Assembly: GCA_000165345.1 (NCBI GenBank)
Contig: CM000430.1
Span: 608,001 to 672,000 of the forward strand
DNA: 64,000 nt
Direction of reading: 5' to 3'
Shown: positions 1 to 64,000 of the stretch, one piece after another
How the letters are laid out: each line of letters begins with the position of its first letter
Position numbering within the stretch: position 1 is the stretch's first letter
Made by a program: the position numbers and the translations under genes
Notes under the pieces: generated by a model
Told to the model about the DNA's origin: nothing
Seen by the model: the letters and a program-made list of their open reading frames with translations, nothing else
Database searches by the model: none

Positions 1-455
1 TTAATTATTCTCTGTTACTTTGCTTTATATTTTACCCAAGACAAGAAAATCCGTATAAAATTTTAAATATTAAATATTTAATAATAAACAAATAATCAAT
101 TTAGCTTTGAAAAAAGTTTAAAAATTATTTAAATCTTAACCTTTTTAGACTAGGTATTTATTGGTACAAGATAAACTTATTTGAATAAATTTGCCGCAGT
201 CATGTCTACATAATCTATTGATTCCGCCTTTGTGTAAACAAAATATTAAATAAATTTACGCATAATATTATTTAGACTAACGATTTGAAAACAAATTAAA
301 ATAAACAATTTGATATTATAGTTAACTATTAGTATCAATTATTTTATTACAAGTACATTTCAAATATATTTCTTTTAAGCTTCGTTTATACATACGCAGG
401 TCTATTTTATAAGCCACACTTTTAGGCGGTCACTTATGGCGGCAAATGTGGGAAT

Positions 456-3400
456 TCAGTGCATCAAAGAAATACACAGTGGGCATGTAGTTTTGTTTGA
501 CGTTCTGAACCATTTGTAAATACACTCAGAGTGGAAAATATTGTTACATGTATGGCATCTTTTTCTCGGCAATGACCTGTATTGGGGATGCACAATTGAA
601 TAGCAGATAAGGCAGTCTTCCACGCCATCCAAGTATAAGGATAAATTATTTATCCACGTTAGAATGGCGTGAGTGACATTTTTGTACCTAACAGCTTTAA
701 TGACAGAAATGAGCCAGTTAGAATTTTGTTTCTTAGACACTCCAACAACACTTGGGATATTCACTTTCGGAATAACTAATGGATGATGTTGGGAGAAAGT
801 AAAAGAGAGCGTCGCAGTGAATCCACGCTCAGAATAGCTCATTTTAATTGCCCTAGATGATACATTATGATCAAATGTGATTTTCCTATCTGGGTTTGAC
901 ATTTTCTCAATAATTAGAGGGATATGATTGAGTTCTATTGGGATAATGATAGGCGAAAAGTAGTTAATTACCAATTTTTGTAGAATAGCTTGAGTTTTAT
1001 TATTAGAATTGCGCAACCATATTTCGCGTAGTATTCTTGGGAAATATGTAGTTAGAGAGAGAATTATCCTAGTGGCCAGAAGCCATGTAAAATATAGGTT
1101 GCTTGAGTCCCATACCATTGATTCTGAATTTGAGTTTGGGTCCAACTGAAGGATCTCCTCGAGGTTAGCAGTAAGTAATTTGCGTCTTTCATTGTTTGAA
1201 GAATGTTTGAATAATGCCAGCCAGTTTGTTTGAGAATTAATCATTTTGTTAGAGTATGATTCTATGGAATTACCTGTTTCTTCGACTCTGATGTGATCCT
1301 CCAAAATTACCAGTGTTTGAAAAGCAAGCTCAACCAAAACATGAATTAAGGACAGTTTAATGGTTTTTTGCGTGATTTCTAGAACATCAGAGGCATCTAA
1401 AATATCCACCAAGCCGGAAAACGTTGTATTTTTTAAAACTATCTCATCTTGAATTAATTCTGAGCTTTTTCTTCCTTTAACAAAGAATTGCAATGCCTGG
1501 CAAATAGAAACATCTTCGTCTTCTAGATACGAAGGAAGGAAGTCGCTATTGACCTCAGATTTAAGATTCACTTGTTTTTCTCTGACCGCTTCTCCTATTA
1601 CTATTGGGTTTAACTCTAATAATGATTCAATACAAGGGGTTAAGTTCTTCTCTATAGTTTTAATGTTTGGGTTTTCTTTATCAGTGCAAATAACAAAATC
1701 CTCGGAAATCAATTTTGGTAAAATGAAATTCCAGCATCCTAATCTTTGCGAAGCATCTATGTATATTGAATTCAAAAAGCTTAAGCTTCCAGAAATTTCT
1801 GTTGAAGGATCATCTTTTTTTTCAAAATAAGACACGTTAATTGCGCTAAAGTATGTTTCCAATAGCTGTTGAGCTAAAGAAGGTCCAATCAGTCTTCTCC
1901 AGTGAGAAGCTATTACTTCTATCCCTCTTTCAAAGTTTTCTGAGTCAGAATCTAAAATTAATGGTTTTCTTTCAGGATTATTAAGGCATTCAGAGGTATT
2001 CGTTTCATGATTTATATTTGCATGTAAAGTTTCATATTTATCTTCTTGTTCATCCTGGTCTTGATCTTCAATTTCATCAAAATCGCTATCTTTATTCTTA
2101 GATATTAAATATTCCCTTATGCAGTGATCAAGCTTCTCTATACTAGATATGGCACTGTTTAAATCAGAGTATTCATATTGTACGTTATGCCAATTATGCT
2201 CTTTTAATATTAATAATACAAGCGAGTGAAGCTTTAATGAGTTTGTGGTTAATAATTTTGAAATTTCCATAGCATTTCCCTTAATGTTACCTAATTTTGA
2301 CTCAAGAACGGCCAAAATCCACATTTTCCCAGTATCTTCTGAATTCTTTAATATTACCATTTGTTCAATAAATATTCTCAATCCTGTATCAACTGTAAAA
2401 TTGTTTTTAGACATTAATACAGTTGAGAGCAGCCCCAAAAATTTGTCGAAAGTGCTCAAAACATTTGTCTCTAGCTGAATTGTAACACTTGTAAATCTAT
2501 GTTCATCTGGTATTGTTTCTCCTTCTGGATATAATTTGAGTCTTTGATAAATACTGCAGGAAAGTTTAATAGTATTTAGTACCAGATATTGAATAGTAAT
2601 TGAATACTCATTCAACTTTTTGGCTGTTTTTGTGTTATTATATATTTCTGAAGTCGAAATTTCAAAGAATTTCCCAACTAAATAATGAATAGATGAAGAA
2701 AGTCTAATCATTAATTTAGAAATTTCTAAATTACCATACTGAAATTCAAGCTCAATATTATCTTGAATATCTTTTCCTTGAATGTAATTTGTCAAATATT
2801 CTTCGAACAATTCAATTAGGACTGCCATTAGATTGCATAGTCCAAATAAATTGTACATATTTAGTGAGTTAGTATTGCCTAAATTACTCAATTCCTCTGC
2901 TAAAGCTTCTATAAGTGTCATTATTATATCTATATCAGATTCTATTTTGTATTCTGGAAGACCCTCATCAATAATAATAGCTTTAGCACAATGTATTAAG
3001 CGAGTTATTTTCATATAATTCTTCTCTTTGAATTCTGACAAATTTTTCATTTCAATATTGAATTCATCTAAAATTCTCTTTGATAATTCAGAGTATGCTT
3101 CTGGTAATTCTATGCCTCGCTGTTTAATCTTGATTAATGACAAAAATAAAGAAATTGAGTTGCTCTCAAATATATTAGAATATAAATAGTCAATAATTAT
3201 TGAAAGATATTCATTTTTCATCCTCTCATTGTCACTCATTAGTTCAAATAAATAAACATAGAAATCACTTGCTAAAGTCATAATGAATCTTGATTCTGGT
3301 TTACTATATTCTCCGAGAATGAATTGTGCAGTATTACTAATTTGTTGAAAATCAGGCAAATGATGTATTTGTTCAGATACCAAGTATTGCGAAAATTGTA

Positions 3401-6400
3401 AAATTAAAGAACTAATCTCCTCACTTTCAGAAATGAATTCACTAATGTTGAATAACGTTAAAAACAATTCTTTATCTAGGCTTATCTCTTTTGAACATGA
3501 AAGCAGCTTAATAGATTCTTCAGAAATAAAGAGATGCTTTACTGTGTAGATTATTAGCCAATAGCTAATCTTTGGATCTTTAATGTTATCAAAGTTATTC
3601 AAATTTAATTCTGAAGTGGAAAAATCAGCTACTTCCTTAAATACTCTTAAGAATCTTCGAATTTTAAAACCCGTTTCAAATACATCTTTTTGTAAGCACA
3701 CACTTTGATTAGTTATTGAACTGTTTAAACAAGCCAAAATTCTCACAAGTCTTTTGAACAAAATTTCATTTTCAGAACTCTCCTTATAGCAGGTGTTTGA
3801 TGCTTCTATGCCTTTGTTTGAACTCCTGTCAATTAAAAGAGTTAGTTTAAAAATAGATATAACTTTATTATCGCGAATCTCATCACCAATACTAAATACC
3901 TCAAAAAGAAGAATCTTTTCCAGCCTTGAAATTTCGGCTCTGAATCTTGAATTAATCAAATTGTGGCTTTTTGAAAAAATAGAATCAATAAAAGGGATCA
4001 AAATATTTCTAGATTTTGGATTCTCAAACCAAAAATCATTATCTGAGTATATTAGTATAGATAAAAGCTCATTAACAAAATCCTCAGAAATAATACTGTC
4101 ACTATTGATTAAATTAATTAATAAAACTCCAATCTGTGACGCTTCTTTTATATTTGAATTTGAGATTAATTTGTTTGTAAGAGTTGACTTGAGCTCCATT
4201 ATAACTAGGTTCATTAAAAAATCTGAAAAGGAATTTGATTGATTAACAAGTGAGGTTTTACTCAATTCCACAAACAAATGAATGTAGCACTCCTTGAAAT
4301 CTAATCTGTAGGAATTCTCACCATTTATGTTGCTTTCTTTATTCTTTCTAATCGCTTTGTCAGTCTTGATATTGTGTTTTTGAGAAAAAGAGAATATCTT
4401 GTAAATTCTATCTAATATGTTTGCATTAACCTGGGGGAACACTTTGCATACTGCTTCCAAAAAAAGTTGTGATAAAGATGTCTCTTTTTCTGTTAGCTGC
4501 TTATATAAGAAAGATTCTATCGTGATGGATGTTAAAGAGTCTGTATTACCAATAATAATGGAAATCATTTTTTCTAGAACAGATCTTTCGTTAAGTTCCT
4601 TTTGAGAAAGAGCTAAAATAAAAGGCGTGAATATATTTTCCAAAATTTGGTATATAATATTAACTCTTTTAAAATTAGTTTCAAGTTGCTCTTTCGAAAG
4701 TATTTCTATCAAATCCGTAAACATATTTAAAAATAAACTAATAACTTGCTGGGAATTTTCTGTTTCTTTGCCATCAATTGGCTTAACGACTACTTCTGTA
4801 ACAGCTTTATTAATCAGCTTTGATCTTGTAGTAATAGTTTCACATTCGCAATCAACATTATTTCTATCCAGAAGATTAATATGTAAAAAGGTTTCATGTG
4901 ATGTTTCTTCAAGCCAGAGCAAAACATGATCAATAAATTCTGAGTCATGTTTATTGAGAATTGCACATAATTCCAAGAATATGATGATTCTGTAGGAGTT
5001 TTGGTTTGTTAATGATCCAGATCTAAGTGTTTGGTCTTTATTTGTTTGATTCATATAGAATCTAGTCCAATAACCAGTTAAAAAGTCATTTAAATTAGAG
5101 ATACAATGATTAAGGTTCCTTTCCCTACACTGTTCTACTGACCAGCTGTGATATTGTAAGGAATCTATCATCATGTTTGAAAATTGTTCATTGATTTTAA
5201 ATTGAGCTTTGGAGTGGATTGATGAATTAGTAGAACTTGAAGCAGTTTTGTTAGTTGTAAGAATGAAAATTACTGGACTCCAAATGATCTTTGCGTAGTA
5301 GTTAATTAGAAATTCTTTAAGTTTAAATTGGTTTTCGTCAATTTTAATAAACTTTTTGTGTAAGAAATGCAACAAAATTGTGTAATAACTTTCTAGTGAG
5401 CAGTTTAATAAGACAGTATTTGGAGTTCCTATAGATATTACAATGGAACCACTTTCAGGGTTTGAGGTAAACTTGACCAAATGTAAAACAATACCAAGAG
5501 GGATCAGGCAAAGTAAAGGTAAGCTATTATTTTGAATGCTTTCATATAAGAATGCCATGAGCTCATTAAATGTCTTAAAATAAAAATCTGGTTTATTTAT
5601 AATTTCATTTATTAGATATATTTCATTATTAAGATTTGAGAACTCATCTAATAGAACCTGAAATGGGATGTTTGATATTATATATGGCAATTCAGAAAAC
5701 AATGAGCGACCACTTATTTGATTAGGGTTACTTAGACACATCAATAAAGTTTTTGTAAAGTATTTAATCGGAGAACCAAATAACTTATTAGGGCCTTGAT
5801 TCCAAATTTCTGGAAATAATTTTGAAAAAGCGGAAATAAGATTTGGAGAAACAGCTTGAACATTGGAATTAGATGTGTCACTTAGGCACTTGAGAGCATC
5901 AGTGAAGAGTTTAGAGATGGGGGGAGTATGATTTGATAAATTATTAATATTCTCGGGATAACTCAGTTTAAGTTGATTTAGGATGATAGTCATTGAATAT
6001 GTCAAAAGCTGAATGGCATCTACCCTGATAATGCTACTGTAATTACCTGTGATAAACTTCCACAGGGTGCCCATTTGCAAGGTATTCCAAGAAAAACTAG
6101 CTTTTGATTTTTCAAGAATTTGGCTTACCACTGGAGGGAGTGAATTGAAAATTAGATGAGATGCGATTTGAAAGGAAATCAAAGAAGACGACTCGCTTTG
6201 CATAGCTTCCATAACTTTTCTAACAGATGTAATAGAAATAGATATGATTCGGTCAAATAGCTCTTCCTCTTCTGATTGTGATGAAACATTTGCATTTAAT
6301 TCACCTTTAATATTCTTTAAATTACAGCTTAGCAACCTTCCGTATAAATCAAACATTGATATTAAACAGAAATTTATTATTTTAACCATTTTTTCTGGCC

Positions 6401-6944
6401 TGTCTTTCCCAATTAGTGCCTCCAAGAAGTCTGAAGCAGATTTTGATACATCTGGCTTGAGATCATTGCAAGAAAGCCAAAGAGCAGGAAAAAAAAGTTT
6501 GCAAAACTTCTCTAATCTCTTCCCACCAACAATTTTGTGTAGAAGAGACAAGCATTCATTTGAAAGCCTTCTTATTTTTACATCTGAATCATACACACCA
6601 ACCCTGATATATATATAAGTATAGTTAGAAAGAACAGGCTCCCAAACTATTTCTTGATCAGGGGTTTCGAGAAGATGAGAAAGTTGCTCTTTAAATGCTA
6701 CCAGTCCTTTCATTCTAGTCAAAACATCTTTCTTAGACATATTGGTAAAAATTGGGACGAAGGAAGAGTGAAGGGAAGATATGGTTAGTTGTTCTTTGGT
6801 ATGAAGTGCATCGGGGTCGCCTAATGGAACGTTAAACTCGGAAAAAATTCCCCATAAAGATGTTGCAACTCCTACCCGGCCCTCGCCTAGCAGAGATATA
6901 GCTTTTGAGCTATTAATTGAACTTTTAAATTTCTCTTTTGCCAT
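456..6944 (-). CDS. LTN1: Listerin/LTN1-type E3 ubiquitin ligase (ribosome quality control), 2162 aa, single exon
   Basis: Uninterrupted 6.5-kb ORF starting at a true ATG (6944). The N-terminal block MAKEKFKSS...LLGEG resembles listerin N-termini. The long HEAT/ARM-like body ends in a C-terminal RING (CLICYS...CHTCNNIFHSECIYKW...CPLC) at the extreme C-terminus, as in LTN1/Rkr1. Confidence 0.8.
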   Translation of the reverse strand: MAKEKFKSSINSSKAISLLGEGRVGVATSLWGIFSEFNVPLGDPDALHTKEQLTISSLHSSFVPIFTNMSKKDVLTRMKGLVAFKEQLSHLLETPDQEIVWEPVLSNYTYIYIRVGVYDSDVKIRRLSNECLSLLHKIVGGKRLEKFCKLFFPALWLSCNDLKPDVSKSASDFLEALIGKDRPEKMVKIINFCLISMFDLYGRLLSCNLKNIKGELNANVSSQSEEEELFDRIISISITSVRKVMEAMQSESSSLISFQIASHLIFNSLPPVVSQILEKSKASFSWNTLQMGTLWKFITGNYSSIIRVDAIQLLTYSMTIILNQLKLSYPENINNLSNHTPPISKLFTDALKCLSDTSNSNVQAVSPNLISAFSKLFPEIWNQGPNKLFGSPIKYFTKTLLMCLSNPNQISGRSLFSELPYIISNIPFQVLLDEFSNLNNEIYLINEIINKPDFYFKTFNELMAFLYESIQNNSLPLLCLIPLGIVLHLVKFTSNPESGSIVISIGTPNTVLLNCSLESYYTILLHFLHKKFIKIDENQFKLKEFLINYYAKIIWSPVIFILTTNKTASSSTNSSIHSKAQFKINEQFSNMMIDSLQYHSWSVEQCRERNLNHCISNLNDFLTGYWTRFYMNQTNKDQTLRSGSLTNQNSYRIIIFLELCAILNKHDSEFIDHVLLWLEETSHETFLHINLLDRNNVDCECETITTRSKLINKAVTEVVVKPIDGKETENSQQVISLFLNMFTDLIEILSKEQLETNFKRVNIIYQILENIFTPFILALSQKELNERSVLEKMISIIIGNTDSLTSITIESFLYKQLTEKETSLSQLFLEAVCKVFPQVNANILDRIYKIFSFSQKHNIKTDKAIRKNKESNINGENSYRLDFKECYIHLFVELSKTSLVNQSNSFSDFLMNLVIMELKSTLTNKLISNSNIKEASQIGVLLINLINSDSIISEDFVNELLSILIYSDNDFWFENPKSRNILIPFIDSIFSKSHNLINSRFRAEISRLEKILLFEVFSIGDEIRDNKVISIFKLTLLIDRSSNKGIEASNTCYKESSENEILFKRLVRILACLNSSITNQSVCLQKDVFETGFKIRRFLRVFKEVADFSTSELNLNNFDNIKDPKISYWLIIYTVKHLFISEESIKLLSCSKEISLDKELFLTLFNISEFISESEEISSLILQFSQYLVSEQIHHLPDFQQISNTAQFILGEYSKPESRFIMTLASDFYVYLFELMSDNERMKNEYLSIIIDYLYSNIFESNSISLFLSLIKIKQRGIELPEAYSELSKRILDEFNIEMKNLSEFKEKNYMKITRLIHCAKAIIIDEGLPEYKIESDIDIIMTLIEALAEELSNLGNTNSLNMYNLFGLCNLMAVLIELFEEYLTNYIQGKDIQDNIELEFQYGNLEISKLMIRLSSSIHYLVGKFFEISTSEIYNNTKTAKKLNEYSITIQYLVLNTIKLSCSIYQRLKLYPEGETIPDEHRFTSVTIQLETNVLSTFDKFLGLLSTVLMSKNNFTVDTGLRIFIEQMVILKNSEDTGKMWILAVLESKLGNIKGNAMEISKLLTTNSLKLHSLVLLILKEHNWHNVQYEYSDLNSAISSIEKLDHCIREYLISKNKDSDFDEIEDQDQDEQEDKYETLHANINHETNTSECLNNPERKPLILDSDSENFERGIEVIASHWRRLIGPSLAQQLLETYFSAINVSYFEKKDDPSTEISGSLSFLNSIYIDASQRLGCWNFILPKLISEDFVICTDKENPNIKTIEKNLTPCIESLLELNPIVIGEAVREKQVNLKSEVNSDFLPSYLEDEDVSICQALQFFVKGRKSSELIQDEIVLKNTTFSGLVDILDASDVLEITQKTIKLSLIHVLVELAFQTLVILEDHIRVEETGNSIESYSNKMINSQTNWLALFKHSSNNERRKLLTANLEEILQLDPNSNSESMVWDSSNLYFTWLLATRIILSLTTYFPRILREIWLRNSNNKTQAILQKLVINYFSPIIIPIELNHIPLIIEKMSNPDRKITFDHNVSSRAIKMSYSERGFTATLSFTFSQHHPLVIPKVNIPSVVGVSKKQNSNWLISVIKAVRYKNVTHAILTWINNLSLYLDGVEDCLICYSIVHPQYRSLPRKRCHTCNNIFHSECIYKWFRTSNKTTCPLCISLMH

Positions 6945-7173
6945 TTATATTCTTGTAGTCACTAAGGCAAATAAAATTAAAATAGGCGGCGCCAAGGATT
7001 AAAACAAAAATCTAATTTTTAATTGACAAAGTTATCAAAGCCAGTAGTGAGCTAACACAAGCATATGCCTAGTTAGATATAAATCCCATTTACTTGTTTG
7101 AATTTTTAGATTTAAATTGACAATTAGAACTACTCTTTTCAAATATTAAAAGTTCACACTGACATGTTAGTAT

Positions 7174-7203
7174 ATAGGCGCCTATCTATGGCGCCTATAT
7201 AGG
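7174..7203. promoter_or_regulatory. Twin E2F-like GGCGCC boxes (GGCGCC-N7-TGGCGCC) in the divergent LTN1/PP5 promoter
   Basis: The sequence reads tatataGGCGCCtatctatGGCGCCtatatagg, and the first copy lies inside the 14-bp palindrome TATAGGCGCCTATA. It sits 120-230 bp from both start codons. Confidence 0.5.
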
Positions 7204-7323
7204 ACGAGTTTGTCCAACTGTGACGGAATTGGGGCGTAAGAACAATTACAGAAAAGTTTGGCATTTCTTGCCAGTAAATACAAGCTGCAAATAATAATTA
7301 ACTAAAGAAGAGAAGCAGGAAAG

Positions 7324-8901
7324 ATGTCTGATGAGAACACAAATTCCGTGAATGAATCAGTTTCTGAGCAATACAAAATCAAGGGAAATGAGTCTTTTAA
7401 ATCTGGCAAATATAACGAAGCTATTGAATATTATACATTGGCTATAAAAACCTCACAAGCTTCAAATGAAACCCAAAATAAAAACTTGCATATCTACTAT
7501 TCTAACAGAGCATTGTGTCACATTAGGCTGGAGAACTTTGGCTCAGCAATTGAGGATTCTGGGGAAAGTATCAAATGTTGCCCGAGTTTTTCAAAGGCAT
7601 ATTATAGAAGAGGTATTGCATATTTCAACTTGCTTAAATATTCCCTTGCAAGAAAAGATTTTATGATGGTTTTAAATTTAACTCAGAATGACAGAGATGC
7701 TCAATCAAAGATTCAAATTTGTACCAAATTAATCAAACAAGAAAAGTTTATGGATGCAATTTCAACTGATAGATCAAAATTGATACATGAGACTATAGAT
7801 TTCAGTGCGCCTGGTTTCGTGGTTTCTAATGATTATTCAGGGCCTCACTATAAACCTTTGGCGGATCATTCAAAATTTTCCCAATCAGGCAACGAAACTA
7901 ATTTGAAATCTAGAGAATTTGTTATACCTAAAGTGCCAGATGCTTCTCTTATTAGAGAGTCATTTGTTACTGAGCTAATTGACTTTTTAAAGAATCCAGA
8001 AAATAGGTTGCATAGAAAATACGCATATATGATTGTTTATGATTTAATACAAGTACTTAAAGAGGTTGCTTCTAAGCCACTAGTCAGAATTAATATTGGT
8101 AAACAGGAACATATTACTGTATGTGGAGATATCCATGGCCAGTTCTTTGATCTTTTGAATATTTTTGATATTAATGGTTTACCTTCTGTAAACAACGGGT
8201 ATTTGTTTAATGGAGATTTCGTAGATAGAGGGTCATTTTCTGTTGAAGTAATTCTTGTGCTTTTTACTTTAAAGATTATGTATCCATATCATGTACACTT
8301 GGCTAGAGGTAACCATGAAACAAAGAATTTGAACAAGTTGTATGGTTTTGAGGGAGAAGTCTTAGCAAAATATGACTCAGGTCTTTATGATTTGATTAGT
8401 GAAGCATTTTGTTTCCTTCCTTTGGCGCATGTTATTAATGATAAAGTTTTCGTAGTGCATGGAGGTCTTTGTTCAGAAGATAATGTAAAACTTAGTGACA
8501 TTGAACAGCTTTATTCTAGATGTGAGCCAGCTGATTCCGGATTTATGTCTTCATTACTTTGGTCTGATCCACAACAAAAGGAAGGAAGGTCTCCTTCTCC
8601 TAGAGGAGTGGGATGTAATTTTGGACCAGATGTAACGCTCAATTTTCTTAAAACTAATAACTTGGACTACATCATTAGAAGCCATGAAGTTAAACAAGAA
8701 GGTTATAGCGTTGATCATGATGGAAAATGTATTACAGTCTTTTCTGCACCAAATTATTGTGACTCTATGGGTAACAAAGGTGCATTTATAAAAATACACG
8801 AATACGACCTTAAACCTAACTTTGTTCAGTTCTATGCTGTTCCACACCCACCAGTTCCAGCAATGAAATATGCAAATTCTATGCTTTCATATGGAATGTA
8901 A
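7324..8901 (+). CDS. PPP5: Serine/threonine protein phosphatase 5 (N-terminal TPR repeats plus PPP catalytic domain), 525 aa
   Basis: ATG at 7324. The TPR region (YKIKGNESFKSGKYNEAIEYYTLAIK...AYYRRGIAYFNL) is followed by PPP catalytic motifs GDIHGQ, GDFVDRG, GNHE, HGG and the C-terminal SAPNYC. Confidence 0.9.
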   Translation: MSDENTNSVNESVSEQYKIKGNESFKSGKYNEAIEYYTLAIKTSQASNETQNKNLHIYYSNRALCHIRLENFGSAIEDSGESIKCCPSFSKAYYRRGIAYFNLLKYSLARKDFMMVLNLTQNDRDAQSKIQICTKLIKQEKFMDAISTDRSKLIHETIDFSAPGFVVSNDYSGPHYKPLADHSKFSQSGNETNLKSREFVIPKVPDASLIRESFVTELIDFLKNPENRLHRKYAYMIVYDLIQVLKEVASKPLVRINIGKQEHITVCGDIHGQFFDLLNIFDINGLPSVNNGYLFNGDFVDRGSFSVEVILVLFTLKIMYPYHVHLARGNHETKNLNKLYGFEGEVLAKYDSGLYDLISEAFCFLPLAHVINDKVFVVHGGLCSEDNVKLSDIEQLYSRCEPADSGFMSSLLWSDPQQKEGRSPSPRGVGCNFGPDVTLNFLKTNNLDYIIRSHEVKQEGYSVDHDGKCITVFSAPNYCDSMGNKGAFIKIHEYDLKPNFVQFYAVPHPPVPAMKYANSMLSYGM

Positions 8902-9075
8902 TCTATAATCTAACATAAATCTTAGAAGTCCTTTAATATGTCTTGGCTTAAGCTAGACTATATAAAATTAAAAACAATAATTAGAGTAGATTCCTAATTA
9001 AAAAATGAAAGAATGGTTTGTTAATATAATAATGCTTAATTATCTTTAGCCAATGAAAATTGCAATTCAACTATA

Positions 9076-9665
9076 CTACTGAATGGAATCATCTATAGGC
9101 CCCAAAAAGTCACTGTTCATCTCTGCCACGGCTGACAAAGTTTCATTGTTGACTCCCCTTAGCCTAAGTCTAACTTGTGAATTTTGTTTGATTTGAATTT
9201 GAGTTTTTGTATCTATATATATTCTACTGCTCTGACCATCGATTCCGCTTTTGTAGACCATATTTTCGGGTAAAGCTGACTGGCTTACAAAAACTCTTTT
9301 TAGAGGACCACAATCTACGATAACTCCTAATTCATTTACACTCTCAACAACCCCATCTACAACTTCTCCCTTAATTGGACGATAAACAATAGCCTGATAT
9401 TTCACAGGCACAATTATAAGCCCTGTGCTATCTTGCACTCTACCAGGTTGTTTTAAGATGATCTTGATCACACAAACAACGTATCCATAAGGAGGTGCTC
9501 GTTGTCCCTCGACCTGAGATTAAGTAATTATTCAAATCTAAAGTAACAATTTCATTTTAAACGTACCTGACTTCTTAAAATATCGTCTATATGCTCATTA
9601 TATCTCGGGCCAAGCTGGCTTGGCTTGACAGAAATATTTCTCCAAAGCTCCACAAAGAAAAACAT
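9076..9665 (-). CDS. RPB7: DNA-directed RNA polymerase II subunit Rpb7 (S1/OB fold); two exons join(9076..9513,9567..9665)
   Basis: Exon 1 (ATG at 9665, MFFFVELWRNISVKPSQLGPRYNEHIDDILRSQ) has the canonical MFF start of Rpb7. A 53-nt intron (GTACGT...TCTCAG, 9514..9566) is phase 0. Exon 2 continues VEGQRAPPYGYVVCV...YQAIVYRPIKGEVVDGVVESVNELGVIVDCGPLKRVFV, matching the Rpb7 core (YRAVVFKPFKGEVVDG...VGPMKVFV). The ORF-track entry 9076..9471 is the exon-2 part, called from a GTG pseudo-start. Confidence 0.75.
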
Positions 9666-9747
9666 TGTTTGAGATATCTCTCTTTAAAACCTGCCTTAAT
9701 CTCGATACCTCAGAATAATCTTTTTGCTCTGTAAATATTTAAAAGAA

Positions 9748-9769
9748 GGAGCGCCTGATTGTTGGCGCC
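9748..9769. promoter_or_regulatory. Bipartite E2F-like element GGAGCGCC-N8-GGCGCCAA in the divergent Rpb7 / 1104-aa-gene promoter
   Basis: ggagcgcctgattgttggcgccaattg is nearly the same composite element as the one at 17994. Confidence 0.5.
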
Positions 9770-9861
9770 AATTGTATTAATTTAATATTTAATAAGAATT
9801 ATTATGTAGCAAAATATTTTAAAAAGTATAAGACCAATAAGGGGCAAAGTTGATCATCAAT

Positions 9862-12800
9862 ATGGCTAAGGCTACTGCGCTTGAGCTCCTGGAATCTCTT
9901 TACAATGAGCTGATGAAAAAGGCAGAGGAAGGTGCCTACAGTGGGGAAGTCTTAGAGCAATATGCATGTAGTGTGCTTGCAAATTTGCATGCAAGCAAAG
10001 ACCCATTTGGTATTTACCATCAGGAATTGGCTTCTCAAGATGATCGAAAAAAAAGGCCAAACAATCCGCTTAGCCATGTAATACGTAGGCTGACAGAAGA
10101 AATCTTTGCGATCACAACAACTTGCAGCTATCCCATTTTGTTAACCCCGAGGCTCTATATAGTATGTGTATCATTATTAAGTGAATTATCTTTGGGAAAG
10201 CTTTCTCCTTTATTTTTAGAAACATTCGATGGCTATGCGGACAAATTTGAGAAGGATTTCAAACCATTAATGTTGGAAGTGTTTATCAGGAAGGCTCCAT
10301 GGCAGATACTAGTAAAAAATCTCAACTATCTGATAGGAAATGTAAAATCTGGAGTAGCTGGAGCCATGTGCGACAGTAAAATAAAGATAGAGTTTCAAGA
10401 GCTAAGCTCTATCACTAGCCCTGAGATGAGTAATTTAGGATTGTTAAATTTCCTGCCCCTATTTTTTACAAATTTCGAGTCTTTAAAAAAAGGAATATTA
10501 GAAGGCAGGTATTCGTTTAATTTCAACTCAAGTAAGGACAAAATTAAAGCAAATAGTAAAAGAACTTCAAGTTTGGTAGGCTTTAATACAATTATTGAAA
10601 AAACAAAAATAGTTGAGAGTTTTATTTCCAAAAAAAACGAAAAAACGACTCCAACTGAAATAATTAATCAAGCATTGGATAATTTTGCACTGACAAGAGT
10701 TAGCATTGCAGCTTTGACGAGAATTTTTACTAAATTCGGAATTGAGTCTGGTAGGAAAGAATTAAAAGAATTTAATTTAGATATTAGTTTTATTATTAAT
10801 TCATTTGAAGCAGTTATAGCAACTTTGCTTTCTGGTACCGAGATGTTTAGTTTGAATATGTGTGAAGGCAGTGACAAAGTATTCGAATCAAAGCATAAAG
10901 AAAACCCACAAGCAGTCTTACAACAAATATTTGAACTAGATGGAAGCATTTCAAATGATATCTTTACCTTGGAAAATAAGACAAATATATATTTCCCTTT
11001 CCATTTCCTTCATATTCAAATCGTTTCTGGGCTAAGAAATTTAATTATAAGCATGAGCAATTTTAAAGACTCAAATAAAGTAATACAAAATTCTTCAAGC
11101 TTAAATGATTTAATTATTGCCTATATTATGAGGATGTTAAATCAAATAGAAAGGATTCTCGAGTTACAAGGCTTAAATTCAACTAAACAAGATCATGAAA
11201 ATCCTTCATTTTCTAGTTCAGGAATTAATAGGTTTTTGGAGTTGATTCCTTCCGAAACTATTTTTTTAATTCAAGAAATGTCAAATTACTATTACCCATG
11301 TAGATCTATATTTAAAAAAAAGTTATTAGACATTCATGTCTCTCAGTTGAAAAACACTGAGCAAAGGGTTTCCTCATTTTTTATGACTTCTTTTACTCAA
11401 GTTATAAGTATGGAAGTTGGAAATGATTTAGATTGTGATTTACTGATGGAATCATGGGATCGTATCTTCAGGGATGTTGTGTTCCCAAATTTACTGGATT
11501 CATATACAATTGATTTATTTATAACTATGATTTGTAATCCCAACACTCTCAATAGCTTATCTAGAATTAATATTGAATCCTTTCTAGGTAAATATTTGGG
11601 AGTAATTACAAGGATTCTAGCTTATCATCCAGATTTATCAGCCAAACCAATTCTTGTATTTATTATGAATTGTGTTAAAAACTTAAAGATCCAAATGCCT
11701 AATTATGAATGGTTAGCTAATTGGATGAAGATTATTTTGAGTGCAATTTGTATGCCATTGATAACTCTCTTCCCACAGAAAGTTAATTGCGATGTTAATG
11801 ATCTCAAAGCAGTAATTAGCCCCATCAAGCCTAATAATAGAATCCTGAATTCCCTTTCAATTTTGGTTTACCCTAAGATATATTCCGATAATAGAAAAAA
11901 GGGAAAACTTGATTTAATGCATATTATTTCTGATCTCTCAACTAATCTTTTGTTGGTATCAATATATAACTCTAACTATACAGGAAACAAAAGATTACAC
12001 ACTATGACAGCTTTAAATGTTTGCATTAAGTTACTTGATTTGTTAATTAATGATTTAATTGACTCACTTGAAAGCCACAATAAACAAACAGGGAGTGATT
12101 ATTTACTTTCAGATGAGTCGATAATTAGTATAGAAAAGAAAAATATTGCCAAATTAATTTCTGGAATATTAAAGGTATTTCCTTATTTATTCCACCAAGG
12201 AGCAAACTATTCTCAAGAAATCTATGAAAAGATCGTAAAGCTTATTACTTTCATTTTTACTAGATTTAATGAATTATTATTCTCTGATGAGGTTTTCGAA
12301 GTCGTTTTAAATTTATTAAAACTGGATTTTCATTCTAACCTTGTAATAATTTCTCCAATTTGCTGGGCGATTGGAGAAGTTTTTATTTCAAAGATCGACG
12401 ATAATTCTCTTGAAGAACATGAAACAAAAATTTTCAAGCTAATTAATAGCTTAAAGTCTTTGATAGAAGGTTGTTGCACGAATTGCAATCAAGTAAACAA
12501 TGAATTAAACAAGAAAAACTGCAACTCTGGAACTGACACAGACTCGAATACTGGTTTAATGGATGAAGCTTTAAGTGAATGCTCAGATTCTTCATATTCT
12601 TCATTTATTTCTGACTCTTCTCTTGAAATTGATAGCGTTGCTTCAGAAGATGAACTTGAAGACGATACTATCGATAGTATTGTATATTCTAGTGGTGGAG
12701 CTACCGGCGAAGGAGGAAAAATGGCATTTATTGACCATTTTACAAATAATGAATATTATAATAACAAAATTTATAGAACAATGAGTGAAATTCTGAATGA

Positions 12801-13164
12801 AGATGATTTGAAGGATGTATACAAATATTTGGACAATATTTACCTAGTAGAAGCTATTATATCAACTTTATGCAAGATTGGATTAAGTTGTAAACAATCC
12901 AAATCAAATATAATTACTTTACTGGAGATATGTTTAAGAAAGTTCCAAATTAGGGGTTTTGAAAAGGATAACTTCGAAGACGAAAATTTAATTTTCCAGG
13001 AAGATCAACTTTTACAATATTCAAGATTCATCTTATCAAAGAAAATTAGTCTTTGTATTAAATCACTGAACCACTCATCTGTCTTTTCTTCTGCATTAAA
13101 CAAGCCAACAGGACCTCCAAGCACCTTATTTTGCAATAAAAGCTTAAGTTCAATATTGTTCTAG
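9862..13164 (+). CDS. Large conserved hypothetical protein (about 1100 aa, probably helical-repeat), function not recognised
   Basis: Long uninterrupted ORF. The track start (9850) is a TTG, and the first ATG is at 9862 (MAKATALELLESLYNEL...). An acidic Ser/Asp-rich segment lies near residues 870-920. No diagnostic catalytic motif was seen. Confidence 0.6.
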   Translation: MAKATALELLESLYNELMKKAEEGAYSGEVLEQYACSVLANLHASKDPFGIYHQELASQDDRKKRPNNPLSHVIRRLTEEIFAITTTCSYPILLTPRLYIVCVSLLSELSLGKLSPLFLETFDGYADKFEKDFKPLMLEVFIRKAPWQILVKNLNYLIGNVKSGVAGAMCDSKIKIEFQELSSITSPEMSNLGLLNFLPLFFTNFESLKKGILEGRYSFNFNSSKDKIKANSKRTSSLVGFNTIIEKTKIVESFISKKNEKTTPTEIINQALDNFALTRVSIAALTRIFTKFGIESGRKELKEFNLDISFIINSFEAVIATLLSGTEMFSLNMCEGSDKVFESKHKENPQAVLQQIFELDGSISNDIFTLENKTNIYFPFHFLHIQIVSGLRNLIISMSNFKDSNKVIQNSSSLNDLIIAYIMRMLNQIERILELQGLNSTKQDHENPSFSSSGINRFLELIPSETIFLIQEMSNYYYPCRSIFKKKLLDIHVSQLKNTEQRVSSFFMTSFTQVISMEVGNDLDCDLLMESWDRIFRDVVFPNLLDSYTIDLFITMICNPNTLNSLSRINIESFLGKYLGVITRILAYHPDLSAKPILVFIMNCVKNLKIQMPNYEWLANWMKIILSAICMPLITLFPQKVNCDVNDLKAVISPIKPNNRILNSLSILVYPKIYSDNRKKGKLDLMHIISDLSTNLLLVSIYNSNYTGNKRLHTMTALNVCIKLLDLLINDLIDSLESHNKQTGSDYLLSDESIISIEKKNIAKLISGILKVFPYLFHQGANYSQEIYEKIVKLITFIFTRFNELLFSDEVFEVVLNLLKLDFHSNLVIISPICWAIGEVFISKIDDNSLEEHETKIFKLINSLKSLIEGCCTNCNQVNNELNKKNCNSGTDTDSNTGLMDEALSECSDSSYSSFISDSSLEIDSVASEDELEDDTIDSIVYSSGGATGEGGKMAFIDHFTNNEYYNNKIYRTMSEILNEDDLKDVYKYLDNIYLVEAIISTLCKIGLSCKQSKSNIITLLEICLRKFQIRGFEKDNFEDENLIFQEDQLLQYSRFILSKKISLCIKSLNHSSVFSSALNKPTGPPSTLFCNKSLSSILF

Positions 13165-13445
13165 TCTATACTCATAACTAGATGCACTAATTTATTATTT
13201 TAGTGCAAATTTCCCAACTACGGATTCATTTATGCATTTATTCATGAACTTGATTAAGGTTCACGCTAAAGGTTAGATAAACCCTCTAGTCAATAAATTA
13301 GAAGAAATCGCCGAAAAACCCTCACAAGAAAATTAGTTAAAATATTAATATTAAGACCAATATTACTATTGATATCTGCGAATTCTACCAGAGTTGGAAC
13401 CTTTCCTCCCTCTATTATCACCCTAAAATCATAAACTAAATCTCT

Positions 13446-14123
13446 TTAGGCAGAAGCTTTAGCTTTGGTAGCCTTCTTTCCAAAATTCTTAGCTTCAATA
13501 AATTGTTTGCGTAGTGTAGAGAATGCTCTGAATTTTCTCTCCTCAGGAGTAATAACGTGAGTCTATAAGAAAAAGTGATTAATTTAAATCTATAGAGTTA
13601 ATAACGACATACTTACCTTAACAGCCAAAGTCTGGGCCTTAATAGGGAAAGCCTTTTCATGGCTTACATTCTTCAAGGCCTTGAACTCCTCTCTAGCAGA
13701 GTCATTTGGAATACCAGCGAAGCCCTTCTTAGTCTTCTTTCCCTTTCTTGGTTGAAGAACGATTCCATTAATATACTTCTTTAGACGGTCAACATTGATT
13801 TGGAATGTCTCTTCAGATAAGTCAGTTCTTCTGTGGTCAACAGCAATTCCAATGCTCATTGCAGCCTTTTTGTTAATTCCACAAGCTGAGAGCTCTTCAA
13901 GAGTGAATCCTCTTCCAAGACGGGTTTTCATGTTGTAACGTTGTGTTGGTGGGTGGACAATTGGTCTCAACATTCCAACAGGTCTAAAGCCTGCCTCAGC
14001 AACTGCCTTTTGACGAGCAATTCTGCGGCTTTGCTTTCTACCTGGCTGGTTATACCATGTCTTGATCCAGCGTTTGTAGTTTTTGTGATAGTGCACATTG
14101 GGAATAACGTTGTTATGACGCAT
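13446..14123 (-). CDS. RPL13: 60S ribosomal protein eL13 (L13e); two exons join(13446..13562,13617..14123)
   Basis: Exon 1 reads MRHNNVIPNVHYHKNYKRWIKTWYNQPGRKQSRRIARQKA...AQTLAVK and is classic eL13. A 54-nt intron (GTAAGTATG...TTCTTATAG, 13563..13616) is phase 0. Exon 2 reads THVITPEERKFRAFSTLRKQFIEAKNFGKKATKAKASA* and matches the conserved eL13 C-terminus (VITEEEKNFKAFASLR). The track ORF 13590..14123 runs into the intron. Confidence 0.85.
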
Positions 14124-14512
14124 CTTTAATCAAGATTTAGGTTCTATTCTTCTATTATATGAATCTATATATATATAAATATATTCGTCCTTAGACTCCT
14201 TTCTATACTTCTTTCCAACTTAATACTAGAAGGAAAGTTGAATACCTTTTAAAAATAAAATATTTAAGCTTTCGAAAAGATGTCTCGATTACAAATTCAA
14301 AGCAGTCTTTATAGCCTTTATTTTCAAAATAATTGTTGGCTCTCTTTTTTTCTTAATATTTTATTATTTACTATAATAAATAATATTAAATACAAATTTA
14401 CTCTAATTTTATATTTAATTTATAGTTAATTTTCTTTCCTATTAATTTCTTATAAAAAAGTATTACGAGACAGAAATCAACAATGCCGGTATTTAATATA
14501 ATATTATTTGAT

Positions 14513-14596
14513 TTGGGCCGCGTCTCGTCTCATACAAAAAAAAATTTATATTAATCAAAAAAGACGTGCATGGTTTAGGCGCCGTCTCAAGACATC
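14513..14596. promoter_or_regulatory. Paired GC-rich CGTCTC-containing boxes in the shared eL13/uS9 divergent promoter
   Basis: gggccgcgtctcgtctcatac and ggcgccgtctcaagacatc are the only GC-rich islands in the 640-bp spacer between the two ribosomal-protein genes. Confidence 0.35.
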
Positions 14597-14763
14597 AATA
14601 TTAAAATATTAATTATTTAAATAAATAATAATTGGGGGAAGAAAAAATCGTAGTTAAATAGAATTAAGGAGGAAAAAATTGCATAAAAGAATAATCGACT
14701 TGGATTAAGTTGGTTTGTTTTAATTCTTGAATAATATTATTTTTCTGATTCTATATTTAGAGG

Positions 14764-15198
14764 ATGACTATGGAAAGCCGTATGGTTCAGACCTTTGGTC
14801 GCAAGAAGAATGCTGTTGCAGTAGCTCTTTGCAGAGAAGGAAAGGGATTAGTTCACTTTAACGGAAAGCCTTTGGATCTTATCCAACCAGAACAACTCAA
14901 GGTTAAGGCTTTTGAGCCAATTCTCTTATTAGGAAAGCAAATTTTTTCTGGAGTAGATATTAGGATCAGAGTGTCAGGTGGTGGTTACACATCTCAAGTC
15001 TTCGCAATCCGTCAGGCTTTAGCCAAGGCAATTGTTGCTTACACTCAGAAGTTTGTAGATGAAGCAACAAAACAAGAAATCAGAGATATCCTCGTTTCTT
15101 ATGACCGTTCATTGGTCATTGCTGATCCAAGAAGATGCGAGCCAAAGAAATTCGGAGGTCCAGGTGCCCGTGCTCGTATTCAGAAGTCGTACCGTTAA
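14764..15198 (+). CDS. RPS16: 40S ribosomal protein uS9 (S16), 144 aa
   Basis: ATG at 14764. [15 protein letters not shown]...[22 protein letters not shown]...[23 protein letters not shown] is near-identical to eukaryotic S16. Confidence 0.9.
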
Positions 15199-15600
15199 TT
15201 TTAGTATGCTGGAGTTATTCAGGTTCGGGTGGGATCGGGAGTTCCTTCAAGAACTATTTGCAGGGACACCAAAATCAAGAAAAAAAATATGTCTCATTTC
15301 GGTTTGCTATGACTACATTACGAGGTTCTACTATGTATTTACTCTTATGTCGGCTATTTGCTACTAGAAGTGGGCTAATACTATTTACCTTTCAGATTAG
15401 TATATAAGTTCTTGTTCCTGGCCTTAATACTCATCGAATATTATCAGACTTTGAGACATTTGAGGGTTTACTCTTTACTTTATCCCAAGTATCTAATTAG
15501 TATATAAAAGGATATCGATTTTAATAGTTAAATTTATTAGGAGTCTATGTTTCTTTGCTTTGCCTCTTCCCATTCGCTGTACCTTAACGGTTTTCAGATG

Positions 15601-17844
15601 CTAGTTTACTACATCATGAAGTGAGTTTAAAAAGTCTTGGTGGGAGATTGTTGAAGAGTTCTTGAATTTGTGTTGGACTAGTTCAAGGGCAAATAGTAAT
15701 TTTTTGATAGGTACTGGGAACCTAAGAGAATCCGAGATTTTCGTTAAAGTATCAGGTGTGAACAATCCATTCTGATAGTAGTCTAAAATTCCTGGAACGT
15801 CCTGTGATTCAACTGAAGGAACTCTAATCGACAAGTTAAAAATATCAGCCAAACCAGAAGTATGAACAAATTCGTACTCAGAGGTAGTTGCAAGTATTAG
15901 AAGCTTTCTTCCTTTAGGTGCTCTGTTCTTAATTAAAATCATAATAGTCTGTAATACAATATTTGAAAATCTGGGGCCAATAGCAGTAAAGTCCATCAGT
16001 CTTTCAATATCATCCAGAATAATACATGATATATCGCTCTTATAAGCATCACTAAATGTTTTTCTCAGCTCTTGACTTCTTGCTGACTCGCTCATACCCA
16101 CAAATTGGAGGGGACTCTGCAATTTTGTAAATGGGAATCCTCCTGTAATTGCAATATGAGCAGCCAAGGCGGACTTTCCCGTTCCTTTATCTCCATATAA
16201 CAAAACAGCCAATGTAGAAAGATTCTCATCTGTTTTGATCTGTTCGGAAAGCCTCTTTAATAGCTCTAAGTTCCTTTGTGACTCACTACCCAACTTTATT
16301 ATTCCTCTAGGAACTAAACTTTGCAACTCATCTTCGTCAGTACCAAATGCAGGTTGCACCTCCTCTAATGCTGACTCAAAATCACTTCTGCAAACCTTAA
16401 TGTTCTCAGCATCCATTGGCTTAGTCATATCTCCCATGTCAATATGGCGTTGAAATGCAAAGGATGTTGCAGACCTTACCAGTCCTTCCAGCTCAGCACC
16501 TGAGAAGTTGGCAGATTCTTGTGCCAAAGCACTTAAATCTACATCATTTGCCAATCTGGAGCTTTCTCTCATTTGCTTAGTATGAATCTCAAGAATCTCC
16601 AATCTTCCCTCAGAGTCAGGCAGTCCTATTTCAATCTGAACCTCGAAGCGCCCAGGTCTTAAAAGGGCTTCATCCAAGAGATCCAACCTATTTGTCATGC
16701 CTATCAATAATATGTTGTTAATGCTATTAACTCCATCAATTTTGCTTAATAGCTGATTAACTACGCTGTCACCAACTCCTGTTGAACCACTTGATCCTGC
16801 TCCCCTACTTTTGCAAATGGCATCAAGCTCATCTAAAATAATAATATGTAGTGCAGAAAAGTCTCCTTTTTGACGATACTCATCTTCTGCCTCTTTAAAT
16901 AAGTTTCTAATGTTTTCCTCGCTTTGTCCAACATACTTATTTAAAATTTCAGGTCCATTCACAATTTTGGGCTCCCTAGCTTTGAGAACTTTTGCGATCT
17001 GTCTGGCTATTAAAGTCTTTCCTGTACCTGGAGGCCCATGTAAAATCAAGCCCTTAACATGTTGTATTCCCAACTCCTTTAGTAGCTTTGGTGGAATAAC
17101 TCTACTTGCAAAAGCTCTTCTGAAAATGACAGAAAATTCATCGTCTAGGCCACCAATACCAATGTCCTTAAAACTGAAATGATGTCTGAATAAGGTCGGA
17201 GCACTTCTGTGGTCATTCTGAAATCTAACTGTTCCTGTTTTAGATCCTGTTAATTCCATGTTTGTAGAGTCAATTACTAAAAAATGAGAATTTTTAGAAT
17301 CAGAGTGTTCTTTCTTATTGCCATTTGATAATAGGCTATCTAGAGATAAGATATCTTTTACTGTCAATAGTAACAATAAATTCTCTTCCTTATAGAAATA
17401 TGATACCTTTTGGCCTTGTGTAACTACTTGATTACGTATGCTTTGTAAAATACCTGGAATTATTCTTTCACCATCTAATAAAAGCTGTTGACTAGATCCG
17501 ACAAATAATTCTGCCTCAAGCAAAAGAGTTCCAGCAATGCTCTTTGCAGCTTCACTACCAGTAGTTCCAAATCCCACAGCTAATTCAACTTCTATTCTCT
17601 CCCTTGATTCAATCCTAGCAAATTGGCGATGCAATCTATTTAATGCTAATTCCCCATGAGCAACTCTTTCATCTACTTCAATATTCAAAACAAGATTTTT
17701 AACTAAAATTCGAGGTTGCCCAGTTCCACTTTGCGTGTTAGAAAGATTCTTTAAAGCTGTATATGTTGAAGAACTTACATATGCAAAGTTTGTGAATGCC
17801 AGCTCTTGTGCAGGCAAATTGCACGAAACTAAGGAAACCGTCAT
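15601..17844 (-). CDS. NSF: Vesicle-fusing ATPase NSF/Sec18 (two AAA+ domains), about 747 aa
   Basis: The D1 domain carries Walker A GPPGTGKTLIARQIAK and the D2 domain carries GDKGTGKSALAAHIA, with the NSF N-domain upstream. The track start 17862 is a TTG, and the first ATG is at 17844 (MTVSLVSCNLPAQE...). Confidence 0.85.
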   Translation of the reverse strand: MTVSLVSCNLPAQELAFTNFAYVSSSTYTALKNLSNTQSGTGQPRILVKNLVLNIEVDERVAHGELALNRLHRQFARIESRERIEVELAVGFGTTGSEAAKSIAGTLLLEAELFVGSSQQLLLDGERIIPGILQSIRNQVVTQGQKVSYFYKEENLLLLLTVKDILSLDSLLSNGNKKEHSDSKNSHFLVIDSTNMELTGSKTGTVRFQNDHRSAPTLFRHHFSFKDIGIGGLDDEFSVIFRRAFASRVIPPKLLKELGIQHVKGLILHGPPGTGKTLIARQIAKVLKAREPKIVNGPEILNKYVGQSEENIRNLFKEAEDEYRQKGDFSALHIIILDELDAICKSRGAGSSGSTGVGDSVVNQLLSKIDGVNSINNILLIGMTNRLDLLDEALLRPGRFEVQIEIGLPDSEGRLEILEIHTKQMRESSRLANDVDLSALAQESANFSGAELEGLVRSATSFAFQRHIDMGDMTKPMDAENIKVCRSDFESALEEVQPAFGTDEDELQSLVPRGIIKLGSESQRNLELLKRLSEQIKTDENLSTLAVLLYGDKGTGKSALAAHIAITGGFPFTKLQSPLQFVGMSESARSQELRKTFSDAYKSDISCIILDDIERLMDFTAIGPRFSNIVLQTIMILIKNRAPKGRKLLILATTSEYEFVHTSGLADIFNLSIRVPSVESQDVPGILDYYQNGLFTPDTLTKISDSLRFPVPIKKLLFALELVQHKFKNSSTISHQDFLNSLHDVVN

Positions 17845-17993
17845 ATCAAGTCCACTCCTCAAGGAAAAATATAAATATTAGAAAATTTCAATGAGTTTTT
17901 TCTCTTTTTAAGTTAATCAAATTACTCCTTTTTAATTCTCGCTTGTCCTTCACCTTACCCACAACTATAGATTAAAAAATTGCAAAAAAAAGC

Positions 17994-18016
17994 GGAGGCG
18001 CCTGAGTCTTGGCGCC
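17994..18016. promoter_or_regulatory. Bipartite E2F-like element GGAGGCGCC-N8-GGCGCCAAA in the divergent NSF / 175-aa-gene promoter
   Basis: ggaggcgcctgagtcttggcgccaaattt has the same architecture and an almost identical spacer (TGAGTCTT against TGATTGTT) as the 9748 element. Confidence 0.5.
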
Positions 18017-18109
18017 AAATTTCATGTCAAGATTAGATTTACAATAATGTTAGAAGAACTAAATAAAAGTGAATATTAAAAGGGATTTGAAGAAAATTAA
18101 TTCAAAGAA

Positions 18110-18637
18110 ATGACAATATTTGAGGTGAAATTGTCTTCAGCAACAACTTTGCAGGATTTATTGGGGGAAAATGAATATGTTAAAGACAATTATAAGAACT
18201 GTGATATATTAGTATTAGATTATGAGGGAAAAGAAAAATTGGGTTTTTTAAACCGTGACATACTATTGACAGATTATAGACTAATTTTTCTTAAAGATGC
18301 TGAATATTCAACTCAGAATTCAAAAATTCCCAGCAAATTCTCTTGTGGGGACTACATAAATATTTCATCTATTATTGTTAACGCAGTTTCATCGTGTGAA
18401 AAAGCTGAAGATAATCCGTATTTATACGTTCAATTAGGTGATCCTGAATTTAATGAAGACAGTGATGAGGATTTGGAGTCTAGTCACCGCTTTTCCGAAA
18501 TTAACATTCGTTGCTCTGACCAAAATACTATCTATACGCTTTTCAATTCTATATCGGAAACAGCCGCATATATGGAGCAGCTAGAGAACTTATCTGATTT
18601 AAAATCGGATGATGAGTTAACAACTGATCAAGAATGA
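18110..18637 (+). CDS. Small acidic hypothetical protein, 175 aa (possible PH/GRAM-like fold)
   Basis: Clean ATG-initiated ORF with Cryptosporidium-like codon usage. It has an acidic C-terminus and no recognisable motif. Confidence 0.5.
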   Translation: MTIFEVKLSSATTLQDLLGENEYVKDNYKNCDILVLDYEGKEKLGFLNRDILLTDYRLIFLKDAEYSTQNSKIPSKFSCGDYINISSIIVNAVSSCEKAEDNPYLYVQLGDPEFNEDSDEDLESSHRFSEINIRCSDQNTIYTLFNSISETAAYMEQLENLSDLKSDDELTTDQE

Positions 18638-19099
18638 CACTAATTTTTGGGTAAATCTTCTCATTTAGTTTTTCTAATAAACCTTTCTAAATTACTTTCA
18701 TTATTAATACAATTGATATCCAAAAAGTAGTATATTTTTATCACCTCATTTTTTGTATAACTTCATATTTAATTTTCTTTCTGATTTTTCAATGATTTAT
18801 TCTATTCAAATATATTTATTTACTCTTATAATATTGATTGCAAACTAATGGAAATGGCGCCATGATCTTCAAAGATAGTAATGCATGCGGAGTATCACAA
18901 AGACGAATATACTAAATTCCTATAAAACAACATAAAAGATTAATTTATAAAGTATTAATTAATCTTAAATAAGAATCTTAGTTTTAAAATTTATATTTTC
19001 AAGGGATAAAACAATATATCACAGTAAAGTTAATAACGATTGCCTAGATCTAGCAATTATCTGTAAAGCAGAAATTAAATTGATCGAATATTCACAAAG

Positions 19100-21214
19100 A
19101 TGAAAACTGAAACTAAAATTTCTCTGTTTTTTTCTTTTATAATTCTATTATGTGAATACTCTTTCTCTTTGGGTAATATTCAAAATCAATTTGAAAGATT
19201 TAGAACTTTTAATACTAATCATGACTTGCTAGAGCATCATCAAAACCCCAGTTCAAAAATACAAAGAACAAATGAGGATATTAAAGATGGCGTAAGCCCT
19301 TTATTTGAAAAGCCTGAATTAGATGGCAGATACAATAAATATAGAAAAATATACGACAAAAAAAACCAAAATGAAAAAATTAAGAGAAAGGATCAATTAA
19401 AAAATCAAGTGGAAGAACTGCTAGAAGATATGGACTATGTGAAGCAAAAGCAACGGTACTTAGAGTCAGACACATTAGACAAATATTTTTCATTTAGAGG
19501 AGCAGAAGAACATTCAATTGATGATTTGGACTTTGAAGGATTATTTGATCCAGAATATGGAGGAAGAGGAAGAGTTCTGGAAAGTTATAAAATCACCACA
19601 AATGATATTTACAAAGATGAATTAAAACCAAGAAAATATGAATACGCTATTGGAGCAACTCTAAGAGATAAGAGATACGACAAGCATAGAAAAGAGAGCA
19701 ATAATGAAATTGTATTAGTTATTACTCCAAAGAACTTTTTTGCTGATAAAGATGGAAAACTCTCACTTTTACCGAGTTTAGCTCTTAAAATAAACAAAAA
19801 CTCAAAGCTCTCAACATTAATAAAAATGATCCACAAACTCATATCTTATGCTTATCCAGGTATATTAATTGAAAGGATTCGTCATTTAGAAACACAAATT
19901 ATTTTGAATGAAGCACCCAAAACAGCTAAACTCAGTTCTTTAAAAATAAAAAATGGGAACGAAATCTCTGTTACATTTAAAAATGTACCCAAAGATAAAA
20001 AATCAGATAAGTACCATCAAACTCAAGAATTACCTATAGAAGAGCTTCCAATGACTCCAATAGAAAAAGATATTCCTGAGCTTCCTGAGCTGGATGTTCA
20101 GGAAAATCTTGATTTAAGTCAAGGTCCCAGTACTCAACAAAGCTTAGAAACTAAAGTATTAAAATCTAAAGATGATATTTTGAATGAAGATGAAATTTTA
20201 GAACCTAATAAAACCATTGAAAATCCTTTATCCAATAATTATGATTTTAATGTTGGGGATGAATATGAAAAATTAAAGTCTGATTATTTTCAAAACATCA
20301 GAGCTGGCAAAATTGCTATATATAACTCTGATGACGAACCACCAAGACAATCTAATCACAAAGAACATCAATTTGTATTAAGCGATGAGGGAATTGATAA
20401 TGATGGACAAGAAAGAGCAGTAGAGGCTGAGAAAATAGACATTAATGATTCTGATGACTCCTATTTAGGAACTGATATAAATCATTGCAACTATAAGGTA
20501 AACTTCAAACAAATTACATTACCTGTATCAAATTTTACTAATGAAATCGAACGGAACAATATTAAAGATATTTTAACTCTTAACGTAACATTTAGCGAGC
20601 TTGAGCCATGTAATTTGGAAACACTTATTTCAGAAGTGAATAAAATAGCAAAATCCATGGGAAAGAATTATTCTCTTGTTAGAATGGAACATAATGCATC
20701 AAAGAGAGAGCTACTAGCTCTTTCAAAAGATAACGAGAAGCACCATCTTTTGGATCTCGAAATAATTAGGGGTGACGAATTTAATGCATTTTTAATACTT
20801 GAAAAAACTCAAGAATCTGACTATTCAAAGAATGATATTGATAAACATGATGTAGAAATTATATCTGATCTGACTGAGAAACAGATTTCTATTGCGGACT
20901 GTCAGATATACATGACCATTTTTGTTGATTCAGCATCACTTCGCGATAATATTAACCAATCCCTTTCCAAGGAACCCCTTAACAAGAATAGAAGCTTAGG
21001 AAAAGGAGGAAAAAAGCATCTTAAACCAATTAATATATGCACTCAAAGTTATGTTCCTATTAAAAAAGTACTAGAAAAGATCAAGATTATATTGAAAGTA
21101 GATTCAAATTTGAATGAAATTTTCATATGCGGAGATAAAATTGTAGATACTTGTAGCAGTTTACCAGTTTCATTAATCAAATCAGAAACATGTGTTCTTC
21201 GATTTGATTCATAA
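19100..21214 (+). CDS. Secreted Lys/Glu-rich hypothetical protein, 704 aa
   Basis: ATG at 19100 followed by a signal peptide, MKTETKISLFFSFIILLCEYSFS. The body is charged and low in complexity, with no recognised domain, and appears lineage-specific. Confidence 0.6.
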   Translation: MKTETKISLFFSFIILLCEYSFSLGNIQNQFERFRTFNTNHDLLEHHQNPSSKIQRTNEDIKDGVSPLFEKPELDGRYNKYRKIYDKKNQNEKIKRKDQLKNQVEELLEDMDYVKQKQRYLESDTLDKYFSFRGAEEHSIDDLDFEGLFDPEYGGRGRVLESYKITTNDIYKDELKPRKYEYAIGATLRDKRYDKHRKESNNEIVLVITPKNFFADKDGKLSLLPSLALKINKNSKLSTLIKMIHKLISYAYPGILIERIRHLETQIILNEAPKTAKLSSLKIKNGNEISVTFKNVPKDKKSDKYHQTQELPIEELPMTPIEKDIPELPELDVQENLDLSQGPSTQQSLETKVLKSKDDILNEDEILEPNKTIENPLSNNYDFNVGDEYEKLKSDYFQNIRAGKIAIYNSDDEPPRQSNHKEHQFVLSDEGIDNDGQERAVEAEKIDINDSDDSYLGTDINHCNYKVNFKQITLPVSNFTNEIERNNIKDILTLNVTFSELEPCNLETLISEVNKIAKSMGKNYSLVRMEHNASKRELLALSKDNEKHHLLDLEIIRGDEFNAFLILEKTQESDYSKNDIDKHDVEIISDLTEKQISIADCQIYMTIFVDSASLRDNINQSLSKEPLNKNRSLGKGGKKHLKPINICTQSYVPIKKVLEKIKIILKVDSNLNEIFICGDKIVDTCSSLPVSLIKSETCVLRFDS

Positions 21215-21334
21215 TTAGGCCTTATTCTGATTAAAACTTTGAATCCATTGATTAAATTTAGCAATAGAATATTTTATAGTAAGTATATAAATCATTTTCT
21301 ATTTGCCTGCTACTCCCTCAATTTAATACCATTA

Positions 21335-22330
21335 TTAAGGGCTGGTCCCACATAATAAATTCATGCAATCATAGTATTCTACGGAACAACCATATCTTTT
21401 GCAGCCGACCATACAAAAGTCTTTTGAGTACTGTGAGCATTGAGACATGCATGACACTGGAATACTCGAAACTCCAGCAACTATAGGTCTGTTTACATTG
21501 CAAGCTCTTCCACAAGTCTTTATAAAATACATACTTAATGTAAGAGCACATGGACCATTGCCTTTGAATTCGTAATTTCCAAGAGTTGATGCAGAAGATA
21601 TCAAGGATAGGGGGGCAGGAAGGAAGCCCACTTCGAATTTGAGGTTTCTTTTTTGTTTATGAGTAAGAAGATATTCCACAAGCATTACGCATGAGGAAAC
21701 CACAAGCTCTGATTCCATATCATCGAGACTTTTGAGATTCTTTGCAGTTGAGCAAATATCATCATTATATGCTAGACTAAAAATGTCTGGTTTTTCTTGT
21801 TTAAGTGCTTCCGTCTTAGAGCACAACATTCCCAGTTCTAAAAGAGCAACCAAAGATTGGCAGCAGTTCTAAAATGATTTGAGTTTTTTTTTTGTTAGTA
21901 TTCCGCTAAGAATAATATCCTACACTTTACTTACTGGAGCAGGTTTCAACGTTGTTTCAGGAATTTTTAGTTCCTCACACCTTTTTTCAATAAATTTTAA
22001 GGTAGAGCTAATTAAAAGACTTTTTACACGCTTTAGTTTTATATTTTCACGTTCAAGTAAAAAAAATATCATGAGCTAGTAATTTCTTAGAACTTACTGT
22101 GCTTGGATCGTTCTTAGTGTGATTATGATGAGTTGAATTTCGATTGCTCATTTCCTCTGAGAAATTCATTTGTTTTATATACGGTTGCATTAAAATACGA
22201 GCAAATTTAAAAAATGTTTATAACCAAGTTATGTTTTCAATTTCTTACCACTCATTCTTATGGTTTCGGATCTTATATTTTGGCAGGCAATTAGCAAAAA
22301 CACAACAAAAAATATAAAGTGAATTTTCAT
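21335..22330 (-). CDS. Small secreted cysteine-rich protein, paralog A of a three-gene cluster. Proposed model join(21335..21868,22098..22156,22249..22330)
   Basis: The robust part is exon 3 (21335..21868), which begins NCCQSLVALLELGMLCSK and ends with the 10-Cys module. It lies directly after an acceptor (TACTAAC branch box...TTTTAG), and the in-frame codon before it is a stop. The proposed exon 1 (ATG 22330) encodes a signal peptide, MKIHFIFFVVFLLIACQ, ends in phase 1 and has donor GTAAGA. A 59-nt middle exon (22098..22156, encoding EEMSNRNSTHHNHTKNDPST) restores phase 0 and has donor GTAAGT. Confidence 0.45.
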
Positions 22331-22526
22331 TTTCAAGGATCTTGGAAAATTAGTTTTTGAATTTCCTTTAAATATATGAAGGCTATAATATAAGCTGTTA
22401 AATAGTTTATTTTAGAAAAAATCAGGCTAATCTTAGCATGCAAACTTATTGCATAATACACATGAATTAATAAGCAAAAATAATCAAAAACTATAATTTA
22501 AGTACATACATTCGTTTGCATGTAAT

Positions 22527-22560
22527 CATGTTTACATGCATGCAATGTCAAATGCATGAA
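22527..22560. promoter_or_regulatory. Cluster of GCATGC / TGCATGCA-type boxes in the divergent promoter between cysteine-rich paralogs A and B
   Basis: catgtttacatgcatgcaatgtcaaatgcatgaa lies between the two signal-peptide exons (22330 and 22716). Confidence 0.4.
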
Positions 22561-22715
22561 TATTTACAAAAACTCAGGCCTACAAGTTAAAGATACTCGG
22601 TTAAGAATTATAAGTTCCATTTTATATTTTAGACAAATTTTTTGCTGAAATCACTAAAATTGCAATTTTGTGAAAACAGCAGTTATTCTGAGAAACATAA
22701 TGTAAAATTATCACT

Positions 22716-23678
22716 ATGTTGCATTTCGGCTTTCTTTTAATATTCTTCTTGCTTCCATTTATTGGAAGAACTGCGGATCCTGATTTAAAATTTAAAAATT
22801 TGAATGAATCCAAGAAGGGGTTGGTTAAAGAAGAACCTCCTTTTGCTACCAGCGTTAAAATGAGTGAAAATAATGAAACAATTGTAAGTAAACTTTCTCA
22901 TCAAAACTAATTAGTATAACAAGTTATTTTTCTCCCCTCTTTATAGTCAGATTTTTCAATCTTAAACTCATCAAAATTTAATAATATTTTGTCAGCTGAA
23001 ACTACATGCTCAAGAAAGCTACAAAATAAGGATAAATATCCGAATTGCTGCTCTTCAATTGTTTCAATTTTTGAAACTGAAAGGATTTGCAATCAAAAAC
23101 CTCAGATAGACAAGTCTCTAAATGAAAGCAATGGAGAAATTGCAAGAGAACTATCAGAAATCAAGCAATATTATGATTACCATTGTAACAATACAGAGTA
23201 CCAACTTTTAGTTTCAAAAAATATCACATCAGATGATGTGTATAACTGTATGAGGTATAATGAATTAACTACAAGAAGTACAAATAGCACATTACAGGAA
23301 TTGGATGGAATTAAATTAAAAGATAGTGAATCCATAGTCGACAATCAAAGAGCATTACAAATAACTGGTTGGATGAATAGTTTTGGATTACCTGCAATTT
23401 CTTCGACTACTATGCTTTCACAATCAAGGTTTACTGAGGGCTCATTCATGCATTCAAGTGGAGGTCAAAATTGCTCTCCACTATTAACATTAATATTTGT
23501 TCGTGTTTGTAACTCTATCTGTAATGCCAATAACGACTCTTCTTCTGGAAGAGCATCAATACCTATTTTTTGTTTAAGGGACTGCCAGCCTTTTGCAAAG
23601 TTTGCCTGCTTGCGTGGGTGTAGAACCTTTGGGTGCCATGTTGATATATACACCTGTATGGAACTTATGTGTCAGTGA
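22716..23678 (+). CDS. Small secreted cysteine-rich protein, paralog B; join(22716..22883,22947..23678)
   Basis: Exon 1 (track ORF 22716..22910) gives the signal peptide MLHFGFLLIFFLLPFIG, and its donor is GTAAGT just after ...SENNETI. A 63-nt intron ends in a long pyrimidine tract plus TATAG. Exon 2 is in phase 0 (SDFSILNSSKFNNILSAETTCSRK...PNCCSS...) and ends with the shared 10-Cys C-terminal module. Confidence 0.7.
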
Positions 23679-23730
23679 TTTTGTCAAGGTATTTTGTAAG
23701 GTATAAGAAACAAAAATCTAAAGTAAATTT

Positions 23731-24481
23731 TTACGTAAGCTTGAAGTTACACATTTGGTAACTGCATGCATCAAAAGGTATATTACACCCGAAAAAAGAG
23801 CATCCACGTATGCAAACATGGTTTGCAAAATCCACACAAATTGGGAAGCATGATCTCGGGAATACCTCTTCTTCTACCGTAAGTGCAGTCTCTGCATCGC
23901 ATAGTTTTTCACATACTTTAATATAATGCAAGGAAAGCACAGATACACATATTTTTTGGGTTTGATATTTAAATATATTTCCTTGAGGGGTATCTTGAGG
24001 TCCTCTTAACGATGATGTTGATTGGGGAAGTCTGATATGAGATCCAAATCCTGACTTTATTTGTAGTTTCCTGTCAGTAAAATTCATTTCTTTACAATAT
24101 TCAAAATTTTCATGGTTTTTCCAAGAATTGACATCATCAGAATCTGATTTTTTTAGTATTTGACTACACTCACTATTGAATGCTATAAATTCACTCTTAT
24201 TTCCCATCTCTTCTAGTAGGCCAGTTTCATTATTAGGCCTATTTAAACAAATTTCTTTTGAATAGAGTGAAATCGTTATTTCATTACAGCAGCTCTAAAA
24301 GGAATAAAATTTAATATTTCTTGAACACCTTATAAAATGTTAGATTTCATTGACTCACCTTTAATTCTTTCATATTGTTATCATTGATACTTTCTGAGAT
24401 CAATCTTTGACATTTTCCATCACATTTACATCTTATTAAAAATAACATAATTAAATACAAGATCCCAATAGTATTTACCAT
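23731..24481 (-). CDS. Small secreted cysteine-rich protein, paralog C; join(23731..24294,24359..24481)
   Basis: Exon 1 (ATG 24481) encodes MVNTIGILYLIMLFLIRCKC...NNMKELK, a signal peptide, and has donor GTGAGT. A 64-nt intron ends at TTCCTTTTAG. Exon 2 begins SCCNEITISLYSKEICLNRP... in frame with track ORF 23731..24207 and ends with the same 10-Cys module. Confidence 0.7.
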
Positions 24482-25135
24482 CGACGGCTAACTTATTAGG
24501 AAAAGCAATTTTTTTAAAAAGAATATATTCTTTTTGCATGTAGTTAAGGATAAATTATGTGGAAATGTCATAAATGACCAACAAATAGCTTGCCGCCCGA
24601 TTGCGCTGGTAAACAATAGGGTAAAAGTAGTGAAAATAGAGTAAACACAAGATAATAATTGAATATAAATATAAGGTTAATTATGCAATATATATGCTTA
24701 ACAATAAAAGCTAGCTGGATTAAATGCTCGATGTGAACAGAAAAAAAAGGAAAACGTGAATAATTCGGTAATTAAGATATAAATGTAAATACAATTGATT
24801 GCTTGCCTAAAATTAATTATATAATTCCAATAAACTTCCGAACATAATTAAAACTTCCTTCATTTAGCTAAAGGTCTTTAATCTTGATTCCACGATGAAT
24901 TATAGAACTTTGATTATGAGAAATTAATATCTGGTAAATATAATCGGAGCTCTATTTGCTATACGATAATAATATATTTGAATCAATTTACTGATACCAC
25001 CCATATAGAAGCCCATACTCTTAAATTATTAGTATACCTCTTTTTCTTTTCACGAACAGTAAGTATAGAGTAAATTAATTAGATTTCTTTTTCCTTTTTT
25101 TCCATGTTATTTCTTGAATAGAATATTTATCTAAT

Positions 25136-25684
25136 TTACCAGCCTGTCATACTAGTAGAACTAAATGGTTGCATTTGTTGTTGAGCAGATGGAGAAGGTC
25201 CACCACCAACAGACGTAGGACCAGATGCTCTGTAAGCTGCCATTTCAGCAAGATATTTTTGCTTAAATTCTTGTGCCTTTCTCTCCCATGGACCTTTTTC
25301 TTGTTCAGGAAGACTATTCCACATTTCCGCTAAGTCTTTCATTTGAAGTGCACGATTAGGGTCATTCTCTCTAACTTTTTGACGAATATGTTCACACCAT
25401 AGTGTATAAGCAGTATGTGGTCTTTTTGGTTTATTTGGATCCTCTGGTGCTCTAATAGATCTCTTAGATTTCTGTTGCAATAAGATTCTGGGTTTCCACA
25501 TTTTACCAGTGCGAGCAGCCACATTACTTGCCAGATCTACAAAGAAGTCAGCAAATTCACAAAGTATATCAACAATTATTGCATCAGAATTTGTAGAAGA
25601 GCCAACTCCTGATGGCATTGATCCTGGTGGCTGTGGAACAGAAAGTCCAGGTAATCCACCCGGAAGGTTTATTTGATTGGACAT
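25136..25684 (-). CDS. HMG-box DNA-binding protein, 182 aa
   Basis: ATG at 25684. A single HMG box (PKRPHTAYTLWCEHIRQKVRENDPNRALQMKDLAEMWNSLPEQEKGPWERKAQEFKQKYLAEMAAYR) sits between Gly/Pro/Ser-rich tails. Confidence 0.8.
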   Translation of the reverse strand: MSNQINLPGGLPGLSVPQPPGSMPSGVGSSTNSDAIIVDILCEFADFFVDLASNVAARTGKMWKPRILLQQKSKRSIRAPEDPNKPKRPHTAYTLWCEHIRQKVRENDPNRALQMKDLAEMWNSLPEQEKGPWERKAQEFKQKYLAEMAAYRASGPTSVGGGPSPSAQQQMQPFSSTSMTGW

Positions 25685-26688
25685 TTCAGAATTGCGTTGA
25701 ATAATTGCTTAGTGACTTGTACTTTTATTTCCTTATGAAGGAAAAATTGCCTTTTTTTTGTTGTAAATTAACACTTTTGAAGAAAGGCCTTAATCCTGAA
25801 CCTGCTAAGTAATTAACTTGACTATTGTTATTTTCCTATATTTTTTAAGTCTTGTTATGACCGTACCGGAATTCTTAATTATTGGCACTTAATTTGCTGC
25901 AAAGCTAGAGTATATAGACATAGGTAGCTATCCAAAGACAGTTAAGGATGTAGATAGATATAGTATCTACTCCCGCCCATCTGTAGACACTATGCATTGA
26001 CTATTTATTTTACTTTAATTTGACTTGTTAAAAAAAAAAAAATTTCACACATTTTTGTTCGTAACTTAATTACAAAGATTGTTTTTGAAATTAAACATTC
26101 AAATTACTAATATGTTCCCTCATTTTTTTTCACTCTCTCAATCACTAAAATAGCATTGCTTAAGGCGATTTCAAATCTCCCGCCTAAAAAATGCATGGCT
26201 GTACGTATATTGTAGTATACCGGGATTGACATTGTTCTATTCATAATTTAATTTGAAATATCAGGAACAATATTATTGTTTAAAGCTATGGTAAAAATGG
26301 GTTGTCGTTAAGCACTACCTTTTGTTATTTAGTTATTGGTTTTCTTTAATTTTTTCAAAGTTGTCATTTCGTTGTTTTATTTCACTTGCAAATGAAATTT
26401 GCTGACTATTTAGTCTATATTATTTGTGAACCGCCAAGTTTAATTCTAAATTATTACAAGAAGTAAAAATAACGGGTGCTAAAATGTGAGGGATCTGCTA
26501 AATTTTAATTTATTTCTAATAAAAAAAAACTTTATAGTATTTAATTTGATGGTCAAAAATTCAGTTTATGATATATTGCAAGTTACATTAGGCTTTATTT
26601 AAGATAAGGGATATATTTTTATCAGAGCTTTCTAGTAAAGAAACACAAAGTTAATTATTATTTCATTCAAGAATAGCTGTGTGGACTC

Positions 26689-27864
26689 ATGATTAAGTAT
26701 AAAGCTATAGGCAAATATTTGATACTCCTCTGTTATGCTTTTAACATCTTTCTTAGTTTAGTTTTTTGCCAGGAGTTAACATCAATTCTCAATCCTGAAG
26801 GTGGGGGTGGGTTTTCATGTAATTATACTAATGCAGAATATACTTGCGGTGGATATTCTGTCACTCCCTGGAGTTCATGGGGAATCTGTTCTGGTTGTAA
26901 CGGAGTAATCACCAGACAAAGGTCAATTTCTGGAAGCGCTACGCAAGGAGGGCCAAGCACAACCGAACGTGTAAAATGCCTCAATAACCAATCATGCGAA
27001 CCATGCACTTATACTCAGTGGTCTTCATGGTCTGCATGCTCAGACACATGCGAATCTGGGACCAAATATAGAACTCGCAGAGTTAATTCAAATGTAGATT
27101 GTGGTGTTTCTGAAGGTGAACTTAAACTTATAGAAACTGTCAGCTGCAAAAACGACCCATGCAAGTGCGATGAAACAATTAGAGGAGAAAATGGACTGTA
27201 CTACAGAGGCTGCCAGAAATACTCTAGGTCTGGCCAAAAGTGCTTGAATTGGCTGTCTCTAAAATTCGATGCTTTTGATTATTTAGCCACTCTTGAAAAT
27301 TCGGGTATTGCCGACCACTCCTTTTGCAGAAATCCTATTTCTAACAATACTTTAGTTCCAACAATCTGGTGTTACGTAAGCGCATCTCCTCTAATTCCAC
27401 AACTCTGTGATCCTGTTCCAACTGATTGTGTAGTTTCAGAATGGGAGCAGTGGTCCTCTTGCTCTTCTACTTGCGAAGAAGGGAAGATTACCCGTACAAG
27501 AACTATTATCCAAGAATCACTTCATGGAGGAGTAGAGTGCCCAGTAGATTTGGAGCAGGTTCAGGATTGCTCAGTTGATGTTATTTGTCCAGTTGATTGC
27601 ATATTAGGATCCTGGAGTCATTGGTCATCATGTAGTGTAGAATGCGGTAAGGGGAATTCTACTCGGTCCAGAAGTATACTGACTCGTCCAAGGGGTACAG
27701 GAGCTGTTTGTCAGGAATATCTACAAACAAAGTCGTGCGAAGGAGAAGGCTGTATGAGTTTTTGGGAAAAGAATAAATACTCAATTATTGGTTTTGCAGC
27801 GTTGGGAGTCGTCCTAATTATATCTATTATTTATATTTTAATTCCAAGTAATAACAGTGTTTAG
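26689..27864 (+). CDS. Thrombospondin type-1 repeat adhesin with a kringle-like domain, type I membrane protein, 391 aa
   Basis: Signal peptide MIKYKAIGKYLILLCYAFNIFLSLVFCQ. Four TSP1 motifs are present (WSSWGICSG, WSSWSACSDTCESG, WEQWSSCSSTCEEG, WSHWSSCSVECGKG). A kringle-like module lies between them (NGLYYRGCQKYSRSGQKCLNWL...FCRNP). A C-terminal TM helix (IIGFAALGVVLIISIIYILI) is followed by a short tail. Confidence 0.8.
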   Translation: MIKYKAIGKYLILLCYAFNIFLSLVFCQELTSILNPEGGGGFSCNYTNAEYTCGGYSVTPWSSWGICSGCNGVITRQRSISGSATQGGPSTTERVKCLNNQSCEPCTYTQWSSWSACSDTCESGTKYRTRRVNSNVDCGVSEGELKLIETVSCKNDPCKCDETIRGENGLYYRGCQKYSRSGQKCLNWLSLKFDAFDYLATLENSGIADHSFCRNPISNNTLVPTIWCYVSASPLIPQLCDPVPTDCVVSEWEQWSSCSSTCEEGKITRTRTIIQESLHGGVECPVDLEQVQDCSVDVICPVDCILGSWSHWSSCSVECGKGNSTRSRSILTRPRGTGAVCQEYLQTKSCEGEGCMSFWEKNKYSIIGFAALGVVLIISIIYILIPSNNSV

Positions 27865-28535
27865 TACTGTAACCTAACTTACAAGATACTGACGAAGTTT
27901 TAACAGCAAGAATTTCAATAATTAAATCAAAGGTTTTCATAATTAACTAATATTAATCTTACACCTATTGCATATACTGCAGGGCACTTATAATTTTATC
28001 TAGAGTAGCCTTACAGTTAATGCTAGTGAAAAACTATATGAAAAATTTAATACTAATTATCATCTTAAAATAAATTCATTTAAAAATTAAATATTTAAAA
28101 AAAATGCTATAAAAATTTAGGCTTTGAATTTTTAGTGGTATGCCGGGACTTTTGTTGAAAGTTGCAAAAAATTAACTGGCGACTTTTTATGATTCTGAAT
28201 CCATGATTTTTTTTTCGCTCAAACTTTCCAGAATAAAGTAAATTCCCAAAGATGTTCTAAGTACATATAACTGCTCTTCTATCATTCATTACATCATTCA
28301 GATTTGTATGGTATTATACTAGTGTACAGTTTTGTGTAATATGACCAAAATTACATGTCTTATTTTAGGCGGGCGATCACATTAGGCTCGCATAAGAGGG
28401 GCGGGTGTAGATCTGATTAGTTTCTCAGTTTAAACAAAAAGTTGATTGGGGAGAAAAAAGCAGAACTATAAAAGAAGTTGCAAGAAAGTACAATTAACTA
28501 TTCTTATTTTTAAGTCTTTGAGAGAGCCTATTTAA

Positions 28536-30140
28536 TTGAAAATGAAGAATCTCGTGAAGGTTATTTTGGGGCTTTTATTTGGACTAGTTTCAGTCCATTC
28601 TCTAAGCCTGAGAGCAGGAAGCCAAGAATTGATTATCAGTGAAGACGTTTCAGATTTATTTAATGGGAAAGAGGTCAGAAAAATTGAGGTAAGATCCCCA
28701 GTTTCAGGTATATTAAGCAAGGTGAATATCCATCAAACTGGCTATCATAGCTCAGGAACAGCCTTTGTAGTAACAGCTGACTCTAGCCAGTATTATAAGA
28801 GTACTATCAATACAGGAGGCAAGAATGTATCAGTAAAGAGAGTCATCGATGCTGGCAGGAATGTATACATTCAGATCTTTAGAGATTCATATGTTACGTT
28901 ATATACAAACAAGGTTGTTGGCGATAGTGTTTCTCAATATGATCTCTTAGCAATATTATTTGTTGTTAAAACTAGACAGGGAGAAGCTCCACTTGTTAAG
29001 AAGTTACCAAGATCTGTTCCAACAATGCCAATTCCTAATCCAACTGCTTCATCTACTACTGTTGATTTAGAAACTGTGAACTCAAGTTTGGATTCCAGTT
29101 CTGGACAAATTTCTGAATCAGCGGCTGCTGAGGAAGCTGGACTTGATAAGGAGCAGAAATTGGACTTGACAGGAGAGAGCTCACCAACAGTTGAAGCTGA
29201 GAGAGTTACTGAAGAAGTAAAAGCCGATGAAACATCAAACGAAGTTGTGACTCAACAGACATCTGAAGAGATTGCTGAAAAGGTCGACTCAACATTGGAT
29301 AATCTTGCTTCTATTCCAGAAAAATCAGAATTAGATACTGATGTTACAGATGAAGAAACCAACAAAGAGAATGACTTCTCCGAACTTTCAGAATTTGCAT
29401 CTGATTCAGAAGAGTCTAAGGGAGCAAGCTCTTCTCGTAATTCAGAGTCTGAACCTGAACCAGCTTCCGTAGCCAGTTCTGAGAATGAGTCTCAAATGAC
29501 TAAGCCTGATCAAGGGATCGAGCCAACTGTGGAAGAATCGTCTACAGAAATCAGAGTCCTTGCAGAAAAGCAGGATACTGAAACTCCTAGTTTAGATCAA
29601 GGAGAAACAATTGAAACTCAAACAAATATTGTTAAGGTTTCTGAGGTTAGCCAAGCACCTGAAGATGTTATTGAAACCAAGCCTATTACTGAAGAGCTTT
29701 CAGCTGAGGAAAATTCTCAAAAGGTAGATGAACCTAAAACTGAACAAGATTTGAAGGATGAATCTTCAGCTGAGCCCCCAGTTGAATCCCCAATTGAATC
29801 CCCAATTGATTCTCCAGCTGAATCCCCAATTGAATCTCCAGTTGAATCTCCAGTTGAATCTCCAGTTGAATCTCCAGCTGAATCTCCAGCTGAGTCTGCA
29901 ACTGTTGCACCTACAACTGAGACTGCTGAGGAAGCCAAAGAAGAGGAGCTTTTACAAGGCCTCCCATCTCAACCAGTTCTTGGACAGTTAGAGATAGCTG
30001 AAAAGCTTGAAGACTTGGACACTGAGCCATCTGAGAGTATGGAAGAATCAGGAGGTGATGGGGTTGCTTCATTGGATTCTGCTGGGAGAATGATTGGTTC
30101 TGATATTGAGAATAGTGGATCAGCTATTGAGAACCCTTAG
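28536..30140 (+). CDS. Secreted acidic repeat protein, 534 aa (globular N-domain plus Glu/Ser/Pro-rich disordered tail)
   Basis: Signal peptide MKMKNLVKVILGLLFGLVSVHS. The C-terminal half is strongly acidic and contains about 11 tandem 12-nt repeats encoding (P-V/I/A-E-S). Confidence 0.65.
   Translation: MKMKNLVKVILGLLFGLVSVHSLSLRAGSQELIISEDVSDLFNGKEVRKIEVRSPVSGILSKVNIHQTGYHSSGTAFVVTADSSQYYKSTINTGGKNVSVKRVIDAGRNVYIQIFRDSYVTLYTNKVVGDSVSQYDLLAILFVVKTRQGEAPLVKKLPRSVPTMPIPNPTASSTTVDLETVNSSLDSSSGQISESAAAEEAGLDKEQKLDLTGESSPTVEAERVTEEVKADETSNEVVTQQTSEEIAEKVDSTLDNLASIPEKSELDTDVTDEETNKENDFSELSEFASDSEESKGASSSRNSESEPEPASVASSENESQMTKPDQGIEPTVEESSTEIRVLAEKQDTETPSLDQGETIETQTNIVKVSEVSQAPEDVIETKPITEELSAEENSQKVDEPKTEQDLKDESSAEPPVESPIESPIDSPAESPIESPVESPVESPVESPAESPAESATVAPTTETAEEAKEEELLQGLPSQPVLGQLEIAEKLEDLDTEPSESMEESGGDGVASLDSAGRMIGSDIENSGSAIENP
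29773..29893 (+). repeat. Tandem 12-nt coding repeat (CCAGTTGAATCT-like, about 10-11 units) encoding PVES/PIES/PAES
   Basis: Directly visible as cccagttgaatccccaattgaatccccaattgattctccagctgaatcc...gaatctccagttgaatctccagttgaatctccagct. Confidence 0.85.
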
Positions 30141-31010
30141 TAGTTTTTATTTAGTCAAATCTTGTTTCTGGGCCAATTATCACTAGTGTCCTGATTTAAA
30201 TTGAAGGAAGTTATTTTAATTTTGATTTATAGATGAAGTTACATGGTTCAAAAACTATTGGACTGTTAATCTTTAAGCTTTTACTAATATTTAATTTATA
30301 TTATTTTTCAATGGGATTCCGTAGTTGGTTTGAAGCAAAATATTGAATTTTTTGGTCGACATTCAATTTCTAACTTGATAATTGAAGAATTTCTAATTAT
30401 TTCCAACCAAAATTCGAATATTTTTTCTCCTAATTAGTATCTAAATGAATTTTTTAATAAAAGATGAAGTATGATTATTTATGTACTGTTTTCTCAGGTT
30501 GAGACGTTTTGCTGTGATTGCCCCTTGCTATTTATTTCTATTTGTTTTCTATTTAAATCTAGTATTATTTATTTAGCAATTAAAACTTTGGCTCCAAGAA
30601 GAAGTACTGGTAAGGACACTTATTAAAATAACTAAAAGTTTAATAACAAAATTATTGTTGAGAGGGGGATGTTTTTTTTTCTATATTTAACTTGCATGCA
30701 ATTTATATTCACAAATTATGCGGTAATTTGTGAAACTATTTAAAATTTTTGTAGAAAATGCATTTATTAGAACAGCTATATAATGTATGAATACATTAGT
30801 TAAAACAAATTGAGTATAAGTACTAATATATGAGAAAAAATAATTCTTTAAATACAAGGTTTTTATAATTAGGTTTATTTAATCTTTATTATATATATTT
30901 TTTTTTGCCAGGAATAATTACAAAATAACACAAGGGTGGAGACAAAAATAGTCAAGCGGGGTATTTCTTAAACAAATAAGTGTTTTCTGAGTTTAGTCTG
31001 TAAAAATACA

Positions 31011-32609
31011 ATGCCTATTAAAATAGATAATTACAGAAGAGAACAATGCTACTTTACTGATTGGTTGAGAACTGTAGCGTGCATACTTGTTTTGTCGGTA
31101 CATGGAATGGTGCTAGTTCAGAGAATATTCAATTTGAGTGATATCGACAAGGATATATCTGATAATTACTTATTGATTCTGCTCCACCATGGAATGCCGG
31201 TTTTCTTTTATTCATCTGGAAGAGCAGCTTTCTTTTCTGCAAACAAATCAGGTAAGCGATAATTAACTAAATAGAAATTGATAAAATTCTGTTTATATAA
31301 CTATTGAAATATTGTAGAAAATTGCGGATTCCTGAACTTCCTATATAAGAAGACTCTTCGACTTTTGATACCTTCAATAGCAGGATACTTTACTGTAGTT
31401 GCAGCAGCAGCATACTTAGGGTCAGATTGGCGTCCATGCGCACCAACTCGTCCATATAATTCAGTATTTGACTTTTATTCAAGATTTCTTGCAGAATTTA
31501 ATTGCTCTGGATTAGAGTGGCTTTGGACTCTACCTATGATTTTTGCAATTTCAATTATGAATTGGCCATATACGATATATTTGAATCGTGTGGCAAAAGA
31601 ACGGGCGCTCACAAAGTTTAAAGTTAGTTTAAAGAAAGAAAATGAGTCCGAAAAGATAGTGAATTTTTTTAAGGAGAATAAAACACTATCGATGAGTTTT
31701 TTGTTTATAGCAACAATGATGTTTTCTTTACATATTCTTTTAAGTTTTTCAGTGAAGGGGATACTGGTTCCAGTGATATTGTGTTATATTTCACTACCTT
31801 TATTCGTTAAGTTTGTAGCTAAAGCTAATCTAAATGAGAAAAGTGACTCGAAAATTACGTCATTTTTAGCTTATTTACCACTTTATTTATCATCCGCATA
31901 TATTGGTTTGAAATTGGATGATTCAGTCAACAATACATTTTCTTCCAATTATAATTCAAATAATATTCTCCTCTATGGTATGAGATTAGCCGGTGATGAA
32001 AGAGCACTCAGACTATGTATTTCGTTATTATTCTACAATTTTTACTATTTGTCAGGATTTTTGGATACTTTATTTCAAGTTGATACTGAAATTGAGAGAA
32101 ATATCTATCTTAATAATTTAGCTCCTCTCAAAGTTATTATACTAATAGCTTTGAATGCTTTATCTTTTCCTGGGAATAAGTCTCTAGTTTCATATATTTG
32201 GGCATATCCTTATTATACTGGAGGAGTAACAACATGCATTTTTATTATTGGAACATGGGTTTGGCTTGAATTGTTCAGAATTACTGGAACTCAGCTTTTT
32301 AAAAATGTCAAAATCTCTGAGAATCTCCATAGACATTTTTCACGTAGTGGGATAGTTATTTACATCACACATTCAGTTTGGCTGGAGTTTGTGACCAGAT
32401 ATTTTTTAATATACTATATTTCCCCAGATAGCTCATATTCTTTGTATGACGGAAAGTCCATTAGCCTCTTTGGCTTTGTTTTTCCCGGATTTGGTATGAT
32501 GAGCTCTTGGATATTACTTAATATATCGGGTATAATCCTCAGTGTTATTACTTACATGTTCATCATCAATTTTAGGATCCCTAGATTATTCTTCGGCATT
32601 AGTAATTAA
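31011..32609 (+). CDS. Multi-pass membrane protein of the acyltransferase-3 (OafA/NRF-type) family. Proposed join(31011..31251,about 31382..32609)
   Basis: Exon 1 carries both N-terminal family signatures: DWLRTVACILVLSVHG (compare R-x-D-x-LRG-x-A-x-LLVVxxH) and GMPVFFYSSGRAAFFS (compare GVDxFFVLSGFLI). It ends in phase 1 at donor GTAAGC (31252). ORF 31365..32609 has no ATG for its first 57 codons, and an in-frame TAG lies just upstream, so it must be a downstream exon. The only phase-1 acceptor is ...TTTTGATACCTTCAATAG|CA, about 31381. More than 10 predicted TM helices follow. The exon-2 start is uncertain by 1-2 nt. Confidence 0.5.
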
Positions 32610-33571
32610 AATCTACCAATAGTTTCCTCTTATTTTTTTTTTCAAATATTCATGCATGCATCTTTATGTACCGGCGCTCTGTTCCATACACTGCGCATGC
32701 AACTATGCATCCACATGAATCTAAGTGTACAAAAAAAGAAAAAAACCAAAACAACAAAAAGAAAATATATACAAAAATATTGATAAATCAGAGCAAAACC
32801 CGAAGTCTAAAATGAACTAAGCACACTGTTCATAAAAAAAACTTTCGTATTACATGGTGGAATTGAATCTTTGATTAGTGACACGCAAAGCAAAGATTTT
32901 ACATTGGAAAAATTAACCAATAACACCGTTCCTGGATATAGCGTAAAATCTCCGTAGTCTTAGGAAAAATAACAAACTTCGACAATATTACGAAAAAAAA
33001 AGTATCTCATAATAAATGAATTATTGAATGCGGAAAAGTCTTGTTTTACATTGTTAACCCCATATTAAAGGTATAAACTTCGATATTAAAAAGTGTTGGT
33101 ATGACCGGCTAATATAAAAATTCTTCTTAAAGCTATTTCAAGCCAATGCCGTCCAATAATTCTGAGATTGCTAAACAAATAATGTTATCGTAATAAGGAA
33201 GATCGGAAATATTACTTCAATTAACGCCTAACTTTAGTGAACAAAAGACATCTCCATACGGATTCTATTCAAATGTGCAAATGCATAAACATTTATTCAA
33301 TTAATAAGCCATCAATATTAATTATTAAAGGTATTTATACTCGAAGAACCGAATGTCATTGACTTTCCATTAATTTACAAAAAGCTAAAGGAAAATGCGA
33401 CTAATAGTTCACATATAGTTGAATTGGGGGAAAAAATTAAAGCCATACATCATCTAATAACATCTGAATATTTTTTCAACTCAAAGATAATACTTTACAT
33501 CAATTATTGCTTGCACTTTATGGAATGTAAATATAATAATTTAGTCATGGTTTTACCACCAGCTAAGTAAT

Positions 33572-36500
33572 TTAAATCCTTGTTCTCCCAGAAAATACAC
33601 TAATGAGTACTTCTAATATTACTGAAGCCAAAATTGGATCTTCCTCAACAATTATGACCTTCAAACTAGAGCTAGTGTAATGTTTCACTTTATTGATCAA
33701 GGCTTTGATTGCTTGTAATATGTGTTGTTCTGCGCGGTGTCTAGAAACTTCATACATTTCTTTTAAGGAAAATATTTCTAATACAACTTGTTTTTCTGAA
33801 TTCGCCACAGCCTTAGAGATAACTTCTTCAAAAGCAGACGAAACAGATCTATTGTCAACATCAACCATGTACAATCTACTTAATGTTTTTGTTAATGGTA
33901 CTGTGTTGTCTCCATATTTTCTATTTGCAACTACGGTAACTCTACCTAGAAGCGATGGATATGAATGACCAATCAATGATAAAATGTTGTGAATTCCTGG
34001 ACTCAATGCGTCTATAGCTAGAACTTGACAGTTAACAAGGTCTGAAATATTTGCATTAGTTAAATAGAATCTCTTAGAAAGTTCAGTTAAAGAGGTACTG
34101 GCAAAAGTTGTTAACTGTTGAACCCAATAATTCATGCTATATAAGCCACTAACATCAGGCTTGGAATGTAGCCTAGTGAATTCGCGAAGTGCTGAATAAT
34201 GAGAGCTAGTAAATGTTGAACTAGAAGGAGCTGGTCTAGAGGCATCCTTGTTTCCGGTGAATTTTGGTAGTGGAGGTCTTGGAGGAGGTATTTTAGTAGG
34301 TCTAGGAGTGGTAGTAGTAGTAGTAGTTCTCATTATACGTCTACTAATTTCCTTCCTAACACTACTTAAGAGATTCTTTGATTTTCTTGGTGTCGTTGCT
34401 GGCGCTCTGAATTGTGGAATTATATTACCTCCAACGATTCCGCTTAAGCTCATCCAGTTTCGGTTGATAGATGTAAGGGTTGCACCAATCCCGCCTGAGC
34501 TTGCGTATTCAAGATAATAGGTTGCAAAGAGATCCAATGCAAGGAAGAAAACTTCAGAGTTTCTCTCGTAGAATGTGAGGTGGATGGAGTCTCTATGAGG
34601 GCTAGTGGAAAAGAATTCATCCATACTTTTAGCTGCTTGGAGGATGTACTCCTTATTTCTTGATTCACTTGTAATCATAGAAGTTGCAATTAATGGGGAG
34701 AGAATAGTAGTGCATCTATATTTTGCAGAGGCAAGTATTTTCTTGTAAAGAGCTTCTACAGCCTTGACCCTACTATTATAAATAAACTTTGTAGAATTAA
34801 GACAGTAGACTCTGGAAACATTGGTCATCCATGGTTCAATTGTGTAAGCATTTAAAGCTCTCACTCCCAACACCTTGATTTCAGAGCTACCAACTGAAGC
34901 GCATTCCTTTGCACTGATACCAAGCTTTACAGCGAGTTCAAGTTGAGCTTTTTCTGATACATCGACTACTAAGCATCCGCATCCAACAACACCTGGATTT
35001 GAGCTTGAAAGAATAAGAGAAAAGTGGTTTGAAGTTGTGGGTTGAGGAATTCTACCGTTGTACATTGATTGAATGAATTCAGAAACTGGTGTACCTGACA
35101 TACATTCTTCATCAGAGTCGAAATAGTATGTTGCTTGTGTACTTGGTCTAATTGAAGGTTGTTGAGATGCTACTGGTCTTAATGGCCCAATAGGTCGCTG
35201 TGGTACTGGTGGTGGAGGTCTTGATGGTCTTGGTGGTCTTGGTGGAGGTCTCATAGGTATTGTGGGTGGCATAGGAGTGGTTGTGTCTGTACCAAGTAAT
35301 TCTTCTGATGTTCTGACATTCATGAAGTATGGTTTTATTTGATCAACAAGAACTTCGAATTTTTCTCTTGTTTCTGTTAAAATAGTGATATGCATCTGCG
35401 AATTATAAAGCAAGAACTCATTTAACGCAGCAGCTAAACCCTCAACAGCGGCTGTAATAATTTGAATAGAGTATATATGACGAGAATCCCATAGACCAAA
35501 AGGTAAAACCAATAATTCACTCAAACGGTGCTTATCTGCAAATTCAAATATTTGCAAGTAGGCAGCTTTGATCAAATCCATCAAGGATTCATATGTACCT
35601 ACTTCATGAATGGCATTATAGAAGTCAAGGTACATTACCTTCTTTAAAGATGAGTACCAAATAGCAGGACTTTGGCGATAATTCGTTGATCTTACTGTAA
35701 CTCCTGATTCCTGAGTAACAGGACTATATGGAAGACCCATTTCTCTCATCAGTTCTTCAAACTTATAAGTCCCGCTTTCCATTATGAAAGCATCGCATGA
35801 GTGAATACCTATTGTAAAATCAGAGTATGCCAAAGAAATCTGAGTTGTTACGGAAGTATATTTATTAATGTATGGATCATTGGCTTCTGAAAGTAAAGTA
35901 AAGAAATTCTTCATTGTTGGGCAAGCAATACCATCGTATTGGTTGAAATCTGAAAGTAGCTGAGTTCTTGGCAAAGGAACCGGAGTTGGAGCTGGAATTG
36001 GAGTTGGGGCTGGAGTTGGGGCTGGAGTTGGGGCTGGAGTTGTACCAGACTGAATCGATTGATTATATGCTACTGGGTTTCTAGTAAATGCCTTTGAGAA
36101 CCCATGCAAGACTATATTGTAGGAATAGAAATCAGGTGCTGGAATAATAATATTGAATGGGCATTTCATATTATTGTTTCCAAAAGCTGTCATAACCCAA
36201 CTTCTCACTTGAAAAGCTGCATTATTAACTCTGGATTCAAAGTTAGTAGAGCCTGGTGTAATGATTGGTAATAGGATGTTTGAAACTTGATCTGCTGAAG
36301 CTCTATCCAAAATACTAGTGTATAACACAGACTCTGGGGCCGAGGATTGAACACAGTATATTGAACCCAATTTAGTACGACGACTTAAATTTGCATTTAA
36401 GTCAAATACAGCTGGGATATGGCTTGTTGTGGCAGGGCATGTAACTCTGGCAGAGTTTAGTAATGCAGTACTATCTGCACTCCTGGAGTCTACGACCAAA

Positions 36501-36694
36501 GCATCGCATGACGTGGAACTTAGAATTGATGGTGAATATGAATCAAGCAATACAACTGATACACACTTTGCTGAATTAAGAGAACCACCTCTATTCGCCA
36601 AGTAGATATCTAAAGCCGAGGTTGAGGCACAGTCAAAGGAGTACACAGCTGCAATTAGCTGAGATAACAGAGTAAAGAGTAATAAATAATTCAT
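33572..36694 (-). CDS. Large secreted Pro/Thr-linker glycoprotein, 1040 aa, lineage-specific
   Basis: ATG at 36694 followed by the signal peptide MNYLLLFTLLSQLIAAVYS. It has many Cys and N-glycosylation sequons. A (TPAP)n linker is encoded by a 12-nt tandem repeat at about 35985-36046. A second proline-rich linker, PPPRPPRPSRPPPPVPQRP, is also present. Confidence 0.65.
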   Translation of the reverse strand: MNYLLLFTLLSQLIAAVYSFDCASTSALDIYLANRGGSLNSAKCVSVVLLDSYSPSILSSTSCDALVVDSRSADSTALLNSARVTCPATTSHIPAVFDLNANLSRRTKLGSIYCVQSSAPESVLYTSILDRASADQVSNILLPIITPGSTNFESRVNNAAFQVRSWVMTAFGNNNMKCPFNIIIPAPDFYSYNIVLHGFSKAFTRNPVAYNQSIQSGTTPAPTPAPTPAPTPIPAPTPVPLPRTQLLSDFNQYDGIACPTMKNFFTLLSEANDPYINKYTSVTTQISLAYSDFTIGIHSCDAFIMESGTYKFEELMREMGLPYSPVTQESGVTVRSTNYRQSPAIWYSSLKKVMYLDFYNAIHEVGTYESLMDLIKAAYLQIFEFADKHRLSELLVLPFGLWDSRHIYSIQIITAAVEGLAAALNEFLLYNSQMHITILTETREKFEVLVDQIKPYFMNVRTSEELLGTDTTTPMPPTIPMRPPPRPPRPSRPPPPVPQRPIGPLRPVASQQPSIRPSTQATYYFDSDEECMSGTPVSEFIQSMYNGRIPQPTTSNHFSLILSSSNPGVVGCGCLVVDVSEKAQLELAVKLGISAKECASVGSSEIKVLGVRALNAYTIEPWMTNVSRVYCLNSTKFIYNSRVKAVEALYKKILASAKYRCTTILSPLIATSMITSESRNKEYILQAAKSMDEFFSTSPHRDSIHLTFYERNSEVFFLALDLFATYYLEYASSGGIGATLTSINRNWMSLSGIVGGNIIPQFRAPATTPRKSKNLLSSVRKEISRRIMRTTTTTTTPRPTKIPPPRPPLPKFTGNKDASRPAPSSSTFTSSHYSALREFTRLHSKPDVSGLYSMNYWVQQLTTFASTSLTELSKRFYLTNANISDLVNCQVLAIDALSPGIHNILSLIGHSYPSLLGRVTVVANRKYGDNTVPLTKTLSRLYMVDVDNRSVSSAFEEVISKAVANSEKQVVLEIFSLKEMYEVSRHRAEQHILQAIKALINKVKHYTSSSLKVIIVEEDPILASVILEVLISVFSGRTRI
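35985..36046 (-). repeat. Tandem 12-nt coding repeat (GGAGTTGGGGCT on + strand) encoding TPAPTPAPTPAP
   Basis: Visible as ggagttggggctggagttggggctggagttggggctggagttg within the 1040-aa gene. Confidence 0.8.
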
Positions 36695-37545
36695 TTTCTC
36701 TTCTGGAGGCGATATATTCTACCTTCAAATCTCCAGTTTAACTAAATAAATGAATTTAGTGAAATAAATTACGTAATTTTTTTACTTGTACCATTCAGAT
36801 TATTGAATATCATATAATATATTTTACTATTTATTAAATATATTTTAATACAATTTTCAAAAGAGACAGGCGGTTCCCGCCCAGTTATTTATGCGTTAAT
36901 AAAATAAAAAAAGGTACCGGTGGATATTAATTAGATAATTAATACAAATGGGAAATCTAATATTAGAAAAGAAAATCTTTTTTTATTTTATTGGAAAAAT
37001 TATGAAAATTTGTAAAATGTTATCGTAGATTTTAGTAGATAAAATTTTCTTAGTTGTGTGATTTGTTAAAATTTTTTTTTTTTTTTGAATTTAATAAAAG
37101 TTTTAATTTTTAGAATAATTCACGTGTTGAAAGCGTATTTAACTTAGCTTGTATAAATATGCCATTAATATGGTATATTTTGTAATTAATAAACGACAAT
37201 ATATTTCATTGTTAATATTATGATGCATATCTATAAATAATTAATATTTTGCCGGTTTTTCTCTTGAATTATGACATTTTTAAATGAGCTTAATTTTTCG
37301 TTAATTTTTTAATTATATTTCAAAGTTTGACCAATGCAATTATGGCGGGAAACCATCTTAAGAGGGAAAATTGTTTCATGTAATGGAAAAAAATTGACAA
37401 AAAAAAAGATTAAGAAATTTTTTTAAAAAAAGAATATATTAAAAAGTAATTAAAATAGTTTGTTTGAAATATAGCTTAAGGAAATAAGAGAGATTGAAAA
37501 GGAACTGAATTTTTTTTTATTGCAAATATTCACTTATATGAATTA

Positions 37546-39324
37546 ATGAGGCACAGAAAAGAATACAAAGCTAGAGAGCTAAATTCTTTTGAAAATGAGC
37601 ATAGAAGAGAAGATTTAAAAGCAAATATTGAAGAAAGTAGACCAAAAAGTAGCCTATTAAGAATTATTTTGGACTACATAGGTCTGCTATTGTACTATTT
37701 TATAAATATTGCCAAATTAATTTTTCATTACATACTTAATCCAAGATTAAATACATTAAAGGAATTATACCCTCATCATACAGCTGGAAAATATGAACCA
37801 AGAAGTAAATTTGGGTACCGGTTCTTTTTAGTTTGCAATAGAGTGCAAAATATTGGTTTTGGATTTGAATATAGAGGAGTATATTATTTTAGTAATGCAC
37901 ATTTTAATGCAAATACAGATAAATTAAAGATTGATGGGAAGGAAATTAGGCTATACCAGCAAGGATTTACGATGTTATGTTCAAAAAAAGAGCATAATAT
38001 GAAAAAGCCAAGAGATGACGAAGATTTATATTTGTTGAATCCCTATATGCCAACAATTAAAGGAAAGTGTATTTACAAGAATCCCTTCTTTTATTCATTT
38101 TTCCCAATTAATTCTATTTGTAGGGAGTTTACAGGACTACCTATAACTAATAGTAAGGGGGAGCTGGTATCAATATACGATAATTTTAGAAAAGTGAATA
38201 GCTTGGTTTATAATATAATTGGGGACGTTAACTTATGGAAAGAAGAGCAAAGTAATACATGTACTGATTATAAGGTTGAAAGTGTTCAAACAGACCGCAA
38301 GGATATACAAGTTTTTAGGGTAATTTCTAAATTTGAGGATGGATGTGATAATTTTGAAAATAATGAAATTGTTGGATACTTTTTCAAATATAACTCAATT
38401 AATTACATTTCTGGAGCATTTGTTGATGAATTTGGGAATCTGAGTTTGCCAATAGCACTGGAAGATATTAATGAAGCTGAAAATACTTTAAAATATTCAA
38501 ATTTATACAGGGATTTATGGGTTTCAGTACCAAATTCTATGCATAATTTAAGTTTGCCAGACCAAGATGAATATGCTTTTGTATTAAATATTACTAGGAA
38601 CAACCAGAAAGAGATTAAGGGTAGGATAAAAATAGATATTAATCAGCAATTTTGGGCAGAGTTTGTGGGAGTTCCAAATAGAGAATTTTTAGGACTACCA
38701 ATATTAAATAGAAATGACCAATTAATAGGAGTATATAGTGATTTTAACATAGAAAATAGTTTTGGAAGACTCAAATATTCAGTTTATCTTGGAGGGATAA
38801 ATACATTTAAGAATTTTTTTTTAAGAATAAGTTTGAGAAATCAAAATACCATACAAACTCTTGAAACTGATTTTGATATGGAAATCCTTGAGCAAGTTGT
38901 TTCTCTTTGTTCTATGGGTACTGAAGATAATGATAAATCCTGCAATAAACTTGTAAATAGGGTTCTTTTTGGTGTTGGAAGTGAAGATATTTCTCAACAA
39001 ACTTATGAAAATCTTGAATTAATATTAAAAAAAAGATATCAAGATTCATCTTTGTACCCTGATAGCATTATTTCTGTTTCTAATAACCCAAATATTAGAT
39101 ACACTCAAGTACAAGATAAGAAGTTCATTATAGCAAATACTAACTGGATAGGGTATTCTTACCTTAATAGTGGCAACTTATTCCCATTTAATTCTTCTAA
39201 AAGTCTCCTAATCATATTATCTAACACTTCTACCGTATTAACTGAAGAGCTTCTTGAGAGTTATTATAAAAAAACTCATAAAACCAAACGTGGATTTTAT
39301 CTCAAGTTTATTTCAAATAAATAA
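37546..39324 (+). CDS. Hypothetical protein, 592 aa, probable type II membrane/secreted (N-terminal hydrophobic anchor)
   Basis: ATG at 37546. A hydrophobic segment (LLRIILDYIGLLLYYFINIAKLIF) lies near residues 35-60. No recognised catalytic motif. Confidence 0.5.
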   Translation: MRHRKEYKARELNSFENEHRREDLKANIEESRPKSSLLRIILDYIGLLLYYFINIAKLIFHYILNPRLNTLKELYPHHTAGKYEPRSKFGYRFFLVCNRVQNIGFGFEYRGVYYFSNAHFNANTDKLKIDGKEIRLYQQGFTMLCSKKEHNMKKPRDDEDLYLLNPYMPTIKGKCIYKNPFFYSFFPINSICREFTGLPITNSKGELVSIYDNFRKVNSLVYNIIGDVNLWKEEQSNTCTDYKVESVQTDRKDIQVFRVISKFEDGCDNFENNEIVGYFFKYNSINYISGAFVDEFGNLSLPIALEDINEAENTLKYSNLYRDLWVSVPNSMHNLSLPDQDEYAFVLNITRNNQKEIKGRIKIDINQQFWAEFVGVPNREFLGLPILNRNDQLIGVYSDFNIENSFGRLKYSVYLGGINTFKNFFLRISLRNQNTIQTLETDFDMEILEQVVSLCSMGTEDNDKSCNKLVNRVLFGVGSEDISQQTYENLELILKKRYQDSSLYPDSIISVSNNPNIRYTQVQDKKFIIANTNWIGYSYLNSGNLFPFNSSKSLLIILSNTSTVLTEELLESYYKKTHKTKRGFYLKFISNK

Positions 39325-39673
39325 TTTTTTTTTGCTTAATTATATGCAGCCATCCATATTCATTGTGAATGCATGCATGCAATTTTTTCCTATGATTACG
39401 TGTATTGCATGCATTTTCTTTCTTGATTAAAAAAAAAATTCAAAAAAATGATCTATAAGTTGGATTTATTAATAAAAAGGTAATCTCTCTAATAATAATA
39501 TAATTTATTACTAAATAATGATTATTAAAATTTGTTGTTTATTATATAATTCAAATCTAATATTAAGATTTAAATGAATAATAAATCTTGATATTTGACA
39601 ATATTCTTTTCATTTTCTCTTTAATGTATTTGAAAATAGTAAAGTTGTAAAATTATAAAATAACTAGAATAAA

Positions 39674-40933
39674 TTATGCATTAGTATATAATATCATCAT
39701 ATTTAGGAAGATGATTAATAAGCTTTGTAAAATATGATAATTTGAGAATATTGGTAAAGAATTACTTTTTCTAAAATGTTTCTTGTAAAATCTTCTAAGT
39801 CCATGTTTAAGATCAAATGGTCCTCTATCAATAATTTCATAATCAATAATATCCAATCCATTTTCATTTTTGCATTCTTCTGGATTTAATAAACATTTAC
39901 AATCATTCGAATTAGGATTATATGTACAATGACAGCCAGGATTGAATGGATTAATATAACATCCACACAATTTTGAATATGGATTTAAATTACATGGGCA
40001 TCCAATACTATAAGGACTTGTTGAGCATCTTGGTATTATTGGAAGAGTAATATCATTAGTACAAGAAATAATAGTTTTACATTCATTAGTCATAGGATAT
40101 GTAATATTATATTGATTATTTTGTATATGATTATATATTGATTGATCATTATAACAGAAGCAATCAATTCCCATTGGATTAGTATAACATTTATATTCAT
40201 TATTATGTATACAATAAATTGGATTATTAATACACATGAATTTTATATTATTAGTAGTTTTTAAACTTGCTTGACAGAATGGATTATGTTCATTATTAAT
40301 GTTATCAATATTTCTTTTCCATAGAATAATTTTACCATATTTATTATTAAATTCATTTTCTATTAATGTAATTCTTTCAATATCATTATAAGTTGGATAA
40401 TCAATTAATATATTTTTGATTATTGATAAATCAAATATTATACCTTTTAATTTACCATTTGGTAAATTACATTTTTCATATCCACTAAATAATTTATTTG
40501 AATTTTCTGCATATATCTCATCAATTACAATATCTTGTATATGTATTCCTAATATATTGGAAATATGTTCTTTTAATGCCATTGTAATTTGTTTATAGTT
40601 ATCTTTTCTTTCTTCACAAAATGAAGATTCTAATAATGCTAATGTAATTGTTTGAATATGATTATGCTTTCCAATATCACTATCAGTATTTTCTTCTTTT
40701 TCCCGTCCTTTAGTAGTTGGTAATTTTGTATTATTATTGTTAATAGGAATTGAAGTGGAAGTTTTAGAAGTGAAGGATTTTCTAGTAGAGGTGGTGGTAG
40801 TAGAAGTTGTTGTTGTTGTTATAAGAATGGGTAATTTGAGTAATAATTTATCTTCTTTACTTGCAAAAAGTTGAGAATCATTACCATTACTCATTCCATC
40901 AAATTCTATATCATTATTTGGTATAGAGTTCAT
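39674..40933 (-). CDS. Cys-rich protein with a poly-Thr stalk and a novel C-x2-NP-x(3-5)-C repeat array, 419 aa, with a hydrophobic C-terminus
   Basis: ATG at 40933. The frame stays open a further 61 codons upstream, into the microsatellite, without any start codon. The protein has a TTTTTSTTTTST stalk and repeated motifs CINNPIYC, CYTNPMGIDC, CNLNPYSKLC, CYINPFNPGC, CTYNPNSNDC and CLLNPEEC. The C-terminal tail is hydrophobic (LQSLLIIFLNMMILY). Confidence 0.6.
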   Translation of the reverse strand: MNSIPNNDIEFDGMSNGNDSQLFASKEDKLLLKLPILITTTTTSTTTTSTRKSFTSKTSTSIPINNNNTKLPTTKGREKEENTDSDIGKHNHIQTITLALLESSFCEERKDNYKQITMALKEHISNILGIHIQDIVIDEIYAENSNKLFSGYEKCNLPNGKLKGIIFDLSIIKNILIDYPTYNDIERITLIENEFNNKYGKIILWKRNIDNINNEHNPFCQASLKTTNNIKFMCINNPIYCIHNNEYKCYTNPMGIDCFCYNDQSIYNHIQNNQYNITYPMTNECKTIISCTNDITLPIIPRCSTSPYSIGCPCNLNPYSKLCGCYINPFNPGCHCTYNPNSNDCKCLLNPEECKNENGLDIIDYEIIDRGPFDLKHGLRRFYKKHFRKSNSLPIFSNYHILQSLLIIFLNMMILYTNA

Positions 40934-41039
40934 TTTGAGTGTATTTGATAAATCATCAATATTGGGAGTATATGTTATGTTAACTGGAGGTATTTGTTGT
41001 TTTTGCTGTAGTAGTATTTGATTTTGTAGTATTAGTAGA

Positions 41040-41700
<661 letters not shown>

Positions 41701-41709
41701 AGTTTGGTT

Positions 41710-44043
<2,334 letters not shown>

Positions 44044-44735
44044 TTTCAAATTCTTCAATTTACATAAAAATATATATTTCTTCTTTTACTACTCTATTAT
44101 TTATCTTAATTTATATCATAAATCTTTAAAGTTAAGCTATTTTATACTATCTTAATTTATGATGAAGATTTTTTTTTAATATATATTTAAATAATTTCTA
44201 TTTCTCATATATTCAACTTTTTAATTTTTTTTTAATATAAATTTTTAATACTTTATTTTAAGTGACTGCCACTATTAAAAATACTACTACTATTATTACA
44301 TTTTTAGAGGTAATTTTTTTTATTTATTGTAATAAATATAATTTCATCATATTGTTTTATTTTTGCATGTATTATTTAAATTTACAAACTTTTGCCCGCT
44401 GACTTTATTTGCATGCATGCATTTTCGTCTCCAAATTTTTTTGTTCTTATTTAAAAAAAATGGTTTTGTGCATTAATGACTTTGTGGGTTGCGCGGCAAA
44501 TTTGAATATATTTTTTTCTATTGGTTGAATTAAAAAAAAGAATTTAATTAATAATAAATAATTTATTAATAGTTAAAGTGTGAGAAGTAGTGGAAGTATT
44601 ACTTTTATTATCTTTGATAATAATAAGAATATAAATTAAAAATATTGGTCTTTTTTTTTTTTTCTTTCCTATCCCTTTTACTTCCATTCAATTATACTCC
44701 TTACTCTTACCAGAAAAGCAAATAAAGAAGTTTAA

Positions 44736-46712
44736 ATGGACGATTTTAGCTTTTCCTTAAATAAATTAAGAAAAGAACAAGAAAAAGAAAGAAAAAAAGT
44801 ACTTGAAAAAAAACAAAGAGAAAAAAAATTTCAAGAAATCAACAAATTTAAAATTGATGATTACTTATCTAATATTGAAAGAACCTTTATTAAACAACAA
44901 AATAATATTTCAAATGAAGTGTATTTAGAACATAAAAACCCAAATAATCAAATTTTTCAAGAAGAAAATAAATACTCTTGGATACTTAAGCTAAATTTAA
45001 AAGATTATAATAATAATAATAATAATAATAATAGTAATAGTAATTCAAAATTTCCAAATAATGGTGAAACTGATCAAGTAATACTCCCAAATAACCTACT
45101 TAAAATATTAAGTAGTGATGAATCAATATATCCACTATATTTTAATATAAAATGTTTAAACCATCATATTTCTGAAAATATTAATCCAATTGAAACTCAT
45201 TGTGGAGTATTGGACTATTCCGAAGAACCAGGATACATTTCTTTACCGAATAAAGTTCTTAGATGTTTAAATATTAATCCAAATGATTCAGATTTTAAAA
45301 GTAATAAACCAATAATATGGATTCAAATTACATACAAAAAACTTTTAAAAGGATCTTTTGCTTCTTTTGAAATCTTAAATAATCAGGATATATTCAAAAT
45401 GCATGATATTGAATCTTTACTTGAAAGTTATTTAAGAAATCATTTTCTTACTTTGACAATTGGAGATACATTAATGATTAATCAACCAAATTATTCTAGT
45501 AATAACTATTGTATTTCTTTAATTAAAGTAAAACATTTAGAACCTGATAATTCGATTAGTTTAATCAATACTGATATTTCATTAGATATTACATATAAAG
45601 ATTCAAAGAATGAACAAACAATTCAAGATCATGCTGAAAATACCATTGAAAATTCAATCAGACTGATGAATATTGGTGATATTATTCATTTTGATGATAA
45701 ATTGGATGATTTAATTAATTTCAAATTAGATATACCATTTAATTTGAAAAAAGTCTTTCTAAATGAATCAGATACTGAAAATAATACAAAATTGAATATT
45801 TCAATCATTTCAAATCATTATTATGATATTTTTGTTTCATTTCCTCCCATTTTTGAAGCATCATCACATCTTCACATTTTCAGATCGTTTCCTGAAGACT
45901 ACTGCTACTACTCTAATTCTAACAACAATAATAAAAGCAAAAATACTAACCTGGTCATATCAAGTAACGAATTTATTAACTACTTAAAAACATTAGAAAG
46001 AAATATTTCTTGTAATCAAGACTCATCTTCATTGTTATTATTATTTCCCTCGATACTTTTTATTACCATCCAAAAACATAAAAATTCATCCTCAATTAAC
46101 AATGATATTATTTCAAATAATGAAAAATGCTCATTATCTTCTAGTATTCAAGTAAATATCCAATATTATAAAAAGGAAAGTACAATAGACGTAATCAATC
46201 AACCAATAGAAAACGAATTTTCAACTTGTATTAATTGTAAAAGAAAAATACCGAGTGATAATTTAGATCTACATTCTTTACAATGCGAAAAAATGTATAA
46301 AAGATGCAATCAATGCGATCTTATTTTAAAAAAGAGTGATTTTGAAAAACATACTCACTGTAATAAATGTATTAAATTTGGATTAAGCTTAGACCAAATT
46401 CAAATTCATGACAAATTATATCATCAATTTACTCAATGTAAACTTTGTAACCAAGATAATATTAAACCTATACAACTTACAATACATCAAACACAAGAAT
46501 GTCCAAAAAGGATAATACTTTGTAGGTATTGTAATAATTTTGTACAAGCCGGTACCGATGGACATTATGTTGATTATAAAGATAAGTATTATTATAACTT
46601 AACATCACACGAATCTTATTGTGGATCTAGAACAACAAATTGTAATATATGTAATAAAATTGTATTAATTAAAGAATTAAAATTTCATATTGATCTAGTA
46701 CATGCAAAATAA
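44736..46712 (+). CDS. UFD1-like N-domain protein fused to a C-terminal array of TRAF/C2HC-type zinc fingers, 658 aa
   Basis: ATG at 44736. Residues about 110-290 match the UFD1 double-psi barrel: THCGVLDYSEEPGYISLP (compare THCGVLEFxADEGxCYLP), LRNHFLTLTIGDTLMIN and ISLINTDISLDI. The C-terminal third has five or more Cys/His clusters (CINCKRK...HSLQC, CNQCD...HTHCNKC, CKLCNQ...ECPKR, CRYCN...). A poly-Asn insert is present. Confidence 0.65.
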   Translation: MDDFSFSLNKLRKEQEKERKKVLEKKQREKKFQEINKFKIDDYLSNIERTFIKQQNNISNEVYLEHKNPNNQIFQEENKYSWILKLNLKDYNNNNNNNNSNSNSKFPNNGETDQVILPNNLLKILSSDESIYPLYFNIKCLNHHISENINPIETHCGVLDYSEEPGYISLPNKVLRCLNINPNDSDFKSNKPIIWIQITYKKLLKGSFASFEILNNQDIFKMHDIESLLESYLRNHFLTLTIGDTLMINQPNYSSNNYCISLIKVKHLEPDNSISLINTDISLDITYKDSKNEQTIQDHAENTIENSIRLMNIGDIIHFDDKLDDLINFKLDIPFNLKKVFLNESDTENNTKLNISIISNHYYDIFVSFPPIFEASSHLHIFRSFPEDYCYYSNSNNNNKSKNTNLVISSNEFINYLKTLERNISCNQDSSSLLLLFPSILFITIQKHKNSSSINNDIISNNEKCSLSSSIQVNIQYYKKESTIDVINQPIENEFSTCINCKRKIPSDNLDLHSLQCEKMYKRCNQCDLILKKSDFEKHTHCNKCIKFGLSLDQIQIHDKLYHQFTQCKLCNQDNIKPIQLTIHQTQECPKRIILCRYCNNFVQAGTDGHYVDYKDKYYYNLTSHESYCGSRTTNCNICNKIVLIKELKFHIDLVHAK

Positions 46713-46725
46713 ATATTATTTTCTA

Positions 46726-47477
46726 TCAAAGTTCAATTCTCTCCTTCATAAACTTATTATTAAATGGAATCTGATCAGTATTCTCCAAATTTGAAATACT
46801 ATATTTTTGGGGGAAAACATCAAAATAACTCATTACATCCTCTTCTAGATCTAAATTATTCATCTGAATGGAATTTTTATTTTCATTACTATCAATTATA
46901 AAATTATTACCCATATTTGCTTTATTCTCATTATGTAAACTTTTTAATATACAATACGTACTCATCTGTTTAATCAAAATATCTTTTAGATATTCCTTTT
47001 CTATTTTTAAATTCTCAATTTTCTTCTTCATATGTAATTTATCTTTAGATTCGTTTTTTTCATTATATATTTCTTTAATCATACAAATTACCCTATCTAT
47101 TCCTTTAATGAATTCTCTACATAAAGACTGTTCTCTTAATAATTCCATCTTCAGTTCTTCTTCCTTTTCGTCACTTTTAACCCCTTTTTGATTATTTTCT
47201 AAAAAAAATATTACTTTATACTTTAATAATAAAAAAAATAAAGTCAATCAAATTTTAATTAGTCATTTTTTAATCATTAACTTTCCCATATTTACAAACG
47301 TACCTTTTTAATCTCTAACTCTAATTTCTTAACTTCCCATTTAACTTCACATAGCAATGTTTCAACCAACTCTTTAGTTGCTCCTGTTATATACCCATCC
47401 AGATCTTTCTCTTTAACTTTATTTATCTCAATATTACCTGAATTTCCTACTTTGTAAATTTCATAGTTTTTCTCCAT
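46726..47477 (-). CDS. Coiled-coil hypothetical protein; proposed join(46726..47220,47304..47477)
   Basis: Track ORFs 47292..47537 and 46726..47247 both begin at TTG pseudo-starts. The first ATG is at 47477 (MEKNYEIYKVGNSG...). The donor AAG|GTACGT (47303) and acceptor TTTATTTTTTTTATTATTAAAG| (47221) form an 83-nt phase-0 intron. The product is Lys/Glu-rich with heptad repeats. Confidence 0.4.
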
Positions 47478-48496
47478 ATTTACTTTTTCAATTCTATTAT
47501 ACAAACTAATATTAAGATCTCGTTGATTTCTTCTCAACTACTGATTTACCTTTATTTCATATTAATAATACAAAAAATAACTGTTTTAAGTTACTAAAAA
47601 ATTTTTCACCTAATAAAAAAGGTAAAGATTAATGTATTTTTTTTAACTTAATGATTTTGAAAAAAAATGTTAAAATCTTCTGCTTAGAGCAATGAAATCA
47701 TTCAATATTCATCCACATTTGTCAAATTTTGTTTTGACAAGTCGGTATCTAAGATCCTTTTTCAAGAATTAAGATAAACTGACTTAATTAAGATTTATTG
47801 ACCAAACAAAGTTGAATATAGGCAAATGATTCTTACTTTAACTAGTATTTTTTGTTTCTTATTTATTAATTTCTATTTTCTGTATACTAGATGAATAATA
47901 AATATTGTTTCTGCCAATTTAAACGCTTTCCCGCCATTAATTAATTTTATTAAGATCATTACTTAGCATGCAAATCAATAATTTAAAAATAAAGCGCCAA
48001 ATTGCATGCAATTTCTATATTTTCTCCCCACATATTTTTTTGACAATTTTTTTTTGGAAAAAGAAGGAAAATAAAAAAGTTTTGTTTATTTTTAAAGGTT
48101 TTGAGTGTTCACAAAATGTTTAGCTGAAATTTCTTTTTAAATCTATAAATAGATTTTCTCTTATTATGTTCTATTTTAAAGTCGTCAGAGCGACTTTTTT
48201 TTTAATAAATATACATTATCATTTTTTCGAATTATTAAAAAAAAGATTAATTACTAATTAAGAATATAGAAATATATAGAGATACTTGATTAGTTAAACA
48301 AATGTATTAATATTATATTGTAGGTGTATTTCTATTGAAGTTCGTGTACTATATGCTTATTATTTGAAGTGGCGCCAATATGTGGGGCTAAAGTTTCTAA
48401 TTAATTTATTATTGTTAATCCAGAAAGTTTAATGTTTAATAAAGCTATTAACGGTAGAAAAAAAAAGGAAGAAAGAAAAGGCAAATGAATTAATAA

Positions 48497-50533
48497 TTAT
48501 TGCTGATATGACCATGGACCAAATTTATTTTTCTGAATTTCCTTGCATTTAATACTTAATTCCTTCAAGTGATCCTTGTTGATACTCTTAATCAGCAACG
48601 TTTTAGTAATATTCAAAAGTCTTTCCAATGAAGACTTTAGCTTGTCCTTAATTTCATATATGCTTTTGCTTGGAGTTTGTCTTTTTGTGATTCCAACTTC
48701 CTTATTGTTTTTATTACAAGAAGAACTATTATAAGTATTGTTAGTACTAGTAATATCAACAGAAGATTCCGGTATAGAGCTATGATCGCTTTGTTCAAAA
48801 ATACTTGTCATTATCCCATCATAGTATTCCTTATATCTTGTAATGATTTGATTGTTAACGTCAGTTTTTTTAGTAAAACCAGCTTCCAAACTTTGAGAAG
48901 GCTGGTTTTGCTCGGGAATCAAACGATTTTCGCAAGAATTCGACGGATCAATACATTTTAAATCATCATATTGAGAATCTGCGATTGTACTGTTTAAAGC
49001 AGGCTTCTCTTCATCCTGTTCTTCCTTTTCCTTTACTTCGTCATTGTCTAAAAAATACTCGAAGCTTTGCATATTCAAATCAGTAGAATTTATAGGTATA
49101 CTATCTCTAATCTTGTGATTATCATCTTTGAAAAATTCAATGCAATCATAAGAGGGATTGGATGAATATTTGAGCTCCATTTCTTGGATATAATCAACAT
49201 CCAGATCTATTTCAAACTGAGATTCTGTGATAAGTTCACTCCATACATGAGGTAAAGAAATTATATTAGGATCATTTGTTAGATTACCATGATTTACAAC
49301 ATTATAATCACCAGAATCATTTATTAAATCTGAATCAGGAAATCCAAAGTCATTACTTTTGTGGTTAATATTATTATTGTTAGTATTATTAGAAAACAAT
49401 GTATTAAAGTTATTAAAGAATCGAATTACATTACTTTTTCCTAGTTCATCTTTGATATTCAAAAATACATTTCCAAAGATTCCATTCTTAGTTGTTGGAG
49501 TTGAGTATTTGATTGCATTCATAATATCTGCAATATCATTTGAATAAAGTATATTGGATTCAATTCTTTGAAGCCTATATAATATAAGTTTATATAATGG
49601 AACCCAACCTTGCTGAAAGAAATCATCCCAAAATTTTCCTATGATATTTAAAGGTATACTATATGAGAAAAGAGTTAGAAACCAATCAGTAGCTAACATA
49701 TCTATAGTGCCTCCCTGTCTAATAATATGATCCCATATAATATGTAATTCTTTTTCCATTAATTGATTCAAAATTAAACATTTGACTCTTAATCCCGGCA
49801 ATCCTGATACAAACATTTCTCTCATGCCGTAATTAAACATTAAAGAAACCAATAATTCAAATGCCTGTTCTTCACTACTTGAATGCCAAAGTATACATCC
49901 AACTAAAAAATTCATACCTTGTACATATCCAACATCTATATCCATCAATGAATATATTAACAAAATCTTACTCAAGTAACTTTTACCTTCAAATTTGAAA
50001 TAAGAAATTGATGGATACGTCCTACATACATCCATATATATACTATTCATTACTCTATTACTAAATATTTTATTTATTACACCATTTTCTGTCAAATCTA
50101 TTTCAATTATATCGCTTCCCTCCATTCTTACAATGTACTCGACTATATTTATTAATTCTCTATAAATGGTTGTCAATCCTAATTCATTAGATTTCGAAAC
50201 CTCTAACCAATTCTGCATTCTCACACATCTTCCTTGATTGTCTTTATCACAATCACAATGAGGCCCTACTTTATCAAGCTTTAGAAATCGAACAAAACTA
50301 AGTCTTTTTCTATCATTTGTTTTTTTTCTCAAATCCGAATTTAGGCATCCTGGTTCTTTCGTATTCGTCTCCTCTTGCTTCTTCTCAAATCCTGATTCTG
50401 ATTCAGAATCAGATTCTACTTCATTCTTTGATGGCTGCATTTCTTCTACATTATTCAATGAGGGAACAAAATAATTATATGCTTTTTTCACTGCTAGCAA
50501 GGTCACAATATTTGTTTCCTCTTTCAATTCCAT
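48497..50533 (-). CDS. TBC-domain Rab GTPase-activating protein, 678 aa
   Basis: ATG at 50533. The TBC arginine-finger motif IYMDVCRTYP and glutamine-finger motif YVQGMNF are present. The C-terminal region is low in complexity and rich in Asn, Ser and Asp. Confidence 0.8.
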   Translation of the reverse strand: MELKEETNIVTLLAVKKAYNYFVPSLNNVEEMQPSKNEVESDSESESGFEKKQEETNTKEPGCLNSDLRKKTNDRKRLSFVRFLKLDKVGPHCDCDKDNQGRCVRMQNWLEVSKSNELGLTTIYRELINIVEYIVRMEGSDIIEIDLTENGVINKIFSNRVMNSIYMDVCRTYPSISYFKFEGKSYLSKILLIYSLMDIDVGYVQGMNFLVGCILWHSSSEEQAFELLVSLMFNYGMREMFVSGLPGLRVKCLILNQLMEKELHIIWDHIIRQGGTIDMLATDWFLTLFSYSIPLNIIGKFWDDFFQQGWVPLYKLILYRLQRIESNILYSNDIADIMNAIKYSTPTTKNGIFGNVFLNIKDELGKSNVIRFFNNFNTLFSNNTNNNNINHKSNDFGFPDSDLINDSGDYNVVNHGNLTNDPNIISLPHVWSELITESQFEIDLDVDYIQEMELKYSSNPSYDCIEFFKDDNHKIRDSIPINSTDLNMQSFEYFLDNDEVKEKEEQDEEKPALNSTIADSQYDDLKCIDPSNSCENRLIPEQNQPSQSLEAGFTKKTDVNNQIITRYKEYYDGIMTSIFEQSDHSSIPESSVDITSTNNTYNSSSCNKNNKEVGITKRQTPSKSIYEIKDKLKSSLERLLNITKTLLIKSINKDHLKELSIKCKEIQKNKFGPWSYQQ

Positions 50534-51294
50534 TAATTTATCGTCAAAATAACTTTATTTCTCTTCTTTATAAACTTCCACTAAGTCTATCCATTTGCCA
50601 CTTCTTTCTTTTCGTACTTTTTTTAATCTTCACACATTAATTTTACTACTGAATTTAATAGTCATATTTTCCCGCCTTTTGCCAGTTAAATATGATGGCA
50701 ATAATGAGCACACAAAAAAAAAATGTACAGTAATGATTAGAGGCTTAATAGCTTTTGAATATTCATGAAAGTATTTATCAAATTTTTTTTTAAGTTAATA
50801 TGAGATCCTAAATTGTATAATAATTTACTTTTACTGAAGTATCAAAAAATGTCTAGTGGTGATAGAATGAATTCACATTAATTTAAAAAATAGCAAAGCT
50901 AGTAATACTGGGAATGGAAAGGGAATAAAAAAGAAGAGGGAAGGGCTCATAAATTGTTTGAAATAAAAATATGAATTAATTCTGTCGAATTGTTATCGCC
51001 TATTCTCTGTTTTCTTAAACAAATATATTAAAAAACAAAGAAACTTACAAAAGTACTGTTAGCTTGATTGATTTTATATTCGATTTTGTTCTTTAATTAT
51101 CAAAAGTGGTATTAAATAGAAGGTAATTTAAAACTGTTAATATGCTAATTCTATTTACTGAAATTCAGCCTTTTTTTCCAATAATATAATGTTCAGTATG
51201 TATGCATTACGCACCGGCGGCAATTTAATTGTGCATGTATTGACTATATTATACCATGTGGGGCGGCAAATGAGTGCAGAAAGGAGGAATAGAA

Positions 51295-52574
51295 TCATTT
51301 TGAATATTTATGACAGTTCATAACTTGTGCTAGAAAGGCTTCAATATGCCATATATCTTTACTTCCAAGCTTTAATGTATGAGCGTAGTGTGCAGCAGCA
51401 TTAATAATGATTGGTTGAGCACTGGCAGAAACAATTGATAGTAGCTGTTTAGTTAATGTAACAAGAATCAAATCAGCTGGAATACAGCTACATAACAAGT
51501 CGTATAAAGGTTCTCTTACATCTAAAAGCGTTTTTGGATGAGGGTTTTTAACAATCTGAGTTTAGAAATAAAAAAAATGTTGGTTAGAGGTTTTGGGATG
51601 GGAAATCAAATAAGAAATAAATTATATATATTCAAATCTTGGAGGTTTTTGTAGGAAACTTACGCTAGTGGCAATATCAATGCAAACCTTTTGCCATGGA
51701 AGCTTCAAAGCACTTGGAGGATTTGAAAAAGATTGTGTATGAGCAGTTTCTAATATTAGAATTGCTCTTCTTAAATTACATTCAGATTCTGTAACTATTT
51801 GTTCGAGATAATTATTAGGTACTTGAAGATTTTCAGAATTAGAAATAAATCTCAAAACTTGAAGAACCTCCTCAGGAGAAGGTAAAGGCACCCTAATACA
51901 TAAACATCGGCTTCTTAAGGGTGGAATGATAGATGATAACTGTTCACAATGTAATATTAATCTACTGTTATTTGAATACTTTTCCATAGTCCTTCTTAGC
52001 CCTGCTTGAGCCTTTAAAGATAAGACATCAGCCTCCAGTATTGTAAATACACGATAATTTGGGCCTTTAGAAAAGAATGAGTTGGCTCCCATTTGTGAAC
52101 TTAGTTGCTTAATTAAATATTGTGTAACTATGCCATCCTTCGTACCCAAATCTGGTGCACTAATCTGCATATGATGGGGGCTTTGGCATAAAACAAATTC
52201 ACTATTTGTTCCTTCTGGTTTTATCATATCTGCTTTAACCTATAAAAAAATTACTCTAGTAAATCGTACTATAAAGAAAATTATTATTATTGCTTTACTT
52301 TCCTTCTCAATTCAACTCTCAGTTCAAACAATAATAATGGAAATATTGTTAATTACAATTTCTCCCAACTTACCTTATCTACTGAATCTCCAAAAATTTC
52401 GTGCAGAACTGATGAAATTCTTACTTTTTTCCCTCCCCCTGAAGGGCCGTAAAAAAGCAAATGTGGAATATTACCATTTGAATTTGAAGTAATCTTTTCT
52501 AATAAACTATTTAGTTCTTTGTTGCACTTCAAATCCCTAAGATATCGTGGCTGGTATTTATCAATCCAAAGCAT
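51295..52574 (-). CDS. RFC3: Replication factor C small subunit (RFC3/Rfc5-type clamp loader AAA+); three exons join(51295..51555,51664..52239,52374..52574)
   Basis: Exon 1 (ATG 52574) reads MLWIDKYQPRYLRDL...HLLFYGPSGGGKK (Walker A)...SVDK and has donor GTAAGT. Exon 2 begins after TTTTTTTATAG and contains VKADMIKPEG...RVFTILEADVLS...LRRTMEKYSNNSRLILHCEQLSSIIPPLRSRCLCIRV (sensor 1 / SRC motif)...DIATS, with donor GTAAGT. A 108-nt intron ends at CTCAG. Exon 3 reads IVKNPHPKTLLDVREPLYDLL...HYAHTLKLGSKDIWHIEAF and matches the human RFC3 C-terminus. The track lists these as three separate ORFs. Confidence 0.8.
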
Positions 52575-53136
52575 TTCACAATTTTTTTTCCTCTTCTTTC
52601 TGAATATTTATTTTATTTCTGTTTATATATTTCATTGGTAAATTCCCATTCCTGTTTTTGGCGCCAAATACGCCTCACATTACGCTGGTACTTATTAATT
52701 TCAAGTCAGACAATATTATTTGGTTGTAAGAGAGAAATAGATCAATAAAAACAATAATTGATTTAATATTTAGGATGGAACACATCTAAACAAAGTAAAA
52801 CTAAGCATTAAAAGAAAAATAAAGAAATAAGAGGAGGTTTTGGTCTTCTCAAAGCTCCCACTTTTCCTCCTAATATCCTCTCATTCATTAAAAATATTAT
52901 TTTTATCAAATAATAAAGCCAACCTCCAATATAGATATATACAATAGTATTATAGTAATAACAATAACATGCAACTTAATAGTAATAGTAATTTTGTTTA
53001 TAGTGGCAGTCAATAAAAATATATTTTATATACAGTTAATTTGGCGCTCATAAATTACATGCATGCATGCAATCTTGCCAAAATCCAAAAAATTTTGAAA
53101 TATAATTGTTATTGGAATTATAAAATATAATATTAA

Positions 53137-54213
53137 TTAAGATTGCTGGTTAATCTTGCTATTTTTACAAACATTTTCATCATTATTGCTATAACTTTCA
53201 ACATTTAAGTTTTTATTTGGATTTTCAGTTAAAGAAATCTCTTGGGTAAGAGTTTCTCCAGATGTATATTTGGTGATAAAAGGATGTTTGAGCATATCAG
53301 CAATAGTGATCCTGTTTTGAGGTAATTTTTGTAGTGCTGAATGAATGAATCCAACCAAAATTGGAGACCAGTGAGGTGAATATTCGGGCTGTTTGTTTTG
53401 AATCAAGTAGTACTGAACATTATGCCCCTGATTTGAAGGAAAAGGAGGTTCACCCTTAACTAGCTCATAGCATAAAACTCCCAAAGACCAAATGTCTACT
53501 TCTGGTCCGTACTCTTGCTTCCTAGTGATCTCTGGCGGGAGGTAATCGTAGGTCCCGCAAAATGTTCTCCTTCTACTCTTGTTATTGTTAATATGTGAAG
53601 ACCAACCAAAATCTGCAAGCTTGAGTTGGCCATCCACTCCTATCAAAATATTTTCAGGTTTTATATCTCTGTGAATAACATGTTTCCTATGACAACACTG
53701 AATAGCTTCAATCATCATCTTCATATATCTTGCAGCTTGGTATTCCTTGAGTGGCCCATCTGTACACAACTTTTCGTAAAGCTCTCCACCTGGAGCTATC
53801 TCTATTACAAGCCAAATTCTGCTCTTATCTTCAAACCATGCGTAGAGTTGGAGGATATTTTCATGCTTTAAATGCGCCTGAATCTCAATTTCTCTTCTAA
53901 CTTGAACTTCCATCCCGCTCTTTACGAGATTCTTCTTCCTAAGTACTTTTAAACCAACAATATACTTTGTTCTTCTTTCTCTTGCCAAATAAACTGACCC
54001 AAATTGGCCACTACCTAACTTTCTACCAATATCGAAATCTGAAATACTTAATTCTGGGCAGTGCAAAGGACATGCTAAAGCCAAATCTGAGATTGAATAC
54101 ATTCTTGGAGCTCGTAAATATGGTGAATTTCTTCTTATGACCCTGGTTGTTGTCATTCTCTTTTCACTTCCATTCATCTCCTCATTTATTGCCATTTTTG
54201 TATGCTCTGACAT
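53137..54213 (-). CDS. Aurora/Ipl1-family serine/threonine protein kinase, about 358 aa
   Basis: The track start is a GTG, and the first ATG (54213) gives MSEHTK.... Kinase motifs are GRKLGSGQFGSVYLA, VGLKVL, HRDIKPENILI, DFGWS, TFCGTYDYLPPE and the Aurora-type activation loop. Confidence 0.8.
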   Translation of the reverse strand: MSEHTKMAINEEMNGSEKRMTTTRVIRRNSPYLRAPRMYSISDLALACPLHCPELSISDFDIGRKLGSGQFGSVYLARERRTKYIVGLKVLRKKNLVKSGMEVQVRREIEIQAHLKHENILQLYAWFEDKSRIWLVIEIAPGGELYEKLCTDGPLKEYQAARYMKMMIEAIQCCHRKHVIHRDIKPENILIGVDGQLKLADFGWSSHINNNKSRRRTFCGTYDYLPPEITRKQEYGPEVDIWSLGVLCYELVKGEPPFPSNQGHNVQYYLIQNKQPEYSPHWSPILVGFIHSALQKLPQNRITIADMLKHPFITKYTSGETLTQEISLTENPNKNLNVESYSNNDENVCKNSKINQQS

Positions 54214-55111
54214 TTTCACAGTTCAATCTGTTTTAAATATAATTCCTACCTGCTATTGAAATTCAACAATTAATTCTCTTCTTCCACCCAACATACAACA
54301 CCACTTCAGTTTATTCTTCACCTATTTGTCTCACCACCCCCTTTCAGTATAGGGGAATTAAGAGAATTATAGCTTTTCTTCTACCCTCTTATATTTTCCT
54401 CCCACTCGGTATTAATTCTTTCTTTCTTAGTTTCTTTCTATATACCACTTTAATGAGAATATGGCACTCTTCTTTGTTCTACTTTATCTCAAATCTTTAA
54501 CTCTGTAATTACTACAATTCTATATTTTCCCTTCGTTCCTACTTTTTTTTCCTTATTCTCCATTCAATTCACCCCACATAATATTCGAACTTATTTCCCG
54601 CCTAGTTTCTTATGCATTTAATATTATTTGTTAATTTTCACGTTTTTAATTGTAAAATGCAATAGTTACTCTACATTCTTTTCTTTTAGTAGCTCTCCAT
54701 AATTTCTTTTCCTATTAACATTTTTCTAAAACCTAAGCAATTTTTGTGGTTATCCTTGTTTTTATCATTTTTTTTTCATGGCTTTGGTTCCTCAATTTTT
54801 GCTTTTCCCCCACCTCACATTTAAACTAGCTGCTTCAAGTTCTATTCTAATTTTGCATGTTTTACCGCCAAAAAGTTTAAAGTTCATTTTATTTAGAAGT
54901 GGACTGGCGGTATAATGAAATCGTATTTATTTGAGATTGGGAGTAATAAAATTGAGGGGATGAGAATTCAGTTGAACTGAGATAAATATTTGCTTTTTTT
55001 TTCTAAAATTGAGTGTTGATTTACTTATTTTGCCCAAATAAGCAGGCCTCTTGTGTTAAGAAAAAAGATTTAATAAATTGGTCCATTGGGCTGTTTTATC
55101 ATTAAGAAAGA

Positions 55112-56815
55112 ATGCCAGAACTTTATGAACTTCCATCATATTCAGCATTGAAAGAATATGCAAACAAACAAAAATGCATACACCTGAGAGATCTCCTTAA
55201 AAATGAAGTCAGAAATTCGTGTTTAACTGTCAATTTTGGAGAGATTTTTATGGATTTTACAAGACAAAACTTAGATGAAGAAGGTTTCGAGCTTTTGATT
55301 AAATTAGCAGCAGAATCGAATTTGATGGAAAAAATTAAGTTGCAGCTCAAAGGTGGGATTATTAATAGTACAGAAAAGAGAGCAGTCTTACACACTGCTC
55401 TACGTTCAAAAAGTAATATTCCTATTACTCTTTCCTCCGGTCAGAACGTACTAAATGATGTAAATGAGGTAAATAGACGAATTTTCAAGTTTGCAAATGC
55501 TATAAGAAAAGGTGAGCTTCTTGGCTCCACAGGAAAAATACTGAAAGACGTTATCTGTATTGGAATTGGAGGTAGTTACCTTGGACCTGAGTTTGTCTAT
55601 GAGGCATTAAGAACAACTCAGGAAGGCTTTGAAGCTTCCATGGGAAGAAGACTACGCTTTTTAGCTAATGTTGATCCTATAGACATTAGAAGAGCTACTG
55701 AAGGATTACATCCTGAAACTACTCTTGTTATTATTGTTAGCAAAACTTTCACAACAGCTGAAACCATTCTTAATGCAAAAACTATTAAAGAATGGCTACA
55801 CAAAGCTCTTAAAAGTGAAACTGCAGTAAGTAAGCATCTTGCTGCGGTTAGTACTAATATTAAGGCTACCTCCGATTTTGGAATTCCTGTTGACCACGTA
55901 TTTGGATTTTGGGATTGGGTTGGTGGTAGGTTTTCTGTCTGCAGTGCAGTTGGTCTTGTTCCGCTTTCAATCCATTTTGGCGCCAACCTCGTGCAGGAAT
56001 TTTTGGATGGCTGTTGGGACATGGACCAACATTATGAAACTGCTCCAGTTAGTAAGAATTTACCAGTCTTATTGGGTCTTCTTAGTGTCTATAATTCGAC
56101 ATTTATGGATAAGAGTTGTGTTGCAGTTCTCCCATATTGTCAGGCACTATGCAAATTCCCTGCACATGTACAACAATTACTTATGGAGAGTAATGGAAAG
56201 AGTTCAAGTATTGATGGAAATATGCTTCATGATAAGATTAAGACTGGCGCCATATTCTTTGGCGAGCCAGGCACTAATGCTCAACACAGTTTTTATCAGC
56301 TTTTGCATCAAGGCAGAAATACAACAAATTGCGAGTTTATTGGATTTGCAAAATCTCAATGCGACTCTCAGATCTTAGGTGATCCAATTTCTAATCATGA
56401 TGAGCTAATGTGTAATTTCTTTGCTCAGCCTGATGCATTGGCAATTGGTAAAACTCAGAGAGAGTTGAATCTAGAGGATTGTCCGGAAAATCTGATTCCT
56501 CATAAGTTATTCCAAGGAAATAGATCTTCTATTTCTCTCTTATTACCAATCTGTAGTGCATATTATATTGGCCAACTTCTTGCACTGTATGAACACAGAA
56601 CTGCAGTGGAGGGATTTATTCTAAATATTAACAGCTTTGATCAATATGGGGTGGAACTTGGTAAGGTTCTTGCTAAAGATATAAGAAACATTATTTCACT
56701 AAAAAAGACCAATTCATCTCCTGAAATTATTCAAAATAAGGAGGATAAGATTCCTGGGCCTACCAGGAGATTAATTGACTTATATTTGAGGGTTTCAAAG
56801 AGCCTGACGAATTGA
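55112..56815 (+). CDS. PGI: Glucose-6-phosphate isomerase (phosphoglucose isomerase), 567 aa
   Basis: ATG at 55112. Conserved PGI blocks are present: DFTRQNLDEEGFELL, GIGGSYLGPEFV, SKTFTTAET, GGRFSVCSAVG, and the C-terminal catalytic region ESNGKS...HQG. Confidence 0.9.
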   Translation: MPELYELPSYSALKEYANKQKCIHLRDLLKNEVRNSCLTVNFGEIFMDFTRQNLDEEGFELLIKLAAESNLMEKIKLQLKGGIINSTEKRAVLHTALRSKSNIPITLSSGQNVLNDVNEVNRRIFKFANAIRKGELLGSTGKILKDVICIGIGGSYLGPEFVYEALRTTQEGFEASMGRRLRFLANVDPIDIRRATEGLHPETTLVIIVSKTFTTAETILNAKTIKEWLHKALKSETAVSKHLAAVSTNIKATSDFGIPVDHVFGFWDWVGGRFSVCSAVGLVPLSIHFGANLVQEFLDGCWDMDQHYETAPVSKNLPVLLGLLSVYNSTFMDKSCVAVLPYCQALCKFPAHVQQLLMESNGKSSSIDGNMLHDKIKTGAIFFGEPGTNAQHSFYQLLHQGRNTTNCEFIGFAKSQCDSQILGDPISNHDELMCNFFAQPDALAIGKTQRELNLEDCPENLIPHKLFQGNRSSISLLLPICSAYYIGQLLALYEHRTAVEGFILNINSFDQYGVELGKVLAKDIRNIISLKKTNSSPEIIQNKEDKIPGPTRRLIDLYLRVSKSLTN

Positions 56816-57061
56816 ATATTGAATAATACAACCAGAATAATAAGTTGTACCTCAATTCGTTAAAGTTGTATATTTCCCCAAGAACTTATCGTTTATATAG
56901 AGTCTTATATAAGAGATCAACTAGGCTTTTAGTAAGGCTAAAGTTTTTGAAAATCTTATAAATTAACTTTAGATAATTTGAGGAAGAAAGGGTTCAAGTA
57001 CTTATTATCGTCTATACTAAATTCTAGTTACTTTTAATGTCTTAAGCTTAGGAATTATAAG

Positions 57062-58024
57062 TTAATCCTTGATTATTTCCAAGTCATGATTAATATAATA
57101 ATAAAAGTCTTCTCTAGCTTTATTTTGAGCAATTGCTAATTTGTACTTATTGGATTTGAGAATACTCATTACGTCTTTAAGGTACTCACCACTTAGACTT
57201 TTTGGTTTCTTGATTAAATCAGTAGTAATTAATCCATGGGCTGGAGAAACCACAGTAGGTTCTATTAACTTCCAAAAATGTTTGGGTTTAACAGAATAAT
57301 TATATTTACCATCAATTTCCAAATTATTTATATGACGGGTTATTCTTAGCAAACTTTTATTCAATCTAGAAAGTGCCTGGCTTTTCCTTATATACATTGC
57401 CTTTGAAAAGAATCCTTTAGACTTGTTTTCCGTTTTCAGGTTATTATAAGCCTGCAAATATGAAGAAAGAATAAGAGGATAAAATGAATAGTATGTCCAT
57501 CTGATGTTTGTTGGAAATTCCTTATATAATAATGATTTGATGATAGTTACACTAGCAATGATACTTGCAGAAGCAATACTTCTTTCTTGGTTAAGTTTAA
57601 GTATCTTATGTTTCTTAATTCCTGTAGAAATTAATGTATTCTTTTTTTGCCTTTTAGATAATTCAAGAGAATATTCAGCAAATTTGATTCCGCTTTTAAT
57701 AATACGGTGATATTTAGCCTTATCATTATCAAAGTTACGGATTGTGTTATTGAAAGTAATATCTTCAATACTAAAATGTCTCATCATTCTCGTATCAAAC
57801 TTGACAAAAGAGTCTTCTTCTGCTTCATAAGATTTTTTCTTGTTAGGATAATCTTCAACCGATGGGAAGTCAGAAAGTAAGGTCTCTCTATTTTGGTCTT
57901 CAAAATTACCGTTTAAGCTTTTATCATGTTCAATTCCTGACAATATATTTTCCATAATTTGGTTATCAGCTTCCAAATCAACTCCAAATGAAATACCACC
58001 TTCACCATATTCATTATTTTTCAA
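57062..58024 (-). CDS. Hypothetical protein (320-aa ORF), possibly with an upstream signal-peptide exon
   Basis: The ORF begins at a TTG, and its first in-frame ATG is about 23 codons in. An upstream candidate exon and 229-nt intron would add an N-terminal signal peptide (see findings). No recognised domain. Confidence 0.5.
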   Translation of the reverse strand: MKNNEYGEGGISFGVDLEADNQIMENILSGIEHDKSLNGNFEDQNRETLLSDFPSVEDYPNKKKSYEAEEDSFVKFDTRMMRHFSIEDITFNNTIRNFDNDKAKYHRIIKSGIKFAEYSLELSKRQKKNTLISTGIKKHKILKLNQERSIASASIIASVTIIKSLLYKEFPTNIRWTYYSFYPLILSSYLQAYNNLKTENKSKGFFSKAMYIRKSQALSRLNKSLLRITRHINNLEIDGKYNYSVKPKHFWKLIEPTVVSPAHGLITTDLIKKPKSLSGEYLKDVMSILKSNKYKLAIAQNKAREDFYYYINHDLEIIKD

Positions 58025-58940
58025 TTCATAAGATCTAAAAAAATCAAAAATTGAATATTTTCAAGTTTTTAGTAATTAGAAATTTTAAGTCTCAATTTCA
58101 GGCGCCATGTAACTCTACAATTTGCAGTTGATTTATTTCATGCATATACATGCAAATTCAAATGCAAAATATAACAAAAATTTCCGGTATGGTTAACTAT
58201 TTTATATTGAGTGTTTCAAATTTGACTTTTGAAATTGAGATTCAATAAAATATATAAGCTTACCTGACAAAAAAATTATGAAGTCCATTTTGAAGAGAGT
58301 TCTTGGAAGAAAATAAGGAAATAAAGAAAAAAAGAGTATTGATAATATTTCTCGAGGCTGTCATTTTTGCTTGAGGGATAACAATAGAGTTTAGACGAAA
58401 AATACGTAATTTTAAAATTTAATTGGTTTTTTTTTTATTGTTGTTAATGTTGATCTAATTCTTTTTTTTCTTCTTCTTGAATTAGTTTACCATTACCTGT
58501 TGTTCTTTTCTATTACTTATTAAAATTTCCTCTAGAAATAATAATTCTTTCTTATTGTGGAAATATTCTTATATATTCAAAAATATTTGTTTTTCCCACC
58601 TTTACTAATATAATATTATTTTAAAATGATATTTTTTTTAGATTAAATCCTAATTACTTGGGTAGATCCCGCCAAACATGCAAAATTTTCAAGATTATTA
58701 ACTTTTTAAAATATGGGGGGCAGATCGTGAATTTTAATTAATATAAATAGTGAGCGGGCGTACAGGATACTGACAGAATGACATAAACAGCAAGAAATAA
58801 AAGAGCTAACAGAAGAATAGTATTTAAGTAAGCAAAGATCTAGTCTTACTGTTTGTTTGCTTTTTCTTTCACTCTTTTACCCACTTTATTAATTATTTAA
58901 TTGCAACATTTGCATTAAGCTATTTAAAAAACTAATTCAT

Positions 58941-58972
58941 CCCGCCACATAATGCCGCCGCATGTTGCCGCC
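58941..58972. promoter_or_regulatory. Three G/CCCGCC boxes with exact 13-bp periodicity upstream of LSM14
   Basis: CCCGCCacataatGCCGCCgcatgttGCCGCCtaattcg has box starts at 58941, 58954 and 58967. Confidence 0.4.
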
Positions 58973-59608
58973 TAATTCGGTACCTCACTATTATATGGAA
59001 AAAACCAACTTTACAATAAGCTGTGTCTTGTGATTAAAGGATATTTAATAAACAGCAATGCCCACGTTAAAATAGAATATAGTATTAATTAATAATAAGG
59101 GCTTGAAAAAAAATATAAGTTAATTAATTGTAAATATATATGTATTCATATAATTTATTTTTATATATGAATTAAAACAGAGTAAAAGGTTTAATATTGC
59201 CAAGGGAAGAAGGAAAAAAAAAAAAAGAAAGAGAACGTGAGATTATTATTTTATTTATTCAAATAAATATATCACGGTTGCCTTGAGAAGGAAGTGGGCT
59301 TTAACTATTGTAGTATTAGTTACCACTGTAAAAGATTACGTAAATCTCTCAAAATTCTTTTTTGAATTGGTCTTATATTTCCACTTAAATCAATTGAATG
59401 GAAAAATACTAAATCACAATTAGAGTAAATACTGAAATTCATTAATATATGTAAATATATATAAATATATATATTTATATATATTAAATGTAAATTTATC
59501 TGTACAAATATTTATAGTAATAATCGTATTTAAGCATAAACATAGATAATAATAATATTAATAATAAACATCTATATTTTGTTATAACAGAGGTAATACA
59601 AGATAAAG

Positions 59609-60742
59609 ATGGTTCACGAATATATTGGAAGCAAAATTACAATAATTTCTCGTAATGATAAAAGATATGAAGGTGTCTTGCACTCTATAGATGTTGACAA
59701 GTCCACTATCACTTTAAAAGATGTTAGATACTTTGAGAATGGTCCAAATGGTGCTCCTGGGCCTGCATCATCAACCGTTTTTGAGATGATTGTTTTTAGA
59801 GGAAGTGACATTACAGATCTTGCAGTTTGTCAGCCGGCAGCGGCAACAAACAATAATGGACTTCCAAATGATCCTGCGATATTATCAGTTAATGGAGGAT
59901 CAGGGACTACTTCAGCTCAGAGCCAAGGTCAGAGTCATGTCGCTGATACTAGCAGTGTTAATCAGCAAAAACCACTTGAAACTAGTTCAAGTAACTCTAG
60001 ACGTTCCCCTAAAATGAGCTATAGCAATGCTGTATCCGGAGGAAAACCCTCAGGCACTAATCAAGGGAGCTCATCAATCTCGAACGGACGCAAAGATCAT
60101 TCCAGGAATAGACAAAGAGGTGGTGGATATTCAGGAAAATCTTATAAAGGTAGCGGAGGAAGCTCTCATTATAACAATGGTGGAGGTAGTCAAAGGTCTT
60201 TCATTGTTGGAGAACTAAAGCCTAGAATTAATCAGGCTCTCAAAGCAGAACTTGATACTGAATTTGATTTTTCCGAACAAAATAAGAAATTCGAGAAAAC
60301 GCTCAATGAAGGACTTGCTTCTGCTCAAACGGAACAGGGAGTTAAATTAGAAGGTACCATTTCAGATACCGGTAACAAATCTGGAGCTATGAATACAGGT
60401 CTAGGTATTAGTGGAAATTCTAATGCAAGTAATGATACTACTGATGATGACCCATCCAAAAAACTAACGGTTGGAGGATACAACAAAGTTTCTGGATTCT
60501 TTGATAGCATTTCCTGTGAAACTTTAGATCCTGAGCGCTCAAAAAAACCTCAAGGTTCATCTGATCCCCAAGCTAAAGCCCTCAGAGAAAAACAAAAACA
60601 AATAGACAAGGAAACCTTTGGAACGTCAGCTGTAAAACCTCGTACTGGGTCCTATAACAGAGGTTCTCATCATAGAAGAGGTGGAGGAAGTCATAGAGGT
60701 GGATATCATGGAAATAACAGATTCAATAAAAGAGAGGCATAA
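59609..60742 (+). CDS. LSM14: LSM14/Scd6/RAP55-family RNA-binding protein, 377 aa
   Basis: The N-terminal Lsm14 Sm-like domain reads IGSKITIISRNDKRYEGVLHSIDVDKSTITLKDVRYFENG. It is followed by an FDF motif (TEFDFSEQNKKFEK), FFD and TFG boxes (SGFFDSIS, KETFGTS) and a C-terminal RGG-rich tail. Confidence 0.85.
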   Translation: MVHEYIGSKITIISRNDKRYEGVLHSIDVDKSTITLKDVRYFENGPNGAPGPASSTVFEMIVFRGSDITDLAVCQPAAATNNNGLPNDPAILSVNGGSGTTSAQSQGQSHVADTSSVNQQKPLETSSSNSRRSPKMSYSNAVSGGKPSGTNQGSSSISNGRKDHSRNRQRGGGYSGKSYKGSGGSSHYNNGGGSQRSFIVGELKPRINQALKAELDTEFDFSEQNKKFEKTLNEGLASAQTEQGVKLEGTISDTGNKSGAMNTGLGISGNSNASNDTTDDDPSKKLTVGGYNKVSGFFDSISCETLDPERSKKPQGSSDPQAKALREKQKQIDKETFGTSAVKPRTGSYNRGSHHRRGGGSHRGGYHGNNRFNKREA

Positions 60743-61752
60743 TTTTTTTTATTCGGCCCACCAAAACTTAACCGCAGTGAATGCATGCACGTAATTCTCA
60801 TTATGTCATTTTGTATGTTACGTGGCAGGCGGGAACATATATTTATTAAATATTTTTTACTTTAAGTAGATATTGGGGGAATTAATTTGAAGTATTTGGG
60901 AGCCTTTTTATTGCTAAAGGTTCACTAATGTTTATTTTTCCTTTTTCTTTGTTGATTATGATTCACTAGATCACATCTAATCCTTCTATCTCCTTTTTTA
61001 CTCTTGTTTTTCTATTTTAATATTATCATATTCCACCTTTTTTCCCTCGCCCTCCCCAGTTGCATCTCTCTTGCCTTGGTAAATCCTAAAGGGTCTGACA
61101 CCATCGGGAAGATGGAAATATACTCCTTTGTCATGCATTCAAATTAAGATCCACTCCCTCCCCCATCACTACACACTTTTTTACTATGTAAAGTTTAATT
61201 TTTTAGGGCTTTAGTAATCAAATTAAATATTTTTTTAAATTTACGCCCAAAAGGCGGGAACATGCAGGATATTAAATTAGTTTGTTACTTATTTAAATTA
61301 TATTAATAATAAATACGTGTAAGGTACCGGTAATAATATATATAAATCGTATTAATATTGTGGTTAAATTTCAAATATTAGAGAAATAAGTACGAAGCTT
61401 TGCAAAAATTGGTAAAACCTCCCTATATAAATATATTTATATATTGAGGGGAGTTTCAGAATTAAATAAAGAGGAAAAAGGTGATAATAAGGAAGACTAT
61501 TTCGGAGATTAATCTCCATTGGGTAAAGTGAACGGAATTAAAAGGTAATAGTTAAATTCTGCGCTTCATCACTTAAAGAATCTAATTTGGAATAGGAATA
61601 ATAAATTCCTATAAGGTTCAAGCAAAGAATAAATAAACAGGAAAAGTGGTATCATAATTATTAAGAATCTTAAATACTAAATTGTGAGGAGTGGTTTTGA
61701 CACAGTTTTCAGAGTAGATAATTACTGTCTTTAAATTCATGGCAAATCAAAG

Positions 61753-63558
61753 ATGCTCTGCGTTTTATTCGTGCTAAGATTAGTATTGTTAATAGTAATA
61801 CCAGTAATTGCAGGAAAAGATTACTATAAGATTTTAGGGGTTCCAAGAAATGCAAATGAGAACCAAATAAAACGAGCATACAGAAAGTTAAGCTTAAAAT
61901 ACCATCCAGACAAAAATCCTGGCTCTAAAGAGAAATTCATGGAAGTTGCAAATGCATATGAGGTTTTAGTCAATCCTGAAACAAGACGTAAATACGATGC
62001 TTTTGGAGAAGAGGGATTAAAGTCTGAAGGATTTGGTGGAGGAGGAGATGGAGGATTTGATTTTGGTGGATTTGGTGGATTTGGAGGCTTTGGGGACTTC
62101 GGAGGTTTCAAGTTTAGTGCAGGAGGCAATACTTTCCATTTTGGAGGGGGAGGACCATTTGGTTTTGGAGGAGGTGGTGGAGGTAGGCGTCAGGGAAGTA
62201 ATTCAAGATCTCATTTTGAATCTCAAGGAAGCTCCTATAACAACTTGTATTCGGACTCAAAACATGTTACTGAACTTTCAACAATGTCAGCTGGTGAAAT
62301 CAAGGATAAGATCAAATCCAGAGAATGGATTATGATTGTTAACTTCTATAGGCCTGGATGTGGACCCTGTAAGCAGCTAGTACAAGCCTATGGAAATATA
62401 GCAAAACTAATGTCCCAGTATGATGTAGAATTTGGAGCAGTTAATTGCGATACCCATTTTCAACTTTGTCAATCCTATAATATTGAGAAGTACCCTCACC
62501 TATCCATGTTTATTAAAGGTAAAAATAGCCAAATAGTCTTTAATCCAAGTCCTGGATCTAAGAATCCATATAGTGAATCAAATATAGGCAAATGGATAAC
62601 AGAAAAAATGCCAGATCACTCTATGCGTCTCAATTCTTATAACCAAGCGATTCAATGGCTTAGACTTGGGAAGCATATTCCAAAAGCAGTTTTGTTCACA
62701 AACAAAGACTCTTCCTCTCCTTTACTCAAAAAGATTGCAAAAGATTTCCAGAATAGACTAAACCTAGCAATTGTCTCGATTAATAATGACTGGCTGAAAA
62801 AGATATTCTTTGCATCACCCCACATGGAAGCTTCAAAACCCGCAAATCCCCCTTATATTCTCTCAGTAGATGAAATTAATGAATCTGGAAATAAAGTTGG
62901 AGGAAAAGCCACAGAATCATCATCAATAACTGCCTCTGGAGAATGGATTTCTCTTAATACAATTTCTCATGATGTCATTACTTTAACATTGAGTCGTATT
63001 GTTGGCTCATTTAGAGCAAGGAAACAGCATGACATTAACGAGGCCTTGAAGAGCAAAGTTCAGGAACTTACTTTTGAATTGGTTACTTCCAAAGGGTTCT
63101 GCTCCGAGACTGATTCAAGATTTTGTGTTATTTTAATTATGGAAAAGAATGACTTTAGAATGGATAAGCGTTTTGAAGACCTTTCTTTCAAGTATAGAAA
63201 CGACCCAATAAACTTCTTCTGGATCTCAGCCTTTAGAAATGGCAAAAATAGCCACTTCTTAGATACTTTCAAATGTCATTCTGAGTTTTCACCGTCTTCA
63301 AAAACATGTATTGCCATTTATAGAGCTAAGAGAAGGAAATTTCAAACATTTGATAACCTTGAGCAGCTTCCAAAGTTTATTGATGGACTCCTGGATGGAT
63401 CCCACTCTCTATCATCTAACATCCCTAGATCCACTCCGATCCCTGTTCCAGCAGAGTCAGAGCCAACAGCCTCTTACCAAAACGATGAAGAAGATCACGA
63501 ATATAGTGACTCTGAAGACTCTGACTATGGACAGGAAAGCTCCAGGGATGAACTTTAA
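61753..63558 (+). CDS. ER-type DnaJ (J-domain) protein with Gly/Phe-rich linker and thioredoxin-like CGPC domain, 601 aa
   Basis: The signal peptide is [21 protein letters not shown]. The J domain reads [34 protein letters not shown]. The G/F region is [27 protein letters not shown]. The thioredoxin motif is [18 protein letters not shown]. The C-terminus is acidic. Confidence 0.8.
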
Positions 63559-64000
63559 TATCCCATAACTTTTCCATGCTTGGCATTACAAATTAATAGC
63601 ACCCACACTCACTATACTATTGATTCCTGGTTCCACTACTCACTGGAACCAACTTAATGAATACATTTAAGATAAAGATTAAGTTATAGAGGTATCTTCA
63701 ACTTCGCCTTCAATACAATATGCATATATTTATTAATATTTTCATTTTTTTTTTTAAGTTTTTGTCCAAACTCAAATTTTGTTTGCTGAAATACTGTTTT
63801 TATTATGCATGCACTCCCGCCAACTACATGCAAATTTGCACAGTAAGCTATAAATTATGGCATCTAACCTTTACCAATTGAATTTGGAGGTAAAATGCAA
63901 GCCGCTATTCTTTTCTGTTTCTATAATATAATTCTGGCCACTTTTTTGCTCATTTTCTTTTCTGAATTATTTTTTCTTTTATATAATTCATTTCCTTAGT

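Follow-up and report, generated by a model that had tools for sequence, protein, structure and literature searches.

Conserved pairs of GGCGCC boxes at constrained spacing in divergent promoters of Cryptosporidium

Do closely paired GGCGCC boxes between divergently transcribed Cryptosporidium genes constitute an element of their own, or a common promoter motif that merely happens to occur twice? The question arises from a chromosome segment of 64,000 nt (CM000430.1, assembly GCA_000165345.1, positions 608,001–672,000 of the forward strand), which as a whole is called the window here. We analysed it alongside the syntenic loci of eight further species of the genus (C. meleagridis, chipmunk genotype I, C. 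ubiquitum, C. canis, Logan species, C. felis, C. xiaoi and C. ryanae), giving nine species with C. parvum (Table 1).

The initial annotation had placed twin GGCGCC boxes at three sites. This holds for 7177/7190, for 17997/18011 and for the box at 9764, i.e., for five of the six boxes; the sixth, at 9750, reads AGCGCC, is imperfect and non-palindromic, and only GCGCC at 9751 matches, which the initial annotation had conceded in part with its notation GGAG(G)CGCC. The proposed placement in short divergent spacers was confirmed, as the genes around sites 1–3 are less than 1 kb apart (379, 197 and 265 bp, respectively) with the array in between, ~90–130 bp upstream of the plus-strand start codon. 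The 175-aa protein beside NSF is, however, not merely hypothetical as had been stated, but carries a Voldacs/ICln domain; a Pfam search with the 1100-aa protein beside site 2 gave no match. Additionally, we identified a triplet (site 4) absent from the initial annotation, in a spacer of 1653 bp in which the start codon of the nearer gene, LSM14/Scd6, follows 636 bp downstream. Divergent gene pairs flank all four arrays, whose core-to-core distance is 13–14 bp.

Table 1. Box arrays and neighbouring features in the window (position 1 is its first nucleotide)
Feature	Sequence	Position	Strand	Context
Site 1	GGCGCC-tatctat-GGCGCC, gap 7	7177..7195 (boxes 7177, 7190)	.	spacer between LTN1 (LTN1-like RING protein, -) and PP5 (+)
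Site 2	AGCGCC-tgattgtt-GGCGCC, gap 8	9750..9769 (boxes 9750, 9764)	.	centred in 197-bp spacer between Rpb7 (-) and 1100-aa protein (+)
Site 3	GGCGCC-tgagtctt-GGCGCC, gap 8	17997..18016 (boxes 17997, 18011)	.	spacer between NSF (NSF-like AAA ATPase, -) and ICln-like protein (+)
Site 4, triplet	CCCGCC-N7-GCCGCC-N7-GCCGCC	58941..58972	.	13-bp period, divergent spacer
Single box	GGCGCC	6988..6993	.	44 bp upstream of LTN1 start codon; comparator
Short motif	TGACATG	7160..7166	+	10 bp outside box 1 of site 1
Short motif	TGACATG (CATGTCA)	18023..18029	-	6 bp outside box 2 of site 3
TATA-like motif	TATATA	7196..7201	+	immediately 3' of box 2 of site 1
Conserved block	~120 nt	7202..7323	+	between site 1 and PP5 start codon; numerous columns invariant, C. 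parvum to C. felis

The boxes are confined to promoter-side spacers. With 13 copies in the 64-kb window against 0.8 expected, GGCGCC is abundant, and all 13 SGCGCS hexamers have exactly this sequence. Under a generalised box definition, 34 of 38 boxes are non-coding, though non-coding DNA makes up 29% of the window; boxes are present in 9 of the 10 divergent and 7 of the 9 tandem spacers (16 of the 19 that contain a promoter), and none was found in the nine convergent spacers checked. The single boxes listed in the initial annotation all exist, displaced by a few bases at most (6988, 18856, 37344, 47930, 50671, 52660, 54597 and 58101). Singles are commoner than pairs and are conserved as singles; those at 6988, 14578, 18856, 52660 and 58101, among others, are ordinary members of the published E2F-like motif class. 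The initial annotation had considered a role of the paired form at cell-cycle genes; the only gene in the window that counts as a classical target of E2F, encoding an RFC subunit, has one perfect TTTTTGGCGCCAAAT site rather than a pair.

The spacing within pairs is non-random and narrowly distributed (three to four loci in 64 kb). Around the exact GGCGCC copies in the window, only three partners (at most one mismatch) occur up to 60 bp away, all at gap 7–8. Counted as ordered incidences, five were observed vs 0.04 expected (Poisson P ~1e-9), and shuffles yielded 0.01 expected cases of GCGCC-N5-10-GGCGC vs three observed. If boxes are placed uniformly within their own spacers, the probability that all three pairs fall at gap 7–8 is ~1e-5; widening the range to gaps 0–20, a less post hoc choice, gives ~1e-2. 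Among generalised boxes, four of the six adjacent pairs up to 60 bp apart show the 13–14 bp distance, and site 4, with its 13-bp period, is a fourth, independent locus. GGCGCC-type pairs at gaps 9–54 were found neither in the window nor in any orthologous spacer. Arrays occurred in 4 of 10 divergent vs 0 of 9 tandem spacers (Fisher, p ~0.054).

The orthologous loci likewise retain the paired form that the initial annotation had described. Among the strict pairs of the eight other species, 18 of 20 have gap 7–8 and one has gap 6. Site 1 keeps gap 7 with both boxes in eight of nine species, C. felis having AACGCC-N7-GGCGCC. Two GCGC-core boxes are found in the site 2 orthologues, at gap 8 in C. 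meleagridis, chipmunk genotype I, C. ubiquitum and C. canis and at gap 7 in Logan species, C. felis, C. xiaoi and C. ryanae. For site 3, gap 8 is seen in C. meleagridis, chipmunk genotype I, C. ubiquitum and C. ryanae (second box CCCGCC) and gap 6 in C. canis, and the pair is lost in C. felis (one box) and C. xiaoi (no box). Mixed-type arrays are looser: the LSM14 site, where gaps range over 5–8, retains its three boxes with gaps of 5 and 7 in C. ubiquitum, 7 and 8 in C. canis, and 6 and 5 in C. felis, and an ArfGAP-upstream site in other species has gaps 4–7. The distance from array to plus-strand start codon is stable from C. parvum to C. canis and C. felis, whereas C. xiaoi and C. ryanae do not keep it.

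Across up to nine species, pairwise identity is 0.75–1.0 in the boxes vs 0.26–0.46 in the spacers between them, the latter being about background; for site 1 the values are 0.96 and 0.92 vs 0.26. The core columns of the boxes are invariant in surroundings that are otherwise 65–66% identical, changes in variant boxes are almost confined to the edge positions 1 and 6 with GCGC intact, and weak partners such as AGCGCC, GGCGCT and GGCGCG persist across long evolutionary distances. Pairs survive even in species whose surrounding spacers no longer align. As judged from these alignments, both boxes are under purifying selection and the spacer evolves neutrally. Taken alone, the retained spacer length in orthologues counts as weak evidence, because the indel rate of the flanks (0.07–0.12 events per alignment column across the tree) leads one to expect ~2 length changes in 22 bp of spacer, and ~2 were seen; the case for constrained spacing rests on the convergence of independent loci on one gap. 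The near-identity of sites 2 and 3 was corroborated (24 of 28 aligned positions by eye, with two 1-nt indels). In contrast, the conserved GGAG 5' flank and TGA spacer that had been derived from it are limited to C. parvum and C. meleagridis and differ in chipmunk genotype I, C. ubiquitum, C. canis and beyond; GGA alone also occurs at site 3 of chipmunk genotype I. Since spacer and flanks are unconserved, the composite consists of a box, a free spacer of 7–8 bp and a second box, and nothing more.

Which factor could bind such an element? Among upstream motifs of C. parvum, over-representation is strongest for TGGCGCCA (motif 3, DTTGSCGCCH; Oberstaller et al. 2013, PMC3734150), and motif 4, TTTGGCGGGAAV, is likewise E2F-like (PMC3734150); according to the same study, Bankier et al. 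2003 had noted an E2F-like motif in this species earlier. The assignment of the boxes to the E2F type, made in the initial annotation, agrees with their match to motif 3. A typical E2F/DP site comprises 12 bp with a 6-bp CG core (PMC3734150). Such a core, [C/G]GCGC[C/G] or SSCGC, was found at sites 1–4, and the upstream/promoter location of the E2F/DP class (TTTSGCGCSAAA) applies to the boxes in the window. In sporozoites, the E2F motif is the most prominent one in ATAC-seq peaks, of which more than half were annotated as bidirectional promoters (bioRxiv 10.1101/2025.01.17.633476). C. parvum has two E2F and two DP genes; as binding experiments have been reported for no Cryptosporidium E2F/DP (PMC12246861), E2F/DP is the putative bound factor by motif similarity only. 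T-rich 5' and A-rich 3' flanks, as in canonical E2F sites, are present at the right-hand boxes of site 2 (gttGGCGCCaat) and site 3 (cttGGCGCCaaa); most boxes of the twin arrays lack them, i.e., the left-hand boxes of site 2 (ggAGCGCCtga) and site 3 (ggaGGCGCCtga) and both boxes of site 1 (ataGGCGCCtat, tatGGCGCCtat). The inner flanks are unconstrained across species. The published motifs share with the arrays the hexamer core, the upstream restriction and the group of organisms. They are single-core motifs, whereas the arrays repeat the core at 13–14 bp with free inner flanks, and the paired form has been retained across the intestinal Cryptosporidium clade. We found no description of the fixed-spacing GGCGCC pair in the literature consulted. 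The single box was already known; the fixed-spacing pair is a real, conserved form of it that appears to be new.

We consider it probable that the arrays represent two, in one case three, abutting E2F/DP-type sites in compact Cryptosporidium promoters that are occupied together, presumably cooperatively. If one E2F/DP site takes ~12 bp, i.e., the 6-bp core plus 3-bp flanks, two sites would abut with 1–2 bp to spare; both would be needed and filled simultaneously by two heterodimers, which would probably touch each other. The array might then maintain an open promoter and activate the nearer gene at least, and we infer that it may be used in both directions. Joint occupancy would account for the tolerance of a weak edge position in the partner box, for inner flanks without sequence preference, and for the same spacing being reached at independent loci. 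Conserved pairs of boxes with freely changing DNA between them suggest two regulator complexes side by side. A less likely, though serious, alternative is a pair of E2F-like sites that do not interact at all. Very short promoters with a narrow nucleosome-free zone would crowd the two sites to the limit of steric exclusion, and 13–14 bp would simply be as near as footprints of 12 bp can pack. The clustering of gaps at the smallest non-overlapping values (6–8), the looser gaps of 4–8 in mixed arrays, a spacer indel rate not demonstrably below that of the flanks, and the more numerous, conserved single boxes all fit such packing. However, a packing limit predicts a tail of longer distances, and the gaps 9–54 are empty in the window and the orthologous spacers; the placement probability remains low even for the broad gap range, and the lasting weak partners are easier to explain with a stabilising strong neighbour.

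We think it improbable that GGCGCC-N7-8-GGCGCC is one bipartite site for a different dimeric or tetrameric factor, the single boxes being a separate matter. Conserved half-sites around a sequence-free spacer of nearly fixed length are the classical signature of bipartite sites, and both the missing canonical flanks and the E2F assignment by similarity (PMC12246861) leave room for it. Yet each half is a hexamer found alone, and conserved, at many promoters, TTGGCGCCAA(A) at the right-hand boxes of sites 2 and 3 is a nearly perfect E2F site, the variant halves CCCGCC and GCCGCC are themselves SSCGC cores of the E2F type, and no candidate factor is known. Nucleic-acid structure, either a DNA cruciform or, if transcribed, an RNA hairpin, is more doubtful still. 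GGCGCC is self-complementary, and two copies can therefore form a 6-bp G+C stem with a loop of 7–8 nt; RNA hairpins were predicted at -10.1 to -20.4 kcal/mol. Site 1 is extended by 7171–7176 and 7196–7201 to a perfect inverted repeat of 12 bp (TATATAGGCGCC / GGCGCCTATATA; z = -4.5), with flank pairs covarying at 0.214 vs 0.108 in shuffles across eight species (0 of 500 shuffles as high). These changes are mostly TA/AT swaps in TATA-like sequence of related species, which can arise without structure, and sites 2 and 3 have no complementarity outside the boxes (z = -2.0 and -1.8). Moreover, the direct CCCGCC/GCCGCC repeats of site 4 have an equal period and cannot pair (z = +0.58), C. ryanae combines GGCGCC with CCCGCC at site 3, and 14 of the 18 variant box pairs across species break pairing, with three wobbles and one compensated pair. 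Compensatory changes maintaining a hairpin were sought at the arrays, and only the flanks of site 1 covary, weakly. Finally, chance clustering of a common promoter motif is strongly disfavoured: there are only three pairs and the 7–8 bp range was picked post hoc, but every null tested (shuffles, placement and Poisson) rejects it, and pairs are retained where the surrounding spacers cannot be aligned between species.

The arrays have parallels elsewhere. The adenovirus E2 early promoter has two inverted E2F sites, which are bound cooperatively through E4 orf6/7, and the mammalian E2F1 promoter contains double E2F sites. As proposed for the arrays, there are two E2F sites per promoter, and their number and spacing matter for stable occupancy. 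Unlike these, the animal and viral sites are of the asymmetric TTTCGCGC type, in defined orientation and further apart, and adenovirus cooperativity comes from a viral adaptor protein, whereas the Cryptosporidium arrays consist of palindromic, abutting cores with no known adaptor. The Gal4-type site, CGG-N11-CCG, is bipartite with a sequence-free spacer of fixed length and resembles the arrays in its conserved ends and a neutrally evolving spacer of narrow length range. In the arrays, however, every half forms a full palindromic site of a kind found singly at other promoters, and spacers of 6–8 bp are tolerated. Bidirectional promoters of compact genomes also lie between divergent genes, as do the arrays, three of the four being in spacers of 197–379 bp; departing from this pattern, site 4 lies in a 1.65-kb spacer and site 1 is accompanied by a separate LTN1-proximal box.

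This box, at 6988, is conserved as GGCGCC, GGCGCT or AGCGCC in every aligned species. The site 1 pair is 232 bp from the LTN1 start codon and adjoins the conserved block on the PP5 side. LTN1 has its own proximal box, which argues against shared use of the pair as the bidirectional promoter core that the initial annotation had considered. The block at 7202–7323 is probably the 5' leader or core promoter of PP5; an Rfam search with it gave no match, and its covariation no convincing signal. TGACATG has just three copies in the window, two of which adjoin an array. The copy at 7160 has diverged to TGGGATG in chipmunk genotype I and AAACATG in C. felis and is conserved in the other seven of the nine species, and the sequence tttcatgtca beside site 3 is kept from C. 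parvum to C. canis.

Three divergent spacers in this A+T-rich, gene-dense window (31% G+C) carry two E2F-like boxes side by side: those between LTN1 and PP5 (site 1), Rpb7 and an 1100-aa protein (site 2), and NSF and an ICln-like protein (site 3). The initial annotation had described twin GGCGCC boxes at all three; their presence and non-random pairing were confirmed, except that the box at 9750 reads AGCGCC. Its gene names agree with Pfam, and the second of its genes listed as hypothetical encodes a 175-aa Voldacs/ICln-domain protein. The two hexamers are separated by gaps of 7, 8 and 8 bp, and thus the cores lie 13-14 bp apart. GGCGCC occurs 13 times in the window (0.8 expected), and GCGCC-N5-10-GGCGC three times (0.01 expected). 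Within 60 bp of each exact GGCGCC, the sole hexamers with at most one mismatch are the partners at sites 1-3. Counted as ordered incidences, five partners fall at gaps of 7-8 bp vs 0.04 expected, with about 1.1 expected over all gaps from 0 to 54. Under a harder null, in which boxes were placed at random inside their own spacers, P was about 1e-5 for gaps 7-8; for the range of 0-20, made broad on purpose, it was about 1e-2. The pairing at sites 1-3 is real and non-random, and we reject chance clustering as its explanation. Sites 2 and 3 are identical at 24 of 28 positions, a likeness best read as a coincidence inside one lineage; duplication or a mobile element was considered and rejected, as the likeness ends with these 28 bp and other species have different spacers there.

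Positions of genes, box arrays and associated elements (window coordinates unless a locus is named; L009-L011, LSM14 loci of intestinal species)
Feature	Position	Strand	Sequence or remark	Gap (bp)	Source
LTN1-like RING protein	456-6944	-			Pfam
PP5	7324-8901	+			Pfam
Rpb7	9076 to about 9664	-	with intron		Pfam
1100-aa ORF	9862-13164				protein search
RPL13e and RPS16					Pfam
NSF-like AAA ATPase	15601-17844	-			Pfam
175-aa Voldacs/ICln-domain protein	18110-18637	+			Pfam
Site 1	7177-7195		ataGGCGCCtatctatGGCGCCtat	7	
Site 2	9750-9769		ggAGCGCCtgattgttGGCGCCaat; box at 9750 is AGCGCC	8	
Site 3	17997-18016		ggaGGCGCCtgagtcttGGCGCCaaa	8	
Site 4	58941-58972		CCCGCC-acataat-GCCGCC-gcatgtt-GCCGCC; three variant boxes, 13-bp period		
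LSM14 array and downstream region	58941-58990; L009 9459-9500; L010 9353-9400; L011 9492-9570				
Multi-box promoter upstream of ArfGAP	L009 14414-14459; L010 14388-14439; L011 13820-13871				
Inverted repeat at site 1	7171-7201		TATATAGGCGCC / GGCGCCTATATA		
TATATA and the conserved block after it	7196-7323				
TGACATG	7160-7166	+			
TGACATG	18023-18029	-			
TACCCAC then ATTGCA	17956-17990; 58878-58915				
Box and palindrome, RPL13e/RPS16 spacer	14578-14597		palindrome GTCTCAAGAC		
Conserved sequence upstream of 704-aa gene	18856-18875		GGCGCCATGATCTTCAAAGA		
GGCGCC copies in PGI gene	55979; 56246				
Bin of strong G-over-C skew	40001-42000				

Syntenic loci were compared in eight other Cryptosporidium species for sites 1-3 and in four species for the LSM14 site; gene order was identical. 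Site 1 has two boxes at a gap of 7 in eight of nine species, and C. felis has AACGCC-N7-GGCGCC. All nine species have two GCGC-core boxes at site 2, with a gap of 8 in the C. parvum-to-C. canis group and of 7 in the Logan species, C. felis, C. xiaoi and C. ryanae. At site 3 the gap is 8 in five species and 6 in C. canis, one box is left in C. felis, and the pair is absent in C. xiaoi. Counting as a strict pair an exact box with a partner of no more than one mismatch, and permitting gaps of 0-40, we found 18 of 20 at a gap of 7-8. Mean pairwise identity in box-anchored alignments was 0.96/0.92, 0.75/1.00 and 1.00/0.82 for the two boxes of sites 1, 2 and 3, respectively; it was 0.26, 0.46 and 0.26 for the spacers and 0.34-0.73 for most flanks. 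Box variants differ almost solely at positions 1 and 6, and single boxes remain single across species, with their own flanks conserved. This pattern indicates purifying selection on both boxes and a spacer of free sequence. A GGAG flank and a TGA spacer, initially proposed as parts of the element, do not belong to it: only C. parvum and C. meleagridis hold them, spacers and flanks being unrelated elsewhere (GGA alone also occurs at site 3 of chipmunk genotype I).

When the box was generalised to SSCGCS or SGCGSS, the window held 38 copies, 34 of them inside its non-coding 29%. Boxes were present in nine of ten divergent and seven of nine tandem spacers, and in none of the nine convergent (3'-3') spacers. 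In the PGI gene, the two GGCGCC copies code for a conserved Gly-Ala and erode at synonymous positions in the distant species C. felis and C. andersoni; for this reason, we rejected them as internal promoter boxes. Taken together, the non-coding location, the absence from convergent spacers and the decay of the PGI copies suggest that the boxes act as promoter elements. Such behaviour fits what is published on the E2F-like motif, TGGCGCCA / DTTGSCGCCH, which ranks first among over-represented upstream motifs (PMC3734150) and is also the most prominent one in sporozoite ATAC-seq peaks (bioRxiv 10.1101/2025.01.17.633476). Start-to-start distances between adjacent generalised boxes no more than 60 bp apart were 13, 14, 13 and 13 bp, the remainder being 32 and 46 bp; site 2 contributes another 14-bp distance if AGCGCC is admitted as a box.

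The same scan found a triple-box array (site 4) in the divergent spacer upstream of LSM14/Scd6, the three boxes of which are kept in C. ubiquitum, C. canis and C. felis. Arrays of mixed type are more loosely spaced: the gaps are 5-8 at LSM14 and 6, 4 and 7 at an array upstream of ArfGAP in three other species. This latter multi-box promoter, just past the right end of the window, has the form CCCGCC-N27-30-GGCGCC-N4-7-GGCGGG, the gaps being those of its close pair. The gastric species were represented by the LSM14 locus of C. andersoni only, 17.9 kb in which no six-base E2F-like box was found. Seven 5-mers (GGCGC, GCGCC, CCCGC, GCGGG), all intergenic, are present, and the LSM14 promoter reads CCCGCT-N10-GGCGCT; in the gastric clade, the motif seems to be shorter and its spacing different.

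Across the tree, flanking spacer DNA underwent 0.07-0.12 indel events per alignment column; at this density, about two length changes were expected in 22 bp of spacer, as many as were seen. Therefore, a constant length among orthologues does not by itself prove length constraint, and we discarded this argument as not significant alone against the flank indel density. We infer that the spacing is constrained because independent loci converge on 7-8 bp, the changes that arose did not leave the range of 6-8, and no other distances occur.

An E2F/DP site covers about 12 bp, with a 6-bp CG core between T- and A-rich flanks (PMC3734150); at cores 13-14 bp apart, two full sites would therefore abut, with 1-2 bp between them. 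In our preferred model, two E2F/DP heterodimers would occupy both boxes at once, probably cooperatively; the binding, its cooperativity and the identity of the factor at the arrays are what we infer. We count in favor of this model the occurrence of strong-plus-weak pairs, such as TTGGCGCCAA beside AGCGCC, the retention of weak boxes between distantly related species, inner flanks without sequence preference, and the convergent spacing shared by independent loci. According to a 2025 review, no Cryptosporidium E2F/DP protein has undergone functional testing and no binding experiment has been published (PMC12246861). The boxes may instead be independent E2F-like sites at closest packing, but this predicts a tail of longer gaps, which was not seen. 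Reading of the pair as one bipartite site by a different factor is possible as well, although each half is a common single box.

A hairpin or cruciform is a further candidate for the function: two self-complementary boxes necessarily give a stem, with predicted energies of -10 to -20 kcal/mol. Site 1 even forms a perfect 12-bp inverted repeat around the spacer (predicted hairpin, -20.4 kcal/mol); in C. ubiquitum and the Logan species the flanks are again partly complementary, though through different bases, and they show a weak covariation that we leave unexplained. However, folding found no complementarity past the boxes at sites 2 and 3, the direct-repeat triple array cannot pair, and 14 box variants break the pairing, vs three wobble and one compensated. 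We thus reject secondary structure as a general explanation.

All four arrays lie in divergent spacers (4/10 divergent vs 0/9 tandem; Fisher test, p about 0.054), a link that is suggestive only. Judged by position, the best candidate for a shared promoter core is site 2, which occupies the middle of its 197-bp spacer at 85 and 92 bp from the respective start codons. The distance from site 1 to LTN1 is 232 bp, and a separate conserved box stands 44 bp from the LTN1 start codon; site 1 also directly adjoins TATATA and a conserved block on the PP5 side. The genes neighbouring the arrays are of housekeeping types. An RFC subunit, the sole classical E2F target among the window's genes, carries one perfect site, and nothing in the window supports a specifically cell-cycle role for the pairs.

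The E2F-like box is already known, whereas the fixed-spacing pair appears to be a new arrangement. We found no prior description of it in the literature searched, the coverage of which was incomplete: the papers covered treat single-core motifs only (PMC3734150) or leave spacing for consideration, and the ATAC-seq study speaks of a single motif per peak (bioRxiv 10.1101/2025.01.17.633476). Cryptosporidium is the sole apicomplexan genus reported to retain E2F/DP factors; those of C. parvum are two E2F (cgd1_1560, cgd6_1430) and two DP proteins (cgd7_3650, cgd8_1850). No promoter motif of the genus is more abundant than the E2F-like one, which also ranks first in open chromatin. Conserved side-by-side boxes offer a testable grammar (pair vs single box, spacer length, strong-plus-weak boxes) that points to cooperative occupancy. 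We put forward tentatively, as a rather unlikely reading, that E2F-like arrays with a 13-14 bp period are a distinct genus-wide promoter element, read by two contacting E2F/DP heterodimers; such arrays would mark constitutively open, often bidirectional housekeeping promoters, number several hundred per genome and be the main route to stable promoter occupancy by the four E2F/DP proteins. The genome-wide number is an extrapolation to 9.1 Mb from the three to four arrays present in 64 kb; should the arrangement not be general, it would be a local curiosity of four promoters. The arrays are natural probes for EMSA, DAP-seq and reporters, and a simple feature for promoter annotation or the design of minimal transgene promoters.

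Additionally, several conserved elements accompany boxes and arrays. TATATA directly adjoins the second box of site 1 and is followed by a block of ~120 nt that is conserved from C. parvum to C. felis far above the rest of the spacer and includes an invariant GGACGAGYTTGTCC. With no Rfam match and no convincing covariation, a reading of this block as a non-coding RNA gene under control of the pair was not supported, and we take it as the probable PP5 leader or core promoter. Downstream of the LSM14 triple array, CGGTACCYCA is conserved in four of four intestinal species and, C. felis excepted, directly adjoins the last box; GTCTTGT beyond it is likewise conserved and can be recognised in C. 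andersoni, too. This region may be the start-site region of a long LSM14 leader. In the RPL13e/RPS16 spacer, a single box precedes a palindrome, which is GTCTCGAGAC in C. xiaoi and C. ryanae. The block acgtgcatgg...GGCGCCgtctc in this spacer, a candidate ribosomal-protein promoter element, is kept in most compared species, with no box found in C. canis. Upstream of the 704-aa gene, species from C. parvum to C. felis share a near-identical sequence, which has an ATG right after the box and may be an unannotated first exon or upstream ORF.

The 1100-aa protein is 97% identical to C. hominis CHM_2g2980. The protein search gave graded orthologues in C. meleagridis, chipmunk genotype I, C. ubiquitum, C. 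canis, C. felis, C. xiaoi and C. ryanae, and returned none from C. muris or C. andersoni. This places the window on chromosome 2 of C. parvum or of a very close relative. A Cryptosporidium-like contig (L005, Logan SRR31860986) encodes a 59% identical orthologue, with gene order and both arrays conserved. Elsewhere in the window, one 2-kb bin has a very strong G-over-C skew (+0.54) and spans the end of a 419-aa and the start of a 777-aa ORF, both without a Pfam match.

TGACATG occurs three times in the 64 kb (6.7 expected). The two copies listed in the table lie 6-10 bp outside an array, directed away from it, and are conserved in most compared species; the heptamer overlaps published motif 7 (ACATGY) and could be a start-site or partner element. 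Furthermore, TACCCAC followed by ATTGCA (published motif 13, WATTGCA) is found upstream of both site 3 and the triple array, and TACCCACA upstream of site 3 is conserved out to C. xiaoi and C. ryanae.

Follow-up and report, generated by a model that had tools for sequence, protein, structure and literature searches.

The oocyst wall gives Cryptosporidium its environmental toughness and chlorine resistance, and to our knowledge its protein inventory is poorly defined beyond the nine COWPs. The genus also encodes the MEDLE, SKSR, FLGN, WYLE and CpLSP families, which are Cryptosporidium-specific, signal-peptide-bearing products of clustered paralogues with no known fold, and whose genes are largely subtelomeric, vary in copy number between species and are expressed in asexual or invasive stages. 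Another point of comparison is the twin-Cx3C arrangement, which forms two inter-helix disulfides in plant alpha-hairpinins (CX3C-Xn-CX3C) and in the small Tim proteins of the mitochondrial intermembrane space. The COWPs themselves are large (COWP6, 538 aa; COWP4, 887 aa), are built of type I/II repeats in tandem with a cysteine every 10–12 residues, carry GFR-CR domains and are predicted to adopt beta-rich folds (bioRxiv 10.64898/2026.05.05.722909; PMC12548878). We describe here three genes of C. parvum chromosome 2, cgd2_3040, cgd2_3050 and cgd2_3060 (genes A, B and C), whose products resemble COWP1–9 in being cysteine-rich and female-specific, with a signal peptide and no transmembrane (TM) domain, but are short (228–299 aa), non-repetitive, irregular in cysteine spacing and predicted to be all-helical, with no GFR-CR domain according to Pfam. 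They share with the MEDLE, SKSR, FLGN, WYLE and CpLSP proteins the restriction to Cryptosporidium, the signal peptide, the clustering of paralogues and the lack of a known fold, but the trio is chromosome-internal, present as a constant three copies in intestinal species, under purifying selection and female-specific.

The window analyzed is a stretch of 64,000 nucleotides in which the trio extends from position 21335, the final base of the gene A stop codon, to position 24481, the A of the gene C ATG. As originally predicted, these are three neighboring paralogues in minus, plus, minus orientation. Gene A (21335–22330, minus strand) was modeled from the sequence as four exons encoding 256 aa. 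Exon 1 (22330–22249) carries the signal peptide and ends in a phase-1 donor; exons 2–4 (22156–22098, 22030–21935 and 21868–21335, the last including the stop codon) are set off by introns of 92 nt (22248–22157), 67 nt (22097–22031) and 66 nt (21934–21869). Gene B (22716–23678, plus strand) encodes 299 aa in two exons, the first (22716–22883) comprising the signal peptide and 37 further residues and the second (22947–23678) including the stop codon, with an intron of 63 nt (22884–22946) between them. Gene C (23731–24481, minus strand) encodes 228 aa, also in two exons, with the signal peptide and first Cys on exon 1 (24481–24359), a 64-nt intron (24358–24295) and an exon 2 (24294–23731) that runs through the stop codon. 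These lengths replace the 170–290 aa of the original prediction. The spliced models derived from the DNA are identical to GenBank cpbgf_2003040/50/60 (CPATCC_0027750/40/30), so that the gene models are already known from current T2T-based annotations; the 2004 Iowa II models (164, 142 and 158 aa) alone lack the first exons, and these truncated models miss as much as half of each protein. Though its genes are annotated, the family has no name. A full-text literature search found cgd2_3040, cgd2_3050 and cgd2_3060 named in no paper's main text, and a paper discussing the POWP candidates from older oocyst-wall mass spectrometry (MS) does not give the trio's gene IDs in its main text.

The signal peptide was confirmed to lie on the first exon in each gene, and a crude check found a hydrophobic core of 11–13 residues at each N-terminus and no TM-like segment beyond it in any of the three proteins. 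One intron per gene had been expected, which does not hold for gene A with its three. The introns of the trio are not all at one common position and match in pairs: the gene B intron corresponds to intron 2 of gene A (phase 0, three residues before S[IL]L.SS), and the gene C intron to intron 3 of gene A (phase 0, one residue before CC). The GT..AG boundaries of the gene A introns are retained in C. meleagridis and C. ubiquitum, as are the gene C splice sites; the gene B intron keeps GT..AG and shifts in length by non-multiples of three among orthologues. Signal-peptide exons of gene A are also found in C. felis, C. canis, C. ryanae, C. serpentis and C. muris. The pairwise matches in position, together with the conserved splice sites, therefore support inheritance of the introns from an ancestor that was already spliced when it was duplicated, as had been proposed. 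The trio also illustrates clearly how duplicated genes can lose different introns in a genome that has few of them.

Paralogy was established by comparing the last-exon ORFs in pairs with BLASTP (E = 4e-18 for A/B, 5e-12 for A/C and 3e-14 for B/C). The C-terminal conserved region, delimited by alignments and, for A, with AlphaFold2 models as well, covers residues 153–256 of A (21338–21649, minus strand), residues 191–299 of B (23283–23675, plus strand; RALQI... to ...ELMCQ) and residues 116–228 of C (23734–24072, minus strand; RKLQIKSGF... to ...MCNFKLT). The 10-Cys module that the three proteins had been predicted to share is indeed common to all of them, with the spacing C-x11-C-x3-C-x16-C-x3-C-x7-C-x3-C-x4-C-x6-C-x4-C exact in A (Cys 186, 198, 202, 219, 223, 231, 235, 240, 247 and 252) and all ten Cys without exception in 21 sequences, which represent at least ten Cryptosporidium species (17 members in an earlier alignment). 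The N-terminal half had been described as a twin-Cys motif followed by four Cys. The CC pair is present, though not universal (in C. ryanae and C. xiaoi the orthologue of gene C has a single Cys in its place), and the count differs, since of the six Cys in this half one precedes the pair and three follow it (C...CC...C...C...C). Each mature protein thus has 16 conserved Cys, an even number, and the gene B product carries nine N-x-S/T sequons.

In A, the C-terminal region opens with R-x-L-[QK], a motif that never varies, and a linker modeled with low confidence (AlphaFold2 pLDDT about 30 across residues 151–182, against a mean pLDDT of 63 for the models, itself no more than moderate), after which the module is modeled as three helices (185–202, 217–237 and 244–252). 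A disulfide-knotted mini-domain had been envisaged for the module; the helices are predicted, while the disulfides are suggested by Cys spacing, which in A would predict the pairs C202–C219, C198–C223 and C186–C235. Overall, the trio is predicted to be soluble, secreted, all-alpha-helical and two-domain, with a four-helix 6-Cys N-domain, a disordered linker and a three-helix 10-Cys C-domain. The core of the module, C-x3-C-x16-C-x3-C, lies where predicted helix 1 ends and helix 2 begins, and resembles alpha-hairpinins and small Tim proteins in motif only, and by this likeness a helix-hairpin disulfide pairing may be expected. The trio differs from both in having ten Cys instead of four and three helices instead of two, and from the small Tim proteins in entering the secretory pathway. 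PEXEL (RxLx[EQD]) and TEXEL (RRLxx) are motifs cleaved by a Golgi/ER aspartyl protease; the trio's R-[NKAS]-L-[QK]-[FILV] is neither, as its position 5 is hydrophobic and the second Arg is absent.

A six-frame HMM scan found exactly three copies of the family within the window. A profile search of this kind had been proposed along with the module; run exhaustively with hmmsearch over 1.84 billion representative proteins, the C-domain profile returned nine matches of 143–286 aa, all from Cryptosporidium, and two word-indexed profile searches returned family members as sole matches. Pfam yielded nothing at E ≤ 1, or at E ≤ 5 over the full length, barring sub-threshold chance matches to Las1 and DUF1265, a PDB sequence profile search gave no match at E ≤ 10, and comparison of the module's predicted fold gave no significant match. 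By these searches the family is restricted to Cryptosporidium, and the 10-Cys all-helical disulfide module, matching no known widespread domain, is likely to be new. The original statement that it is not recognizable as an EGF, Kazal, TSP or defensin fold agrees with the unmatched Pfam profiles. The exclusion of COWPs stands as well: none is among the nine profile matches, and membership was rejected on the absence of COWP-type repeats, the lack of detectable homology to COWP1–9 and the helical predicted fold. Small Tim and alpha-hairpinin membership was likewise rejected, as neither Pfam (small-Tim included) nor the PDB profile search gave a match.

Expression places the trio in the sexual stages. 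In a published sorted-cell data set, cgd2_3040 was at the floor in asexual cells (log2 CPM 0.96) and reached 7.43 in in-vitro and 5.64 in in-vivo females (female-versus-asexual logFC 6.5), and cgd2_3060 gave 0.96, 5.59 and 3.93 likewise (logFC 4.6) (PMC6877471 and its supplement). In that table COWP8, COWP9 and COWP1 follow the same on/off pattern, and cgd2_3050 is not among the rows listed (PMC6877471 supplement). In bulk RNA-seq from published supplements, all three genes rise from low levels at 24 h (-3 to 1.9) to high ones at 48 h (5.8–7.3). Data Set S3 of PMC10233709 includes cgd2_3040-RA as one of the 44 genes of 'oocyst_wall_LOPIT_submission', a list taken second-hand through that paper's supplement code from the hyperLOPIT class column and denoting co-fractionation, not microscopy. 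COWP1, 4, 6, 8 and 9 are on the same list, and so have this hyperLOPIT class in common with cgd2_3040. Trio mRNA is 100- to 1000-fold lower than that of COWP1 and COWP8, and the intensities measured by MS are modest (log2 about 17, versus 21 for the neighbor), and therefore the trio is not bulk wall material.

The explanation that we favor, and to which we would give an even chance, is that the trio constitutes a family of all-helical, disulfide-rich proteins, specific to the genus and distinct from the COWPs, that are made by females and associated with the oocyst wall. The genes are silent in asexual stages and transcribed in macrogametes. The signal peptide would route the products into the ER, where the 16 Cys could form about eight disulfides stapling the helices, a pairing for which the Cx3C...Cx3C spacing would suit helix hairpins. 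The proteins may be stored beside other wall material in wall-forming bodies and, after fertilization, be released and incorporated into, or bind to, the inner oocyst wall, which is proteinaceous and rich in cysteine and in which they would act as minor non-COWP components or adaptors. The products of cgd2_3050 and cgd2_3060 would presumably be located with that of cgd2_3040. In favor of this explanation are the female and 48 h expression, the co-fractionation of cgd2_3040 with the wall class, the transcripts in sporozoite RNA, the cgd2_3050 and cgd2_3060 proteins quantified in excysted oocyst material, the N-terminal hydrophobic cores, the 16 conserved Cys and the sequons of B, the purifying selection and conserved gene order, and the signs of co-regulation. 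Weighing against it are the absence of cgd2_3050 and cgd2_3060 from the wall list, the low mRNA and MS levels, the high cgd2_3050 transcript level in sporozoites and the moderate confidence of the AlphaFold2 models.

A second reading, which we consider unlikely though worth weighing, is that females or zygotes make these proteins for the sporozoites, as cargo of a sporozoite-specific secretory compartment or as luminal oocyst or residual-body proteins, and that they act at excystation or first invasion and not in the wall. Sporozoite RNA contains all three transcripts (4.1–9.9 in the bulk data), with cgd2_3050 at 9.7 log2 CPM in excysted sporozoites. In addition, cgd2_3050 and cgd2_3060 were quantified by TMT-MS in excysted oocyst material, which includes sporozoites (PMC12548878 S7), and sporozoite proteins are known to be pre-made by females (review PMC13657310). 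In the PMC10233709 lists, cgd2_3050 and cgd2_3060 are outside the LOPIT wall class, which also suits this reading; however, cgd2_3040 is classed with the oocyst wall and not with a sporozoite organelle, and none of the three is on the crystalloid-body list. Merozoites form at 24 h with their micronemes, rhoptries and dense granules, and the transcripts are then almost absent, which argues against a general role as invasion-organelle cargo. The microneme or dense-granule location first suggested is accordingly not supported, given floor-level asexual transcripts, female and 48 h expression and the LOPIT wall class of cgd2_3040.

The evolutionary record bears on two further readings. Values of dN/dS for A, B and C were 0.17, 0.28 and 0.23 against C. 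meleagridis and 0.06, 0.16 and 0.25 against C. ubiquitum, all below that of the neighbor cgd2_3030 (0.38), and the trio is under purifying selection. C. serpentis, which is gastric, has an A-type gene, and the branching within each paralogue clade tracks the species tree; the duplications are therefore ancient, and the paralogues have diverged because the duplications are old. The orthologue comparison that had been proposed thus argues against the rapid evolution originally read from that divergence. The arrangement HMG-C-B-A-cgd2_3030, strands included, recurs in C. felis, C. ryanae, C. canis, C. meleagridis and C. ubiquitum, making the gene order common to six intestinal species, and orthologues are one-to-one with copy number constant at three in every intestinal species examined. 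The locus is chromosome-internal, lying about 630 kb into the 980 kb chromosome record of C. meleagridis. Strict retention of three paralogues in fixed order, together with female-specific expression, would suit a heteromeric set of secreted or surface macrogamete proteins acting in fertilization (male gamete attraction, attachment or a polyspermy block), a stage at which early female secreted proteins have been hypothesized to act (review PMC13657310). We judge this improbable: gamete-recognition proteins are usually fast-evolving, whereas the trio is constrained; the proteins have no membrane anchor; and the protein and mRNA that last into mature oocysts and sporozoites, with the wall class of cgd2_3040, point to a role after fertilization. 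The model implied by the original prediction, of rapidly diversifying host-directed effectors that, like MEDLE or SKSR, are stored in micronemes or dense granules, draws on small, tandem, lineage-restricted proteins with a signal peptide and no known domain, and was rejected as very improbable on dN/dS (selection being weaker on the neighboring gene than on the trio), fixed one-to-one copy number, chromosome-internal position and silence in asexual stages, which are those that remodel the host cell.

Under the oocyst-wall reading, a more specific version, which we regard as a long shot, would have R-x-L-[Q/K] serve as a proteolytic maturation site yielding two disulfide-stapled modules per precursor, with the C-module acting as a previously undescribed cross-linking or capping fold, or within an A/B/C heterotrimer, in wall or suture assembly. 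If true, the C-module would be a genus-specific, non-COWP determinant of transmission-stage resilience. As the genes are genus-wide, absent from hosts and other apicomplexans, under purifying selection and female-specific, with one member co-fractionating with the wall, they are tractable candidates for tagging and knockout, and could be of use as a marker specific to Cryptosporidium or as a target for blocking transmission. Current views are not overturned; the gap filled is that of one unnamed family.

Genes A and B share a divergent promoter region of 385 bp (22331–22715), in which TGCATG/CATGCA occurs six times, compared with 1.03 matches per kb window-wide. These form a cluster at 22437–22558 that includes TGCATGCA at 22537, a documented ApiAP2 site (PMC3734150), and the cluster is found in the equivalent intergenic region of five other species; it may have a regulatory role. 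By qRT-PCR, cgd2_3050 and cgd2_3060 fall into one common expression cluster. The high sporozoite transcript level of cgd2_3050 would also fit a function at the sporozoite stage.

Three adjacent genes in an AT-rich window (GC ~31%), here A, B and C and jointly the trio, genuinely form a real, genus-specific family that carries no name. A profile search returned exact matches for the spliced models of B (299 aa; P0001, cpbgf_2003050/CPATCC_0027740) and C (228 aa; P0002, cpbgf_2003060/CPATCC_0027730), and the four-exon model of A (256 aa) is identical to P0041, cpbgf_2003040/CPATCC_0027750, in the cluster listing. The trio is therefore identified as C. parvum chromosome 2 genes cgd2_3040 (A), cgd2_3050 (B) and cgd2_3060 (C), and existing annotation already includes these genes in spliced form. 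The Iowa II 2004 models (164, 142 and 158 aa) lack first exons, and several further annotations are still N-terminally truncated; N-terminal peptides would be missed in proteomics searches that use the old models. Many deposited orthologue models are mis-spliced or lack the N-terminus; C. meleagridis A is deposited at 228 aa without its signal exon, C. hominis UKH1 A at 202 aa with exon 3 skipped, and C. felis A with a differing exon 2/3 junction.

The open reading frames of the original prediction lie at 21335-21853 (A, minus), 22989-23678 (B, plus) and 23731-24207 (C, minus). In the spliced models, A has exons at 22330-22249, 22156-22098, 22030-21935 and 21868-21335 (minus; introns of 92, 67 and 66 nt), B at 22716-22883 and 22947-23678 (plus; 63 nt) and C at 24481-24359 and 24294-23731 (minus; 64 nt). 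The predicted signal-peptide first exon of each gene is borne out by the database proteins and by readable equivalents in C. felis, C. canis, C. ryanae, C. serpentis and C. muris. In C. meleagridis and C. ubiquitum, GT..AG is kept at 5/5 introns, and intron lengths differ mostly by non-multiples of three with flanking frames intact, which is comparative evidence for splicing. The B intron and A intron 2 both lie three residues ahead of an S[IL]L.SS motif, and the C intron and A intron 3 both lie one residue ahead of the CC pair, all in phase 0. The ancestor was therefore multi-intronic, with different introns lost in different copies, in agreement with the predicted duplication of an already spliced gene.

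Paralogy through a shared ten-cysteine C-terminal module was likewise upheld: last exons matched pairwise by BLASTP with E = 4e-18, 5e-12 and 3e-14 (25-34% identity), and the ten cysteines are invariant in alignments of 17 and of 21 family members, as are an Arg and a Leu ~30 residues upstream, one Pro and one Gly. Each mature protein has 16 conserved cysteines. The predicted N-terminal CC pair stands, but of the four further cysteines placed after it, one precedes the pair and three follow. Each N-terminus has a hydrophobic core of 11-13 residues, with no second TM-like segment in the protein. Neither Pfam nor a PDB sequence profile (E<=10) gave a match for the trio. For the C-terminal region, AlphaFold2 (17 sequences) predicted three helices (33-50, 65-85 and 92-100; pLDDT 75-81 across most helical blocks, mean 63); for full-length A (21 sequences; mean pLDDT 63, pTM 0.38) it predicted a four-helix N-terminal domain (45-149) and a three-helix C-terminal domain, joined by a linker (151-182; pLDDT ~30) that opens at the invariant R153-x-L155. 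The Cx3C-x16-Cx3C core lies where predicted helix 1 ends and helix 2 begins, and the C186...C202 / C219...C235 spacing (16 and 16 residues) would suit a single hairpin held by three staples. The invariant R-x-L-[Q/K] motif opens the conserved C-terminal region at residues 153-156 of A (21649-21638, minus), 191-194 of B (23283-23294, plus) and 116-119 of C (24072-24061, minus), within an otherwise variable, low-confidence and predicted disordered linker. The motif could be a short linear signal for cleavage or sorting; it does not match the PEXEL or TEXEL consensus.

The profile searches confined the family to Cryptosporidium. Only this genus was matched among ~5.8 billion proteins, and an exhaustive hmmsearch of 1.84 billion representative proteins with the C-terminal profile (cut-off E<=1e-3) gave nine matches, all from Cryptosporidium and at E<=1e-10, including C. 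muris/C. andersoni (CMU_030430/cand_026790) and C. serpentis. When the 21-sequence full-length profile was run in a second, word-indexed search, no non-family protein was listed up to E = 1. Six-frame HMM scanning counted exactly three copies for the window and likewise three for each intestinal-species locus, and the arrangement HMG-box gene - C - B - A - cgd2_3030 recurs in C. felis, C. ryanae, C. canis, C. meleagridis and C. ubiquitum. Gastric species show only two family slots at the locus, versus three in intestinal species. The C. muris RN66 A-type copy (DS989742.1 ~7900-8570, plus) resembles a pseudogene, with in-frame stops, frameshifts and several conserved cysteines changed to Tyr, Phe or Asn, and the HMM picks up fragments only (E 2e-6); in C. 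serpentis the A-type gene in the corresponding place (356-1265 of its sequence) is intact.

The family is old and constrained. A neighbour-joining tree gave three clades, each matching the species tree, and the C. serpentis protein joins clade A (94% bootstrap), so the split of A from B/C is older than the gastric/intestinal split. Values of dN/dS against C. meleagridis and C. ubiquitum were 0.17 and 0.06 for A, 0.28 and 0.16 for B, and 0.23 and 0.25 for C, so that the original framing as rapidly evolving was wrong; the HMG-box neighbour gave 0.015 in both comparisons and cgd2_3030 0.38 in both. The latter (19100-21214, plus), an adjoining 704-aa ORF whose N-terminus resembles a signal peptide and in which Pfam found no domain, evolves faster than the trio (57% aa identity to C. 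ubiquitum), and its abundance in the oocyst proteome is far higher (log2 intensity 21.1 vs ~17 for trio members).

Public data already cover stage-specific expression and a single localisation class. In sorted asexual, in vitro female and in vivo female cells (log2 CPM; Tandel et al. 2019, PMC6877471 supplements), cgd2_3040 stood at 0.96 (floor), 7.43 and 5.64 and cgd2_3060 at 0.96 (floor), 5.59 and 3.93, alongside COWP9 (1.99, 7.8 and about 9), COWP8 (1.35, 14.8 and 14.05) and COWP1 (5.2, 16.1 and 15.67). Bulk RNA-seq values (log2 CPM) for sporozoites, 24 h and 48 h were 4.1-4.6, -3.1 to -1.1 and 7.1-7.3 for cgd2_3040; 9.7-9.9, 1.2-1.9 and 7.1-7.2 for cgd2_3050; and 7.0, 0.1-0.9 and 5.8-6.3 for cgd2_3060 (PMC6877471). 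The same study places cgd2_3040 and cgd2_3060 among female-expressed genes of Cryptosporidium-only orthogroups, in two different groups, so their paralogy went unrecorded; their OrthoMCL groups are also separate. By 72-h qRT-PCR clustering, cgd2_3050 and cgd2_3060 share a cluster. The divergent A-B intergenic promoter region (22331-22715, 385 bp) holds six TGCATG/CATGCA motifs at 22437-22558 (background ~1 per kb), including at 22537 the full TGCATGCA, which is documented as the ApiAP2 'AP2_1' site that cgd2_3490 binds; five other species have a comparable cluster there.

In the hyperLOPIT-derived gene lists of PMC10233709, cgd2_3040 appears in the 44-gene oocyst-wall list with COWP1, 4, 6, 8 and 9, and 0/3 trio genes appear in the crystalloid-body list. 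The best-supported reading, to which we give roughly even odds, is that the trio are female-made, secreted, disulfide-stapled helical proteins that would end up as minor constituents of the oocyst wall, or accessories to it, distinct from the COWPs; unlike the trio, COWPs are large, built of repeats and predicted to be beta-rich. Maternal provisioning of the sporozoite or oocyst lumen is distinctly less probable, though it would accord with the high sporozoite transcript of cgd2_3050 and with the fact that neither cgd2_3050 nor cgd2_3060 is in the oocyst-wall class. Both proteins were quantified at low intensity by TMT-MS in excysted oocysts (PMC12548878 S7). An action of these female-made proteins in fertilisation seems unlikely, and a role as host effectors very improbable, since the genes are under purifying selection, their copy number is fixed and the stage at which they are expressed speaks against it.

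Elsewhere in the window, a (GTA)x195 repeat at 41056-41641, which accounts for the spike in GC skew (0.54) at 40-42 kb, reads as (ACT)n on the minus strand and so codes for a long poly-Thr run. Next to it is a signal-peptide ORF (41710-44058, minus) that itself has Thr runs, and the locus is thus read as a mucin-like gene; the poly-Thr run and the upstream ORF are not in the same frame.

Follow-up and report, generated by a model that had tools for sequence, protein, structure and literature searches.

The 419-residue open reading frame at positions 39674-40933 on the reverse strand of the window (the whole stretch of DNA analysed, 64,000 nucleotides of Cryptosporidium parvum chromosome 2) makes up the 3' third of a long gene that the reference annotation lists as two, cgd2_3140 and cgd2_3130. 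We think that the product of this gene is probably a GPI-anchored mucin of the female stage or the oocyst, with a membrane-proximal ferredoxin-like domain and an unclassified 18-cysteine module. The biological unit is the whole mucin gene and extends beyond the ORF in which cysteine repeats had been noticed.

cgd2_3140 and cgd2_3130 form a single gene

The ORF is cgd2_3130 (EAK88702.1/XP_626507.1; 419 aa), annotated as a hypothetical protein, and the ORF upstream of it, at 41710-44058, is annotated separately as cgd2_3140. Published qPCR primers map to 40153-40174 for cgd2_3130 and to 42726-42747 for cgd2_3140. A sequence-only reading of this DNA had reported that the annotated ATG has no signal peptide and that the frame stays open for 61 further codons upstream, and it had suspected a different 5' end. 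The two observations are as described and the suspicion proved right: the gene is about 1541 codons long, and its signal peptide lies in the upstream ORF.

In the ATCC long-read C. parvum assembly, a single 1541-codon frame runs from the signal peptide of cgd2_3140 to the stop codon of cgd2_3130, with 1136 codons open in frame across a microsatellite. The ATCC record uses the same start codon as we find in the window, within the signal-peptide segment 43978..44043. The two sequences are identical over about 13 kb, with every difference falling within 40983-41933. In this interval the ACT microsatellite of the window is shortened and its Thr frame drifts through all three frames, which gives rise to a false stop at 41710-41712 and a TAA at about 40981; the latter, which separates the ORFs, is created by a 1-nt insertion at 40984 that parts the Thr frame from that of cgd2_3130. 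A strain-specific pseudogene is unlikely, since the roughly 200 differences are confined to the microsatellite, with about 12 kb of flanking sequence free of them, and an intron linking the two ORFs is unnecessary because the ATCC frame runs unbroken. The poly-Val ORF on the forward strand (41059-41271) is the ACT microsatellite read backwards. One example of a junction peptide in the 1541-aa sequence is NITYTPNIDDLSNTLK.

Could cgd2_3130 nevertheless be a stand-alone 419-aa gene, distinct from the mucin gene upstream, with translation beginning at the ATG at 40933? Three C. parvum annotations, two of them on long-read assemblies, still carry exactly this product, and stops do separate the two ORFs in the window. 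We consider this very unlikely, however. Such a protein would have 20 conserved cysteines and a terminal hydrophobic signal but no signal peptide, and its ATG is not kept, being replaced by Ile in C. meleagridis. The upstream frame is open in five other assemblies or species, with poly-Thr in frame upstream of the annotated start in C. hominis (more than 300 codons, two assemblies), C. tyzzeri and C. serpentis. C. canis and C. ryanae each have one unbroken ORF (1392 and 874 aa, respectively) at a syntenic site adjoining UFD1, as in the window, and cgd2_3140 aligns with residues 39-592 of the single C. canis protein (P0008) at 40% identity (E 4e-75). The confinement of the ATCC differences to the microsatellite and the identical expression profiles of the two halves (below) also speak against a separate gene. 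The annotated 'start' Met (40931-40933) is an internal residue of the full protein.

Architecture of the full protein

The intact ATCC protein (1541 aa) consists of a signal peptide, a Cys-free Ser/Thr/Asn-rich region of about 680 residues, a T(n)KP stalk of about 400 residues, a linker, an alpha/beta domain of about 120 residues with one Cys pair, the 18-Cys module of about 140 residues, a short charged linker and a terminal hydrophobic signal. All 20 of its cysteines are confined to 265 residues on the C-terminal side. In window coordinates, from the N-terminus, the features are as follows.

43978..44043, reverse strand: true start codon and signal peptide (MIINKKISVFLLLIIIVIFSFN), inside the ORF annotated as cgd2_3140
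41934..43977, reverse strand: N-terminal Ser/Thr/Asn-rich, Cys-free mucin-like region, cgd2_3140 proper (composition, C. canis match)
40983..41933, reverse strand: ACT microsatellite encoding the T(n)-K-P poly-Thr stalk, shortened in the window (ATCC comparison)
40661..40982, reverse strand: linker with short Thr runs, containing the annotated Met at 40931-40933 (frame open upstream in relatives)
40292..40660, reverse strand: alpha/beta domain, ORF residues 92-214, with two conserved Cys (106, 155)
39866..40291, reverse strand: 18-Cys module, ORF residues 215-356 (Cys in register in orthologs and paralog P0010)
39872..40027, reverse strand: periodic core of the 18-Cys module (11-residue period)
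39767..39865, reverse strand: acidic-then-basic juxtamembrane linker (ENGLDIIDYEIIDRGPFDLKHGLRRFYKKHFRK), conserved from C. parvum to C. ryanae
39674..39766, reverse strand: candidate GPI-attachment signal, then stop codon (hydropathy; layout kept in relatives)

The C. canis and C. ryanae orthologs likewise have a signal-like hydrophobic segment at their N-terminus. Short Thr and Asn microsatellites were found by a tandem-repeat scan in the region 41934..43977, and the RGPF motif of the juxtamembrane linker recurs in the N-terminal half. The poly-Thr run that had been noticed in the ORF, TTTTTSTTTTST, is present, and the stalk is far longer than this run suggested: a 400-residue segment is 68% Thr, and there are other Thr runs as well. 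Judged by its sequence, the protein would be mucin-like, that is, secreted and bearing long Ser/Thr tracts.

A periodic cysteine module under strong constraint

The 419-aa ORF contains 20 cysteines, at residues 106, 155, 220, 234, 241, 249, 258, 260, 285, 291, 303, 312, 314, 323, 325, 334, 336, 345, 347 and 354. Each of the six N-P units quoted in the sequence-only reading can be found (CINNPIYC at 234, CYTNPMGIDC at 249, CNLNPYSKLC at 314, CYINPFNPGC at 325, CTYNPNSNDC at 336 and CLLNPEEC at 347), as can its five CxC pairs. Two details of that description need amending: the gap after N-P is 2-4 residues rather than 3-5, and the units are not six in a row, as two lie in the first block of the module and four in the last. 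A seventh unit, CSTSPYSIGC (303), is degenerate. The module is laid out as a first block (C220-C260), a variable loop and a second block (C285-C354), with successive Cys spacings of 13, 6, 7, 8, 1, 24, 5, 11, 8, 1, 8, 1, 8, 1, 8, 1 and 6. In the last block, four units of C-x-C-x2-N-P-x4 follow a period of exactly 11 residues, and the periodic core reads CSTSPYSIG-CPCNLNPYSKL-CGCYINPFNPG-CHCTYNPNSND-CKCLLNPEEC. When residues 215-360 were shuffled 100,000 times, no shuffle contained six units and the maximum was three; the motif array is far beyond chance.

The cysteine array is under strong purifying selection. In the module, dN/dS against C. meleagridis is 0.022 (17 synonymous and 2 non-synonymous changes). 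Values of 0.062 in the alpha/beta domain and 0.13-0.31 in the linker 40661..40982 were obtained. All 20 cysteines are kept in C. serpentis at 39-41% identity, and the 18 of the module are in register across orthologs and the distant paralog P0010, where the Pro of N-P is retained more often than the Asn. An exhaustive HMMER profile search of 1.84 billion proteins retrieved five proteins only, all of them Cryptosporidium-type sequences. Word-index protein searches added P0012 alone and found no C. parvum copy of the P0010-type paralog.

Domain classification

No Pfam family was matched at E<=10 by the window protein, the full-length protein or eight relatives. PDB sequence searches with two profiles returned noise only (phosphoglucomutase, E 6.3; enoyl-CoA hydratase, E 0.96), and EGF, TSP1, Apple, COWP and granulin proteins were absent from the results of the exhaustive profile search. 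The Pfam, PDB and exhaustive profile searches thus uphold the earlier statement that the repeats match none of EGF, TSP1, Apple/PAN, COWP and granulin, and the profile search proposed at that time matched only Cryptosporidium-type sequences. As far as these searches reach, the 18-Cys module appears to match no described domain and to occur in Cryptosporidium only.

Structure prediction, proposed in the same reading, was informative for part of the protein. AF2 on a 3-sequence alignment was unusable (pLDDT 37); rerun on eight sequences, it gave moderate confidence only for the alpha/beta domain and the terminal helix, with a pLDDT of about 26 over the periodic Cys array. A Foldseek search against the PDB yielded no significant match. 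The predicted topology of the alpha/beta domain, beta-alpha-beta-beta-alpha-beta, is ferredoxin-like. The domain is possibly SEA-like, but the evidence fits SEA and other ferredoxin-like folds alike. Many SEA domains, though not all, have a G/SVVV autoproteolysis site between strands 2 and 3. This site is lacking here: the sequence at this place is NGKLKG-IIFDL, with no Ser/Thr/Cys nucleophile after the Gly. The SEA profile (PF01390) was not matched in the Pfam searches of the window protein, the full-length protein and the eight relatives.

One tentative possibility is that the 18-Cys module has a disulfide-rich fold of a new kind, such as a disulfide-laddered rod, and that together with the alpha/beta domain and the GPI signal it makes up a genus-specific 'anchor cassette', used by at least two gene lineages, that in C. 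parvum mounts a giant mucin on the female gamete, the zygote or the inner oocyst wall. The lineages would be cgd2_3140/3130 and the C. bovis/xiaoi paralog P0010/P0012.

Alternatively, the module could be a highly diverged EGF-like or laminin-type array, in which case the protein would be a metazoan-style combination of SEA, EGF and anchor. The first block has the EGF-like pattern C-x6-C-x7/8-C-x8-C-x-C-x(7-24)-C, clearest in paralog P0010, C-x-C-x8-C resembles the C4-x-C5...C6 part of EGF, and the module follows a ferredoxin-like, possibly SEA-like, domain. The C234-C285 spacing is EGF-like, yet neither Pfam nor the PDB gave any EGF profile match. We find this reading doubtful: at E<=10, 8-12 family members showed no match to a Pfam model for EGF, laminin-EGF, furin-like, TNFR or other Cys-rich domains, the domain profile matches no PDB chain, and the exhaustive search yielded no EGF proteins. 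Furthermore, nothing in the EGF consensus corresponds to the 11-residue array with its conserved N-P, and the number of cysteines is not divisible into 6-Cys units.

The idea of an intracellular metal-binding 'CXC' domain built from the CxC motifs, prompted by the product name of C. canis P0008 in its source ('transcriptional repressor EZH1 domain-containing protein') and by the numerous CxC pairs, is effectively refuted. No pre-SET/CXC or other Pfam family is found in P0008 or its relatives, and the signal peptide, mucin stalk and terminal anchor signal of the full protein would place the module outside the cell, in an oxidised state.

The C-terminal anchor

The hydrophobic C-terminal tail that had been pointed out as compatible with a GPI signal or anchor does have the anatomy of a GPI signal. 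It consists of S-N-S, which may hold the omega site, about eight spacer residues (LPIFSNYH), the hydrophobic stretch ILQSLLIIFLNMMILY, three residues and the stop codon. Every ortholog shares this GPI-type layout, as do paralogs P0010 and P0012. With its small omega residues, polar spacer and hydrophobic tail, it is a candidate GPI-attachment signal as judged by inspection and hydropathy rather than by a trained predictor. The N-terminal signal peptide expected of a GPI-anchored protein is found only in the reconstructed full gene (MIINKKISVFLLLIIIVIFSFN).

The hydrophobic stretch, at 16-19 residues, could cross a membrane, and the C-terminus might instead be a permanent transmembrane segment or tail anchor. 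[quoted passage not shown] A permanent membrane span is unlikely on these grounds, and a GPI signal is the reading that we carry forward.

Expression and stage

In published RNA-seq data, log2CPM for both halves is about 0 in sporozoites and in 24-h samples and reaches 6.7-8.2 at 48 h, and the halves fall in the same cluster (PMC6877471 suppl. 5). By qPCR, both rise about 100-fold at 48-72 h (PMC3305300). The two halves are transcribed together, and only from 48 h. In females compared with asexual stages, cgd2_3140 has a logFC of 5.69, or about 50-fold; among the rows listed, a direct female-enrichment value is given for this half only (PMC6877471 suppl. 4). The cgd2_3130 protein was quantified by TMT proteomics in excysted oocysts, a sample that also contains sporozoites (PMC12548878 S7), and oocyst-wall components are made by female gametes (PMC6877471). 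Purifying selection, the RNA data and the proteomics refute the alternative, raised when the ORF was first noticed, that it is untranscribed or a low-complexity artefact. A full-text literature search by accession numbers and gene ids found no paper discussing the gene.

Because the architecture is like that of known zoite mucins, such as gp900 or gp40/15, and the protein was found in excysted oocyst material, which includes sporozoites, one could argue for an invasion or adhesion mucin of the sporozoite or merozoite instead of a female or oocyst protein. This seems quite improbable, given that sporozoites and 24-h asexual cultures show no more than background transcript levels, expression being seen only at 48-72 h, and that the upstream half has the logFC of 5.69 in sorted females versus asexual stages.

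Proposed role and significance

From architecture and timing, we infer a functional role for a mucin of the female stage or oocyst along the following lines. The protein would be made in the macrogamont and enter the secretory pathway, where its tail would be exchanged for a GPI anchor. The 20 cysteines could form 10 disulfides that stiffen a membrane-proximal pedestal, while the Thr stalk, densely O-GalNAc-glycosylated, would project the N-terminal region off the membrane. Dense O-GalNAc on Thr tracts is documented for other C. parvum mucins (PMC5549699). Such a mucin would sit at the surface of the female gamete, zygote or oocyst, or in association with the oocyst wall, and may, for example, form a coat or tie the parasite membrane to the inner wall. 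If the module is a new fold within an anchor cassette, the protein might act in fertilisation, or else help to assemble the wall and tether sporozoites, and it would be a transmission-stage target.

The reference annotations of a major diarrhoeal pathogen list cgd2_3140 and cgd2_3130 as two 'uncharacterized proteins', whereas the evidence favours one secreted, anchored mucin of 1541 aa. With the split model, the gene is missed by signal-peptide, GPI-signal or size filters, which affects secretome lists, vaccine-candidate catalogues, ortholog counts and proteomic databases. The 18-Cys module, a domain both conserved and strongly constrained, has neither family assignment nor structure. To our knowledge, few molecules are known at the female gamete surface or at the interface between oocyst wall and sporozoite; since this gene is switched on at sexual development and its product is present in oocysts, it is a concrete candidate for tagging or knock-out.

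Comparison with known systems

The metazoan SEA mucins MUC1, MUC13 and MUC16 differ in that cgd2_3140/3130 matches no SEA or EGF model and has a GPI-type rather than a transmembrane anchor; the likeness is at most convergence or very remote homology. Plasmodium P25 and P28, whose expression starts in the female gamete and continues in later stages, are EGF-like Cys-rich proteins with GPI anchors. The inferred timing and membrane attachment of cgd2_3140/3130 are analogous, but P25 and P28 are small, have recognisable EGF arrays and no mucin stalk, and neither the exhaustive profile search nor Pfam detected similarity to them.

Closer to home, COWP1-9 are secreted, female-stage proteins with one Cys per 10-12 residues (PMC12548878), a density similar to that of the 11-residue Cys period described here. 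They have other repeat types and neither a membrane anchor nor a mucin stalk, and none is among the five proteins retrieved by HMMER from 1.84 billion. GP60 (gp40/15, cgd6_1080) shares the signal peptide, the Ser/Thr mucin tract and the C-terminal GPI signal (PMC5549699). It differs in being small and zoite-expressed, without a Cys-rich module or alpha/beta domain, and is not homologous.

GP900 (cgd7_4020), a large mucin-like glycoprotein of C. parvum, is a type-I transmembrane micronemal protein of zoites. It was not retrieved by the exhaustive profile search, and no sequence similarity was detected. The likeness lies in the architecture: GP900 is secreted, its very long poly-Thr domains are O-glycosylated, its non-mucin domains contain Cys, and a membrane segment lies at its C-terminus (PMC9111948, PMC5549699). 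Unlike GP900, cgd2_3140/3130 has a terminal GPI-type signal and female-stage expression at 48 h.

Gene structure of the locus

The product of 39674-40933 (-) is identical to C. parvum EAK88702.1/XP_626507.1/QOY42917.1/WRK31104.1, annotated as 'hypothetical protein'. Because published qPCR primers for cgd2_3130 and cgd2_3140 (PMC3305300, suppl. 3) match uniquely in the window at 40153-40174 (-) and 42726-42747 (-), respectively, we identify this ORF as cgd2_3130 and the 782-aa upstream ORF (41710-44058, -) as cgd2_3140. Neighbours in this AT-rich window (~30% GC) are consistent with chromosome 2 (UFD1, a TBC RabGAP, a kinase and glucose-6-phosphate isomerase, cgd2_3200).

Neighbouring features in the window
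26689-27864, +, ORF with three thrombospondin type-1 repeats and a Kringle domain; Cryptosporidium TSP adhesin family member
37546-39324, +, 592-aa ORF, by position cgd2_3120; no Pfam or PDB relative found
44736-46712, +, UFD1 homolog with a C-terminal TRAFD1/XAF1-type zinc finger

The UFD1-zinc finger fusion is also present at the C. tyzzeri, C. meleagridis, C. canis and C. ryanae loci. cgd2_3120 carries two alike motifs, GLPITNSKGELVSIYD and GLPILNRNDQLIGVYSD, whose similarity suggests an internal duplication; it appears too in an oocyst TMT proteome table.

A ~780 bp ACT microsatellite separates cgd2_3140 from cgd2_3130, and its Thr-coding frame shifts through all three frames. In the long-read assembly of C. 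parvum ATCC (CP044421), the same region is a single open frame of 1541 codons, which starts with MIINKKISVFLLLIIIVIFSFN, the signal peptide of 'cgd2_3140', continues through a T(n)KP repeat tract of ~400 residues, and enters ...NITYTPNIDDLSNTLK-MNSIPNN... without a break before reaching the stop. In a 13 kb comparison, all differences between the window and this assembly lie within 40983-41933 and the flanks are identical; one extra base at 40984 gives the TAA that parts the Thr frame from the cgd2_3130 ORF. The syntenic slot adjoining UFD1 holds a single unbroken ORF in both C. canis (1392 aa) and C. ryanae (874 aa), and in C. canis the N-terminal half of the protein matches cgd2_3140 (E 4e-75) while the C-terminal 320 residues match cgd2_3130. 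Two C. hominis assemblies show >300 in-frame poly-Thr codons upstream before the contig ends inside the repeat, the upstream sequence is likewise in frame in C. tyzzeri and C. serpentis, and C. meleagridis has Ile in place of the annotated start Met. For the 2004 reference, artefacts of this type, both repeat collapse and frameshifts, have been reported (PMC8744675), and the split gene model is still present in three C. parvum annotations. The sequence-only reading had doubted the annotated 5' end, a doubt borne out by the ATCC frame and the single ORFs of C. canis and C. ryanae. A stand-alone cgd2_3130 is not a serious contender: the ORF encodes the anchoring C-terminal part of a mucin whose gene was wrongly split.

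At the end of the 782-aa ORF, ~45 residues (…PNKKTTTTYYLLTQPTSSFFKNKPLLLTSTEGVVLSTTYLLSF, then stop) are the Thr repeat read out of frame, and the + strand poly-Val ORFs at 41059-41271 and 41819-42349 are merely the microsatellite in the reverse direction. In the hybrid chromosome-level assembly of C. meleagridis (CM077708.1; 5176-6001 of its locus), the gene is likewise divided, into 820-aa and 413-aa products; the Thr frame is lost ~75 codons upstream of the annotated start, where the upstream reading turns into PAATDNDSYCNDNDCCCHC...

The cysteine motif array is a constrained domain

All six C-x2-N-P-x(n)-C units and all five CxC pairs originally quoted are found in cgd2_3130. The motif is real, with a gap after NP of 2-4 residues rather than the 3-5 first given, and the units, described as consecutive, are split between two blocks. 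There is also a degenerate seventh unit (CSTSPYSIGC), and an exact 11-residue period, C-x-C-x2-N-P-x4, runs across the last 52 residues of the module. When the Cys-rich segment was shuffled 100,000 times, six units never arose and three was the maximum. From C. parvum to C. serpentis 20/20 Cys are invariant despite ~40% identity, and a distant paralog keeps the module's 18 Cys in register, with Pro retained more often than Asn. Compared with C. meleagridis, the module has 17 synonymous and 2 non-synonymous changes (dN/dS 0.022; 0.062 for the preceding domain). The low-complexity artefact raised as an alternative is contradicted by this ratio, the Cys invariance and the shuffles; the segment is a constrained protein domain.

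Domain searches and structure prediction

As in the first reading, which could not match the array to known domains, searches of all family members against Pfam (up to E<=10) and PDB sequence profiles returned no match. An exhaustive HMMER profile search of 1.84 billion representative proteins recovered five: the C. canis, C. ryanae and C. serpentis orthologs, a 194-aa paralog (P0010, C. bovis/C. xiaoi), and the product (P0011) of an 837-bp metagenome fragment (ENA ERZ809599 contig), a divergent 18-Cys module that scored E 6e-4 with the first profile. The GC content of this fragment, 48%, is far above that of C. parvum. An AF2 prediction built from eight sequences gave the alpha/beta domain a pLDDT of 65-85 with beta-alpha-beta-beta-alpha-beta topology, and the periodic Cys array a pLDDT of ~26. 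From the empty searches and this prediction, we call the predicted alpha/beta domain ferredoxin-like, possibly SEA-like, and the 18-Cys module unclassified; the module is genus-restricted.

The only rival seriously standing for the module is a diverged EGF array: its first block has EGF-like Cys spacing, yet no profile supports membership. An intracellular CXC metal domain is not a serious alternative. The C. canis ortholog (KAJ1610821.1; 3001-7179 of its locus) is named 'putative transcriptional repressor EZH1 domain-containing protein', but Pfam finds no such domain in it, so the name is probably an automatic label set off by the CxC motifs.

P0010 and a 278-aa relative (P0012) combine the alpha/beta domain, the 18-Cys module and a hydrophobic tail at a locus different from that of cgd2_3130, represented in C. 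xiaoi (4142-6585 of its locus), C. bovis and a GC-richer relative (L010, 48% GC). Their upstream part has an (HHP)n repeat and additional Cys. The C. xiaoi annotation divides the paralog into two genes (552 aa and 194 aa, the latter truncated). Where they part there appears to be an intron of ~150-200 nt that the annotation missed, its GTAAGT donor following ...RFTF; L010 reads continuously through as RFTFIIDTNKESSYLYK. OrthoMCL group OG5_129869 joins cgd2_3140 with cgd5_420 (PMC6877471, supplementary file 6), which may be a low-complexity artefact or point to a second related C. parvum mucin.

Architecture of the full protein

Architecture, numbered by the C. parvum ATCC 1541-aa sequence
1-22, signal peptide
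23-700, Ser/Thr/Asn-rich region without Cys
701-1100, stalk, 68% Thr
1101-1213, linker
1214-1336, alpha/beta domain with one Cys pair
1337-1478, 18-Cys module
1479-1541, charged linker and hydrophobic tail

In the tail, small residues (S-N-S) are followed by an ~8-residue spacer and a hydrophobic stretch of 16 residues, leaving 3 residues before the stop, a layout kept in orthologs and paralogs. This is the anatomy of a candidate GPI signal, a reading coherent only with the newly recognised signal peptide of the full gene; a permanent transmembrane anchor in this hydrophobic C-terminus is not a serious rival. An RGPF motif occurs in similar context at residues 586 (ALIETRGPFIIINEE) and 1492 (EIIDRGPFDLKHG; window ~42300 and ~39830, -) and is conserved at both positions in C. 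canis; the recurrence may mark processing or sorting, or be due to chance.

Expression

Bulk RNA-seq places cgd2_3130 and cgd2_3140 in one cluster (PMC6877471, suppl. 5, sheet BulkCluster5). In sporozoites, log2CPM was 2.4/-2.2/2.6 for cgd2_3130 and 1.1/1.1/1.2 for cgd2_3140; the corresponding values were -0.8/0.0/-0.8 and 0.2/0.9/-1.5 at 24 h, and 7.2/6.8/6.7 and 8.2/8.0/8.0 at 48 h. In sorted cells, mean cgd2_3140 values were 1.3 for asexual stages and, for females, 7.0 in vitro and 7.9 in vivo (logFC 5.69). In the same study, cultures reached the sexual stage at 48 h and female gametes produced oocyst-wall material. Independent qPCR found both near zero through 36 h and up ~100-fold at 48-72 h (PMC3305300), and TMT proteomics quantified cgd2_3130 in excysted oocysts (PMC12548878, S7). 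A zoite invasion ligand is not among the readings that seriously stand.

Interpretation

The observation and interpretation made from sequence alone were upheld overall, 5'-end doubt included. The data establish how the gene is built, its conservation, the lack of a match to any known family, late transcription linked to females, and protein in oocysts; what follows is inferred from them. We propose that the mucin would be secreted in macrogamonts and GPI-anchored at its C-terminus, with ten disulfides stiffening a membrane-proximal pedestal below an extended stalk heavily modified by O-GalNAc. On the surface of the female gamete or zygote, or on the inner oocyst wall, it may act as a coat or a tether. 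The analysis provides a gene-model correction and a candidate transmission-stage surface molecule, and the protein belongs to a known kind, the membrane-anchored mucin-like glycoproteins of apicomplexans.

Follow-up and report, generated by a model that had tools for sequence, protein, structure and literature searches.

The locus and its two convergent genes

The window, by which we mean the whole 64,000-nucleotide stretch of DNA that was analysed, contains a complete gene for a UFD1-like zinc-finger protein, which meets a small coiled-coil gene tail to tail. The 658-residue product of the former is identical to the Cryptosporidium parvum proteins EAK88700.1/QOY42915.1. The window belongs to a contig of about 0.99 Mb, presumably chromosome 2. 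The features of this locus are the following.

44736..46712, + strand: UFD1-like zinc-finger protein gene, complete single-exon CDS, 658 aa plus TAA, with an ATG start and the stop at 46710..46712 (exact match to EAK88700.1/QOY42915.1)
44736..44927, + strand: N-terminal Lys/Glu-rich helical region, aa 1-64 (helices 2-35 and 46-64 in the AF2 model)
45009..45044, + strand: poly-Asn/Ser tract, aa 92-103 (alignment; pLDDT <50 at aa 94-102)
45054..45593, + strand: UT3 domain, made of UFD1_N1 (double-psi barrel) and UFD1_N2 (Pfam, PDB sequence matches, Foldseek)
45657..46172, + strand: middle beta-sandwich, aa 308-479, with the conserved motif DIFVSFPPIFEASSHLHIFRSF
46215..46709, + strand: six predicted XAF1/TRAFD1-type zinc fingers, aa 494-658 (Pfam, match to 2d9k, ligand conservation)
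46708..46713: AATAAA hexamer spanning the stop of the + strand gene
46713..46725, no strand: 13-nt spacer ATATTATTTTCTA between the convergent stop codons
46726..47477, - strand: convergent gene for a small coiled-coil protein, two exons, about 222 aa
47477..47304 and 47220..46726, - strand: exons of the convergent gene
47303..47221, - strand: GT..AG intron of the convergent gene, 83 nt

A frame of 658 codons in DNA of about 22% GC, encoding a protein that is colinear in at least ten Cryptosporidium species, is no chance ORF. The N-terminus MDDFxxSL is kept across all Cryptosporidium orthologs in the alignment. The region of aa 1-64 is specific to the Cryptosporidium members, as an HMM built on it matched Cryptosporidium proteins only, and the length of the poly-Asn/Ser tract differs among C. 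parvum, C. tyzzeri and C. hominis. The surrounding gene order (mucin-like gene, UFD1-like zinc-finger gene, small gene, RabGAP-TBC and RFC) is common to C. muris and C. ubiquitum.

The minus-strand neighbour ends with a TGA at 46728..46726 and gave no match in Pfam. A syntenic gene of 217 aa is annotated at its position in C. muris; in C. ubiquitum, no neighbour gene was annotated or found by tblastn in the 750-nt interval. The earlier note had reported a gap of 13 bp between the two genes, and the stop codons are exactly 13 nt apart. It is a reasonable inference that the 3′ ends of the two convergent mRNAs overlap. Conservation of the gap was rejected, since the same two genes lie 192 nt apart in C. 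muris. An overlap of the mRNAs agrees with published data on the C. parvum genome, in which the mean stop-to-start intergenic distance is 504 bp and transcripts overlap and merge (PMC7840661). The tail-to-tail spacing seen here is probably a by-product of genome compaction, of which it is a clean local case, and it is not unusual alone.

Domain composition of the 658-residue protein

From the N- to the C-terminus, the protein displays a charged helix, a poly-Asn tract, the UT3 domain, a beta-sandwich and six zinc fingers. A UFD1 N-domain and zinc fingers had been described in a single ORF, and this description holds: no stop or intron intervenes, and both parts are colinear in all orthologs. 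Of the layout that had been proposed, the position of UT3 on the N-terminal side of TRAF-type fingers stands; other points require revision. The array spans about 165 aa (494-658) and a beta-sandwich of about 170 aa (308-479) intervenes, a domain that is seen in the AF2 model and had been overlooked. The poly-Asn insert had also been misplaced. Its main tract (aa 92-103) is N-terminal to UT3 and none occurs in the finger array; a short NSNNNN run does exist at aa 394-399, where it falls in a loop of the beta-sandwich that is modelled with low confidence.

The identity of the N-domain was confirmed by Pfam, in which both UFD1_N1 (aa 107-185, 42.5 bits against a cut-off of 29) and UFD1_N2 (aa 205-286, 42.6 bits against a cut-off of 37) exceeded the gathering cut-off. 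A phmmer search of the PDB matched the Ufd1 structures 1zc1, 8dar and 2yuj with E-values of 3e-7 to 3e-6. The top Foldseek matches of the AF2 model were also UT3 domains of Ufd1 (2yuj, E 6e-11, TMt 0.76; 1zc1, TMt 0.70), and these outranked all Cdc48/p97 N-domains.

In yeast Ufd1, UT3 contacts the proximal ubiquitin through L55, V84, L85, F87 and I188 (bioRxiv 10.64898/2026.02.26.708172). By the HMMER alignment to PDB 1zc1_A, these residues align with L122, V158, L159, Y161 and I277 of the C. parvum protein, which are thus candidate ubiquitin-contact residues. Among 32 family members, the contact columns displayed L in 30/32, V in 31/32, F in 32/32 and I/V/L in 32/32; the mapping of yeast residues behind these counts agrees with the 1zc1_A alignment. 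The column equivalent to L85 varies within the family (R in 14/32, L in 11/32). These residues suggest that the UT3 domain of the C. parvum protein binds ubiquitin.

The middle beta-sandwich has a fold that resembles the pre-peptidase-C-terminal / collagen-binding domain. It occupies the position of DUF7590 in fungal proteins and shows the same strand-by-strand pattern. At the sequence level the equivalence of the two is weak: the comparison of the C. parvum middle domain with fungal DUF7590 segments by hhalign gave an E-value of 0.034 at low probability, which is not significant, Pfam did not find PF24503 (DUF7590) in the C. parvum protein, and a search of NCBIfam returned no match.

The finger array displays the strongest and most invariant conservation of the whole protein. 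Its six clusters and their predicted zinc ligands are as follows.

Finger 1: C498/C501/H513/C517, C2HC
Finger 2: C524/C527/H539/H541, C2H2-like
Finger 3: C542/C545/H558/H563, C2H2
Finger 4: C568/C571/H584/C589, C2HC
Finger 5: C596/C599/H625/C629, C2HC with a 25-residue loop
Finger 6: C636/C639/H651/H656, C2H2

The earlier note was right on the TRAF type of this array; its count of at least five clusters in some 200 residues becomes six in about 165. TRAFD1-XIAF1_ZnF (PF21366) was matched with 41.5 bits against a cut-off of 27, and the zf-TRAF structure of human TRAFD1 (2d9k) with an E-value of 2e-7. PF23580 reached only 13.8 bits in the C. parvum protein and exceeds its cut-off in 25/38 relatives. 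All 24 Cys/His ligand positions are 89-100% conserved among 142 non-Cryptosporidium relatives. From these ligands, the six clusters are predicted to bind zinc. The ORF ends two residues past the last ligand, H656, with the stop following residue 658, and the AZUL domain (PF16558) was not found in the C. parvum protein by Pfam.

A widespread family of Ufd1 paralogs

Of three word-indexed searches for homologs, two were dominated by low-complexity words and returned Cryptosporidium only. Distant relatives were recovered with a trimmed profile of UT3 and fingers, and by an exhaustive profile search in which 381 representatives passed E<=1e-10. UT3 was accompanied by the finger array in 128 of the 163 proteins examined. 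The taxa with this architecture were Pezizomycotina, Mortierellomycota, Kickxellomycotina, one Saccharomycotina yeast, Chlorokybus, Corallochytrium, Ancoracysta and Cardiosporidium, which places the family in Fungi, Holozoa, Streptophyta, Ancoracysta and Apicomplexa. The streptophyte alga Chlorokybus is the confirmed member on the land-plant side; Arabidopsis At4g15420 ("PRLI-interacting factor K") has been listed among UFD1 homologs (PMC12940902).

Pfam analysis of 38 diverse members identified UFD1_N2 and TRAFD1-XIAF1_ZnF in all 38, UFD1_N1 in 36, Znf_XAF1_N in 25, AZUL in 18 and DUF7590 in 5. The fungal members combine PF03152, PF24842, PF24503 and PF23580, to which PF21366 and PF16558 may be added. 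The combination of UT3 and fingers is already present in precomputed Pfam annotations. The architecture had been considered unusual or lineage-specific, a view that the occurrence of the same domain combination in more than 100 proteins from unrelated eukaryotes contradicts. The C. parvum gene, judged by its sequence, represents Cryptosporidium in an ancient family of Ufd1 paralogs among eukaryotes, and it is an already annotated member of a family that is catalogued and uncharacterised. In the literature that we searched, no functional study was found of the family, of the gene description or of cgd4_1200.

AZUL is variable within the family and is retained in the apicomplexan Cardiosporidium, so that its absence is compatible with family membership. 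The AZUL of E6AP is the docking domain for RAZUL of the proteasome subunit Rpn10 (PMC7064531). The frequent occurrence of AZUL at the C-terminus of family members outside Cryptosporidium (18/38) suggests a link to the proteasome or to the ubiquitin system (PMC7064531); as the Cryptosporidium protein has no AZUL, the proteasome link is not transferable to it. The finger array is also found without UT3 in other proteins, and relatives combine it with AZUL, UBA_7, UBZ-like and NZF-like fingers.

The C. parvum protein lacks the SHP boxes by which Ufd1 docks on Cdc48. A regular-expression scan of its 658 aa revealed no SHP box, strict or loose, and not even one GxG. Motif scans for VIM and VBM were negative, and no UBX or PUB features were found. 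The alignments to the full-length Ufd1 chains 8dar_H and 9yrc_H stop at the end of UT3, leaving no sequence alignable to UT6; nothing aligned past UT3 to the Npl4-binding segment of these chains, a motif that is short and poorly defined. The lack of an SHP box and of anything alignable to UT6 indicates a paralog rather than a Cdc48-Npl4 cofactor. The suggestion of a divergent ERAD/Cdc48 adaptor, made in the earlier note, therefore finds no support in SHP, VIM or VBM motifs, or in Ufd1 alignments that end with UT3. Table S2 of PMC2408969 names a different gene, cgd4_1200, as the C. parvum ortholog of Ufd1; this table has oddities, with UFD1 entered as YER048W and cgd4_1200 matched to Chro.10043. 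C. parvum Npl4 has been reported separately (PMC2408969). We caution against the annotation of the gene as "Ufd1", as found in several GenBank records.

A probable ubiquitin-binding adaptor and its known counterparts

On balance, we consider it probable that this Ufd1 paralog acts as a ubiquitin-binding adaptor without canonical Cdc48 docking (SHP) or Npl4 pairing. The family has kept the UT3 domain of Ufd1 and replaced the UT6 tail, with its SHP boxes and Npl4-binding motif, by a beta-sandwich, probably of DUF7590 type, and the six-finger array, so that a rigid array of XAF1/TRAFD1 type stands in place of a flexible tail. In most lineages an AZUL follows the array at the C-terminus; Cryptosporidium has lost it and gained the charged N-terminal helix. 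As in Ufd1, UT3 would bind the Ile44/Leu8 patch of ubiquitin or K48-linked chains. Meanwhile, the finger array and the beta-sandwich would form a protein-protein platform, possibly a second ubiquitin-binding one, that brings the ubiquitylated client bound by UT3 to a partner. Ubiquitin binding by UT3 together with such a platform would make the protein an adaptor that does not engage Cdc48 by the SHP route or pair canonically with Npl4.

It is rather unlikely that the protein is instead a functional Cryptosporidium Ufd1 or a second ERAD/Cdc48 adaptor, with the fingers replacing the SHP boxes or the zinc fingers of Npl4 on the D1 ring. Its UT3 is plainly of Ufd1 type with conserved ubiquitin-contact residues, and Npl4 does anchor on Cdc48 by zinc fingers (PMC7403338). 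A missing short motif is weak negative evidence, and the absence of a linear SHP is compatible with Cdc48 binding via another surface, such as that used by the Npl4 fingers. Against this, the absence of SHP extends to VIM, VBM, UBX, PUB and any UT6-alignable sequence, fungi and algae of the plant lineage have the family beside a normal Ufd1 and Npl4, separate Ufd1 and Npl4 proteins are reported for C. parvum itself (PMC2408969), and the fingers are of the XAF1/TRAFD1 type, not of the Npl4 type.

Somewhat less likely still is a signalling scaffold like XAF1/TRAFD1, in which the fingers are the core that binds an IAP/TRAF-like or RING partner and UT3 is accessory or degenerate, with no ubiquitin role. 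TRAFD1 and XAF1 are protein-protein adaptors, and such a scaffold would fit an array that is the most invariant part of the protein and that occurs without UT3 elsewhere. The retention of UT3 with its contact residues across supergroups argues instead for selection on the binding surface of this domain, and the modules repeatedly fused to the array (AZUL, UBA, UBZ/NZF-like) belong to the ubiquitin system.

Plastid-bearing apicomplexans have a second, plastid-targeted Ufd1 (PMC5487736, PMC12412216), and the gene could in principle be a relic of SELMA, the ERAD-like import of the apicoplast, kept after plastid loss. We rejected this very improbable reading. The closest relatives are zinc-finger paralogs from fungal, algal and protist lineages, and the family has members in organisms in which a red complex plastid never existed, namely fungi, Corallochytrium and a streptophyte alga. 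A charged helix (MDDFSFSLNKLRKEQEKERKK...) forms the N-terminus, with no hydrophobic signal peptide in sequence or AF2 model, and Cryptosporidium lacks SELMA Derlins (PMC12412216). That adjacent UFD1-like and zinc-finger genes were read as one ORF, a possibility raised a priori in the earlier note and by nothing else, is the least credible explanation of all and was rejected on account of the unbroken 658-codon frame at about 22% GC and of colinearity in at least ten Cryptosporidium species and more than 100 proteins from eukaryotes unrelated to this genus.

If the adaptor reading is true, the ubiquitin-reading domain of Ufd1 serves eukaryotes in a second, widely conserved way that is uncoupled from the Cdc48-Npl4 unfoldase, and the much reduced ubiquitin-proteasome toolkit of Cryptosporidium gains one uncharacterised component. 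The family would have been overlooked because the recovered proteins come from organisms other than the standard animal and budding-yeast models. A bolder proposal, which we hold to be speculative and rather doubtful, is that the family is a previously unrecognised ubiquitin receptor of LECA age that works without Cdc48/Npl4. UT3 would read K48 chains and clients would be passed straight to the proteasome, mostly through AZUL and Rpn10 and by another contact in AZUL-less Cryptosporidium; metazoan XAF1/TRAFD1 would be UT3-less descendants of the ancestral array.

Among known systems, Ufd1 (UFD1/UFD1L) provides the best sequence and structure matches. It shares with the C. parvum protein a UT3 domain made of a double-psi barrel and an alpha/beta roll, as well as the hydrophobic residues that contact proximal ubiquitin. 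Unlike Ufd1, the C. parvum protein has no SHP box and nothing alignable to UT6, and carries the beta-sandwich and six fingers instead; it is a paralog, and other lineages have such paralogs beside a canonical Ufd1. The AZUL of E6AP/UBE3A, which binds RAZUL of Rpn10, recurs in the 18 family members noted above and is missing from the Cryptosporidium protein.

The closest counterparts are "UFD1-domain-containing proteins" that occur, uncharacterised, in fungi, algae and protists (PF03152, PF24842, PF24503 DUF7590, PF23580 and PF21366, with or without PF16558 AZUL), such as those of Cordyceps javanica (P0056), Linnemannia zychae (P0028) and Cardiosporidium cionae (P0018). They display the same UT3, beta-rich middle and six fingers with identical ligand spacing, and they and the Cryptosporidium proteins find each other in reciprocal high-scoring profile matches. 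The Cryptosporidium proteins differ from them in lacking AZUL, in a middle domain too diverged for the DUF7590 HMM, and in the addition of the charged N-terminal helix and poly-Asn inserts.

TRAFD1 (FLN29) and XAF1 have the same finger types, as indicated by the TRAFD1-XIAF1_ZnF match and by relatives that match Znf_XAF1_N at finger 1. In contrast to the C. parvum protein, they have no UT3 or beta-sandwich, and a 14-residue insertion sets finger 5 of the C. parvum protein apart from TRAFD1. The interferon-related roles of TRAFD1 and XAF1 are not known outside metazoans. The C. parvum protein shares its finger module with these two proteins without belonging to their family.

Organization of the UFD1-like gene

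The 658-aa ORF at 44736..46712 (+), in a window that is AT-rich (GC 21-39%), is identical to the C. parvum protein EAK88700.1/QOY42915.1, named in GenBank 'ubiquitin fusion degradation (UFD1) family protein, double Psi beta barrel fold'. The C. hominis copies are named variously 'UFD1', 'XIAP-associated factor 1', and 'UBE3A N-terminal zinc-binding domain-containing protein'. The earlier note had located this feature correctly, and the feature is real. It had also placed the N-domain and the fingers in one gene with no break between them, which agrees with our data: the ORF is uninterrupted and is colinear, at the N-terminus and over its entire length, with the orthologs of C. tyzzeri, C. hominis, C. 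meleagridis, chipmunk genotype I, C. ubiquitum, C. canis, C. xiaoi/bovis, and C. muris/andersoni/serpentis. Hence, a fused model of two separate genes is excluded.

The N-domain is that of Ufd1. UFD1_N1 (aa 107-185) and UFD1_N2 (aa 205-286), which form the ubiquitin-reading domain UT3, both exceed the curated Pfam cut-offs, and phmmer against PDB sequences matched yeast and human Ufd1 over aa 113-302 (E 3e-7 to 3e-6). In PDB, an AlphaFold2 model (39-sequence alignment as input, mean pLDDT 72.5) matched best the two Ufd1 UT3 domains of known structure, 2yuj (E 6e-11, TMt 0.76) and 1zc1 (TMt 0.70), with the N-domains of Cdc48/p97/PEX1/VAT ranking behind. At the C-terminus, Pfam recognized aa 621-651 as a TRAFD1/XAF1 zinc finger (41.5 bits, cut-off 27), and phmmer aligned aa 584-653 with 2d9k, the zf-TRAF domain of human TRAFD1. 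The zinc-finger array, described before as at least five clusters, is present and comprises six: the sequence reads as six CxxC...H...C/H units in the C-terminal 165 residues, with 24 of 24 ligand positions 89-100% conserved among 142 non-Cryptosporidium relatives. Two further details required correction. The fingers do not directly follow the N-domain, as a domain of about 170 residues intervenes, and the main poly-Asn tract lies not in the finger region but at aa 92-103, N-terminal to UT3.

DUF7590 (Pfam) fills this middle position in fungal relatives. The Cryptosporidium domain fell below the DUF7590 HMM, and profile-profile comparison was weak (E 0.034). MAFFT paired the conserved strands singly (NIGD/KIG, FKLDIP/YVDYELP, LNISI/LEIEL, DIFVSF/DLFVSP, HLHIFRSF/EHVFGDF, LVISS/IVISPTN, ILFITI/LLISVH, IQVNIQY/YTLRAKV). 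We regard the Cryptosporidium middle domain as a putative, diverged DUF7590.

Distribution of the UT3-finger family

The suggestion of an unusual, lineage-specific architecture did not survive comparison. An exhaustive HMMER search with a Cryptosporidium profile over 1.84 billion representatives returned 1047 matches at E<=1e-3 and 381 at E<=1e-10, and sub-profiles for each region detected UT3 and the finger array together in 128 of the 163 collected proteins. Each of 38 diverse members scanned with Pfam had UFD1_N2 and TRAFD1-XIAF1_ZnF, and 36 had UFD1_N1, 25 Znf_XAF1_N, 18 AZUL, and 5 DUF7590; the combination is visible already in precomputed Pfam annotations. Members occur in Pezizomycotina (Cordyceps, Fusarium, Aspergillus, Colletotrichum, and others), Mortierellomycota (Linnemannia, Podila), Kickxellomycotina (Smittium, Furculomyces, Coemansia), and the yeast Sugiyamaella. 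Outside Fungi, they were found in the streptophyte alga Chlorokybus, Ancoracysta, the apicomplexan Cardiosporidium, and the EukProt entry 'Clim_evm', which we take to be Corallochytrium. This range of lineages demonstrates that the architecture is old and broadly distributed, and no Cryptosporidium invention. Specific to Cryptosporidium are a charged N-terminal helix, poly-Asn inserts, and loss of the C-terminal AZUL, which is missing from all Cryptosporidium including C. muris and kept in Cardiosporidium.

Some related proteins (P0044, P0071, P0120, P0128, P0145, P0152, P0163) carry the same six-finger XAF1/TRAFD1-type array without UT3, its partners being AZUL, UBZ-like, or RanBP2-NZF-like fingers, and in the relative P0036 the last finger unit occurs in eight tandem copies, suggesting that the array is a mobile module of the ubiquitin system. 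Metazoan XAF1/TRAFD1 may be UT3-less derivatives.

The convergent neighbour and its surroundings

Features around the UFD1-like gene, with the intervals compared in relatives
41710..44058 (-), 782-aa ORF containing very long stretches of poly-Thr and poly-Asn, no Pfam match
44410..44421 and 44491..44500, promoter-like TGCATGCATGCA and E2F-like GCGCGGCAAA, 240-330 nt upstream of the UFD1-like gene
46726..47477 (-), neighbour, small coiled-coil gene of two exons, 83-nt GT..AG intron 47303..47221
about 47935-48010 and about 48370, GGCGGGAAA and TTGGCGC(C) motifs, upstream of the neighbour and downstream of the RabGAP gene
48497..50533 (-), RabGAP-TBC domain protein gene (PF00566, E 2e-40)
L001 6176..6918 and L002 6010..6760, intervals at relatives' loci compared with the neighbour

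The neighbour is a real gene, as indicated by its 173-codon open frame in DNA of about 24% GC, its two-exon GT..AG structure, and a syntenic 217-aa gene annotated at its place in C. muris. It evolves very fast; tblastn matched only 20 aa at the C. muris locus (E 0.006), and in C. ubiquitum the corresponding 750-nt interval has no annotated gene and gave no tblastn match. The order mucin-like gene, UFD1-like gene, small gene, RabGAP-TBC, RFC is maintained, and C. muris and C. ubiquitum both have a syntenic RabGAP-TBC gene followed by a replication factor C subunit gene. The 782-aa ORF appears to encode a Cryptosporidium mucin-type glycoprotein. A syntenic 824-aa gene with no Pfam match precedes the UFD1-like ortholog in C. 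muris. A strong GC-skew spike (0.537, bin 40001-42000) overlaps the 3' end of the 782-aa ORF and the adjacent gene 39674..40933. The candidate promoter-like motifs resemble known apicomplexan cis-elements.

The stop codons of the UFD1-like gene (TAA, 46710..46712) and the neighbour (TGA, 46728..46726, minus strand) are 13 nt apart, as reported before. Convergent gaps between ORFs of at least 150 aa in the window measure 13, 52, 120, 246, 349, 425, and 962 nt, making this the smallest in a series with other very short gaps. The mean stop-to-start intergenic distance in C. parvum is 504 bp, and transcripts overlap and merge (PMC7840661). An AATAAA hexamer (46708..46713) lies across the stop codon of the UFD1-like gene and, if used, would place cleavage inside the neighbour's coding region. 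The gap, the compact genome with merging transcripts, and the hexamer position make overlapping 3' UTRs, a reasonable reading in the earlier note, very probable. The spacing is not conserved, the same gap being 192 nt in C. muris, and it seems to result from compaction, not to serve regulation.

Predicted ubiquitin contacts and relation to canonical Ufd1

In yeast, the UT3 surface for the Ile44/Leu8 patch of the proximal ubiquitin, as seen by cryo-EM/AF3, involves L55, V84, L85, F87, and I188, mutation of which cripples unfolding (bioRxiv 10.64898/2026.02.26.708172). HMMER alignment to 1zc1 places L122, V158, L159, Y161, and I277 at the equivalent positions. Among 32 non-Cryptosporidium members, these columns hold L in 30, V in 31, F in 32, and I/V/L in 32, the L85 column being the only variable one. 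This conservation makes retained ubiquitin binding by UT3 the best-supported functional prediction.

Within the family, conservation is strongest in the finger array. In other proteins the array is fused with modules of AZUL, UBA, UBZ-like, or NZF-like type, whether or not UT3 is present. The AZUL of E6AP is the Rpn10-RAZUL docking domain (PMC7064531). These associations point to a ubiquitin-system adaptor, in which UT3 would bind a ubiquitylated client while the fingers and the intervening beta-sandwich would bind a partner, linking one to the other with the canonical SHP-Cdc48 and Npl4 contacts unused. The divergent ERAD/Cdc48 adaptor proposed earlier is disfavoured: no SHP-like motif, VIM, VBM, or GxG tripeptide was detected across the whole protein, and its alignment to full-length Ufd1 chains stops at the UT3 boundary. 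A non-canonical Cdc48 adaptor working through the fingers is unlikely. A scaffold centred on the fingers, in which UT3 is idle, is less likely still, since UT3 is conserved. Two observations exclude a SELMA/apicoplast relic: the family also occurs in fungi and further lineages that have no red complex plastid, and the protein lacks a signal peptide.

We found no functional study of any UT3-finger member in the literature. The family is widespread, catalogued, and functionally uncharacterised, and the UFD1-like gene is its AZUL-less Cryptosporidium version. The main value of this analysis is to point to an unstudied, conserved protein of a predicted ubiquitin-reading kind.

Ponts et al. reported another gene, cgd4_1200, as the C. 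parvum Ufd1 ortholog (PMC2408969 text, Table S2), along with Npl4 and Cdc48 orthologs (PMC2408969). That table gives yeast UFD1 as YER048W and pairs cgd4_1200 with C. hominis Chro.10043, on different chromosomes; hence, its Ufd1 row may contain errors. Records naming the UFD1-like gene 'Ufd1' over-annotate it and call for caution. UT3 is common to this protein and canonical Ufd1, and we conclude from their sequences that it is probably a Ufd1 paralog rather than the Cdc48-Npl4 cofactor.
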